Shown here one piece after another: positions 1 to 40,659 of a DNA stretch of 40,659 nucleotides; positions within the stretch are counted from its first letter, which is position 1; each line of letters starts with the position of its first letter. The DNA is taken from NCBI GenBank assembly GCA_001724265.1, contig MEDY01000283.1, positions 1-40,659 on the forward strand, given 5' to 3'. The DNA comes from Rhizaria sp. SCN 62-66 (taxonomy: Eukaryota). The notes under the pieces are model-generated. The model had not been told where the DNA came from and did no database searches. It saw nothing but the letters and a program-made list of their open reading frames with translations. The translations under genes were made by a program, and so were the position numbers.

Positions 1-2
1 GC

Positions 3-140
3 TCCCCAGAGGACATCATGGCAGCCATCTCGCGCGTAAACGAGCTCATGAGCCACGCTAGCGCCCACTCGCTCCCTGCTGCACAACATGCTTCTGCAGC
101 TGCTCCGTCGCACCCAACAGTGCCTCTCCCACCTGTGTAG
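3..140 (+). CDS. 3' part of an unidentified gene running in from the left edge (partial)
   Basis: Frame +3 reads SPEDIMAAISRVNELMSHASAHSLPAAQHASAAAPSHPTVPLPPV with host-like composition up to TAG 138-140. If TAG is sense the true end is further on. AT-rich sequence follows from ~190. Confidence 0.35.
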   Translation, partial: SPEDIMAAISRVNELMSHASAHSLPAAQHASAAAPSHPTVPLPPV

Positions 141-331
141 GCAAGGCTGAGCAGGCAGATAACAGCAAGTACAGAGTACCACGTGCTAATCGAGTTTTTT
201 TAGACCGATAATTGATTGTCAAATAGATAATTCACATATTCATTTAGTCGAACAAATTTCATCAATAAATATATATGTATCGATCCAATTGTATTACAAA
301 ATCAATTTCCACCGCAAATTTTTTTGGTCAA

Positions 332-442
332 CTACGGATATTTTAGCCACAGCTACGGATATTTTTGCCCGCAGTAGTACTAGTAGTATAATACGCTGCA
401 CCTATACGTTGCACAGAATACGCTGCACATAGTACGCTGCAC
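332..442. repeat. Cluster of short direct repeats
   Basis: CTACGGATATTTT at 332-344 and 353-365. TACG(C/T)TGCAC at 392-401, 405-414, 419-428 and 433-442 (13-14 bp period). Confidence 0.85.
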
Positions 443-1258
443 ATCAAGAGCGCTATTATGCAATTTTCAGCCGCGAGCGTATTGCACCGTCTCTTGACAT
501 CGAGACGATTTATCACAGCCTCTTGCCGTGATTATGTAACAGCAACGGATTTCACTTGACTTTCATGCCTCTTGTCATTGACGAAATTCTTGAAATTACG
601 ATTAATTCTATATACAAGCCAGCATGACATATATTACACGTCTGATTTTTCAAGTGTAAGTATCATATTCACACCGGTATCTTGTCGCCTGCTACTCCTG
701 TGCTCAAAATTGCGTTTGTGGAGAAATCGTGCCGTCGCGCCATGAGTCCCACTCGACTGTTATTATCTAAGGCTTTACTCAACAATGACGTCGTCATAAG
801 GCATTGTATGTTGTTATACTTGTCTATCGTTTAGATTGTATGCAATTATTTTATTATGATTTGTATCTCTAAACTAATCATGCTCAGTTTAGCCAAGTTT
901 CAATCCATTCCTCGAGGAGTGGGTCGACCTCGGTGTCTGTGATGTAGGCACATATTTTGGGATGTTTAACAGAAACTAACGAGGACTTCGTAAATGAAAA
1001 GTTTATTACTAGTAGAAAAACTATTGTTATCATATCTTAAATCCCATGATAGAATACTCGTTCTATGGTGTATAGTCACAACTGAATGTTGGGTCAAGTC
1101 AACCCATTGCAACCGTTCTGACATACGACAAACATCTTACACATCCATTGGCTTGTTTTGCCCATTATCCCCAATCAACGCGTTTTTAGAGCATCGCTAC
1201 TACGTTTGCTTGTCTCTTAGCGGGGTATTAGGCAACGAGGAGTCACGTTAACTTGAAA

Positions 1259-1846
1259 ATGAGCGATATCTCATTTTCCCGTTGGGGTGCAAAGTACTTG
1301 ACAGGGGTCGCAGTAAACCAACTTAGGCTTCTCAACACAACCGTTGACGACGTCGTTTTATATGATCACGGGATATTGACCCATGCTGAAGCAACTATTG
1401 TGGCAGAGACTGCAGCCGCCGCTGCGGCCGCAGCCACCGCAGCTGCCCCAGCTGTTTCTGCCTCAGCTGCCGCTGCCCCCGCCTCTGCTGCCGCTGCGGT
1501 CGCAGCCCCGAAGGCCTCTGTAGCATCCGCTAATGTTGACACTCCATATACAAACACGATTGCGGCACGCACTCAAGCAAAGGCAGGTTTTCGGACTGCA
1601 TGGCGCGCGGCTGCAAGCAATAGCAACGACAATACTATCATGAGTAACAACAACGTCAGCGACGCCAATGATAACAACAGCGTTGCAGCGCGTCTCACAG
1701 AAAGTGACCGTATCAAGGCACTTTTCGTTGCTGCTAACGTTACTGCGGGGGTTTCTGTTGATGACGACGACGATGACGACGATGACGATGACGACGGCAA
1801 TGACAGCGATGAAGATCCTGTTAAAAGGGGTAATGGGCGTGTAACA
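1259..1846 (+). CDS. Ala/Asn/Asp-rich coding segment, probable upstream exon of the 2099-6001 gene
   Basis: Open frame with the same poly-A/N/D style as the tail of the downstream gene. A phase-0 GTACGT donor at 1847 and a CAG acceptor at 2111-2113, preceded by a T-rich tract, would join ...KRGNGRVT|GRRARSDEEIQ in frame. The 5' end is uncertain. Confidence 0.45.
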
Positions 1847-2098
1847 GTACGTTTCTACTCCTATACTTTTTAGATATGTATTGATTATTTTGTCAGTGTG
1901 TTGGTTTAGGTCTTACAGTATGACGACCTGAAAACACCTGTTCATATGTTTGCTTTATCTTATAGATGCAATGGTTTTTAACACTACATGCTCAACTTTA
2001 AATGAAGTTTCCATGCACTATCACACAGATTTACAACAAGAACAAACGAATCTCACGAGCAAAGTAATCATTTTTCCTTTGTATTTCATCACACGTAT

Positions 2099-5000
2099 AT
2101 GCTCGACACGCAGGGTCGGCGAGCCCGCTCTGATGAGGAGATTCAGGCCCAGATTGTTCGTGACACGGAAATTGCAGAATCAAATCCTCACAATCAAGAA
2201 GGAATACGCGCTAGGCGCCGCCTTGCCAATCTAAGCGATGCCGGCATGCACTCGCGCATGCGCCATAATGCAGTAAATTTCACCAAGGACAGACACGACC
2301 GTCTCTTACTGCGCGAGCGTGATGAGATCACCAGCCTACGCGACAGCGTTCCTGCGTATATTTGTGCTGTTGAGAAGCTTACTGATGCACTTTTACTTGA
2401 GAACAATGACGTTTGTACGCTAACCGCCGCGATCAACGTTGAGTGTGATGCTGCTGCTGAAGTTGCCGAGTGCGTGCGGGCTGACAACGTTATCGCTTGC
2501 TGCAACCATACCAAGAGCAAAAACAGCGCGTTCATCCTACAAGAAGGTGCTGAGATCCACCGCAGGTCTTCAGAGCGGGTGCGCACATATGCAGCTATTA
2601 TTAGCAAGCTTGCTGCGCTGCTAACAAGTGAGTGTGATTGCCGCACAGCGAACTCTACGCTACTTACTGAGGCCAGTACCACTCTCACTAGCACAGTCAG
2701 GGGCTCTATTGCATTCAGTGACTACCGCGCTGCCAAAATGAAGGCCATTGGCGAGTCAGCGATTGTAAACGAGTGTGCTGTTAACGCTGCCGCGGATAGT
2801 AAACCGGTATACGAGCGTGTGATCGAGGCTACGCGCACAACAGCAGACGCTGTGCGTCACGCCGCACAAGCAGCTGGAGCTCTTGTTGAGAGCTACAACA
2901 ACAATGTGGCTGCATTGAAGAGCTGTGCTGCTGCGCATGCGGCTGCATCTAATGTGATAATGGAGGGCGCACGCGCTCGCATGCCAATAGACGCTCAGGG
3001 TCGACGTAATAGCTATATCTCCAACGACACTGAGAAAGCAATGGCTATCATCAGCGAAACCGCTGTGAGTGACGAATGCAAGAAGGCGCATGTTGCGATG
3101 GGAACTGCTATGATCAACAGCGCAGCAGCACGCGCAATGGTGGCTGCTTCAATTGAGCACAGCGTAGCCGCTGCCATGGCTGAGTCTGACACGCACAACA
3201 TTACTATTGTCGCGCGCCAGAACCATGCCAACATCATCCCTCTCCTTGCACAGGCCCGCGTCGACTGGGGCAGTGCTTATGTTATCAAGGCAGCCGCTGA
3301 GGCAAACGCAACACATCTTAAAACAAACATTAATAACGTCACACGCAAGCCCCTTGGCATTGAGATGGTTGCAAATGCACGTACGTTCAACTGTAGTGGT
3401 AACGAGCTTGTCACTAGGACGCACCACATGTCAACAATGGCACTCTCGCTGCGGACTTTGACAAATTCGCGTGTGCTGGCCGTGGAAAATATGTATAAGG
3501 AGATGAAAGTTAACGCTGTACAGGAGATTTCCAGCCAGAAGGTACGTGAGTACAATAAGGACATGGCGGGCAAGGCCATTTCCAAACATCACGACGATGT
3601 ACTGCCGCATCATGCTGAGATTGTGGCGCGTGGGACGCCTGGTGTATTTGGTGAGGAGCAACAGATTCACACTCAGCACGGGTTCATGCATATTGCACGT
3701 GTGTATCACAAGCTGCAGCAAGGCGAGGAAGTGTTCGCTATGTGCTACGACACTGAGCTTAAGAAGGCTGTGTACAGTACCTTGCGCGTGAGCCAGTATG
3801 CTGGTCCCGCAAAGACTATGTGCATCCTGACTGCAGAGAACGAGAAGCGCCGCTGGCTTCCCGACGCTAACCGCTACGGCCAGACTGAACACTCAGCTGA
3901 TGACAGTAAGTCGCATCCACAGTCAAACTTTCTCTCCTCAGTGGTCTCTGATGACCTCGCCGTGTACGCGCAGATTGGCGTTGACTCAGCCCGCGGTGGT
4001 AAGTTTCATAGTGACTACCCGCACTAGGCGATCGCTGCTGGTGCCTTTGTTGGCAGTGACACTACTTTGTTGCGCATGCTGAGTGCTGCACCAAACGGTT
4101 ACGAGCCGCCACAGGGCTGCCCGTTCCGTCGTCAGTTCCTCGCTGAGATGCGCCGGCTGCGCTGCAAGAACGCAGCCAAGCGTCACCTCTTCCTGGAGCT
4201 GCTGGGCATGTGGCTAGGTGATGGAACTATGGGCTACAGTAACAGTCGCCGTGCTGTTCTTTTTGTCCAGCGCAAGGAGCGTGACATCAGCTTCATCCAA
4301 CGTACGCTATCTGCACTTGGCATCAAGCAATGGAAGGGTAGCAAGCAGCCTAGCCGTGACACTCACGGCTGGGCCATCTACAAACCTAATTGGTTCAGCT
4401 TTTTTGACCGCTACTTTGGAGATAAGTATAAGGAGGGTGCCACTGGCCAAGGAGTGCAACAGCGCGAGAGCCCGAAGAGCGCCAAAGGGGCGCTGCCTGC
4501 CTTTCTCCTCCTTGGCCTTACCAAGGAAGAGTCCAGGCTCGTGCTCAAGGGTCTCTGGCGTGCTGATGGTCAGAGTGCCGGCACAGGAGCGAATAAGATT
4601 TACACCAGCTCACGTGTGTATGTTGACAACATCCTGCAACTTGCGCAAAACGGCGGATACGGCGCGCGCTTTAACTTATCTCACCCCAAGGGCGCGTGCA
4701 GTGGGTTCACAATTGATGGAAGAACATACAGACTGCGTGAGTACGCGGAGCTGCCTCTTGAGATCAAGGCGGCAGCTAAGGCAATCGTTGCCACTGTGGA
4801 CGGCTATGCAGTGTGGTTTTCAGACGCAGTTAGCGGCAACACACTGTATCCTGCTATGTCGAGCAGCAGCATAGTCACGCGGAGGAGCTGTGACCGGGAC
4901 CGGCTTTGGGTGGTGGAGGTTGACCACACTGATCACATCGTTCTCACGCGCCGCGCCGCTGTCACCAGTATCAAGGGCAGGCGCGTCGTTTTCAAGGCCT

Positions 5001-6001
5001 CTCGCCCTGTGTTGGTCGGTGACTCAGTCAAGCTGATGAATGGCAGTCACTTCGGCGCGCGCCAGCTTGACGCCAACACCCGGAGCGAGGCCGTTGGTGA
5101 GCTGACCATCAAGATGGCTTACGACAACGACAGCAATGATGACGACGTTAATGTTGGCGCCTATAACAGGTACCACTTCCGTAACGTTGTCATTGTAGAC
5201 GACATCCCGCTGGTTAACGATGTCTTAGTCGAGTCCGATGAGGATATCGAGATGGACGGTGTTAGCCGCGACCAGGTTGAGGCGGCTGCTGAGGCTGATG
5301 ATGCGCGTCGCGACTCCGCCGAAGCAGAGTATGTGCGTCGTGTCACTGAGGCTAATGCTACAGAAAATGGTGTCGCTGTCACTGCTGAGACTGATACTTA
5401 TGCTGCCGCCGTTGCTGCTGCCGCACGAGCTGCCAACGCTCGTATTAGTCAGGCAGTTGATAACGGCACTAACGACATGCACGATGTTATCAATCGTATG
5501 AACAATAACAGTAACATCAGTGTCAACATCAACAGTAGTAATACCAACAATCATGGTACTGATAGTGATGCAATCGATCTTACTTTGGATTCCGACTCTA
5601 GTAATGATTACGATGATGAGAATGATGATGATGATGATGCTGTTGCGGCTCACTGTTTTCTGCATAGCAAGCCCAACGAAGTGCATGCGGCCGGACAAGC
5701 TCAGAACAACAGTGCCAGTGCAAGTGCTGCCACAGCTACATCACTATCAGCTGCAACGACCGCTGCTACTGATGTTGCTGCTGCTGCAGCTGCCGCTGTT
5801 GGTGCTGTTAGTTACGAGGATAACGATGACTATGACATTCTAAGTAAGCCTGTTGTTAAGCGCCCCCGTGGTCCCATTTACACTTACATGACTGCATATG
5901 GCGTTTACAGTAACAATAACCCTAGCAATGTCAATGGCAGTTTCATCAGCAAGAACAACAGTAGCAATAACAGCAACAATAACAAAAACAACAATATTTA
6001 A
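2099..6001 (+). CDS. Large hypothetical protein (~1300 aa): Ala-rich helical N-terminus, intein-like Hint/LAGLIDADG module, acidic/Asn-rich tail; one internal in-frame TAG
   Basis: ORFs 2099-4027 and 4067-6001 share one frame, separated only by TAG 4025-4027 and 13 sense codons. Intein-like blocks lie on both sides of the TAG. The gene ends in TAA. Confidence 0.75.
3644..5023 (+). mobile_element. Degenerate intein-like element (Hint domain + DOD/LAGLIDADG homing endonuclease), 460 codons
   Basis: Block A-like VFGEEQQIHTQHGF; block B-like LSSVVSDDLAVY; LAGLIDADG motifs FLELLGMWLGDG (4190-4225) and VLKGLWRADG (4541-4570); block H-like IYTSSRVYVDNILQLAQNGGY; block F/G-like LWVVEVDHTDHIVLTRR...ASRPVLVGD|S. 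Confidence 0.8.
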
Positions 6002-6083
6002 GAATAACAACGCGAATAAGAAGGACTGTGAGAGGTACTCTATTAAAACATTGCCAGTTACTGCCAGTTATATGTACATATCT

Positions 6084-6170
6084 TAGTTAATAGCACGTTA
6101 GACTGACGGTGCGACGGCTTTAGGCGCCGTTTTGTTTTCGGACGCGCGGGTTCGGGTCCCGTCAAACTCA
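6084..6170 (+). pseudogene. tRNA-Leu (anticodon TAG) pseudogene / tRNA-like element
   Basis: D stem GCA/TGC; perfect anticodon stem ACGGC/GCCGT with loop TTTAGGC (TAG 6121-6123); long variable arm GTT-TTCG-GAC; T arm GCGGG-TTCGGGT-CCCGT; discriminator A followed by TTTTT. The acceptor stem pairs only 4/7 and the D and T loops deviate from consensus. Confidence 0.65.
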
Positions 6171-6556
6171 TTTTTGCATCCCCGTACTTGGCCACTTCGG
6201 TACAGCCGCTTTGAGAAAAAGCCTACAATTTGCAGACGTTCGACCGTCTCGACGCGACAAACGCGATTTTTAGATTACTTAGTCCATAAATCGGATAACC
6301 AAGTAGGAGTCAAGATAGACAGATTCATTTGTAAACTTGATGCATCAGGATCTCTCGTTTTTTAACTATTCAAATCTGTTTTAATTTTTTCGAGTGGTAC
6401 CAATGACGGGGTATAAAGACATTCTCAAAAATCGCAGGAGGTGAAGAAAAAGTTGTTGTATTACTGGTACCAGTATGTTTTGTCATGGAGACTGTCATGG
6501 AAACTGTAGACTTTGATTTAATGTTAAGCTTTTGTCACGTAATATAATACTGTATC

Positions 6557-7096
6557 TTGTTACAATCGCCATTCTGCATAAAAATCCCTTCGCACAGCAA
6601 ACCACTGTGAAAATCGCCACCCAACAACCATGGCCGCCGTAATATTAGTAGTGTTTTCCTGTGTACACAGACTTCTCTTTTCTGTGAAAACAACAATAAC
6701 AATTTATGATATCAGAGACACAGTATATAATTCGAATTATATACTTGGTTCTTATCGTTTTCATAGAACAAGAGAGTCTGTGTTCACAAGAAACGCCATC
6801 TTTATATCGCGGCCGGAAATTGCTGTTGATGAAGGGAATTTGATGCGGTGGTATTTTCTGTGTACACAGACTTCTGTTTACTGTGAGAACAACAACAACA
6901 ACAATTATTCATATCAGATACACAGTATATGGGTCGGATTATATACATCGGTGTTGTTGTTTTCATAGAAAAGAGAAGTCTGTGTTAACAGAAAACAGAA
7001 GTGTTGTACATAAGAAACACCGCCTTTATATCGCGGCCGGCAATTGCTGTGCGAATGGGATTTTACCATGGTTATGCAGAATGTCGGTTGTAACAA
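6557..7096. mobile_element. Non-autonomous TIR/foldback (MITE-like) element
   Basis: Imperfect TIRs at 6557-6600 (TTGTTACAATCGCCATTCTGCATAAAAATCCCTTCGCACAGCAA) and 7044-7096. The interior is two ~200-bp tandem units, each palindromic. 6665-6696 and 6954-6985 are inverted copies at 31/32. No target-site duplication identified. Confidence 0.7.
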
Positions 7097-7273
7097 CATC
7101 TTTTCTGGAAACTCTCGGGTTTGAAGAATTCTTCATCGCGCAAGGGCGTGAGCGGCAGACAGACTAATACACATAAATACGAACTCAAGAGATTGCTCAT
7201 CGAGATTAAAAATGTGCCTCAAAAGTAAAACCAAGCACGCTGATGTAAGAAAGGCACAATGTGTACTCATCCC

Positions 7274-7520
7274 TTGTTACGCGCGACATTTTACATAAGG
7301 ACTCTCTCACAGGAAAACCACAGATAAACGACACCCAACGACCTACAAAGGTCCGGATCCAAGGGTGGTGTTTTCTGTGTACTCACACAGAAGGAGATGC
7401 CGTTTCTCTGTGGAGTCAGTGATATAATTACTGACTGTGGTTTTCCTGGGCAAGTCCGAGGTTTTTACATGAGGAGCAAGTCGTGGAATTGTGCAAATAC
7501 ACATTTAAAGAATGTCAGTT
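7274..7520. mobile_element. Degenerate second copy of the same TIR family
   Basis: TTGTTACGCGCGACATTTTACATAA (7274-7298) and AGAATGTCAGTT (7509-7520) resemble the TIR. There is an internal perfect 14-bp inverted pair at 7310-7323 / 7435-7448. Confidence 0.5.
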
Positions 7521-7938
7521 CGTCCACATGTTGTCCACTGCCATTTCGTTCTGTCAAATCCGAATGTTAATTACATTTAACAAAGTTGCCATAATAGTTT
7601 TCGATATCTTCATTATACATCATACTCAATCCATAAACACTATCATCACACAAAATCGCCGTCGTGTTTGTCCGCAAATGGTTAGCAATATCACATTAAC
7701 ACATGTGAGACGTTTGATCCCACGCGGCGGCCTGCATTTTTATCGCAATTGCAATAGCCAATACAGTCCAGAACGAGCAAGATTATAGCGGGTTTCATCG
7801 CTGGTATCCTCTGTTGATGAACGAACGTCGATGACAAGCGAACTGGCATTTCGATAGGTTGATGAGGTTTTTTTTTTGTGTTGTCAAAAAGTGTCTTGGA
7901 GCCCGGCTTTACTGACTATTCACGGCGAGACATATTTC

Positions 7939-8896
7939 TCACTGCAGGTGGCCGAGCAGCGCCGTGGTGTCCGCCTTGACGTTGTCAATGCGCTCTGCCG
8001 AGAGCGAGAGCGCGGTGGAAGCGGCGCCGGTGACGGGGACAGCGAGCGTGGCGGTGACGCGCGCGAGCAGGGCGATTGTGCCTGCACTGGCGAGCGCGGC
8101 GCCGGCGCGCTGGGCGGACAGAGGGGCGCAGCGCGATGCGAGGGCGGCGGCAGCGTCGCGGGAGAAGATGACTGCACTGGCGTTGACGCTCCTATAGAAC
8201 CAAAAAAAGGTCAAAAATGAAAGCAAGAGTGATGTCGTATTCGGCATCGAAGCAAGTCATCAGAGCAAGAGAGAGCGCCGTTACGTACCCTCCGAGCGCG
8301 GCAATAAAGGGTTCCAGCGCGACTTTGGCGGGCCAGGCGAGTTGGGTGCGCACGGTGCGTTCGGGGACGCTGGCAGCGCCAGCGACAAGCGCGGCGACGC
8401 GTGCGATGCGTGCGAGCGTGGGCAGGTCGTCGAGGCCACGCTGGAGCGCGGCGCGTTCGGCGGCGGTGCCCAGGGCGTCGGCGAGGGCGTCGCTGGGCGC
8501 GGGCCAGTGGGCGAGCGCGGCGGCGGCGTGCGCGGCGGCGGCGTCGGCGGTGGAGAGGTCGCCGGCGGCGAGCCGGGAGGCGATGTCAGCGAGCGCGGTC
8601 AGAAGGGGCGCAAGAGCGGGTTCGATCGGGGCCGGGGCGCCGCGGCGGTCAAGCGCGGCGGAGGCGAGCGGGTACTGGTGCGCGTTGATGAGCGCAAGGC
8701 CTTGGAGCGCGCGGGTGAGGAACACGCAGTGCTGCGGGAGGGAGGAGAGCTCGGCCTCGGTGAGGAGGTCCGCGACAGCGCCCCAGGAGCGGGTCTGCGC
8801 GTGGGCGACAACGCGCGCGGACAGCTCAGCGCGCGGAAGAATGGCCGGTTCGGAGAGCAAGTCAGGCAAAGGACCAGTGGTCGTCGACGCCAACAT
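7939..8896 (-). CDS. COP9 signalosome subunit 8-like (CSN8/PSMD8/eIF3K family) protein, 2 exons (8896-8289, 8191-7939), ~286 aa
   Basis: The splice joins ORFs 8192-9085 and 7939-8247 in frame (GG|G). N-terminal RSWGAVADLLTEAEL and C-terminal LSAERIDNVKADTTALLGHLQ-TGA resemble CSN8 ends. The similarity is weak and by eye. Confidence 0.5.
8192..8288 (-). other. Spliceosomal intron (97 nt)
   Basis: GTACGT donor, T-rich tract, TATAG acceptor; removal restores the reading frame. Confidence 0.85.
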
Positions 8897-9502
8897 AGCC
8901 GTTCTATACGAGGACGAAAGGGGAGGAGCAACGTTAGGTCCGTGCAGCAACACCGCTAAATGATTACGCAGTGATTTTTCATGTGTCCGTCGCGTTTCGC
9001 TAATTGAGCATGGTGACAACCACAACTCGTCTACAATACTGCTATGCTGTGATATACCGACACATTTCGAGGAAGACAGCTCCAAGGAAGATAGGCGTCA
9101 CATCAAGACTCAACCACAACGCTATTTCGCATTCTGAAGAGTATTCCTAAAAGTTGAACCGTCAACCGTAGTAAACTAAACCGAAAAATATCCAGATCAG
9201 TTCGTTTGACGATCATAGACGTGCTACAGCGTGCTTTGAAGTTGGACCTCCCAGATCCCGCAAGCTCCACCACAAACGCTGATTGCAAGACATGACTGAA
9301 GTTTATTTATTGGTTGATTTGTACAGATTCATGTGACACATTTTGCATACAAAAGCACGTGAGACACAATTCACTCACATGCATTTGGCCACACTCGGGA
9401 AAATCCTTTTGATAAGTGGTTGTATGCGTCTCTATCGTCAGAATTCAATAGTACGTAGTACGTATAGGTGCGTTACAATCACAAGGCAGCATCCGCAACA
9501 CA

Positions 9503-9879
9503 GTTACAACCGACATTCTGGTGTTTGCCCCAGTGTGTGAGACTTGGTATAGATGCAGTCGAGCTTGACACCCACGCTGATGACCGTCAATATGAATTGT
9601 AAGATCAACGTCGGCCTTTATCTGATCGACAAGCGCACTGACGTTAGAGCAGCAAGCGCAGTCTCGGGCACAGCGGCGCCAGTGCGGCTGGTGCGAGTGC
9701 TCGCAGCGGTGCTGAGCTCTTTGACGATGACGACGTCGGTATCATCGCCGCTCGCCTCGTGCTGACGCGCATCAGGGCGCGTATCTGTGCTCCCATGTGT
9801 ACTTTGACATTGGTGCTGGTTGATGCTAATGTGTCTGTGTCAGCAGCCAGTGTATTTTATGCAGAATGTCGGCTGTGAC
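9503..9879. mobile_element. Third TIR-family copy enclosing a GC-rich gene-like fragment
   Basis: GTTACAACCGACATTCTG (9503-9520) and CAGAATGTCGGCTGTGAC (9862-9879) are inverted at 16/18. The left one is the exact reverse complement of 7077-7094. Confidence 0.55.
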
Positions 9880-9980
9880 AGCAAAACGTGTGATTACAGA
9901 GCGGTACAGACAGCACAGAAGCGTACAATATCCGCGACACGACTCAGTTCAAGCTTCTACCACGCATATCATAGAAGACC

Positions 9981-12645
9981 TCACGCAAACCAGAAGAACT
10001 GCGCGACAAAGACGAGGGCGACGATCCCGGCCGAGAGCTGCGTCACGAAGGGCGTGCAGTTGCGGTTCACGTACCCCACGGCGCCGTGGTTCTCGGCGTA
10101 GGCGCGCTTGAGGTAGCACGGCAACGTCGGGACCCAGACGTCGTCGAGCGACTCTGCGCTGGCACTGCTCGTGGTGTTGCTGGAATTCGTGTTGGGAAGA
10201 CGTAGCATGAGTCCGGGGTCGAGCACGGGCGGCAGCCGCTGCTTCTTCTCTGGCGCCGACTCGAAGTAGTCCCTTGGCCCGGCCGCCGCGGCCGCCGCGG
10301 CGACTGCGGCGTCTTCCTCGGCCTCGTCCTCTGCGCTCGCGTCGACGCCGGCGGCATTGCGGCGCAGCGGCCAGAGGCGCGCGGGCACGAGAAAGGCGTC
10401 GACGGTGAGCGACTTGTGGTCCGAGGCGGCGTAGTCGTCGTTGCCGGTGCGCGCGGCGACGGCGGCCAACCCGCGCGCAAGCAGGTGGTCGAGCTTGCCG
10501 TGGAACCAGCCGCGGTAGTTGGTGAAGGTCTCCGTTTCGGGCGGGAACACCTCTTCGAAGCCGGGGTTAGTGAGTGCGGCCCACGGCAGGGACAGACGCA
10601 CCGGCGCCGTGTCGCTGTCCTCGGGCACGGCCGCGGCGACGGGGGTACTTACACTCAATGTAAGGGGCAGCGCGGCGACGGCCTCGGGCTCGGGCACAGT
10701 GTACACACGCGCGTCAGTCTTGCTCGCACCGCTGCTGCTGCTGTTGGAGAGCGTGAGAGGGAAACCGGTGCAGACTGTGACGGTGCGGCCGTGGCCGTAG
10801 CCGGCGTTGCGCGGGGTGCTGAGATACCGCGGTGCGGGGCCCAGCAGCTCGCCCCCCTTAGACTTGCCGTCGCCGCCCTTTGACGCGGCGGCGTCCCACT
10901 GGGCGACCGTGAGCACGCCGGTGTCGGGCAGCGCGTCGTTGCCCTTGCCGTTGTTGGTGTTGAGGGGCACCACAAGCAGCGGATCGCGCAGCCGCTCTTC
11001 GACCAAGTTGCTGATGAACTCCTCGTTGCTCGCAGCATCAGCGTCCGCATCGTCGTCCGCGTCATTGCTGTCCCTCTTGTCGCCGTCGTCATTGCTGTTG
11101 TTCATGGCGGCGACCTTGAGCGCAGCGTTGTACTGCCGCTTTCGGCGCCGTGCCTCGGCGTCGCCGGCCAGCAGCTCCTCGCCCAGTCCGCGCACGCGCC
11201 GCGCCTCGCGCGCCGCGCGCGCGTCGTCGTAGTCGTACTGCGCCCAGACGTGCGCCGCCAGCCACTCGGCCTCGGCCCAGCCCAGTGAGCGCCAGCGCTG
11301 CGCGTCGCGCGCGTACGTCGCCGAGTAGCGCGCCAGCGAGTGCGCCAGCGTGTTGAGGTCGCCCGCAAACACCTGGAAGTGCACCGGCGCCGACGACGCG
11401 CGCGGGGCAGTGCCCGGAGTAAAGCGCAGCGTGGCCACGCGCTCAGAAGTCAAGCCGCCTGCAGTTGCCGCGTCACTAGTGCTCTTGCTCTCGGTGTTGG
11501 TGCTGGTATTAGCGCTGGCGCCGGAGCCCACGGGGGTGAGGGCGGTGGCAAGCGCGGGGTTGAACATGACGCGTGCGTGCTGTAACACGTCCGCGATGAC
11601 GTCGAGGCGGTGCGTGAGCCCGCAAAAGGGCTCCGCGTGCGCCGTGTAGGCAATCAGGGACACGCGCGGGCACGCGTCCACCTCGGCCGCGCTCGGAACT
11701 GCGTCAGTTGCGTTGCTGTTGTTGTGTGCGAGCAGCGCGTCGTAGGCCTCGAGCACGGGCCCCGCGGCAAGCGCGACGGCGGGCGGAACGTACGTGTGCC
11801 TGCACTGCGCTACCACAATTTCCGCCGCGGCGAGCTCGGCCGCCGCCGCGCTGTCCTCGCTCTTCTTGCTCTGGCTCTTGGTGACGGTGAGCGTGAGGGC
11901 GCGGCAGAGCGCGGTCGAGAGCGCGGACGTGTCTGCGGCGAGGTAGCGCAGGGGCAGCTCGATGACGGCGCCGAGGGTCAGGCGGCGGCCAAGGCGGGGC
12001 TCGTTGCGGCACGCGCCGTCGCGGGGCCAGTGGTAAGGCTGAGATAAACAAAAGAAAGAAACAACAAGCGAGACGAGGCATGAGAGCTTCAGAGACGATA
12101 TAACAAGGCGTTGAACAGGCAATACAGAGAGTATACCACAGAATGAGCGATGACAAGGCGCGAACACGAACCTGGCAGCGGTGGTCGATCGAGTGCGCCT
12201 CGCGGAAGTCGAAGCGGGAGAGCACACCGTTGCCGTGCACGCCGTGGAGCTTGCGGCCGCGCGCGGAGCCCAGCTCGACAAACTCGAGCTGGAAGAGGTA
12301 GTTAAGCCCCAGGGCCTTGGCAACAGCAACGCCAATGTCGACGCCGGCGCTGCGGTCGCAGCCGGAGTCGATCTCCTGCAGACAGAGGATGTCGGGCGCG
12401 GCGGCGCGGACGGCGGCGATGATGTTGGCGGCCTGGATGCCGCGCTCGATGTTCCACGTCATGACGCGCAGAGGGCGCACGGATCCGTCGGCAGAAGGGC
12501 GCGGAAGGTACGCTTCGGCACGCTGAGCAGGAGTGCGGTAGTCAAGGTGTAAAACGTCACCGGGAGCGAGGTACCTCGCGCGCTCGGCATCATCAATATC
12601 TTGCATCGATGCTGCTATACGAAACGTGAGATTGGACAATCGCAT
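9981..12645 (-). CDS. Endonuclease/exonuclease/phosphatase (EEP) family protein, 2 exons (12645-12172, 12038-9981), ~843 aa
   Basis: Ordered EEP motifs LRVMTWNIERG, PDILCLQEID, GNGVLSRF, AGDLNT, KLDHLL and SDH. The intron joins HRCQ|PYHW. Ends TGA. Alternative start ATG at 12606. Confidence 0.9.
12039..12171 (-). other. Spliceosomal intron (133 nt)
   Basis: GTTCGT donor, pyrimidine tract, CTCAG acceptor; phase-0 removal joins two EEP-motif ORFs. Confidence 0.85.
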
Positions 12646-13640
12646 GGAGAGATATTATTAAGGATTTAGACATGTAACAACACTTAAATTACTATTTCGA
12701 TGTCGGAGCCTCATATTTACGACCGGGTATTGTGTTACAATGTTACAAAAGTTTGTCTCGTCAGCGAAGGGGCCGACAGTTTCCGAAGGGTGACTGTGAA
12801 CACACCAGTTCCTTTACTTGTGCGGATATCACACAGTTTTCAAAGAATCACTGCGTTATCAATGCATTATTTTGATATTATATATTATTTTCAATACTAT
12901 GAAGTTGTTTATTGGTGTAATCGAACAAGTTCTTGCGATATGTCGACTTGAACATGTCTGTCTACGCTCTCACAGATGCACAACAACGCGTTAAAAAGCA
13001 GTACATGTCGCGCAAATTTGTTGAAGAGAGCGTTTTCAAGCTTTAGAATACTCATCTCATTCAATTCACATAAGTTTGGCGCTTGCTAGGACAACACCAG
13101 GCGGGGTTGGCGCCCGCCTAGCTCTTGAACATTAAGTACGAATCATACGCATAACAGTCGAGACGAGATCAGGCTTTCATTGTGATAGAGTGTGTAAACA
13201 GGGGCGTCTTTAAGTAAATCTAGCAAATTCGCTTCATAACTTGAGTGATCAGCGCAAAACTCCGCAATTTTAGTCGGCTGGCGAACTTGAAGAGGCTGCT
13301 AAGTGCCGGTACTTCGTGCCGCTCAATAGTCGTGCAGCTGCATACAGCACAAAGTCGTGTAAGCATTAAGCGCAGCCGACACATTGATGAAGACACACCT
13401 AAGCATTATATTGCGCAAGCTAACACTTGAAAACAGGCAACAGCGAAGCCACAACATGAGTTGGTAAATGTAAGTACCCCCTACGGCTCCGGTTGAGCAA
13501 GCGCAAAATGCAAGCCAGAACGGCCAGTAGCACAACACTAGTTTGATGTATTCACAGGACTGAACGCCATGTTTCAAAATGCAACACAAGCAATAAGATA
13601 CCACAACTTACATCATTTATTTTCTTAATTTGATTTTTAG

Positions 13641-16600
13641 ATGGACATGCGTATACATAGTCTACGCGGACAGAACGTGATGCATTCTCCCAACAGCTCG
13701 ACAGAGGTTGCCCCACTGATGTTGTCTTCGAAGTTCCCTCGTCACCTGCCCATGTTCATGCACAACAAGGCATAGAACTTGCGCGAAAAGCTGCTCAGGC
13801 AAGCTAACGCGGTGTACAAGCACCGCTTTGAGCTTTTACAAGACCCGTACGTTCACTCCTACATGCACACTGTCTCCAACGCCAAACCACCACAACTTGT
13901 TTTTCAAGTTAACGTCGTCCTCAATTTCGGCATGTTTTAGCCGACATAATGTAAAATGGAATGAACTCAAATCCCAAACACCATACTCTGAAATTATTCA
14001 TTTTTACAATGGTAGACGTCGAATGTCACTCAACTATGTTTCTGGGATGATTACTTCAAGTGGCATGTTCGCGGAGAGTACATTTCTTGAAGTCTATCTT
14101 TATAGTTACTCTTAAAATACCAATCGTCCAAATATGCAGGCTTGTGTTAAAAGATGCTTTCTCATGTGTTGCTCAATTCATTTGCTTTCTTTTCTGTCAC
14201 ACAGCCATGCTTCAACGGACATTATGGCGCTTGTCGAGCAACATGCAACTCTGCTCACGTTCCTCGCTTCAGCACCGCTTCATGAGCCCTCGGCGGTTGC
14301 CCGCGCGCACCGCGAAATTGCCCGATTTGCGCGTGCCCATCCGACGCTGTTTGCGCGCACGGCGTTTGTCTCCGCACTCCGCACGAGCGACGTTGTCATT
14401 GTTCTCAGCGGCATAACCACTAACGAGAGCGTTCAAGCGGATGGTATCAGTTCCAGTGACGAGCTAAGCGCAGAACTGTCGCAGTACGTTGCTGAAACGA
14501 AATAGCTTCGCGATAAAGCTGTGTTTTGCGCGCTGAGGAGTGATGATGCTGTAGGGCGCATTGCGGCTCGCGTCAGTAAGCACTGGGGGGAGGGGAACAA
14601 GCAGATTCCCATGGTTCTTGGTAGCAGAAGCCAGGCTGGTGATGACTATGAAAACTCTGTTAGTTCACACACCTCCGTAGTCTTAGTCACGGAGGAGTCT
14701 GCGGCGCAGCAGCTCTCGAAACAGCCATCCACCCACTCATGTCATCAGCCACAGCATTCATTGCTGTCGTTGCAACAAAGCCTTCATCACACGCGGCTAC
14801 GTGTGTCCTCTTTGCTGATGCAGCATGCACCACAGTCACGCCTTGGCCACTCCGAGCCGCACCCCTTTATGCACTCAGAGTTGCCCAGCCCGTTCACCGA
14901 TCAGCAGCACCACTGCTTGAAGTCTCCGGTTGCTTACCTTTCTTGCGCACGCACCGTGGCCGTGTGCCCTTTACAAACACGCCTGATCTACGCTTCCAAG
15001 ACAACTGTCCTTAGCGCTTTCTATGCGTTTATTGTCAAGTCGCTCCAATCTACTTACGACAGCTCTCGCGCTCATCCGATGCTTGCACAGAACAGAGTCA
15101 CCTCTCGCGGTGCCGTGGTCTCTGGTGCAGTCTTGGGTTGCGTGCTCTTAGATTGCGAGTTGCTTCTGACTCTTCCAGGTGTTGCACTTGCTAACATTGC
15201 TGCCGTCAGCGCGGGCCGCGGTGTGCGTGTAGTGGTTGTTGCCCGCAGCGACGCAGAAGCGTCCGAGTTAGAGGCGCTGTTTACGGCCGCGGGAGCGCGC
15301 GCGCTAGCTGCTGACTGCCTTACAGCTGCGGCCGAAACTGCCGACATCGCCACACCTGTTCGCTTTGGCGCGCCTGTGCGGACTGTGGTGCCAAGAGAGT
15401 TTGTTGTCAACCGCGTAACACTGCCTCGTTGTGCCAGCACAGCGGCAGGATTGAAGGAGACATGTTCTTTTCCCACTAGCAACGGAGACGACAGGGCAAA
15501 CACTAAGCTTATGCAGAGCTCTGATTTCGCAAAGCGCTTCCAGGTTTTGTCTCACGCTGCAGCGAGTGAAAAGAACGGCTTGGCTAAGCGCCTTTCGGGC
15601 TTGCCCAGCGCAGCAAGTCTCCCGACATCGCTTGCGCCGCAGTCACCTTTAACACACGCGTCATTCGTGCTGCCAGAGTCTCAGTCACACACACCTGAAC
15701 AGCTCCACGGACTCACCGCGGTTAGGCGCGTGGTGTTACCGCCAATCCCCACAGACGCTTGCTCAAGCTGCAACGCCGTTCACTGTGATTGCGCGATCAC
15801 CAGCCTTGATAACAACGGCGAGGATGACGACGGAGCTACGCTGGTATTTACTGCTAGCGACAGCGACAACAAAGTCAGCACTCCCAGCTCTCATCGCTGT
15901 ATCTGCGCAATTGGTGGCGACTGCAGCGACTGCGCGACACGGATTACGACAGAATTTGCTCGTTCACTCAAGCGACTCAACGATCCAGCTCCGACTAACA
16001 GCGACAGCGATGGGGTGTGCGGCTGCGGCGCAAGACGCTGCGAGGGTGATTGTGAGTTGTCATTTGCCGCTTCAGGCCATCTCCCGTTGGCAATCTCAAA
16101 CAGCTTTGATGCGTGGGCACTTGCCGGTAGCCGTAGCTTTGGCGCATGTGAGACGGAGTGCGGCAGCAACAGTGGCGTGTTTGAGACGCAACGCAACGCA
16201 AGCCAGTCGTTTGACAGCGTTGCAGGGTATCATCTTCCTGCAGTTAACACTGAGGTTGAGGGCAGTGTGCGCAGCAGGCGTGCTATGACTATTGTGCACA
16301 ACGACAATAGTGATAGCGATGACGATTGCGTGCACATGAAGTGGAATAGCAAGAGCTTTGAGCTGAGCACGACAGAAGCCCCGCCGTTTACCGTTTCATC
16401 TTCAGCAAAGCCTGTGATGGCTACAGCCACGGCTGCCCCAGTAATTACAGCACCGTGCAACTGGTCGGTACGTGATGTCGTGCTTACAGTTACAGCACTC
16501 TTACCCTGGGTCCGCGCTGTCTACTTACCTCAAGCTGCCGGTGCACAACGGCACAATCCCACCTTGTCTTCTTGTTGGGGTTGGTCAAGGGATGTTGTCA

Positions 16601-17934
16601 AGACTGCGACGAACGAGCTTGCTGTCTTAGGTGCAATTGCTGAGGAGGAGCAAGTTAGTGTTGTCGACACATTTTTTGCACGCACCTACAACATTGCATC
16701 AGAGCTTCAAGGTCAACAAATGGCTCCAATTTCAACAGTGAGCGTAACCGCCGCCGCTAAAGCAGCTGCAATTGCATCCTTGAACATCACTTCGTCTCCA
16801 GTCACCGCGGTTTCCTTGACGGGCGCTCTGGCCCTAACTGCAGGCTGCTCTCTTGAGGTCGCACGCATTGCACTTGCTGGTTGCGGTGCGCATCCGCTCG
16901 CGCCGGTGTCCACTGCCCTGCTTCTCGCTGCGCTTGTTCACACACAGCAAGAGTGCGCCGCTAGTGGCAACGTCTATGGGTTAGGTTATGGCAGTTTATA
17001 CAACTCACTGCAAAGCGTGACAGCGTGGCGTGACACAAAGATCGCTCTAGAGTCGGCGCCGCAGGGAGACAACGAGAAGAGAGATGCAACCGCTGCAGCG
17101 GCAGCTAACGTGTTATCATGTATCGAAGAACGCTCAGGCATTTCATCCACAAGCTACGCTAAGATCTTGCGTACTGAGCGACATTTCGAATCTGCGCTCA
17201 ACCAGGCGCTGGGCTGCTTTGGCGTTTCAATGGCAACTACGGCCGCTGCATCGCAAGTGACGGCGGGTGCTGTGGGCAGCTGCATTGCGTACGGCTTCTT
17301 TATGAACGCAATGCGTCGCGTTACGCCACGCTGTGTCGACACTGACGCGCTCACGCTTGGACTCCGACGCGCGAGGTTTGCAGCATTCACTCCGCCGCTA
17401 AACACAGGCGCAAAGACTGGAGCACGCGCGGTCAGTGTGCTGGACTGGCGCAAGCGCGCGTACGGTGACATAAACACGTCGCCCACGTCTAACATGGCAG
17501 CGAGCTCAACTCTTACAGATGCAAGCAGTATGTAGATTCGGACACCGTCACCGATGGGCAACTGCCGTTGCCATGCACATTTCCAAGTTGAGACCGAACA
17601 CACTGCAGCGCTGGGCGACGCAGACAATTCAAAATGGGCTGTGTATACAACTGCGCGTGTGCACACAGTCAACACATATGAGTCAGACTTTGTGGACTGC
17701 ACGCTGAGCGACTGCGAGCTATGCTTCGAGGGAGAGCGCGGACTGGTGTTAGTCGACACGTTTACGCCAGTCACACTACAGGACTTGCTAATAGCTGCTT
17801 CACAAACGACATGCGCATCTTCAAAAACACATTTGGACAGCCATGTTTCTTGTGATACAAGCTCACAGACAGAGCGCCACCTTAACGCGGTGCACGAACA
17901 TTTCGTGCGCTGTGATAGTTTTATCTACATTTAA
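13641..17934 (+). CDS. Hypothetical protein (~1310 aa) with Cys-rich clusters; probable exons 13641-13846 and 14205-17934; three internal in-frame TAGs
   Basis: ORFs 14134-14505, 14521-17535 and 17554-17934 share a frame, broken only by TAG 14503-14505 and TAG 17533-17535; the gene ends in TAA. GTACGT donor 13847 and CACAG acceptor 14204 join FELLQDP|HASTDIM in frame. The upstream exon has TAG 13773-13775. The 5' end is uncertain. Confidence 0.65.
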
Positions 17935-18352
17935 GAGAGAGCGAAGACATCGCCCAAACAATAGTTTTACTATAATCAAAGATATCACCACCAACAACAT
18001 AATAGCTACATTTTTTTCTTTTTACTGGTACCGCTTGATGCGCATCACAGTTCACCAAACATCACCCAATCTACTTTTCATGTGTATATCACCCAGCAAT
18101 AACAAACCCATTTTATTTTTTGAAGCGGGAATCACATGTGTCTAAATATCACAAAATCTAAGTATCTCACTGTTAAAACAAAGTCTAAGTAAGCCAACAC
18201 TCGATGCAATTTCATGCACCCACTATTTCACCAAACAATAAAGCTCCCGTACTTACATCACTGCTTGCTGAGACAGAACATGAACGCTGCCTACACAGAC
18301 AGGCAATTCACGATGGTAGTTACTGCAGAATTGCCACGGTCACAGCGCCTGA

Positions 18353-21300
18353 TTAAGGCTTCCACCACATCCATCCCTGCGCGTCAACAGGCCAGAACCG
18401 CACACCAACGGCCATCTCGTTCAAGTCTTCACTGCGACGCCATCCACTGTTGCTGATCTTTCGCCCGTGCACACTCTCAGCACGCGTTACATCCAACGTG
18501 TTCGCGCTATTTCCGCTGCCTAAGCCCTCTGTCTCGACACGGGGGTCGGTGCGCGGACTCCATAGCAGCGGCCTGCGCTGGCCCGCGCGCGTGTCAAGCA
18601 TCGGCACCAGCGCGTCCGTGCTCCCCGCACAGCCCACGGCGCGCACCGAGGTACGCGCCTTGTTGCGCGCCCAAAGCTTCGTCTTCATCGCGTGGCCATT
18701 GCGAATTATGACATCCCCGCCGTTGCGCAAACGCGCGATGGCGAGAGCCCGCGCCTCCCAAGCGTCACCTGCGGCTGCCCTAGTTGCAGCGACAACGGCG
18801 GCGGTCTCGCGCGGTCCGGCCAGCCGCACGCGCACAACAGCGCGGTCCCTACGCGGCTGCTGCAGCGCTGTACGCGTGACGGTCAGCAGCCAACGCCGAG
18901 CAACAAATGCGCGTGCAAGAGACGGAAACTGGGGTGCGAGCACTGCATCCGGGACAGTCACAGTTCGGTCATCAAATGCATTACTCTTCCAATAGGCAGC
19001 GTGAGTAGCTGCATTGTCAGTCTCTGGCATACGCGCTTCAGCGGCGCTCAGCGGACGAATCACTAGCATAAAGTCAAGCTCTTTCGCGTTGCTTAGACTC
19101 TCACAATCGGAGTTGTCACTATTTTGCGCCTCAGCGGGGAGTGCTGAGATGTGGCAGCCGTGAACAATGCGGGCGCTGCGAAGCGAATTCGCGGTATCGG
19201 ACTGCTTTTTCTTTTTCTGTTGCCGATCCGCATCGCTTGCATTAGTACTCACATAGTCATCACATGTATCTGTACCGTGATCGTTTTCGGCTTGCGGCAG
19301 CTTCTGGCTCCACTGCAATCCATCAGCGCGCAGCAAGTGGGAGAAAAAGTGAGTTCGGAGTGCTGACACAGCCTCAGCACGCGGTTGGGTCGCGGCTGCA
19401 GCGACAACTGCAATCGCCCGCGACAGACAGCCTTCAAGAAGAGCTGTTGATACAACCGGCTTTTTCACTGATGTTGCCCCAGCTTCAACATTCGGCGGCG
19501 TCTGCGCAGCAATTGCGTGCAGCAGAGCGCGCGCAGAAATGAACACATGCCCATGCGGCGACACAACCACAGAGTGTGCAGACAGCAGAGCGCCAGTGGC
19601 GGCAGTGAACGCTGCAGCGCGCCGCGAGAGAGCAGCCACGCCCGCCGTGAGCGTCGCCGCAACAGCATCATGACTGCTCTCACGCACAGCCTCGGAAGTG
19701 GCAGCGCTGGCCGAGGCGCCGGCGTGTTGCGGAATGGTCGACGGAAAAAGCGCGAGGCGAGCGCGAACTCGATCAAACGCGAGGTTTGCGTTCGAAGGGT
19801 CTTCAACCCACTTCGACTGCACAGTGCGGGTGCCATCTGCGTCTGAAGCGCTTGCATTGCAGTCAGACTCGTCGCTGCGCAGACTGTAACTGCTAAGTGG
19901 TGATGACGTTGTCAACAACAAGCGACCGTCAGAGGCCCACTGCGCATGCACAACAACTGCACTCACATTGCCATTGTCAGTTGCAGTATCAGAGTCTGAG
20001 TTGTAGGCGACATGAACATTGGGGTCATTGCTAAGCATGCGCACAATCCGGTCTTCAAGAGTTGCGATGAGACGCTCTTTGCTAAACCCAAGGAGCGGCC
20101 GTAACACGCGCACGCGCGGCAACACACCCGCGCTCTCGCCACCACCACTATGACTGCCGGAAACACCACCGTAGCTCTCTGTAGCACTCATCGTCGCCGA
20201 GACCGCGCGCGCAAGCAGCGCCGGCTCCCGCGCTGCAGCGTACACGAACCCCCCGTCCAGCGTTCGCGGGGTTAGCGCGCGCACCCGCGTCGGCGCAATC
20301 ACGGTTGCGCCCGCGACAGCGACTGTGGCCGCGGCGGCGGGGCCTGCGAGGCCAGGCAGCGCAGAGCCACGCAGCAGACGCATCAGAGTCGTTTCAACGG
20401 CGTCCCCGCTGTGGTGGCCTAAGCACAGCGCCGGGAGAGCGCTGGTCACGCTGCGCTGCGCAACATCTCCCGCTATTATGGAAGCCGTTGTTGAATGCGC
20501 CGCCGCTGTCGCTGCGGCCGCGGCCACGTTAGCATCCGCAGCTGCGGAGTCCGCAGCAGTGCGCGCAACGCGGGCGCGCAGGATAGCGGCCCGGGCGGCG
20601 GGCGACGGCGACGCTGCACCAGCAACAACAGCAGCAGCCCCTGCGACAGAGCTATCTGACTCAGCGACCGCACTGTTGTTGCGCGGTAGCGGAGAGTACT
20701 GCGGATACAAGACCCTCGCCTCGGCCTCTGCAGCTTCGGCTGCAGCGTCAGCGGCTTGACTAGCCTCCGCGGCCGCCGCCGCAGCAGCGGCTGCAGCTCG
20801 CCACAGCGTCACAGCAGCGGCGTCAGCGGCGCGGGACTCAGCAATAGCATCGCCCGCGGCTGCGGCTGCGGTGGCGTTCGTGTCGGGCCCTGCAGCGGTG
20901 AAGTCAGCCGGGTCAACCGCGCTCTGCAGATGACTAGGTGCAGCATGTGCTTGACTGCAAGACGACTGCACGTAGCCATGAGCATCATGGTTAAGCGCTG
21001 GCTCAATGTAGACTCCCCCGTCGACGAATGCGCTCACCACACGGCCCTGTGACAGCGATTTACTATGGGCAAGCGTCTCCGCTGGCAGTATGTGGCCGCT
21101 GTTGCTGTCGCTATCCGGCAGCGGTTGCGGCTGCGGCTCCGGCAACTGCGCCGCATACAGTTGACGCGGCGCTGGCGACTAGGACGCAAAGGGCGGCGGC
21201 GGCGGTGTCACAATAAACGGCAACAACGCGCTGTCATCGTCAGTGGCACTCACGGCCCTGGGAGCCACAGCAGCGTCAGTGCTGTCAAATCTGTCATCGT

Positions 21301-22366
21301 CGTCAGACAACAAGCGATGCGACGTGGCGGCGTCTTGTTCTGCGCGCTCCAAACGCTCTGAGCGCTCTGCGCGGGCTGCCGCCACCGTCGTGTATCGGTC
21401 AGGCCGCGCCTCGCCCTCCCCTTCCAGGCCTTCACCAAACTCGTCCTCGGGCTGCTCACTCGCTGCCCCAGTCCGCTGCAGCCACTGCCACTGGCGCTGC
21501 CGCCGCCCGGTCCGGCTGTGCTGGCCGACTTGCGGCGCGCGCTCCTCCGGCGTGGCGCGCGGCGGCCGCGGCCAGTGGAGCGCACACACGTGCTGCAGCA
21601 GCAGCGCGCGGCGCCGCACGCGGGCCGCGGACTGCAGCGACTTGAGGCTCGGCCGCGGGGGCAGAGCGGGCGGCGCCGCAGACCGTGCTGTCGCTGTCTG
21701 AGAACGGGACGCTTGGTCGTCTTCTGTAGCGCTGTCCGCGTTAATGCTGCTCACGCTCTCGCCCCACTGCATCGCGAGAACGTCGGTCTGGAGGCCCGCA
21801 GAGCGCAGGAAGCCCGCGACGGCGGCCGCCTCGGCGCTAGCCTCCGCGCGCAGCCCGTGGTCGACGACGGCGGCCCTTACACTGGCTAAGGGTACGCAGC
21901 TGTGCGCCCATTCGTGGAGGAGCAGAGCCAGGGCGAGGGAGTCTGCGCCACCAGAGACTGCGGCGACGATCAGTGGTGGAATGTTGCTGTTGCTGTTGTT
22001 GCGTCCAGCGTCACTGGTGTTCGAATCGTAGGAAAACAGCGCAGTAAGAGCCTGCGCAAACTCTTGCGGAGTAATTGGGGCGGCTGCCTGCAGCGTAGCT
22101 GACGGCACTAACAGCGGCGCGGTTTCACGCTCAGCGGCAGCGGTTACAGTGTGGGCTGCACGCGTCGAGTGAGAGTACACCTGGCACGGCAGTTGGCGCA
22201 GGGAGGGAGGCGAGGACGCAAGACAGCGGAATGACGCACCCAGAGAGCTGGATAGCACTCCGCGCCTGTTAATTCTAGTGGAGGGGTCCGTCAAACTGCG
22301 TGGTGCACTCAGAGTGACGATGGAGCGCGTTGCGAGGCGACGCGCCACAGCAGAGACGCGCAGCAT
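18353..22366 (-). CDS. tilS: tRNA(Ile)-lysidine synthetase (TilS/PP-loop), probably mitochondrion-targeted, ~1337 aa, one internal in-frame TAG
   Basis: AVSGGADSLAL, VDHGLR and QSAARVRR lie before TAG 21179-21181. GHHSGDAVETTLMRLLRGS, LRPLLGFSK and WVEDPSN...FDRVRAR lie after it in the same frame. Arg/Ser-rich, acid-poor N-terminus MLRVSAVARRLATRS. Ends TAA. Confidence 0.9.
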
Positions 22367-22734
22367 CAGGCAGTTGATGCAGCGCTTCACGACTTGGCGC
22401 GATTTTTCAAGCTATAAAGAGGCAATGAAAACATGACAGACAAATAATAGTTAACAAGCAAATGGACGTCTAAATCTGCCCCCAACAGCCGTTAATATCC
22501 ACGAATTGTTCGAGTTGGCGATAATTATCTTTTCTGATGGAGTGTTGAGGTGTGAGCCCGCCTCTTGCGAGTCCACTTCCACATTGTGTGTCACCTCACA
22601 CCATCCGTAAATATCGATATAACAACAACCTTAAGTTGTATATTTATCGCGAAATCTTGAATCCATTTTTCAATTTTAATCTAACTTTGATTGCCATTCC
22701 CCACACTCATTTTTATCTCCCCCAGTGGGGACTC
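22367..22734. promoter_or_regulatory. Putative bidirectional promoter region between tilS and MCM9
   Basis: 368-bp AT-rich spacer between two divergent ATGs. Inferred from position only; no motif identified. Confidence 0.45.
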
Positions 22735-25700
22735 ATGAGCTTCGCGCCACCTCACGGTCCCGGCGCAGGCCGCGGCGGCACCCCAGCGCCCCCACACCCC
22801 GGCCCGGGAGCACTTTACGGCGGAACACCGCGCGCCACGGCCCCCGTGCCCGTCTATATCCAGCCGCAGTCTTCACAGCAGCCCTACGGCCCGCAGCAGC
22901 GGCCGAGTCTGCATCAAACCCAGTCCCAGCACTCCCAACAGCAGCAGACTTCCTCTTCGTCGTCTTCGTCACACTCGCTGTCGCAGTCTCAGTCCCAGTC
23001 ACAGTCGTATTCGCAGTATGGATACTCCCAGCAGCCACATGTGCCCCAGTCCCCGCATCAATTTCAGCACCAGCACCCTGCACAGTCGCCGATGCAGCAG
23101 CTGCCCACACCAATGAAGCAGTCGCCGCTGCAAACGCCACTGCAGACGCCGCTGCAGACGCCACTACACTCGCAACGGCTGCCCTACGTGCAGACGCACT
23201 CGTCCGCTGCGCCGCAGCTCTCGCAGCAGCAGCCGCCACCGCCGCCGTCTCAGCGCCAGCGGGACCAGCACTCGTGGTCGCCATCCCTCTCGCAGCGGTC
23301 GCAGTCGCAGAGCTACGCACACGCGTCGCCGTACGGCAGTAGTGCAGGCGTAGTTATCAGTGATGACGACTACAATGACTACAGTCTTAACTCTAACAAC
23401 GATGCAGGTTCCAGTAGCGGCGGCGTGAATCCTTTCGCTCGCGTGCACACCCGCAACCCCCCTGCGCCGCCCTGTCCCCAGCCCCTCCCCAGCAGCAGCA
23501 GCAGCGGCGGCCCTTCGCATAACACTGCACCGACAGCAGCAGCAGCAGCAGCGCCGGCGGCGGCGAGTAGCGCGCCCCTGTTTGTGCCGTCCCCGCTGCT
23601 GTCGAGCTACACCGCGCCCTTCGCGCCGCCGCTGGGCTCCGTCCCCGCGCAGGCCCGCGCGCAGCTGGGCCCGCCGACCGCGCCCGGGTACGTCGCGCGC
23701 CTCAACGAACTGCTCTTCGCCACGGCGCCGCCCGCCGCGGCGGCCCCGCCTCCCGCCGCGGCCATATTGCGCCACGCCGAGGTGACCGTGGGCTCGTTCC
23801 AGCAGTTCTTCGCGGCCTACCTCGTCGCGCACCAGCCCGCGACGCTGCGCGCGCTGCTGCTGGCGCCGGAGCCGCTGCAGTACCACCGCCTGCCGGTCTC
23901 GGTGGCGCAGCTCTGGGCCGTACATCCGCCCGCGGCGCGCGTGCTGTTGGACCACGCCGCCGCGCTGCTGCCCAAGGTGCTTGGCGACGCGGGCTTCGAG
24001 GCGCAGCAGGTCTTCCGCGAGATCCTCAATGCCGAGCACGAGCGCGAGTGGGAGCTCGCCGTGCTTAAGCTCCAACAAACGCACCATCAACAGCAACAAA
24101 GGCAACACGAACAACAAAAGCAACGGGATGGCTTCGGGTTTGCCGCTCCGGACTTTCCTGCCTTTGCCGGGGCCTCGCTCGTGCTGCCGCCGCGGCCGCA
24201 GCTCATCACGTCGACGGACCTCAAGGTGTACCTGTCGCCCGCGCTGTACGCCGTGCCACCGCTGTACCCCTACTTCCGCCCGCTTTTCTCCTCCCTGCGC
24301 GCGCGCGACCGCGACCGGCTGGTGGTCACGCGCGGCGTTGTCACGCGCGTGGAACCCGTGTCGGCGATCGAGGGCGTGCGCGTGTACCGCTGCGACCTCT
24401 GCGGGTACCGCTTCAATGTGGAGCCGCGCATCGACCACGGCGCGTCGCCGCCCATGCCCAGCATCTGCCCCTCGCGCGTCGCCGCGCAGGGCGACCTCAC
24501 CGGCGCCATCACGGCCGCCGCGGCCGCGCGCGGCGCCGGCGCGGACGACGACGACCTGCTCGCGGCCGCCGAGGGATACGTTTATCCCGCCGCCCCGCAG
24601 TCTCAGCCGCAGTGGGGGCGAGGCGGGAAGAGCCGCGGCCGGCAGCGCGGCGGCTCCGGCGCGGGCGGCGGTGGTGCGGACGCGCCGAAGCTGTGCAGCT
24701 CGCGCATCTTCTCCGTCGATGAGAGCTCGCCCGTGTACAAGCGCGACTTCCAGCGCGTGCGGCTGCAGGAGCTGCCCGTCTTCAACAACAACGGCGGCGG
24801 TGGCGGCGGCAGCGGCGACGGAGACGGTGACAGCGGCGGCGGCGGCGGCGGCGGGCGCGTGCTGCCGCGGTCCATGGTGATGATCCTGCAGGACGAGCTT
24901 GTGGGCACGGTGCGCGCGGGCCAGCGCGTGGCCGCCACCGCGCTCGCACTGCGGCAGTGGGATACGCTAGTCCCGCAGCAGCGCACCGACATGGCTTTCG
25001 TGCTGCTGGCCAACCACGTCGAGGTGCTCGACGCCGACGCCGCGGCGCCCTCGGTGACGCGAGCCCAGCGAGCGCGCGTGCGTGAGCTCTGCGTGACGCA
25101 TCGCTACAGCCCTATGCAGCTGCGCGCGCGGCTTATCGCGTCCGTGTGCCCGCAGCTCTGGGGGCTCGCCGTCGAGAAGCTGGCCACGCTGCTCACGGTC
25201 ATCGGCGGCGTCGAGCGCGACGACTCGCTGCCGAGCAACAACAACAACAGCGGCAACAGCGCGCACATGAACAGCCTCACGCACGACGGTGGCGCAGGCT
25301 CCCAGTCCGCCGGCTCCGGCTCGGGGTTCCGCGTGCGCGGACAAAGCCACCTGCTGCTGATCGGGCCGCCGTCGATGGGCAAGTCGCAGCTGATGCGCTT
25401 CGCGGCGCGCCTGGCCCCGCGCGCCGTCACCACCACGGGCACCGGCTCCACGGCTGCGGGGCTCACCGCGAGCGTGAGCATGTCCGCCGACGCGGGCGTG
25501 GAGCCGGGCGCGCTGGTGGTCGCCAGCGGCGGGCTGTGCTGCATCGACGAGTTCGGCACCGTGCGCAAAAGCGAGCGCGCGGCGCTGCTCGAGGCCATGG
25601 AGCAGCAAACCGTCTCCATCACCAAGGGCGGCGTGAGCGTGCTGCTGGACGCCAAGACCACGGTCCTGGCGACTCAGAACCCGCGCGCGGCGGACGGCAG

Positions 25701-28700
25701 CTGCAGCTATGACGCGGGGGCCGACATGACCACCAACACCGGCATCGAGCCTCCGCTGCTGTCGCGCTTCGACCTCATCGCCATCATGGGCGACCTGTCG
25801 GGTAAGGACTGGGATGCCCGCGTGACGCGGCATCTGCTCGACTCGCTGCCCAGGCCTGCTGTTGAGGACGTCGAGGCCGCGGCCGCGCACGTTAGCGCTG
25901 CCATCACGCGCGCGCACGCCGCCAGCGCTGCGAACAATGACTTCAGTGACGGTGCCGCTGCTTCTGCGATGGCCGGCTCTCCGATATCTCCGGGGCCGCA
26001 CCGCTACAACAACAATACCATGAACAACGGCGGATTCACAACCCCACAGCAAAGCAGCCACAGCCACACGTCGTCTGCGTCCAACAGCGCACTTGCCAGC
26101 TTTCGCACGCCTGGTGGCTTCACGAGCCCGACGGCGGCCGCTACCGGCGCTGGTGCAGCGCCGCGGGTGGAGACGGTCGAGGAGGCGCACCTCGCGGACC
26201 TGATGTCGGAGCTGGCCCTTGCGCGCAACAGCAGTGCCCGCCCTGGCGGCAGCGTCGGCGTCGGCGGCGCGCGCGCAGGCCCGCTCTTGCCCGTATCAGC
26301 GGCGAACGCCCACGCCCTCGGCCTCGGCTCCGGGCAGTTCGGTCCATTCTCGCCGCAGCCCGGCCAGCGCGCCGCAGTGTCGCCCGCGTCGTCGCTGTCG
26401 CGCGCGTCCGCCAGCGCGCGCTCGAGCCCCGCTTTGCTCTCGCCGGGCGCGAGCTCGCTATCGCTTGCCGTTCCCTCTGCAGTCGCTGGCGGCGTGGACC
26501 CGAGTCTGGCCCTGCGCGGCGGCGCGGTAGTCGCCGTCGCGGCGTCGCACCGCATCGTCAACCCGGGCCGCGAGGGCGAAGCCGCCTTCGATAGCGCAAG
26601 TCAGAACAGCGATAGCCCGCCTGTGCACGGCGGCGTCAACAGGACGCCGGTCGCGGGCATGCGCACGCCTGTTGGCGCTGGCGGCCTTAACGCGGGCGCT
26701 CACCCCGGTTCTTTCAACCAGCAGCGAAGCGGCGGCGCTGCAGTGACACCATCCTCCGCGACGCAACCACACTCGCGCTTCAACCCGCCTACATCGCAGC
26801 ATCAGACGCAACAATCGCCGTTGCCCGGTGCCGATGTGAGACGCGATCGCGAGCCGCGGTATCTCGTGGAGCCCGCGCAGCTGTCGTTCAACATGCTGCG
26901 GTCATACCTGCACTACGTGCGCACTCACCTGCGCCCCACGATCTCCAAGTGGGCGTACGAGGTCCTCACACGCTACTTCCGTCTGCGGCGCGAGCGCGCG
27001 CGGTTCCAGGCGCCCGCGGCGATGTCGTTCGTGACAGTGCGGCTGCTCGAGGCGCTGCTGCGGCTGACTCAGGCGCACGCGCGGCTGCTGGGCAGCGCCG
27101 AGGCGCGGCTCGTCGACGCCGTGAGCGTTGTCCTGCTGATGGAGCACCTGCAGGCGGGGCAGGAGCACGGCGGCCACGTCGCCGGCGGCGGGCTCGACCC
27201 GCAGTACCTCGCGCTGCGGCCGCCGCGGGCGCCGCGCTCGCCCGCGCCGTCACCCGGGCAGTCGCAGCTCCAGTCGGTGCATCCGCTGTCACAGCAGGGG
27301 TGGCGCGCGGTCACTCGCGCGGGGTCGGTGGCCATGCTCGCGCGCACTCAGTCGCACATCGACAGCAACAGTGCCGCTGGCACCGCGCGTGATGACTACG
27401 CGTCTGACGAGTCGGTCGGCCCTCCCCCCGTGCCCGCGCGCTCGCTTTGCCCGCCCGCGCCCAACGGCCTGGCCTGGGACCCAGACGCGGCCTACCTCCG
27501 CGACGAGGCGACCGTGCTTGCGATGCTCGGCCTGGACCCCGCCGCGGTGCCCGTACGCGAGCGCCTGCCGCTCTACCCGACGGACCCGCGCTGCCCGCCG
27601 CACCGCGAGCCGGGCGCCGCGGCCGCGTTCGCCGCCGCACTGCATGGCGCCGGCGCAGACGGCGCACCCGCGCTGCAGCAGTCGGCCGCGCTCATGGGCG
27701 TGTCGGCCGACGCGCGGCACGCGCGCACCGCGCTCACGGTTGCTGCGACTGCGGCGGCCGCGTCGTCGGCGGCCGCGGCGCAGGAGCGCGCCCGCGCCGC
27801 GCGCGCGCTCGAGGACCGCGTGGAGGGCGAGGCGTGGTCCGCGCTGCTGGCGCGCGTCGAGGCCGCGGAGAGGGCCGAGGAACTGTCGTGGCGCGCGCAG
27901 AGGCACGCGGACGCGCTCGCTGCGACTGAAAACGACGACTTGAGCGACGCACGTTCTGGCTCTAGCTCTAGCGTGAACAAACCTGGTGCGAGTGCGGCTG
28001 CGAGTACTGCTGCCGCCAAGGGTATTGGAGGCGTGTTTGTGGCGGCAGCGTCGACGTCATCTTCTGTAGCTGTAACTGCTTTGCCACGGGCTGCTCCGTT
28101 TAATACGATGCAACACAACACCCGAAATGATAACATGACCAGCATTAACACGGAGACCGTGGGCATGAATGCAGCACGCACAAATACTGACGCTGCGACG
28201 AGCAGTACGAGTGTTGCCAGCGCTAACCCCTGGGGGAATAGCGCAAGTTTCAGTCGTAATCCTGCTGAGCGAAATGCAAATGTGCATGCGTCCGCAGCTG
28301 CCCCTGGTGCACACGCCGCTGCGGGCGCGAACCGCCCGCTCGCTATGATCCCTGGCTTCGGCGGGGGCGACGCAGCTGGCTCTGCCTCGGCCGCTTCGGA
28401 CTCTGCGTCCACGAGCGCAGGCGCAAGTGTGAGTGTTGGTGGCAGTGTCGCTCGTATCGTAGCGGGTGATGCAGACTCTGTCATTGGTGCTAACGCATCG
28501 AGTCACGATGCAGCGCGATCAACCACTGCATCAGCTGCACAAGTGCCGCCTTACGCTGATGCCACGAGCGCTCAGGCGACTGCAAGCCGCGCCAATGTGA
28601 CTTTTAGCCAGTGGAACCCTGCGCCGTCGGCCCCTGTTTTCGCCCCATCGCAACAACAACAGCAACTTCACCGGCAGTCGGACTCGGCCGACGCGCTGTC

Positions 28701-30429
28701 ACCGCAGTCGTCGCAGCCGTTGTCTGACGACGCGGCTGTTGCTCGCGGTCGCAAGGCGCGTGTACTTTCTGATGACGACGATGAGGCCAAGGAGACCCAC
28801 AGCGCTCTGCTCAGCAAGAGCACTGCGAAGCATAAGAAAGCTCCACAGCGCGACGACAGCAGCAGCGAGAGTAGTGATTGTATTGTTGACGACGACGACG
28901 ATCAAGACGACAGCGACGACGATGTAGATGACGGTCTCAGCGACTTCAAGCGTGAACAGCGGCGGAAGCGTGATAAGAAGAGCAAGCGCAACAAAAAAGA
29001 CGAACGCAGAAAGGCCAAGAAGGAGAAGAAACACACTGATAAGCGTTCCGACAAAAAGGCCAGTAAGAAGGACAAAACGGACAAGAAGGACAAGAAGACG
29101 GACGTAACAGCCGACTCTTCCGCATCAGCCACCGCGGCCCCTGCCGCTTCTCACTCGCCGTCGGCGCTGCGCAATGCGTCCGCGGCAGTTTGGATTACCC
29201 GCAGCTCCAGTGCCGTCCCCGGCCTCAGTGATCCCGCTTCCTCCGCCGCCGCGGCTGCCGCCAGTGCTCTTGCCGTCAACCCTGCGCCCGCGCCGCCGCG
29301 GCCTGTGGCGGTGCCGGCGTACGCGCCGCAGTTCTCGGCCGTGACCGCGCGCGACCAGGCCCGCCATGCGCGCGCGAGCGCCTTGAGCGGCGTCGCACTG
29401 CCCGAAGCGTATCCACAGACGCACGCCGCCGCGCGCGAGCGCCTCAGCGCGTCCACGGCGTCCACGGCGTCCGCCGCGTTCGACGCTGCGGGCGGCGACG
29501 GCGACAGCGCTGCTGCCGGCGCCGACGACTGGAGCGGCGGTCAGCTGCCGCTGACGCAGTACGTTGCGTCCCACTCGGCCACGCCGCGCCACACGCCGCA
29601 GCGCCAGCAACAGCAACGTGAACCGCAGCACGCGTGGATGCCGCGCGCCCCCGGCCGGAGCCCCACCGCATCCAACGGCGGCGCGACCGCTGGCGCTGCT
29701 GCTGCTGCTGTCACCAGTGCGTCAATCTGGACGGCAGGGGCGGTCACAGAAGACGGCCCGCGGATCACTACTCCCAGCCGACCGCGACCGCCTGTGCCAT
29801 CAATGCTGCCTGAAGGCGACCGCGACTTGACCACATCATTAGCCTTAGCGGCCGCGAATGTAGTTGGGCAGTTGGCCGACAGTGAGAGATTGTCTGGGTC
29901 TGCAACGAAACGCGCTCGCTTAGCGTCAGGTCGTATTGCCAATCCCAACAGTGATAGCTATTGCCAGGAGAGCGAGGGCAGCGTTGCTTGTCTCACGACG
30001 GCCACGGACGCCGCGACCGCAGTTGTGGGCAGCTCTGTCGTTCAAAGTAACAGCAGTGCGATAAGTAGAGGTCACGGGGGATCCCAGTGGCAGTTTGGCG
30101 AGAGCCTTCACGGCTACGGTGCTTTGCTTAGTGGGAGTCACAGTAACAACTCTACCGCTGGTATTGACCGCAACGTAGACTCGACGCATAGCAGCCAGTC
30201 TAGTCATGGAACCAGTCAATCAGAGCAACGTGGCGCCGCAACTGCTCTTTCGCATCCTGCAACGACGTCAGCTGCGACCAATAATGCTGTTGTACAAGTT
30301 AGAGGCACAACGACTGCGCTACCACACGGGAATCAGGTGAGTAGAAGCAACAACCATAGCAGCAGGGGCGGGAGCAGTGGTGACCTCGATATATTTGCGC
30401 CACCAAAGCATCTTGCACCACGCAAGTGA
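22735..30429 (+). CDS. MCM9: DNA helicase MCM9 (MCM8/9 family), ~2564 aa with long disordered extensions
   Basis: Zn finger CDLC...CP...C; RDFQRVRLQE; LQDELVGTVRAG; RGQSHLLLIGPPSMGKSQ (Walker A); TTGTGSTAAGLT; GLCCIDEF (Walker B, MCM9-type IDEF); EAMEQQTVSI; LLSRFDL (Arg finger); TVRLLEALLRLTQAHARL. ATG at 22735; ends TGA. Confidence 0.9.
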   Translation: MSFAPPHGPGAGRGGTPAPPHPGPGALYGGTPRATAPVPVYIQPQSSQQPYGPQQRPSLHQTQSQHSQQQQTSSSSSSSHSLSQSQSQSQSYSQYGYSQQPHVPQSPHQFQHQHPAQSPMQQLPTPMKQSPLQTPLQTPLQTPLHSQRLPYVQTHSSAAPQLSQQQPPPPPSQRQRDQHSWSPSLSQRSQSQSYAHASPYGSSAGVVISDDDYNDYSLNSNNDAGSSSGGVNPFARVHTRNPPAPPCPQPLPSSSSSGGPSHNTAPTAAAAAAPAAASSAPLFVPSPLLSSYTAPFAPPLGSVPAQARAQLGPPTAPGYVARLNELLFATAPPAAAAPPPAAAILRHAEVTVGSFQQFFAAYLVAHQPATLRALLLAPEPLQYHRLPVSVAQLWAVHPPAARVLLDHAAALLPKVLGDAGFEAQQVFREILNAEHEREWELAVLKLQQTHHQQQQRQHEQQKQRDGFGFAAPDFPAFAGASLVLPPRPQLITSTDLKVYLSPALYAVPPLYPYFRPLFSSLRARDRDRLVVTRGVVTRVEPVSAIEGVRVYRCDLCGYRFNVEPRIDHGASPPMPSICPSRVAAQGDLTGAITAAAAARGAGADDDDLLAAAEGYVYPAAPQSQPQWGRGGKSRGRQRGGSGAGGGGADAPKLCSSRIFSVDESSPVYKRDFQRVRLQELPVFNNNGGGGGGSGDGDGDSGGGGGGGRVLPRSMVMILQDELVGTVRAGQRVAATALALRQWDTLVPQQRTDMAFVLLANHVEVLDADAAAPSVTRAQRARVRELCVTHRYSPMQLRARLIASVCPQLWGLAVEKLATLLTVIGGVERDDSLPSNNNNSGNSAHMNSLTHDGGAGSQSAGSGSGFRVRGQSHLLLIGPPSMGKSQLMRFAARLAPRAVTTTGTGSTAAGLTASVSMSADAGVEPGALVVASGGLCCIDEFGTVRKSERAALLEAMEQQTVSITKGGVSVLLDAKTTVLATQNPRAADGSCSYDAGADMTTNTGIEPPLLSRFDLIAIMGDLSGKDWDARVTRHLLDSLPRPAVEDVEAAAAHVSAAITRAHAASAANNDFSDGAAASAMAGSPISPGPHRYNNNTMNNGGFTTPQQSSHSHTSSASNSALASFRTPGGFTSPTAAATGAGAAPRVETVEEAHLADLMSELALARNSSARPGGSVGVGGARAGPLLPVSAANAHALGLGSGQFGPFSPQPGQRAAVSPASSLSRASASARSSPALLSPGASSLSLAVPSAVAGGVDPSLALRGGAVVAVAASHRIVNPGREGEAAFDSASQNSDSPPVHGGVNRTPVAGMRTPVGAGGLNAGAHPGSFNQQRSGGAAVTPSSATQPHSRFNPPTSQHQTQQSPLPGADVRRDREPRYLVEPAQLSFNMLRSYLHYVRTHLRPTISKWAYEVLTRYFRLRRERARFQAPAAMSFVTVRLLEALLRLTQAHARLLGSAEARLVDAVSVVLLMEHLQAGQEHGGHVAGGGLDPQYLALRPPRAPRSPAPSPGQSQLQSVHPLSQQGWRAVTRAGSVAMLARTQSHIDSNSAAGTARDDYASDESVGPPPVPARSLCPPAPNGLAWDPDAAYLRDEATVLAMLGLDPAAVPVRERLPLYPTDPRCPPHREPGAAAAFAAALHGAGADGAPALQQSAALMGVSADARHARTALTVAATAAAASSAAAAQERARAARALEDRVEGEAWSALLARVEAAERAEELSWRAQRHADALAATENDDLSDARSGSSSSVNKPGASAAASTAAAKGIGGVFVAAASTSSSVAVTALPRAAPFNTMQHNTRNDNMTSINTETVGMNAARTNTDAATSSTSVASANPWGNSASFSRNPAERNANVHASAAAPGAHAAAGANRPLAMIPGFGGGDAAGSASAASDSASTSAGASVSVGGSVARIVAGDADSVIGANASSHDAARSTTASAAQVPPYADATSAQATASRANVTFSQWNPAPSAPVFAPSQQQQQLHRQSDSADALSPQSSQPLSDDAAVARGRKARVLSDDDDEAKETHSALLSKSTAKHKKAPQRDDSSSESSDCIVDDDDDQDDSDDDVDDGLSDFKREQRRKRDKKSKRNKKDERRKAKKEKKHTDKRSDKKASKKDKTDKKDKKTDVTADSSASATAAPAASHSPSALRNASAAVWITRSSSAVPGLSDPASSAAAAAASALAVNPAPAPPRPVAVPAYAPQFSAVTARDQARHARASALSGVALPEAYPQTHAAARERLSASTASTASAAFDAAGGDGDSAAAGADDWSGGQLPLTQYVASHSATPRHTPQRQQQQREPQHAWMPRAPGRSPTASNGGATAGAAAAAVTSASIWTAGAVTEDGPRITTPSRPRPPVPSMLPEGDRDLTTSLALAAANVVGQLADSERLSGSATKRARLASGRIANPNSDSYCQESEGSVACLTTATDAATAVVGSSVVQSNSSAISRGHGGSQWQFGESLHGYGALLSGSHSNNSTAGIDRNVDSTHSSQSSHGTSQSEQRGAATALSHPATTSAATNNAVVQVRGTTTALPHGNQVSRSNNHSSRGGSSGDLDIFAPPKHLAPRK

Positions 30430-30834
30430 GTCATTGAAGCTTTTTCATCAACGCAGCTTCGATCAACAGGCCGAATCATTGCATATTTAAATCTGAGTAA
30501 CTTTATTTAGGAATTAGAGCGTGGAAATACATGATTTATTAAGCGTTTGGAAGCGTCTTCGAGATGATTAGGGCTCCGAGATATCAGTGCCATCCAATTC
30601 GAAGCTGCCTACAGAGTATTCATGATGATTCAGAGTCTACACGTGCCCGTGATACTTTGTTCAACTGAATGATGGTCGTAGTGAGCAGTTGTCCTCCCTT
30701 ATGGTTATGAAGCATTTGACAAGTCTGGCATTGTGACGCACTGAAGAACAGAGAGTCATTAATATCATCCTCGAGCATTTTTGTTGGCCTCGGAATTGAG
30801 TTAATTATCGCGGAGTTGAGTGACGAGTTGTATC

Positions 30835-33800
30835 TTATACTGAGCCGCCATATGCAGACGCAGTCTCGTCGCTGCCACCGGCGCTGCTGCCCGTCGTTTC
30901 GCTGCTGCCCGTGACCGAGGACGCCGCCGTCGACGACGCGTCTCCCTCGGCGCCCGGCGGTAATAGCGTCTCGAGCGGCTCGACTCCGAAGCACCGCGGT
31001 ACCTTGCCGGCCGCCATCTCGGCGAGCGTCGCGTCGCGCGTCACAGCGTGCATCGTCGCCACGAACCGGTGGCGGTACACGCTGGGTTTCACCGCGCTGA
31101 TGCCGCGCCCGTCAAGACACATGCCGTAGGTCTTGAGCAGCGACTCGCAGCGCTTCGACGCGTCGTACGCAGTCAGGATGTCGATGATACCGAAGAAGTA
31201 CGCCAACGGTAGCTCGTGGCCCGGAGACCCACCGACGGGGGCAGCGACGATTGCGCCTGCACTCGCACTCACTGCAGTCGTGACTGCCAGACCGGTGGCT
31301 ACGGCCGCGGTGCGCGATGACAGCGCGATCGGCGCTGCGTTGCTATTCGCGCTGGTGGCGCCGCTGCCCGAGAAGTTAAGCAGTGGCGGCAAGTATTTGC
31401 CCACGGTCCTCAGGCCGGTTTGTAAGCCTGTGGCGACACCACCAGCAAGTCCCCCCAGGCCACCGCTCGCGCCCTCGGATGCGGTTGCGGCGGCTGCAGC
31501 CTGCGCTGCGGCCTCGGCCTCCGCGGCGGCGAGCTCGGCGGCGGCCTGCGCGGCCTCTGCATCGGCGGCGGCCTCCGCGTCCTGCGTCGCGATAACAGCG
31601 GGGTAGCCGACGGCCTCTGCGGCCTCGGCCTCGGCCTCAACCTGCTTCTCGATCGACAGCGGCGACGGGCGGCCCGCTGCGACGATGACAGGAGCCTGAG
31701 CAACAACTGCAGTCGCAGCGTTTCTGCCAGCCGCAGCCTGTTGCTGCTGCTGTTGCTGCTGCTGTTGCGCGGCGGGCTTGGGCCGCTCGCCGCCCCAGTG
31801 CAGGCCGAGCAGGAGCGAGTAGTCCATGACGCCCAGCTCGCACAGGAACGCCGAGTCGCTCGATACAGCGTCGAGGAAGAGCCGCCGCGTGTGGGGCTCC
31901 ATCACGACCGTGTGCGCAAGGTTGTTGTCCTTGCCCAGCCCGACGCGGTCCGGCGCGGGCACCGCGGCCGGCGCGAGTCCTCCCAGAGCAGGCACGAACT
32001 GACCGGGCGCGCGACCGCGGGTGCTCGTGGGAGAAACGGCACGGGCGCCGGCCGCAGTGATTGTGAGCGCAGTGACTGCGGCAGGGGAGACTGCAGCGGT
32101 GTCGTCCTGGGCGGAGAGAAGCGACAGCGATAGTCCTGCTGCCTTGTCCTTATCGATGGGGTTCGTTGCCGCAGCGGTGTTGGCGCGAGAGCGCGCAGCG
32201 TTCATGCGCACGTGCGCGCCGCCCGTCTCACCAGCCGCAGCACCCGCGCTGCCTGCGTTAGCAGCCGCAGTGCCAGTAGCGGCGGCGGCGTGCTCTTCGG
32301 CCTCCGCATCGGTGGTGTCGATCCCGCTCGAAGACGAAGATGAAGCCGCAGCAGCGGACGCAGCTGTGGATTTGCTATCGCGGCCGCGGCTCTGCTCGGT
32401 GTCCGCAACAGCAGACGCAGTCGGAGCAGCAGCAGCGCGTGCGGCAGCGGCCGCGCGCGCGCGTTCACGAGCATTCATGGGCCCTGCATTCGTGCCCGCC
32501 GCCGCCTCATTGATGCTGACGTTTGCCGCTGCATTGCTCGCAGTGTTCGAATTCATTGCAATGCCACCGTTCTGATCCGTGAAACGGGCGTACCCACCAC
32601 TACGTCCGCGCGCATGTGCTTGCGCATGCAGACTCGCATTGCTGCCACCGTAGCCGCCGAACCCGCCCGGAGCTGCGCCAGCGCGCCGGCCCTTGCCCTT
32701 CTTGCCCTGCGGCCCCGCATCAATGCCGGAGGGCCCGTCCGCAGACCGCGCGACCCAGGAGCCCTTGATGTCGTACCGTTCCTGCACCAGCAGCATGCTC
32801 GCGTCGGCGTCCGCGCCGGCGCCCAGCAGCGCGGCACCCAGCGCAGCGGCCTCGGCCTCGGACGCCGCGCCAACGCCCACGAGCGCACCGGGCGCGCTCG
32901 ACAGCGCGGCTACGGCGGAGACAAGCGCCTCTGCGGACACCGGCCGCGGCACAGTGCCCAAGACTGAGCTCTCGCCCGCTGGCGCGATAGCTGTTGCACT
33001 CGTGGCAGCGGCAGCGGCGGCGTTGGCGCGCGCGGTCGCGGTGGCAACGGTGGCGGCGGACAGCGCGGCGGCAAGCGCGTTGGGTGGCCGGCTGAGCCCG
33101 ACAGGCAGCGGGAGCGATGCAAAAGCTGCATCAGCGCGCGCGGCCGCGGCGGCGTCGCCCGACTTGGCTGCGGCGACAGCGGCGGTGCGCGCGGCGACCC
33201 AGCGGCGCGCGGCCGAGGTGACCGTGGCCCAGTAGCCGGCGCACACGCGCAGCCGCTGCGCGCCCGAGAGCGCGAGGCAGTTGGACATGACGAGGAAGTG
33301 AATGTCGACGCCGTAGAGGCGGATGCGGTGGAAGCCGTAGATGCGCGTGAGCAGCGTAACGCGGCGCGTGAGCAAGTGGTGCGTGTACGCCGGCAGCATC
33401 ATGAACAGCGTCGACGCTTCGCTGTGGTTCACGGACTTGACGATCATCTTCTGGTCTTCAGAGAAGTAGAAGAATGACCCGGAGCGGCCTTCGGTGAACT
33501 TCTCCATCATCGTCAGCGTCTTGCCCTGGATTGACGCGACGTACTCTTCGTCGCTCACGCCGCCCAGCGCGCGCAGCACGCGGAACACCTGCGGCGCGAA
33601 GTCAACGAACGGCGCAGACGTCGCGCTCTGCTCAGTCGCGGGCTGCGGCTGCGGCGCTGCCGTCGCGGACGCACCCAGATCACTGCTCTCGCTGTCGGTG
33701 AGGGGTGACGCGGCGTGCGAGCGCTTGTTCCTGCCGCCGCCACTGCGCGCGGGCTTGGCGCCCACGACGGCGGCCATGCGCTCGGCGCCGCGGAGCTGTC

Positions 33801-36800
33801 CCTCGCTCTGCGCGGCGACGTGGCCCACGCTCGAGGGCTCCACGCGGCCGCGCGCGACGGCGACGCGGCGCAGCACGAGTTCGCTTAGCGCGCTGCCGGA
33901 GCTCACCTCGGCCGGGTTCAGCGAGTCGGGGAAGTGGGCCGGCGTGAGCCCAGAGCGCTGGTATATGGTCATCAGTAGCCGCGTCATCGGAGTGACGCCG
34001 CCACGGCGAGAGAAGCGCGAGGCAGCGCGCGCGGAGAGCGTGCCACGCGAGGCCGTCGCCCACGACGCGCCCGCAGCCGAGGACGCAGCGGCGGCGCCGC
34101 GGGCACTGGCATTGGCGGGGGTCGACGCCGCGCTGTGGGCGCTGTAGCCGGAGCTGCTTGTAGCCGAGGGCGCAGAGGAGCCCGAGCTTACCGAGAGCGC
34201 CGTGGCCGCCGCGTTGGCGGGGGCGCGCAAGGACTGGCGCATGCCGATCGCGGGCGCGGGCGCGGAGCCTGCGACGGAGCCCGAGGCGGAGATGGGCGCG
34301 CTGGGGGCGACGCGGATGCGGATGCGGCCCACGGCGGCATCAGAAACCATGCGCGACGAAGACACCATGGACCGGGCGCCGATGCTGGAGACGACCGTGG
34401 ACGCTGACGACGCTGACGACGACGACGCCGATGATGACGACATTGACGATTGAGCAGGACCAGAGATCACAGTGCCAGTCACTGACGACGAAGAAGATGA
34501 CCCATTGGCGTTTGTAGCAGCTGCGGAAGCGTGTGAAGGCAAGCGCAACACCGGCACACCCTTGACACTGCCACCGACCGCCTTGTTGTTTCTGTTGCCG
34601 AAGTTGTGAGAGCCAAGGACGGGCGCGGGGCGCACCTGCGGCGACGCCGCGCGCGACGCGTTGCGCGACGCGTTGAGCGAGTGGGCCGCGGAGGCATCGC
34701 TGTCATAGGACCGGCCCATGACCGCCGCGTCGGGCAGGCGCACCGACGGCAGCAGCACCAGTGACGGCTGCATGCCGTACACCGGGGCGCCCATCGCGAC
34801 CGGCGCCGTGCCGTACGCGTCGGCGCCGTCGCTGTTGTACTGCGTCATGTCCATGCCGACGGGGTTGTTCGGGTCGGGGTAGAAGCTGCTGCCGGCGCCG
34901 CTGTGGTAGTCTGCAGCGGAGGCGCCGACGCCGAGGCCGAGGCCGAAGCTGAGTCCCGGGAGCCGCTGCGGGGGCGCAGACAGGTCCACAGTGATGCTGT
35001 GGGGATCTGTCAGCTGCGACTGAGAGTACGAGTTCGACGGCTGCAGAGGCACGTGCGACGCCGTGTCCGCGGTGCTGTCGTTCCTGTCGGCGCCGGCGTT
35101 GCGGTCAGGGAAGCGTGGCCCCAGGTTGAGGCCGAGCTCGGAGCCGAGGTTGCCGCCCACACGGCCCTTGCTCGCAGTGCTACTCGGAGCATCAGTAGCG
35201 TTTGACGACGCCTGAGCCGCTGCAGACGCGGGCGCGATGGATGACGAGAACACGTCCGTGCCGTCAGCGTTGACCATGATGTGCGTCGGAATCGCTACAA
35301 CATCGCCGGAGTCCGCCACGTCCTCCGAGTCCTCCGCCCCGCCCACGGCGCCCGCCCCCGCAGTGCCGGTGCCCTTGAGCCTGTTGACCGCGGCCGTATC
35401 GACCACGGCCGTCGCGAGCGCAACCATGGCTCCCGCGGCGGTGACGATAGCGACGCACTGGCCCGGCACGACCTTGCTCGAGCAGCGCAGCACGTCGCCC
35501 GCGCGCACGCGTCGCGCGCCGCGGCACACGGGGCGCACGGCGGCGTCGTGCAGCACGAGCCGCGCGGTCGGCAGCGCGCCGTCGGGGCCGTACCCCGGCG
35601 CGAGCCCGGACCCCGGCGAGAGGTCCACGCCCGGCAGCGGCAGCGCGTGCGCGCCGCCGACCGCGGTCGCTGCGTTGGCACTACTGCTACTGCTGCTCCT
35701 GTTGTTACTGCCAATTGCAGTGCGCGTGGTGACGATCGAGGGGAGCGTGCAGAAGGCGGACTCCGCCGCGCTCTCTGCGGTCGCATACCCAGCGATACTC
35801 GAGCTCGAGCTCGAGCTAGAACTCGAATTAGAGCTCGAACTCGATGTGAGCGTTTCGCGCGACGCGGAGCCGTAAAGACCAGGAACATCCCGATTCTGTG
35901 GCATACCATAGACAGGTCCATATGCGACGGCGCCCGCAGCCTTCGCATCCTCGTCCACAGAAGCAGCAGCGGCCTCAGCCTCAGCGGCGGCGTCGGCGTC
36001 GGCGTCCTCCTGTGTGTATACGAAATCGCGCGGCGGTAGAATACTCACGGTCATGATATCGCTCATCGCGCTCTCAACGCTGCTGGCCGCGCTGTCGAGG
36101 TTGCTGGTGCTGCTGCTGTTGATGTTGTTGACGTGGTTCTCTGCGGAGCCGCCAAGGCCGCTCTCGACGTCACCGTCTGCGTTGTCGTCCTGATCTTCGT
36201 GGCTGCCGCTCTCAGCGGCAGTGTCCACGTCGGCAAGCGTGGTCGCCGCGAGGTCGCTCGACGCCGAGAACGAGGCCGACTCCTCGCCACTCGCGATAGA
36301 GACGACGACGGTGCCGTTCGCCCTCCCAACAGGCTTCGCCTTGCGTCCGCGACGCGTCCGCAGTTGCTCCGGCTGCTGCTGCGGCGGCGGCGCAGCACTG
36401 CCAAACGTGACGTTGTCCCCGTTGCGACGGTTGTCCTCCTCGTTGTCGCTTGCGTAGTCGTCGCAGTCCAGGTCCTCCGGCGACTCCAGCAGCTGCCCCA
36501 GCCGGCCGGGCCCGCTGGCTGCATCTGCTGGGACAGCAGTGGCTGGCCCAGCACTTCGGCGCACGCCGAGCTCCGCGTCAACGGCGCGGCGCCCCACGCG
36601 CGCGCTCGTGGCCGCGGCGGCCTCCGCGGCAGCCGCAGAGGCGGAGACCCAATCGGCGATGACAACGACGCCGCCCATGACGACGCCACTCTCCACGCCA
36701 CCGGCGTTCGTGCTGTTTTCATCGTCGCCCTTGGCATCTTTGGCGCTCTTCTTGCCGTTGCTGTTGCCCCCCTTGCTCACGGTCAGCGCAGAGGAGAAAC

Positions 36801-38069
36801 TGGCGGCGGCGGCAGTGGCAGCGGCGGCCGCGTCGGCGTAGGCGACGGCCGCGAGTGCGATCTGCTTGCGGCGGAGCCTGCGGGCCCTGGCGCGCGCGCG
36901 CTGGCGTTCCCGCATGGCCTTGAACATCACAGGCAGTGACTGCGCCGTCGCGGCGTGCACAACCGAGGCTGCGATGCCCGTCGTCGCGTACAGCAGGATC
37001 TCCTTGCGCAGCGCGCGGTTCAGGTCCGTTACTGGCGCCGGCGCGCCGCGCCAGACGTGCTGCCAGACCTCCTCGTTGTAGACCCAGATCGCGGTGTCAA
37101 GCACGCCCTGGAGCGCGACACAGAGCGCAAAGGCCGCGGCAACGCCCCGGCGCGTGGCGAGGTCGCTGGCAGGGTCCGCGTTGGCCGTGTTGATAGCGAC
37201 TGCGTAGAGCACGGCCAGGGGGACCCAGTAGACGGTGAAGGCGGCCGTGTAGCGCGCACCGTTGAGCAACGAGCGGCGCCGCACGGCGAACGACTCGCGC
37301 AGCCCAACGCGAAAGCGGTACGCGGCGAAGGCCGAGATGGAGATGTTTGCGATGTAGAAGACGATCGAGGGCACAAAGAGGATGAGCCAGGGCGTGGGTG
37401 AGCGGTCGGCGTGCGGCAGCAGCCAGCACATCTGCAACGAAGGCCGCCAGCCCACGTCGCCCGACAGCGCGAGGTACGTCGCCGAGGCGAGCGAGGCGAG
37501 CAGCGTGAGCGCGGCGTAGCGCAGCATGCCGGAGCCGGGCGCGCGGAAGGGGTTCGTGATGGACTGGAAGAGGTCGAGTGCCATGACGAGGTACCAGCAT
37601 TGCGAGCCGAAGAGCGAGAGCTGCGTGAAGAAGGAGAACACGGTGCAGTCCGCAGGCGCCGTGTCCGGGTGCGTGAGGTGCAGCGCGAAGAGGTTCACGG
37701 CGAAGACAATCGCGAAGACGCCGCGCCAGACGATGATCGGGGATGGGTGACGGCGCAGGGCGGGATAGGCGAAGTAGAGAACTATCACCGCGAGCGCCGC
37801 CACGAAGCTGACACCGGCACCGCTATAAAAGTGTCACACAATTACAACAGTTAGATTAGCGTCTGTTAAAGGCAGTGACAAAAGACAACATATATATGAC
37901 GAAGTGTAGAATGGAAGGAATGATGTGGAAGGGACTTCTCCAGAGCGACGTCGATAGGTCGAGAGGGCACGTACGCGAGGTAAAAGGGCGTTAGCAGTGT
38001 GTCACGACCGAGGCCGATGCCGGCACCAACAAACGGGTCCGTTTGCAAGGACCAGAGGGATGTCGCCAT
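30835..38069 (-). CDS. GPCR-PIPK: 7TM receptor domain fused to a phosphatidylinositol-phosphate kinase, 2 exons (38069-37975, 37822-30835), ~2360 aa, with a PUA-like insert
   Basis: About seven hydrophobic segments at the N-terminus, then the LR(x9)GI linker LRKEILLYATTGI (36973-37011). PIPK motifs DFAPQVF, GRSGSFFYFSED..MIVK, VMSN, YDIKGS, MDYSLLLG, GIIDIL and ISAVKP..Y..RF. Ends TAA. Confidence 0.92.
37823..37974 (-). other. Spliceosomal intron (152 nt)
   Basis: GTACGT donor and TTTTATAG acceptor; a phase-2 join (GC|C) gives PFYLA-GAGVSFVAAL, completing TM1. Confidence 0.88.
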
Positions 38070-38582
38070 CGGGAAAGAGTACTCGCGGGGGCGAGACCGG
38101 GAGCGGGGCTCGGGAGGCGCCTCTTGGGCGGACGAAGCGAAAGTTTGGAAAGTTTAAAACGCGTTGGAAGGAAGGAAGAGGCTACATACAACATAAAGAA
38201 TTTGAAAACCAGTGAGTTAGAAAATTGTACAATATATATATAGTGACTACACATAGAACGACGATCATCTGCGCGAGATATCTGCATGCAAACTCCACGC
38301 ATCGAAGCCGTCATTCTTGTCTCGCACTTCGCCGAGGACCTCCTACCACACCCCTCCACATCAACGTTCATGCAGCTACACGGACACGTATTCAACAATC
38401 TAGATGTATTTGGACAAAGTTAGTCAATACAGAGCAGCTTGTTTCAGCAAATATATACAACACATTTACAAACCATTTTATATATCATCCCTAGAACCAC
38501 ATGTTTGCGCGCGCGCTTGTCAACGTCACGACAGCGCACACCGCTTGACATCGCGCACAAGCGCGTCGAGCGGCTGCCCCGC

Positions 38583-39746
38583 TCAGAGGTCGTCCATCTG
38601 CGCGTGGTCCATCACGGCGCCCATCTGCACGCCGCCGCCCGCCGCGGCCGCCGCGGCCGCCGCGGAGCGCCGCGCGCCGCGCGCGTGCTTGCCCTCGTTG
38701 TTGATTGCCCCACCCGCGGCGCCCGCGCCCGCGCCCGCGGCGCCGCGGCCGGCGTCGCTGAAGACGGCGCGGATGTGGTCGAGCTGCCAGTCGCAGAGGC
38801 GGCCGACGACGATGGCGCACAGCGCGGCCAGGTAGGGGCCCGCGAGCGGCACCCACCCCCACTTGTTGAGCGTGATTGCGAAGGCTAGCGACAGCGCCGG
38901 GTTGGCGAAGTCGTAGGTGACGGGCGCGAGCACGCCCGCGGTGGCCGTGGCGGCGGCGAGCGCGAGCAGGCAGTTGGTCTCGTGTTGAGACTGCGGGCGC
39001 TGCTCGCGGTGCGGCGCCGCGGCGGCCGCGGCAGCCGAGGCCTGCAGTGTGAAGTAGTGGTCCGTCTGGCGGATGTTGAGCCGCGTGCGGTCAAAGAAGG
39101 TGAAGATAACGACGACGAAAAAGAGGAGGCCGACGAGGATGGACGCGGCGACCTGGCCGTTGGTCGACGACAGGAAGACGATGGGCGCGAGCGCGTCGCC
39201 GTCGGGCCAGCACAGCGGCGCTACCACCACCGACAGCGCCGCGCCGGCGATCTGAGCGGCGACAAAGATGGCCGAGTCGAGCAGCTTCATGCGGCCCATG
39301 CCGAAGAGCACCAAAGACACGGCCGGGTTGAGCTGCCGCACGTTGGGCTTTCCGCCCACGCCGTCGTACGACAGCGCGTAGAGCGCGGCGCCGTACACGC
39401 AGCCGAAGATGAGCGCGATGAAGAGCACGCGGACGGGGTCGACCGTGTTGGGCTCGAGCGTCTGCGCAACCTTGGTGGCGTAAAGCGTGAAGAAGGCGAG
39501 GATGAACGTGCCGATGCACTCTGCGAAGGCGGCGCGGAGGGTGCGCTTGACCATGGTCCACAACGACGCCGCGCGGGGCCGCTCGCGGCGCTCCTGCAGC
39601 CGCGTAAGGTGCGCGCGTGCGGCGGCGTCGTGGCGGCGCGAGGAGGGTCCGCCGAGGTCGTTGTCGTCGAGGTGGGAGTCGTCGTGGTCGTCGTGCAGGT
39701 CGCCGTGCCGTAGCACAGGCTCGGTCTCGCTGTACAGCTGGGACAT
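38583..39746 (-). CDS. Aquaporin / major intrinsic protein, ~387 aa
   Basis: AAFAECIGTF in TM1, two NPA boxes (QLNPAVSL, FANPALSL), FVAAQIAGA, WVPLAGPYLAA and six hydrophobic segments. ATG at 39746; ends TGA. Confidence 0.9.
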   Translation of the reverse strand: MSQLYSETEPVLRHGDLHDDHDDSHLDDNDLGGPSSRRHDAAARAHLTRLQERRERPRAASLWTMVKRTLRAAFAECIGTFILAFFTLYATKVAQTLEPNTVDPVRVLFIALIFGCVYGAALYALSYDGVGGKPNVRQLNPAVSLVLFGMGRMKLLDSAIFVAAQIAGAALSVVVAPLCWPDGDALAPIVFLSSTNGQVAASILVGLLFFVVVIFTFFDRTRLNIRQTDHYFTLQASAAAAAAAPHREQRPQSQHETNCLLALAAATATAGVLAPVTYDFANPALSLAFAITLNKWGWVPLAGPYLAALCAIVVGRLCDWQLDHIRAVFSDAGRGAAGAGAGAAGGAINNEGKHARGARRSAAAAAAAAGGGVQMGAVMDHAQMDDL

Positions 39747-40535
39747 CGCGGGCGGCGGCACAGGGAGGGAAAGGCACGCGTCGATAAAGACTAGAAGGGA
39801 CGGAACAGGCGCGGAGCGTGCAAAAACGGCGCGCGGGTGTTACGGGAGCGAGAACGCGTGCGAGATAGACGGGGAGCGTTACGGGGCGGAAACTAGGAGT
39901 TTAGTGACCGGGTCTAAAACAAGGCAATGGACGTGAAGGATAGGTGGTTTAGCAGAGTGGGCAACATCCAAGGATAAAAAGGAAGTCATTAGACCATGAA
40001 ACATTGCGTTTTGTTTAAACGCGCATTGCTGTAGAGTGGTGACGCTCGGCGCAGAGGAGCAGCGAGTTGTCGGCATCGCAACCTCAAAGGAGGAAACTTC
40101 CTCTTGTCCGTTGGACAGGACAAAGAGCACTTGAACACAATGCAAGATATTAATTAGATACAACATCACAGTGGAACACTAAATATTCGGCCATGCGACT
40201 ACATGCGGTTGTTTATGCCTGTTTCTTTGTCTTGAACGATCTTGCCAAGATAGCTCAGTGTCTGTGGCTGGTTGCTGCGCTGGCCACACGTCATGTCACA
40301 TTTGCGTACTAGAGCGCAGGTACAAAGATATCGCGGCATGCAACGAATTGAAAGAAAACGGATAGATAGAGTACATTTCAAAGAATGGTATCAAGAAGGT
40401 TTGAAGTGTGAATAAAGTTAGCTTGTCTGGTGTATTTCTCCCTTCTTAACGCAGAATTGAATCAAGATGGGAAAGGGGTTACTACTGACTACGCATCTAG
40501 GTGCAGGTTACCGTTTCAAAGAAAAGGCGTTGCAC

Positions 40536-40659
40536 TTAGAGGGACTCGACCTCGTAGACACGGATGGTGTTGTCGGTGTAGCCGGCGTAGAGGGTGTTGC
40601 CGTCCTGGGACCAGGCGACGGAGACGCACTGGATGGGGACGGACATCTTGCCGGTGGGC
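40536..40659 (-). CDS. RACK1: RACK1 (WD40 40S ribosomal protein), C-terminal 40 aa (partial)
   Basis: Minus strand reads [43 protein letters not shown], matching the last WD repeat of RACK1/Asc1. Strong C-ending codon bias. Confidence 0.9.

Follow-up and report, generated by a model that had tools for sequence, protein, structure and literature searches.

Single TAG codons interrupt several long reading frames at this locus, and the question is how they are read. For the window (the whole stretch of DNA analysed, 40,659 nt in length) the original prediction had proposed a non-standard nuclear code in which UAG is read as sense, probably as glutamine, with UAA and UGA remaining stops. The host is an uncultured wastewater eukaryote.

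Four TAG codons within open reading frames

Five in-frame TAGs had been put forward, and all five were found at the positions given for them, with the flanking peptides as described and with +4 bases of G, A, C, A and T. At four of them the same frame does stay open past the TAG. The open codons on the two sides number 673 and 657 for TAG 4025, 129 and 1009 for TAG 14503, 1009 and 132 for TAG 17533 and 410 and 941 for TAG 21179, and with the local base composition stretches this open would arise by chance with a probability of 7e-3 to 5e-17. The three genes that carry these TAGs comprise 3873 codons with 0 TAA and 0 TGA in frame, as had been claimed, and dozens of TAA and TGA in their other frames. 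The four TAGs are real and the reading frames run on past them. The fifth (13773..13775, forward strand) had been placed in a predicted exon, but we could not confirm it as coding and found no sign of coding there: its flanks are open for 44 and 54 codons only (P 0.16 and 0.10), the short frame around it carries three TAGs and gave no Pfam match above threshold, and the depth in the RNA run is 0 at the site.

Identical TAGs in contigs of other public runs show that they are not assembly errors of one data set. The contigs of runs X2 and X3 had 0 differences across all five TAG sites (TAG 4025 lying in contig 3000-4967), the two contig sets being identical and possibly one data set, and X2 coming from the same study as a possible source of the window. 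Run X4, from a separate study (2025), has contigs that retain TAGs 13773, 14503 and 17533 among the matches listed. X4 record 21, like X2/X3, has TAG 14503 and shows 3 differences, none of them at the TAG; X4 record 23, again like X2/X3, has TAG 17533.

Translation of TAG, whether young, rarely used or context-dependent, could produce this picture by means of a suppressor tRNA or efficient readthrough, and the codon may still end some genes. It would explain four single TAGs in genes free of TAA and TGA, with frames running on for 129-1009 codons on both sides and with the TAGs fixed in contigs from runs of 2016-2025. On the evidence given below we regard it as possible but on the whole doubtful.

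It is very improbable that each TAG simply terminates a shorter gene and that the open frame after it is a separate gene or a product of chance. Prokaryote-style gene callers do split the ORFs in this way (P0069, P0070, P0072-P0074) and a methionine follows within 7-45 codons after each TAG, but the continuation lies in the same frame with zero spacing in 4 of 4 cases, intergenic DNA here being AT-rich and hundreds of bases long. The low chance of the open stretches speaks against it too, and the single PP-loop domain described next cannot be split over two genes.

The three TAG-bearing genes

The TilS-like gene P0003 (22366-18353, reverse strand) carries its TAG (21179..21181) within an insert of about 440 residues that separates the two halves of a PP-loop domain. 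The read-through protein matches PF01171 at 75.7 bits, with profile positions 2-73 upstream of the TAG (40.5 bits) and 98-133 downstream (39.1 bits). TIGR02432 is divided in the same manner into positions 2-70 and 100-132, its halves reaching 38 and 44.9 bits, each below the cutoff of 93.6. The protein contains SGGADS, which is the SGGxDS motif of the TilS N-terminal PP-loop ATPase domain. Since the TAG lies between two halves of one domain both parts must form one protein, a point in favour of translation across the TAG.

P0001 (2099-6001, forward strand) is a 1300-codon ORF with its TAG at 4025..4027, and the first LAGLIDADG motif follows 55 codons later. Gene callers break the ORF at this TAG in at least 4 assembled contigs (P0069, P0070). 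It resembles LAGLIDADG inteins and HO-type endonucleases in matching LAGLIDADG_3 at 24.3 bits (cutoff 22.5) and in its similarity to the intein-like insert of P0071, an H+-pyrophosphatase fragment; with the C-terminal part of that insert it is 31% identical over 186 residues. It differs from them in that a profile search (E up to 1) matched no Hint family upstream or downstream of the TAG, and its C-terminal junction reads GD|S where the homologous junction of P0071 is GN|T. With LAGLIDADG_3 as the only match, P0001 does not show what defines a LAGLIDADG intein, a Hint splicing domain around the endonuclease and nucleophiles at its two junctions. The sequence gave no solved-structure relative, and the fold model was uninformative (mean pLDDT 32.4).

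The remaining two TAGs both lie in the orphan ORF P0002 (14224-17934, forward strand), at codon 94 (14503..14505) and at codon 1104 (17533..17535), the latter being followed by 132 further open codons up to TAA 17932-17934. A search of 1.84 billion representative proteins gave no relative of P0002; each of the 3 matches was one of its own pieces.

The nature of these genes makes it conceivable that the TAGs are plain nonsense mutations, P0001 (as a selfish intein-like element), P0002 (as an orphan) and P0003 being recently broken or dispensable, and transcribed but truncated. TAG accounts for half of the single-base routes to a stop from the codons of these genes (0.49-0.52), which gives four of four a P of about 0.06, and GC3 is lower in the three TAG-bearing genes (0.59) than in the others (0.80). 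The missing relatives of P0002 would fit, as would its strain differences, 4 of 4 of which fall at codon positions 1 or 2 (phase set by hand). Yet there is no frameshift, and base composition predicts 19 TAA and 15 TGA where none occurs; decay could only have begun very recently, and in three genes at once. P0003 retains both SGGxDS and the downstream PP-loop matches. In the upstream half of P0001 third codon positions account for 12 of the 22 listed strain differences (22 of 104; phase set by hand), suggesting purifying selection. Nonsense mutations would also leave the donor hexamers described below without explanation. We consider them improbable.

Gene ends, introns and avoidance of TAG

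Nine clear gene ends are TAA or TGA, as had been claimed, which favours a translated TAG. TAA ends five (P0001, P0002, P0003, the PIP5K gene and a RACK1-like fragment) and TGA four (the exo gene, MCM9, MIP and, after its intron, the gene at 8990-7939). The accompanying statement that genes never end in TAG fails across the window. TAA or TGA ends 9 of 11 ORFs, and in 2 of 11 TAG comes first, one of these perhaps inside a 72-nt intron. The first, at bases 3-140 of the forward strand (frame 3), is a partial ORF cut off by the left edge; it has no family match, and its first in-frame stop is the TAG at 138..140. The second is ORF 1259-1873, which ends at TAG 1871-1873 unless the candidate intron (1847..1918, forward strand; 72 nt, GTACGT...ACAG, T share 0.49) is real; this would contain the in-frame TAGs 1871 and 1907. 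At both of these ends a second TAG follows within 12-21 codons, and such apparent ends count against translation of TAG. The RACK1-like gene (40536..40658, reverse strand) had been cited for a TAA at its conserved C-terminus. TAA 40538-40536 does end its C-terminal WD40 repeat, but the match is a fragment of only 40 residues that at 26.5 bits falls below the cutoff of 27, and the name RACK1 is presumed from its C-terminal motif.

The host has GT-AG introns. One that is sure (12039..12171, reverse strand; 133 nt, GTTCGT...TCAG, T share 0.44-0.45) divides an Exo_endo_phos domain between two frames. Another, of 97 nt (8192..8288, reverse strand; GTACGT...ATAG, T share 0.40), is predicted from a frame change, composition and splice signals rather than from homology. 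TAG 8194-8192 was considered as a stop and rejected, as it would be the acceptor of this predicted intron and the gene (8990-7939) ends at TGA 7941-7939.

Genes avoid TAG in their reading frames as they would a stop. A codon in free use would be about 25 times as frequent, with about 76-101 TAGs expected and 4 observed. Position-specific base frequencies predict 37.0 TAGs in the three TAG-bearing genes, where 4 were observed, and 64.2 in the other 6731 codons (MCM9, PIP5K, MIP, exo and others), where there were 0; if CAG is instead scaled by the TTG/CTG ratio, the two expectations are 38.7 and 37.7. By either expectation UAG does not occur at the frequency of synonymous codons. The conserved MCM, PIP5K and MIP genes contain no in-frame TAG, and the regions that align to Pfam or NCBIfam profiles include 0 of the 4 TAGs, which agrees with the earlier remark that none occupies a conserved column. 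The 40,659-nt window yielded neither a tRNA nor an Rfam match, and scans of three collections found no other contig of the host, apart from a fragment of 1195 nt that belongs to the window itself. The testable evidence leans against a full, established reassignment of UAG. Under-use, the lack of a conserved column and the lack of a tRNA in the window count as well against the wider proposal that TAG is translated.

Donor hexamers and the reading of TAG

All four in-frame TAGs have a canonical donor upstream that agrees with the consensus 5' splice site of GT-AG introns. These are GTAAGT (3999..4004) 26 nt upstream of TAG 4025, GTACGT (14484..14489), which is also the donor of the 97-nt intron, 19 nt upstream of TAG 14503, GTATGT (17528..17533) 5 nt upstream of TAG 17533 and overlapping it (GTATGTAG), and GTGAGT 72 nt upstream of TAG 21179 on the reverse strand. 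A strict motif (GTRAGT, GTAYGT or GTTCGT), a set chosen after the sites had been inspected, lies within 72 nt upstream of 4/4 in-frame TAGs versus 10/125 off-frame TAGs drawn from the same coding strands (binomial P 4e-5), and within 26 nt upstream of 3/4 versus 4/125 (binomial P 1.3e-4). Relaxing the motif as far as GTNNGT raises the two P values to 1.6e-3 and 5e-3. The link between TAG and donor hexamers is statistically strong, and translation of TAG leaves it (P 4e-5 to 5e-3) without explanation.

We tentatively favour, at somewhat short of an even chance, a standard code in which the four TAGs lie in short phase-preserving spliceosomal introns or in intronizing coding segments. If the canonical donor 5-72 nt upstream of each TAG were spliced to a downstream acceptor at a distance divisible by three, the stop would be lost and the reading phase kept, so that a reader of the raw DNA would see one open frame with a single TAG. 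Alternatively, TAG-bearing coding segments may be turning into introns (“intronization”). We infer both the use of these donors and their pairing with acceptors. In-phase 3' splice sites are good at 21179, fair at 14503 and poor at 4025 and 17533. The best candidate is a 75-nt phase 0 intron (21179..21253, reverse strand) with a pyrimidine tract (share 0.80), in which the TAG would itself be the acceptor. The fair in-phase acceptors at 14503 are at distances of 93 and 141 nt, with a pyrimidine share of 0.60-0.67. At 4025, within 260 nt, a single in-phase acceptor would leave the LAGLIDADG motif in place; it is 177 nt away and weak (pyrimidine share 0.40), and the better ones are out of phase. 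At 17533 the in-phase acceptors at 60-96 nt are poor (pyrimidine share 0.40-0.67).

The segments that follow the donors do not have the non-coding composition of the host's sure introns, a point against the reading that we favour: the segments have a T share of 0.19-0.26, versus 0.40-0.49 in the sure introns and in candidate introns rich in T. Over 15-25 codons after the donor the codon-usage score is low at the 17528 donor (8th-16th percentile of P0002), which speaks for an intron there, and typical of the gene at the other 3/4 sites (43rd-87th percentile), which speaks against introns. The coding-like surroundings are a further point for a translated TAG. So is a polyA-RNA contig (X5 record 32, 21446 to 21196, depth 3.1), which has no joint at the 21253 donor and runs unspliced to 15 nt before TAG 21179. 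At least some RNA remains unspliced at the best candidate donor, a result to be read with the limit that RNA contigs omit rare forms. Among the joints listed no spliced junction was seen at any TAG site, the only RNA contig listed near a site being the one at 21179. It would be unlikely for four introns each to have a length divisible by three and to hold one stop, unless they were derived from coding sequence.

Precedents exist for the reading that we favour. In Yarrowia a TAG acceptor in a phase 0 intron gives an in-frame stop (PMC2911113), a layout that the candidate at 21179 would share. In a model of intronization short coding segments with a length of a multiple of three gain a premature stop while becoming introns (PMC9612004), and exitrons are a related case (PMC4484396). 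These systems resemble our sites in canonical donors upstream and a length that is a multiple of three, and coding-like composition is expected of segments recruited from exons. Our sites differ from them in that the RNA contig at the best candidate is unspliced, that acceptors are weak at two sites and that four cases among about 11 genes would be unusually many.

Among nuclear codes UAG alone has been reassigned in Iotanema spirale (to Gln) and in the rhizarian exLh (to Leu), with 204 in-frame UAGs in 126 genes of Iotanema and 384 in 71 genes of exLh; UAG is reported at no gene end in either, and in exLh leucine occupies 82/86 hyperconserved UAG positions (PMC5304391). The window is like both in that only TAG breaks its frames and TAA and TGA end nine clearly delimited genes. 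It differs in that its TAGs are much sparser (about 11 genes with about 10,600 codons contain 4), that two further ORFs have TAG as their first stop and that, unlike in exLh, no TAG is at a conserved column. Context-dependent stop codons, known from Condylostoma, Parduczia and Blastocrithidia, form part of the background of the same report (PMC5304391). One codon that is sense inside genes and a stop at their ends, as that background describes it, would fit the internal TAGs together with the two TAG ends. In-frame stops are frequent in these three organisms; by contrast, TAG here is nearly as avoided as TAA and TGA.

With the TAGs just after donor-like motifs, and TAG avoided like a stop, a changed code is possible and not the likeliest reading. 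What we would still allow for, as rather unlikely, is an early or context-dependent reassignment of UAG in a deep-branching host, with UAG read as sense at a small number of positions inside genes under weak constraint. The codon would otherwise remain largely avoided and might continue to end some genes. If this were true, the organism would represent a living “ambiguous intermediate”, with UAG uncoupled from UAA.

TAG codons inside long open frames

The original prediction placed five in-frame TAGs within continuing open frames. All five are present with their predicted contexts (5/5), at 4025, 13773, 14503, 17533 and, on the minus strand, 21179, and the frames do continue at four of them. 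The sequences flanking the TAG at 4025 in P0001 (a gene with a LAGLIDADG_3 match, 2099-6001, +), those at 14503 and 17533 in P0002 (a gene of no known family, 14224-17934, +) and that at 21179 in P0003 (a TilS-like PP-loop gene, 22366-18353, -) are open for 129-1009 codons per side (chance P 7e-3 to 5e-17), and the 3873 codons of these three genes hold 0 in-frame TAA and 0 TGA. The TAG at 13773 was dropped as coding: its flanks are open for just 44 and 54 codons and two more TAGs occur in the same frame. Its region showed neither a family match nor RNA cover.

The TAG pattern is real and no assembly artefact. Contigs from the public DNA runs X2 and X3 carried 0 differences across all five sites; their contig tables are identical and they were therefore counted as one, and X2 comes from the same study as the possible source of the window. 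X4, which represents a slightly different strain and comes from a separate activated-sludge study that also yielded X5 and X9, retains the TAGs at 13773, 14503 and 17533, the sole differences in its contigs over these sites being at 14552, 14806, 14920 and 16810. Over P0002 this amounts to 1/1538 and 3/2308 bases, whereas over P0001 (window 3068-6077) 104/3010 bases of this 2025 strain differ (3.4%; 22 of the 104 positions are listed), so that divergence between strains is far greater in the intein-like gene than in the genes next to it. At 21269, within a long insert of the TilS-like gene, both X4 (DNA) and X5 (a polyA RNA run from activated sludge) are 9 bases longer than the window through an in-frame insertion, a frame-keeping length polymorphism.

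Real TAGs could be nonsense alleles. Of the single-base changes that would turn codons of these genes into a stop, half yield TAG, and the restriction to TAG is therefore weak evidence (P ~0.06). Four such changes in three neighbouring genes, with no frameshift, TAA or TGA, would however need very recent parallel breakage, and the splice donor hexamers described below would stay unexplained. We regard this explanation as improbable.

Genes across and around the TAGs

Whether single genes cross the TAGs can be answered in the affirmative for P0003. The PF01171 profile is matched on both sides of its TAG, by positions 2-73 before it (40.5 bits) and 98-133 after it (39.1 bits); either half passes the 27-bit cutoff unaided, and the TIGR02432 profile gives the same two-sided pattern. 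P0003 is on these profile matches a single gene across 21179. Gene callers break P0001 and P0002 at their TAGs in public protein collections; that the TAGs simply end separate genes is a very remote prospect. The start of P0003 (22366-22250, -) encodes an Arg/Ser/Ala-rich leader (MLRVSAVARRLATRSIV...) that resembles an organelle targeting peptide, and this predicted leader would be consistent with a lysidine synthetase of mitochondria or plastids.

In P0001 the TAG precedes the first LAGLIDADG motif by 55 codons. Over 186 residues the C-terminal half of the protein shares 31% identity with the intein-like insert of P0071, an H+-pyrophosphatase fragment from another metagenome, suggesting that P0001 may be an element of intein origin or of HO-like type within a protist nuclear gene. 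Residues ~630-1145 (window 3999-5530) comprise the core of a LAGLIDADG endonuclease together with a C-terminal block (WVVEVDHTDHIVL...VLVGD followed by S); the P0071 insert ends ...VIVGN followed by TKAADVGAD. Profile, structure-by-sequence and atlas searches and a fold model did not show a Hint domain upstream of the TAG. A protein search with P0067 (the P0001-related protein) returned 2 matches that are its own pieces, plus P0071; solved structures searched by sequence gave no usable match for P0067 or P0068, and in the structure atlas residues 500-642 of P0070, a gene-caller piece of P0001, reached a best feature score of 0.76 with TM <=0.36, all below the bar. The AlphaFold model of P0067 was set aside (mean pLDDT 32.4), as was a global alignment of P0067 and P0071 that misplaced the motifs.

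P0002 (1236 codons) has no Pfam family, and its 3 matches among 1.84 billion representative proteins are all its own pieces, making it an orphan. Its continuity across the TAGs comes solely from the open-frame statistics. X5 contigs at 14157-14401 and 15825-16074 show that at least parts of it are transcribed.

These genes lie in a 40.7-kb piece of eukaryote DNA with GC-rich coding regions (GC3 0.8-0.95 in conserved genes) and AT-rich spacers, which recurs in bioreactor, wastewater and activated-sludge runs of 2015-2025; in one assembly these genes lie on a contig of 108,477 bases. The forward strand further carries a partial ORF end (3-140), a small acidic ORF (1259-1873) and an MCM9-like gene (22549-30429); on the minus strand are an unnamed gene (8990-7939) and an Exo_endo_phos gene (12645-9981) with one intron each, a PIP5K gene (37833-30835), a MIP channel (39839-38583) and the last repeat of a RACK1-like WD40 protein (40658-40536). 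ARAGORN found 0 tRNA genes in the window and Rfam gave 0 matches. Scanning metagenomes with the first exon of the Exo_endo_phos gene returned 7 loci, of which one is a 1195-nt fragment of this very DNA and the second best has 43% identity.

Long low-complexity inserts stretch the MCM9-like helicase to 2626 codons. Its core matched archaeal and viral MCMs only (29-43% identity) in genome_contigs and viral_contigs; a protein search gave no match at near lengths and 62 at shorter lengths, the best sharing just 36% identity across 34% of the query, and so no close relative is on record. GC3 is ~0.9 in its conserved core and 0.35-0.65 in the tail; a GTGAGTAG motif at 30337, 92 nt upstream of the TGA, where GC3 falls, makes a 3'-terminal intron possible. 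The PIP5K gene (2332 codons) has a strong PIP5K domain (185.8 bits) and, at its N-terminus, weak matches under cutoff to 7tm_1 (17.9 bits) and PUA (21.8 bits), and may encode a receptor-PIP-kinase fusion of the kind known from oomycetes and Dictyostelium. The AT-rich spacer at 5600-7650 contains dispersed and inverted repeats of ~45-106 nt with contig depths of 60-330 in DNA runs against ~6 for unique genes, and these are probably a high-copy small mobile element of the genome, or else sequence that other organisms share. Exact searches with a 22-nt stretch of the high-copy repeat gave 0 matches in viral_contigs and 0 in genome_contigs.

TAG frequency and the genetic code

The original prediction was that UAG had been reassigned to sense, probably Gln, while UAA and UGA remained stops. 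The nine gene ends are indeed TAA (5) or TGA (4). TAG is the first in-frame stop for two further ORFs, at 138-140 and 1871-1873, and if TAG were never a stop their tails would each read through two TAGs within 12-21 codons. As an ordinary sense codon, TAG would be expected from position-specific base frequencies 37.0 times in the three genes and 64.2 times in the other 6731 codons (38.7 and 37.7 when CAG is scaled by the TTG/CTG ratio); we observed 4 and 0, and none of the four is at a profile-aligned column. In the two UAG-only codes described in PMC5304391, UAG never ends a gene and is common in frame (384 occurrences in 71 genes in one, 204 in 126 genes in the other), unlike the window with its 4 in-frame TAGs and two ORFs that meet TAG first. 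UAG reassignment is not established. What these counts argue against is an established change; translation of TAG at the four sites, as a young, rare or context-dependent event, keeps a real if lesser chance.

Donor-like hexamers beside the TAGs

A new observation is that a donor hexamer lies upstream of all four TAGs: GTAAGT at 3999, 26 nt before 4025; GTACGT at 14484, 19 nt before 14503; GTATGT at 17528, 5 nt before 17533; and GTGAGT at 21253 on the minus strand, 72 nt before 21179. Across 32,205 bases of coding strand there are 36 canonical 5' splice-site hexamers. Within 72 nt upstream they are found at 4/4 in-frame TAGs against 10/125 off-frame ones (P 4e-5), and within 26 nt at 3/4 against 4/125 on the same strands (P 1.3e-4). 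Because this strict motif set was picked after the sites had been seen, the values for the loosest motif, GTNNGT, are safer (P 1.6e-3 at 72 nt and 5e-3 at 26 nt).

The organism splices: a 133-nt intron (GTTCGT...TCAG) divides the Exo_endo_phos domain between two frames, and a predicted intron of 97 nt (GTACGT...ATAG) has as its last bases a TAG that mimics a stop in the ORF list. We tentatively favour, short of an even chance, a standard code in which in-phase introns or intronizing segments would contain the four TAGs. At 21179 a candidate phase-0 intron of 75 nt with a pyrimidine tract would use the TAG itself as acceptor, a layout that PMC2911113 describes as yielding an in-frame stop in Yarrowia introns. 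Very small introns, each starting at a donor and ending on its TAG (29, 22, 8 and 75 nt), were rejected: 3/4 would break the frame, and an intron of 8 nt would be too short.

Several findings count against introns. Downstream of the donors the T share is 0.19-0.26, against 0.40-0.49 in the T-rich introns; codon-usage scores are gene-typical at 3/4 sites and fall to the 8th-16th percentile after the 17528 donor; acceptors that keep the phase are weak at 4025 and 17533. An X5 contig (depth 3.1, the strain of X4) is unspliced across the 21253 donor and stops in a CCG repeat 15 nt short of the TAG, in a run whose contigs drop rare forms and where a positive control for splicing is not visible. As every one of the 8 X5 pieces listed maps to coding DNA and spacers have depth 0, we took this contig as RNA. 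Lack of RNA cover at 4025, 14503 and 17533 counts neither for nor against any reading. Composition, codon scores, acceptors and the unspliced RNA suit segments becoming introns better than old introns, in line with a model of coding segments being recruited as introns (PMC9612004). All of these findings suit TAG translation equally well. The weight left after these four explanations falls to unlisted ones.

Should TAG be translated, the window would add another nuclear case of UAG changing meaning without UAA, caught while the codon is rare, and would bear on the way in which stop codons are reassigned. Should splicing be the explanation, in-phase introns, one with a TAG acceptor that is the in-frame stop, would imitate a code change in raw DNA, a caution for code-inference scans of metagenomic eukaryote contigs, and four coding-like, stop-bearing, in-phase segments beside donors would make a compact case of exon turning into intron.

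Follow-up and report, generated by a model that had tools for sequence, protein, structure and literature searches.

Gene A and its flanks

The window, which is the whole stretch of 40,659 nucleotides that was analysed, contains a gene that is designated gene A. Gene A consists of an intein-derived module and two long flanks that share one reading frame (Table 1). The frame is open from 2006 and has 1,300 codons from the ATG when a single in-frame TAG is read through, while under the standard code it appears as two ORFs (2099-4027 and 4067-6001) in a common frame. The GC3 of gene A is 0.48-0.63 compared to 0.77-0.92 in the neighbouring genes.

Table 1. Features of gene A and of the intein-derived module within the window. 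A hyphen within a motif marks the junction between module and flank.
Feature	Position	Strand	Remarks
Gene A, one reading frame	2099..6001	+	ATG 2099, TAA 5999-6001
N-terminal flank, 515 aa, Ala-rich (16.5% Ala)	2099..3643	+	Relatives not detected
Intein-derived module, 460 codons	3644..5023	+	Family HMM, AF2, Foldseek
Hint-N	about 3644-4048	+	
Position 1, Val (G-VFGEE)	3644..3646	+	Family Cys 113/113 (units with N-terminus covered)
Block B, SDDL replacing TxxH	3947..3958	+	Family Thr 124/136, His 134/136
In-frame TAG	4025..4027	+	Variable loop between Hint-N and nuclease domain
LAGLIDADG endonuclease-type domain	about 4049-4843	+	
LAGLIDADG helix 1 (FLELLGMWLGDG)	4190..4225	+	WLGDG, Asp 4220-4222; family Asp 97/150
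LAGLIDADG helix 2 (LVLKGLWRADG)	4538..4570	+	WRADG, Asp 4565-4567; family Asp 114/153
Hint-C	about 4844-5023	+	
Block F (LWVVEVDHTDHIVLTRRA)	4904..4957	+	Val at 4910-4912; family Cys 137/140
Block G and C-terminal junction (KASRPVLVGD-S)	4994..5026	+	Asp 5021-5023, Ser 5024-5026
C-terminal flank, 325 aa, Asp/Asn/Ala-rich low complexity	5024..5998	+	

The sequence-only reading of this DNA described the flanks as unlike the conserved proteins that host inteins, and no known family was matched here either. The Pfam search identified no family in either flank. The word search of 5.8 billion proteins with the N-terminal flank ('near' length range) returned only the window's own protein, and the ESM Atlas gave no usable match for this flank (recognition score 1012). 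Both flanks were also compared with 148 host proteins of the intein family described below and nothing significant was identified; the best match, between the C-terminal flank and P0133, is marginal (E 0.0035, 10 bits). The similarity between the C-terminal flank and the tail of P0098 is not significant (score 41 against 32.7±5.5, with 50 of 500 shuffles reaching 41).

The C-terminal flank exhibits a basic KRPRGP cluster close to its end, and the acidic tail together with this cluster suggests a nuclear protein. No zinc finger was identified by Pfam in gene A, and the C-terminal flank has one Cys without any Cys-x-x-Cys cluster. No duplicated target-gene fragments of the kind found with WHO were identified around gene A. 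The only repeats there are Ala-codon repeats and a repeat of about 200 nt at 6550-7100.

Fold of the intein-derived module

The complete order of intein blocks had been proposed for the module, and it was confirmed that the module is a Hint domain with a double-LAGLIDADG domain of intein descent. The alignment with 18 relatives, the AF2 model and the Foldseek search all exhibit the Hint fold and the colinear blocks A-B-(C-E)-F-G. The family HMM, which was built from 18 full-length relatives with the window copy left out, matches 3647-5032 with an E-value of 5.3e-86 over HMM positions 11-470 of about 475. The same HMM identified no further family copies in the window (next match E 6). A 350-aa gap in the MCM of the window consists of low-complexity sequence and is not a family copy. 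Pfam LAGLIDADG_3 scores 24.3-25.4 bits on the module against a cut-off of 22.5.

The AF2 model, for which family sequences were used as the alignment, has a pLDDT of 89.7 and a pTM of 0.91. A comparison of the fold with intein structures, as the sequence-only reading had proposed, gave a match to Hint plus double LAGLIDADG that includes PI-SceI. The best structural matches are endonuclease-bearing inteins, namely PI-SceI and archaeal inteins such as PI-PfuI and the TliVMA intein (E 9e-12 to 2e-7, probability 1.0), where 7qsu (E 9e-12) is followed by 1dq3, 1ef0, 1lws and 1vde. The nuclease lobe matches I-DmoI chains with an E-value of about 1e-5 and a TM-score (target) of 0.55-0.63.

PI-SceI, PI-PfuI, TliVMA, PhoVMA and PI-TkoII likewise have a Hint domain that is split by a double-motif LAGLIDADG domain. 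However, PI-SceI and the archaeal inteins splice and exhibit no detectable sequence similarity to the window copy, in which Cys1, the His of block B, the Asn/Gln at the end and the Cys at +1 are all absent. The PDB was searched with the sequence alone and with a profile of 31 rows; neither search returned anything at E<=0.7 or revealed a relation to the VDE lineage. The word-based homologue search with the module ('near' and 'longer' length ranges) returned only the window's own protein.

The wider intein family

The exhaustive phmmer search identified 318 relatives at E<=1e-3, of which 174 reach E<=1e-10. They belong to a family of metagenomic inteins of the form 'CFGxDTRVLT … WCVTVDH … GN/Q-C' from uncultured wastewater protists, and the membership of the window copy in this family had been overlooked in the earlier reading. 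The hosts of the family are dozens of unrelated eukaryotic proteins that include dynein, Rpb1/2, XPB/XPD, RecQ, tRNA synthetases, kinases, phosphatases and transport factors. These host proteins are recognisable, and the family members interrupt their conserved motifs at a Cys and keep the splice residues. The window copy has the same block order and LAGLIDADG motifs as its family, but it differs in its orphan host, its lost splice residues and its branch, which is the second longest.

Viral contigs contain only distant relatives (22-31% identity) and one family member on a contig that was binned as a giant-virus MAG. The ESM Atlas search with a canonical family member returned only generic intein/LAGLIDADG clusters with scores of at most 0.85.

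Splice residues

The residues that had been named for the window copy (Val1, SDDL, WVVEV and G-D before Ser) were all found at their places. The altered positions are true departures from the conserved state of the family and not alignment artefacts. All splice residues of the window copy are replaced: Cys1, the Thr and His of block B, the Cys of block F (which reads WVVEV), the terminal Asn/Gln and the +1 Cys. The last residue of the family is Asn in 97 and Gln in 39 of 140 units, where the window copy has Asp. The +1 residue of the family is Cys in 126, Ser in 9 and Thr in 2 of 139 units, and the window copy has Ser. The C-terminus had been called abnormal, and this holds for the atypical terminal Asp but not for the absent penultimate His, which is missing family-wide: the family itself ends with Gly-Asn/Gln, so the absence of His is no defect of the window copy.

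In inteins, the Thr and His of block B activate the N-terminal scissile bond and the terminal Asn or Gln cyclises. Because all catalytic splice residues were lost, the window copy is, judging from its residues, almost certainly incapable of splicing or junction cleavage. We also considered that the module splices or cleaves itself by unusual chemistry, such as Asp cyclisation with Ser+1. Inteins with terminal Asp or Gln exist, as do inteins without a position-1 nucleophile, and Ser at +1, which is present in 9/139 family units, can serve as nucleophile. However, the losses of Cys1 (Val here), the block-B His and the block-F Cys jointly shut the class 1, 2 and 3 routes, and we know of no active family member in which Cys1 is replaced, which leaves such chemistry extremely improbable. 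The claim that the class 3 route is shut holds as well, as the block-F Cys that is present in nearly all family units is Val here.

The in-frame TAG

The TAG that interrupts the frame lies inside the module, which had also been overlooked. A further 658 codons stay open beyond it, and the family homology is continuous across it. The TAG occurs both in a run of a second study and in a strain that is about 3.5% divergent: it is unchanged in an X3 contig (2296-4967, 0 differences) and in an X9 contig (3974-4119, sole difference at 4062). No short GT…AG intron near the TAG would remove it, keep the frame and also have a credible donor; with GTAAGT at 3999 as donor, the intron would have 29 nt. The search for a UAG suppressor identified no tRNA genes in the window. 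Elsewhere in the window, a PP-loop gene with a conserved domain has a TAG inside its Pfam domain and the orphan ORF 14116-17934 is open across two further TAGs. All internal stops in the window are TAG (4/4), compared with 120 of 620 off-frame stops. TAG also seems to terminate the ORFs at 1253-1873 and 8192-9097 (minus) in the window. The ribosome probably passes the TAG at 4025, via read-through or context-dependent decoding.

Two alternatives depend on this TAG. If it is a true stop, gene A would be a pseudogene that yields a 642-aa N-terminal product at most while the remainder decays. This is consistent with the in-frame position of the TAG, with the two ORFs that appear to be TAG-terminated and with the GC3 that is below that of the neighbouring genes. 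The contigs of X5, a data set that is labelled RNA-Seq and was rated as probably DNA, end at 4024 and resume at 4026, and this break may reflect polymorphism at the T of the TAG. However, the TAG is common to the reference and the divergent strain and yet the downstream codons are open and an X4 contig of the divergent strain is gapless, and other genes in the window also cross internal TAGs. A pseudogene is therefore judged quite improbable.

A restart at ATG 4076 would instead yield a separate, free-standing product of 641 aa that consists of the nuclease domain, Hint-C and the acidic tail. The downstream standard-code ORF and the database protein P0001 start there, and the downstream frame is preserved. 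However, such a product lacks the N-terminal Hint strands that pack on the C-terminal ones in the model, and the family homology is unbroken across the TAG, which makes a separate product very improbable.

Copies that have lost the splice residues

Two other family members, P0055 and P0098, also lack the block-F Cys and have a terminal Asp. P0098, the only one of the pair that reaches the N-terminal blocks, has Ile in place of Cys1 and lacks the Thr and His of block B. The tail of P0098 is likewise acidic (Asp/Ser) with a basic cluster at its end, and this protein has lost the first LAGLIDADG Asp. Both cluster with the window copy in the FastTree tree, with an SH-like support of 0.954 (134 units) and of 0.979 when 45 sequences that include nine other long-branch members were used.

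The dead copies of this clade are about 30% identical to each other, which implies long survival after inactivation. Only one of the 101 terminal branches is longer than that of the window copy (1.80, where the median is 0.67), and P0055 does not stand out in the count of shared rare residues (8, which places it fifth of 133). The clade could be the result of long-branch attraction plus easy convergent changes of Asn to Asp and of Cys to Ser.

The nuclease domain and selection

The acidic residues of both LAGLIDADG helices had been described as intact, and they are (WLGDG and WRADG). Only 74 of 139 units of the family retain this pair. Among the columns that are at least 80% conserved in the family, the window copy retained 28 of 38 in the nuclease domain and 18 of 38 when Cys1 and both Hint halves are taken together (p 0.034, Fisher test). 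The ten changed positions of the nuclease domain include the Arg of the 'FRD' motif (98%) and a His (92%). As far as the sequences can tell, the preferential upkeep of the nuclease-domain core, the maintained frame and the clade of dead copies together speak in favour of more than decay.

An X4 contig of the divergent strain spans 3068-6077 and differs there by 104 substitutions, with 0 gaps. The only indels seen are a -1/+1 pair in X5 that lie 6 nt apart and restore the frame. Selection was estimated from 40 of the 216 strain differences. The listed differences in the ORF (n=36) include 16 synonymous ones against 28% expected (omega about 0.48, p 0.025). In the intein part, 8 synonymous and 13 non-synonymous differences are listed (omega about 0.63, p 0.21), so selection on this part between the two strains is compatible with neutrality. 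The upkeep of the frame could be explained by the need to translate the C-terminal flank.

These values bear on the main rival explanation, in which the module is an inert relic of an intein that mis-homed or was duplicated into a fast-evolving, dispensable, low-complexity protein. The loss of splicing would then have been costless, weak selection would act only on frame and foldability, and the Asp residues would have no role. The intein-part omega that is not different from 1 (within the 40 of 216 differences), the very long terminal branch and the loss of near-invariant nuclease-domain residues fit this explanation. The flanks without relatives, which score unlike known proteins, fit it as well, and about half of the family units (74/139) have retained the acidic pair, as the window copy does, anyway. 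Pseudogenised inteins are also reported from Anaeramoeba (PMC10710043). However, the preferential retention of nuclease-domain core positions, the 3 kb without indels between strains and the three dead copies in one clade at their low identity argue against a mere relic, which we regard as possible but somewhat unlikely.

Interpretation

The best reading of the module is that of a non-splicing intein that was kept inside the protein as a folded domain and possibly binds DNA, and we hold it with even confidence. Gene A would be translated into one long polypeptide in which the middle 460 residues descended from a prolific family of LAGLIDADG inteins. The dead module would not leave the mature protein and would form a folded domain there, with a Hint and a LAGLIDADG part in two lobes. 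This domain may further be upheld by selection because the dead copies form a clade. Its likeliest function, if any, would be sequence-specific DNA binding via the endonuclease saddle. Nicking or cutting is still conceivable, as both metal-binding Asp residues are present, and HO-like nuclease domestication is possible. Gene A may thus be one of the rare cases in which a selfish element became a permanent domain of a protein.

A more elaborate history, which we consider unlikely, is that of an old lineage where splicing was lost once in the ancestor of P0055, P0098 and the window copy (Asn to Asp, with Cys1 and the block-F Cys gone), and these three would be its orthologous or paralogous descendants. 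The module would then have been kept as a DNA-targeting module with an acidic, nuclear-localised tail. This would have happened independently of HO, within what is possibly the largest eukaryotic expansion of a single intein family and in a host that reads through UAG.

Comparison with known systems

Inteins are generally viewed as selfish passengers, and the sole well-documented host re-use of an intein is, to our knowledge, that of yeast HO and its WHO relatives. The homing-endonuclease fold has also been reused as a DNA-binding module in WhiA, where the catalytic acidic residues were lost and a helix-turn-helix was gained. Unlike WhiA, the window copy retains both Asp residues and the attached Hint domain.

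The relevant sections of Coughlan et al. (2020, PMC7282813) describe HO and WHO as non-splicing, intein-derived LAGLIDADG proteins and propose that HO originated from an intein that mis-homed into another gene, which led to a fusion. This is the same type of event as the one inferred for the window protein. According to the same sections, HO and WHO have neither exteins nor motif G, and a C-terminal zinc finger is needed for cutting (PMC7282813). The window protein, unlike them, continues for a long way on either side of the module, keeps block G in recognisable form and has no zinc finger. The module had been proposed as a possible free-standing or HO-like nuclease, but its architecture, in which flanks of 515 aa and 325 aa are in frame, is neither free-standing nor HO-like.

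For Anaeramoeba, Gallot-Lavallee et al. (2023, PMC10710043) report many inteins in diverse nuclear genes of one protist, with one similarity cluster in 24 proteins, and also mention inteins that became pseudogenes, unusual terminal residues and connections to giant viruses. The host range of the family reported here looks wider when compared with that description alone. Four motifs of the family are absent from the supplements of that paper that were searched, a set that excludes the likely sequence files, and its abstract and the first two parts of its Results contain no retained, in-frame, splice-dead copy (PMC10710043).

If the reading of a retained domain is true, gene A would represent a second independent re-use of an intein, here embedded between flanks, and would show a splicing element becoming an ordinary domain. 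It would also provide a natural Hint plus LAGLIDADG scaffold that tolerates permanent fusion. If the module is a relic only, it would still document how the homing cycle ends where the host gene can tolerate a dead intein. The occurrence of one family across dozens of nuclear protist genes extends the finding in Anaeramoeba, and the family is a large natural data set on non-allelic intein spread.

Intein family and its hosts

The family census comprises 148 listed relatives (the window's own proteins excluded) with 164 module units. The alignment of 18 full-length units exhibits the canonical intein landmarks, which are C-F-G-x-D-T-R-V-L-T at the start, S-N-H-L-S-L-R-V-T-x-x-H-x-M-Y-V-Q, L-E-L-Y-G-F-W-L-G-D-G-S, G-L-x-R-A-D-G, W-C-V-T-V-D-H-x-D-H-L-I-V-A-Q-R-A, and T-K-A-S-R-P-I-I-V-G-(N/Q)/C at the end, where the slash marks the splice junction.

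The family hosts are plainly eukaryotic and very diverse, amounting to dozens of unrelated nuclear proteins. A Pfam host family is present in 23 of 25 proteins, 37 of 52 proteins, and all 14 metagenome loci in three sets. The hosts include dynein heavy chain (two sites), Rpb1, Rpb2, XPB, XPD, RecQ, and DNA polymerase B; Cys-, Ile-, Met-, Glu/Gln-, and class II tRNA synthetases; protein kinases, dual-specificity and PP1-like phosphatases, PP2A-B56, and PI3/4-kinase; UBR4, HECT, and UCH of the ubiquitin system; and CRM1, importin-alpha, Sec23/24, adaptin, and SRP receptor in transport and trafficking. At 16 metagenome loci (L001-L016), the intein lies at a conserved-motif Cys in a long ORF without in-frame stop. 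Several loci come from single metagenomes, which fits many family copies per genome. Two units occur within one protein in P0003, P0004, P0057, and P0060. One member (L014/L029; E 2e-55 with the family profile) interrupts isoleucyl-tRNA synthetase on a 12.9-kb contig of 37% GC that a viral collection lists as a giant-virus MAG; the remaining viral matches are distant relatives only.

The closest published precedent that we have found is Anaeramoeba, whose genomes are described as carrying 45-103 inteins each, with one cluster of similar inteins spread over 24 proteins (PMC10710043). Compared by that description rather than by sequence, the family appears to occupy a wider range of hosts than the largest Anaeramoeba cluster with its 24 proteins.

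Identity of the module in gene A

Translation of the module reproduced exactly all residues listed in the sequence-only reading. LAGLIDADG_3 is the only Pfam match on the module (24-25 bits, cut-off 22.5), and a sequence search against PDB gave no match. When 1.84 billion cluster representatives were searched exhaustively with phmmer, 318 proteins passed E<=1e-3; of these, 174 reached E<=1e-10 and 25 reached E<=1e-30. Many matches span all 460 residues, in host proteins of 487 to 4,510 aa, and the relatives keep near-invariant splice residues, as would be expected of the splicing-competent relatives that had been sought. The profile of 18 relatives, from which the window copy was left out, matches the window copy over 3647-5032 (E 5.3e-86) and finds no second scoring region anywhere in the window.

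The AlphaFold2 model of the module (31-row alignment) is confident, with a mean pLDDT of 89.7 and a pTM of 0.91. The best PDB matches of the model are endonuclease-bearing inteins, namely TliVMA (7qsu, E 9e-12), PI-PfuI, PI-SceI, PhoVMA, and PI-TkoII, and I-DmoI matches its nuclease lobe. Because the family alignment informs the model, these matches indicate fold compatibility and not independent proof. The Ala-rich N-flank and the Asp/Asn/Ala-rich C-flank, which also carries a basic KRPRGP cluster, have neither a Pfam family nor a detectable relative, consistent with the earlier remark that they are unlike conserved intein hosts.

Residues of the family and the window copy (tallies over all units covering the given column)
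Position	Family	Window copy
Position 1	Cys 113/113	Val
Block B Thr	124/136	Ser
Block B His	134/136	Leu
Block F Cys	137/140	Val
Penultimate	Gly 130/140	Gly
Last	Asn 97 + Gln 39 of 140 (Lys 2, Ala 1, Asp 1)	Asp
+1	Cys 126, Ser 9, Thr 2 of 139	Ser
LAGLIDADG Asp 1	97/150	Asp
LAGLIDADG Asp 2	114/153	Asp

Both LAGLIDADG acidic residues occur together in 74 of 139 family units. Judged from these tallies, the family pattern is that expected of selfish inteins, where splicing is indispensable and the nuclease has often decayed. The window copy inverts this pattern, with all splice residues replaced and both nuclease Asp kept; splicing by an unusual chemistry is given very little weight. On sequence grounds, the module appears genuinely to descend from a large intein family of eukaryotes and to be splice-dead, and it is kept in frame inside an orphan protein.

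Gene neighbourhood and in-frame TAG

The window resembles a eukaryotic contig poor in introns, derived from metagenomes of bioreactors or wastewater. The neighbouring genes (MCM, PIP5K, PP-loop ATPase, and aquaporin) are very long single-exon ORFs, and GC content is uneven (39 to 76%). The 350-aa gap between the P-loop and lid domains of MCM was considered as an intein and rejected, being Ala/Ser/Gly-rich low complexity. Gene A has a GC3 (0.48-0.63) below that of MCM, PIP5K, and MIP (0.77-0.92) and close to that of two other window ORFs, so a foreign origin need not be invoked. Within the PP-loop gene, the 5' part has a GC3 of 0.72 and the 3' part a lower one of 0.55-0.65.

Features of the window
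Feature	Positions	Strand	Remark
Gene A frame	2006-6001	+	open; ATG at 2099, TAA at 5999; TAG is the single interruption
Intein-derived module	3644-5023	+	within gene A
In-frame TAG	4025-4027	+	gene A
Ala-codon (GCN) repeat	5699-5835		C-flank of gene A
Repeat region	6550-7100		AT-rich intergenic, 3' of gene A
Smaller ORF	1253-1873		seems to end at TAG
Smaller ORF	8192-9097	-	seems to end at TAG
ORF	14116-17934	+	open across both TAGs
In-frame TAGs	14503-14505, 17533-17535	+	in ORF 14116-17934
PP-loop (ATP_bind_3) gene	18353-22411	-	~1,350 codons
In-frame TAG	21179-21181	-	PP-loop gene, between two halves of Pfam domain
MCM	22549-30429	+	2,626 codons, several times usual length
PIP5K	30835-37833	-	2,332 codons, several times usual length

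The repeat region consists of ~200-nt units repeated directly and inverted at 78-90% identity and may represent a small mobile element or a satellite. The GCN repeat shows hundreds-fold depth and many chimeric joints with contigs of other organisms in 4/4 runs, so coverage there is meaningless.

The TAG of gene A was not mentioned in the sequence-only reading. It is unchanged in a contig of another sequencing run from an independent study (X3) and in a contig of a divergent strain (run X9), where the sole difference over 3974-4119 is at 4062. The assembly of run X5 breaks at this codon, its contigs stopping at 4024 and resuming at 4026, the de Bruijn pattern of a single-base polymorphism at the T of TAG, which gives a weak hint of polymorphism at 4025. 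In the seven gene models, all four internal stops are TAG (TAA 0, TGA 0); the off-frame stops number 372 TGA, 128 TAA, and 120 TAG. Each model terminates at TAA or TGA, with the next in-frame stop 1-26 codons on, and the frames open after the TAGs run for 133, 658, and 942 codons. Four TAGs in long ORFs without internal TAA or TGA suggest read-through or context-dependent decoding of UAG in the organism. UAG-only reassignments are reportedly known in other protists. Plain reassignment is countered by the lack of TAG in MCM and PIP5K (~5,000 codons) by the two smaller ORFs, beyond whose TAG the sequence looks non-coding, and by the lack of a tRNA gene in the window. Weighing both sides, the ribosome probably passes the TAG of gene A by read-through or context-dependent decoding, and internal translation restart is considered very unlikely.

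Retention or decay of the window copy

The X3 contig covers 2296-4967 of gene A with 0 differences. The divergent strain (~3.5%) that also supplied the X9 contig is seen in other runs; one X4 contig of it over 3068-6077 has 104 substitutions and 0 gaps, and X5 shows two compensating indels (-1/+1), 6 nt apart, that leave the frame intact beyond them. Neutral DNA would be expected to show several indels per hundred substitutions, so the frame appears to be under selection through the module and C-flank. That gene A is a pseudogene is judged unlikely.

The strain differences displayed were 40 of 216, from which 4 upstream of the ATG were dropped; the 36 in the ORF gave 16:20 synonymous to non-synonymous changes against an expected synonymous fraction of 28% from the observed mutation spectrum (omega ~0.48, p 0.025). 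In this partial sample, constraint is detected in the flank part (8:7, omega ~0.33, p 0.03) and not in the intein part (8:13, omega ~0.63, p 0.21). Present-day amino-acid constraint on the module is therefore weak or absent, which favours an inert relic. The relic is favoured also by the terminal branch of the window copy, the second longest of 101 (1.80 vs median 0.67), and by the loss of near-invariant nuclease-domain residues, namely an Arg (98%), a His (92%), and two Trp. The window copy has a mean identity of 27% (max 31.5%) to other units, which average 35% among themselves. However, the intact frame speaks against the relic, as do the family columns conserved at >=80%: the window copy agrees with the family at 8 of 21 of them in Hint-N, at 28 of 38 in the nuclease domain, and at 10 of 16 in Hint-C, and has lost Cys1, so that the nuclease domain is better kept than the rest (28/38 vs 18/38, Fisher p 0.034). 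We regard the relic as rather unlikely, and give about even chances to a retained, folded, non-splicing domain with a predicted DNA-binding role.

The HO-like nature suggested earlier is not upheld as far as architecture goes, by which the module lies outside the HO/WHO group. WHO elements leave duplicated gene fragments (PMC7282813), and none of that type are found around gene A. The module may nevertheless have originated by the same kind of mis-homing event.

Other splice-dead copies

Three other listed proteins, none with a Pfam host family, depart at splice positions. P0055 is a 269-aa fragment without the block-F Cys that ends in IVCD/SSF; its start lies within the nuclease domain and its end three residues past the junction, as though in-frame stops had truncated it. 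P0098 (645 aa) has Ile at position 1, neither block-B Thr nor His, Asn for the first LAGLIDADG Asp, and an end of D/(H/F) in both alignments, followed by an acidic tail rich in Asp and Ser and by a KRRR cluster. This acidic tail and basic C-terminal cluster resemble gene A. P0112 ends in GA/A.

The window copy, P0098, and P0055 form a clade in the FastTree of 134 units (nuclease domain and Hint-C; SH-like support 0.954). They were grouped again (0.979) in a second tree, for which 45 sequences, nine other long-branch members among them, were aligned independently with MAFFT; there, P0112 and the other long branches fall outside. The three copies exhibit a terminal Asp, the residue being Asn/Gln in 136 of 140 others, and the window Hint-C scores 57 against P0098 (shuffles 30.4±5.8; 2/500 reach 57). 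Some points speak against a true clade: Asn-to-Asp and Cys-to-Ser each need a change of one base and could arise repeatedly, P0055 ranks only fifth of 133 in shared rare residues, and the C-flank has no significant alignment with the P0098 tail. If the clade is real, dead copies of this family would have survived to ~30% identity, which is hard to reconcile with pure decay.

Follow-up and report, generated by a model that had tools for sequence, protein, structure and literature searches.

Probable reading of UAG as glutamate, with UAA and UGA kept as stops, in the nuclear code of a eukaryote with GC-rich coding DNA

UAA and UAG nearly always change meaning together, and the rare exceptions probe what couples them. 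UAG is reportedly read as glutamine in the heterolobosean Dactylomonas (a 2025 study). Nuclear codes in which UAG alone has been reassigned are described for the rhizarian exLh (leucine) and for Iotanema spirale (glutamine; PMC5304391), and also for phyllopharyngean ciliates (leucine or glutamine) and Scotinosphaera (serine; PMC11687900). Glutamate is the meaning of UAG in Oligohymenophorea sp. PL0344, in which UAA specifies lysine (PMC10553269), and of both UAR codons in Blastocrithidia (PMC12153298) and the peritrich ciliates (PMC11687900).

The window (the whole stretch of DNA analyzed, 40,659 nucleotides) is an entire contig of a 34.9-Mb, 714-contig eukaryote assembly. We consider it highly probable, judging from the genome's sequences, that the nuclear code of this single-celled organism assigns UAG to glutamate by way of a CUA-anticodon tRNA derived from tRNA-Glu, retains UAA and UGA as stops and relies on an altered eRF1 that is poor on UAG, and that a tilS-like gene of the window with an internal TAG is intact. 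Such a code would share with those of exLh, Iotanema, the phyllopharyngeans and Scotinosphaera the use of UAG as a sense codon, UAA and UGA as stops, and a CUA tRNA from the cognate family. In contrast with these codes, the residue here would be glutamate, and UAG makes up about 0.4% of Glu codons, compared with about 8% of Gln codons in Iotanema. UAG is glutamate through a tRNA-Glu-like CUA tRNA in PL0344 as well, but there UAA is also reassigned, UGA is the sole stop and ten CUA tRNAs are present, whereas here one CUA tRNA was found and TAA is the commonest ORF end in our survey. Blastocrithidia likewise has Glu at UAG and a tRNA-Glu(CUA), but in it, as in the peritrichs, UAA is reassigned along with UAG; moreover, AT pressure is held to lie behind the change in Blastocrithidia, while the coding DNA here is GC-rich and S70 of eRF1 is intact. 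UAG as Glu with UAA and UGA as stops was not found in the literature searched (titles and abstracts, with few subscription journals and no supplements), and in that sense this is a version of the code that we have not found described before.

Across the genome, TAG does not behave like the other two stops. (What this means operationally is that an ORF of at least 200 codons is scored as continuing if at least 100 open codons follow in frame.) In a survey of 882 kb and 137 loci, from which 15 overlapping or rDNA loci were left out, 17 of 28 ORFs ended by TAG continue, compared with 3 of the 77 ended by TAA and 3 of the 49 ended by TGA (6 of 126 for TAA and TGA pooled; Fisher p = 8e-11). Three of the 17 (tilS, L043 and L071) were fetched for their TAG; without them the count is 14 of 25. 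Among coding-like ORF ends (threshold 0.1), at most 2 of 12 TAG-ended ORFs fail to continue, versus 72 of 73 ended by TAA or TGA. Eleven TAG-ended ORFs do not continue. At least three of the nine inspected end within introns and one runs on into a phosphatase-like motif; no certain case of TAG as a clear terminator was found among the nine. Three more of the nine, with TAGs near 3' ends (L097, L151, L074), reach a TAA or TGA after a further 8-19 codons, an arrangement compatible with either sense or stop. On the plus strand of the window itself, in-frame TAGs are located as follows:

4025..4027, plus strand: in-frame TAG joining 673- and 657-codon ORFs (2006-6001)
14503..14505, plus strand: in-frame TAG in frame 14116-17934, unchanged in run X3
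17533..17535, plus strand: in-frame TAG in frame 14116-17934, unchanged in run X3

The long genes of the window terminate at TAA or TGA.

A search for kinases gave 142 matches, 14 of them with stops, and 11 of those 14 include TAG. Of these 11 TAGs, five belong to exons, while four form the 3' ends of introns and two lie further inside them; the TAA and TGA stops in the four kinase loci inspected are all intronic. Searches for DEAD, ABC and kinesin matches (43, 20 and 54, respectively) yielded no exonic TAG, and the two TAGs met in the DEAD and kinesin searches proved to be intron ends. TAG doubles as a 3' splice site in this genome, which is a caution for the counting of in-frame TAGs: of the candidates for in-domain TAGs, six (L067, L068, L074, L075, L152 and L153) were discarded because they mark the 3' ends of introns, and two more (L069, L070) because they lie within introns. 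When 80 stretches (70 from 136 candidates and 10 added) were scanned against Pfam, only three contained a domain; many of the candidate stretches are antisense frames.

UAG is rare: 17 in 114,030 codons, versus 4,633 GAA and GAG. The resulting share of Glu codons, roughly 0.4%, is a minimum, because the count covers ORF-ending TAGs only. This rarity suits the proposal that UAG is mainly still a stop, leakily suppressed by one tRNA, with the in-frame TAGs as mildly deleterious nonsense alleles and tilS maybe decaying. So do the finding of a single CUA tRNA gene, the score of the tilS product below the cut-off of its family model (79.4 versus 93.6 bits for TIGR02432) and the near-neutral look of the differences between tilS and a diverged allele in run X3. 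We nevertheless hold this proposal to be very unlikely. The essential, single-copy eRF1 gene has a TAG upstream of its catalytic domain; the coding-like TAG-ended ORFs overwhelmingly continue; the TAGs at 21179 (in tilS), 14503 and 17533 are all kept in the diverged X3 allele; and the two indels listed for X3 in tilS are both multiples of three. The context of the codon also speaks against leaky termination. The base 3' of 26 in-frame TAGs (G10 C10 A3 T3) is like the base after GAG and unlike that after TAA and TGA ends, which is a purine in 73 of 89; a readthrough-type bias is absent at these 26 TAGs.

The preferred reading, UAG as glutamate, draws on sites at which TAG falls in a column shared with homologues. 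The eRF1 gene has an in-frame TAG where the human protein has E107, in an alignment of the two that is free of gaps. In 120 homologues this column is E in 109, D in 10, V in one and Q in none, and the lone V belongs to the closest homologue, P0004 (84% identical). A metagenome contig (L155) is identical to the eRF1 locus over 1,626 bases, TAG and introns included. In a NIMA-like kinase (L066), selected as the site likeliest to favor Gln, the position of the TAG is occupied by Glu in an orthologue (P0236) that is 84% identical. The TAG column of a UBE2J-like enzyme (L054; the query carried E there) holds D in 89 of 150 homologues, E in 23, N in 13 and S in 12 (D or E in 112), with Q ranking below the seven most frequent residues. 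The PDB match for L043 carries Tyr at the TAG position, which is unconserved. Pfam bits summed over six sites for the nine residues tried are 442.5 for E, 440.9 for K, 440.7 for Q, 439.3 for D and 437.6 for S, and at the lower end 435.9 for A, 432.9 for Y, 430.2 for L and 428.9 for W; the margin of Glu is less than 2 bits over Lys and Gln and 12 bits over Leu. Leucine, as in the sainouroid exLh type of code, was considered and rejected, being second lowest of the nine residues; in addition, the variable loop of the CUA tRNA has 4 nt and is not a long arm.

Glutamine is a closer contender. UAG might be sense genome-wide but specify Gln, as in Iotanema, or be ambiguous between Glu and Gln. The main point in its favor is that several TAGs lie within Gln-rich tracts (L062 twice, L092, L134); such TAGs fit either Gln or tolerated CAG-to-TAG changes. 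Gln is also only 1.8 bits below Glu in the Pfam sum, and GlnRS, through U35, often accepts amber tRNAs as substrates. Charging with Gln is noted for E. coli amber suppressors (PMC9976931). On the other hand, Q is missing from the eRF1 column and from the leading residues of the UBE2J column, the close kinase orthologue has Glu, and the acceptor and T stems of the CUA tRNA match tRNA-Glu rather than tRNA-Gln, and we give the glutamine or mixed reading little credence.

This tRNA is the one found, with anticodon CUA, by a pattern allowing CTA or TTA as anticodon, which gave three matches at two places, one of them a tRNA, and no tRNA with UUA (a consensus tRNA pattern can miss atypical tRNAs). 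It is 73 nt long, is followed by a T run and lies on a nuclear contig (C84). Among 46 distinct tRNA sequences it is most similar to tRNA-Glu(CUC), with 47 of 73 positions identical, and the two agree throughout the T stem and in acceptor pairs one to five. It carries U11-A24, U13-G22 and A46 and lacks base 47, all of which are Glu elements in E. coli (PMC9976931); U11-A24, U13-G22 and the absence of base 47 are also found in the organism's own tRNA-Gln, in which position 46 is U. The CUA anticodon is without the Glu determinant C36. Scoring covered 63 of 506 tRNA candidates and the CUA tRNA is outside those 63, so the tRNA list is incomplete. In the mechanism we propose, GluRS would charge this tRNA, which would then decode UAG as Glu.

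One eRF1 gene was found in the genome; the other match is Pelota-like by reading of its sequence. The protein keeps the NIKS motif, S70 and YxCxxxF, but has T32S and G57S, each found in none of 120 homologues, and T58K, found in one (P0004). T32 forms a bond with the G of UAG, and the GTS motif of Iotanema carries T32G (PMC5304391) where that of the present organism carries T32S. The three substitutions adjoin the stop-binding motifs and would be expected to lower UAG recognition; an eRF1 so changed may have lost its affinity for UAG.

The tilS-like gene of the window was singled out in a sequence-only reading as the strongest single test of UAG recoding. Its frame, 22411-18353 on the minus strand, has one internal stop, the TAG at 21181-21179, which separates a 410-codon ORF from a 941-codon ORF. 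Its features are these:

22366-18353, minus strand: tilS-like gene, 1,337 codons and TAA if TAG is read; start taken from P0122
22202..22366, minus strand: N-terminal ~55 residues, rich in Arg, Ser and Leu
21938..21955, minus strand: PP-loop motif SGGADS, 5' of TAG
21848..21862, minus strand: DHGLR motif, 5' of TAG
21590..21643, minus strand: degenerate helix (profile columns 99-116), the final homologous block ahead of the insertion; weak, -1.4 bits
20447..21589, minus strand: low-complexity insertion of ~380 residues that includes the TAG, in the gap between profile columns 116 and 119
21179..21181, minus strand: in-frame TAG, codon 396, putatively Glu
21179..21253, minus strand: candidate in-frame intron of 75 nt, GTGAGT..TAG, GC 0.61 (rival reading only)
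21179-21211, minus strand: 33-nt intron candidate of the sequence-only reading, GC 0.73, nested in the 75-nt candidate
20363..20416, minus strand: HH..D..ET..RGS box, 3' of TAG
20090..20101, minus strand: RPLL motif, 3' of TAG
19790..19804, minus strand: EDPSN motif, 3' of TAG
18353..18355, minus strand: terminal TAA

A profile built from 40 bacterial TilS matches places five motif blocks (PP-loop, DHGLR, HH..D..ET, RPLL, DPSN) in order on both sides of the TAG, and PF01171 is matched at positions 2-73 5' of the TAG and at 98-133 3' of it. The earlier claim that TilS motifs flank the TAG in one frame is thus borne out, on the minus strand, which was left unstated (the plus-strand frame at 20390..21955 is closed), and with RPLL and EDPSN falling outside that span. 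All main motif blocks are shared with TilS (TIGR02432, PF01171) in the same order; the protein differs in being, as known here from sequence, about three times as long as the usual TilS, through low-complexity insertions inside the catalytic domain. TIGR02432 is its best NCBIfam model, at 79.4 bits, under the 93.6 cut-off; the motifs are spread apart by the insertions. Comparison with the PDB gave no match, and the nearest named homologues are alphaproteobacterial TilS. The first 55 residues contain nine Arg and one acidic residue, and we take this N-terminal segment to be presequence-like. These homologues together with the Arg-rich N-terminus suggest that the product is probably a nuclear-encoded, mitochondrion-targeted tRNA(Ile)-lysidine synthetase, an enzyme that exists as such in other eukaryotes (PMC4558845). 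Judging from its family, it would probably be imported into mitochondria and make lysidine on tRNA-Ile(CAU). No second tilS, intact or otherwise, was found: the PF01171 candidates, four of four scored, comprise both halves of tilS, one CTU1/NcsA-like gene and a gene for TtcA.

As far as tested, the TAG is no assembly error. Proteins that the databases list for other assemblies (P0122 from four contigs, P0234 from one), which may not be independent of the window's source, stop at this codon. In the diverged X3 allele (contig span inferred as ~21142-21401) positions 21179-81 are unchanged. The 18 differences between this allele and tilS comprise 6 synonymous and 12 non-synonymous changes; in the comparison of substitution rates suggested by the sequence-only reading, these numbers give no clear sign of purifying selection.

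The TAG lies within an insertion without homologous columns, however, so that tilS cannot name the residue, and an in-frame intron could remove the TAG and leave every motif untouched. The code might be reassigned and a short in-frame intron, of 75 nt or 33 nt, still have its 3' end at the tilS TAG; tilS would then be uninformative on decoding. The 33-nt GTGACA...TCCTAG candidate that had been offered as a refutation is the poorer of the two; the 75-nt candidate has a canonical-looking donor and a pyrimidine-rich 3' end. GTGAGT is enriched 3.2-fold at GC-to-AT transitions (exons of this genome are GC-rich and introns AT-rich), and six other apparent in-frame TAGs of the genome turned out to be intron 3' ends. 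Against an intron, nine homology-anchored introns (of 11 tried) are 134-204 nt long with GC of 0.30-0.42 and GTAC or GTAT donors, quite unlike a candidate of 75 nt with GC of 0.61. RNA across 21100-21260 had been proposed as the check. Run X1, labeled an activated-sludge metatranscriptome, holds near-identical pieces, and one of its polyA contigs, the nearest to the TAG, aligns end to end over 21196-21446, across both donors, with no joint listed. An unspliced form therefore exists, with the proviso that the contig, which begins 15 bases short of the TAG, may derive from DNA. Runs X2 and X4 were uninformative at the tilS TAG, the joints listed being long skips between low-complexity stretches. 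On balance an intron ending at this TAG is unlikely.

With UAG read as Glu, tilS is one intact open frame, and would be translated in full, a disordered loop then containing the Glu. Translation of UAG, as the sequence-only reading proposed, finds its support genome-wide, in TAG continuation, the kinases, the CUA tRNA and eRF1. It is eRF1, the NIMA-like kinase and the CUA tRNA that are decisive and name Glu; tilS is a supporting example of UAG recoding and weak as a test of it.

The lineage of the organism is approached through a few markers. One 18S gene was found; at helix 17 it has an additional hairpin of 17 nt, and it contains a vahlkampfiid primer site (primer sequence, PMC12811234); helix 17_1 in 18S rRNA is a mark of Tetramitia (Heterolobosea; PMC12328842). 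Its contig consists of rDNA, interrupted by nine group I introns, and is devoid of ordinary nuclear genes, so that this 18S may come from another organism. A ubiquitin-junction pattern that tests for Rhizaria had no match in the genome. GPCR-PIPK is present in both Naegleria and Rhizaria (PMC5784254) and therefore does not place the organism. The tubulin genes recovered by a search are, by reading of the sequence, gamma-, delta- and epsilon-like, apart from a single alpha-like gene that is broken, and multicopy genes seem to be poorly assembled.

The reassignment may be young, possibly still ambiguous, and endowed with a built-in feedback; we put this forward tentatively, as a doubtful but possible extension of the glutamate reading. 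The sole eRF1 gene needs UAG as Glu at codon 107, and any residual termination at UAG would therefore truncate eRF1 and lower termination. Such self-dependence of eRF1 could reflect feedback or be a coincidence. In a close relative, with proteins that are 84% identical, eRF1 has T58K but neither T32S nor G57S, and both of the sites compared are free of stops. If the suggestion is true, relative and organism constitute a before-and-after pair for the uncoupling of UAG from UAA in a GC-rich genome.

For the organism itself, standard-code gene calling splits genes in two, as in database entries P0122/P0233 and P0235. The genome offers the likely parts of a reassignment together, one CUA tRNA and three eRF1 substitutions beside the stop-binding motifs, and the change would have taken place in GC-rich coding DNA, unlike the AT-pressure route of Blastocrithidia.

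Outside the window, an in-frame TAG and a matching anticodon are found in genes of the translation apparatus elsewhere in the assembly (G000):

L109:1117-1827 (contig G000:C63), minus strand: eRF1 with an in-frame TAG
L106:1489-1561 (contig G000:C84), minus strand: tRNA with a CUA anticodon and a tRNA-Glu-like body

The TAG of eRF1 stands at human position 107, upstream of the catalytic domain, and the protein also carries the substitutions T32S, M34V, G57S, T58K and K130Q. The tRNA(CUA) gene is intergenic and has a T-run terminator.

The window itself holds these large frames:

2006-6001, plus strand: 1,331-codon frame, one TAG
14116-17934, plus strand: 1,272-codon frame, two TAGs
22549-30429, plus strand: MCM-family helicase, 2,626 open codons, no TAG
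30835-37833, minus strand: GPCR-PIP5K fusion, 2,332 open codons

A LAGLIDADG_3 match lies inside the 1,331-codon frame, and the residues around it (~545-1000) look intein-like by eye, judging from their motifs; no Pfam family is found in the host part. The 1,272-codon frame likewise yields no Pfam family; both of its TAGs are retained in a diverged allele (sequencing run X3). The MCM-family helicase resembles tilS in that low-complexity insertions set its conserved domains apart, and long Ala-rich insertions lie within the GPCR-PIP5K fusion, whose domains are 7TM, PIP5K and PUA (the last a weak match).

Ribosomal DNA is found on a contig of its own:

G000:C706 (loci L035, L195, L196): stand-alone rDNA contig

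It contains nine group I introns, an insertion at helix-17 and three ORFs, one of them confirmed as a His-Me homing endonuclease, and TTTGGG-like repeats at one end. This eukaryote encodes a TtcA-type tRNA 2-thiocytidine synthetase, a chiefly prokaryotic enzyme, in a gene with a spliceosomal intron (L002, contig G000:C116). An alpha-tubulin-like gene (L190, contig G000:C172) is disrupted by frameshifts, and no intact alpha- or beta-tubulin is among the matches of a tubulin search of G000.

Metagenome proteins P0004 and P0236, with 84% identity to the eRF1 and NIMA-like kinase of this organism, respectively, point to a close relative, which may be the source of both. A divergent eRF1 on an unrelated, transcript-like contig (L168:84-797) suggests another recoded eukaryote: it has stops at positions where a near twin (L169) has Gln.
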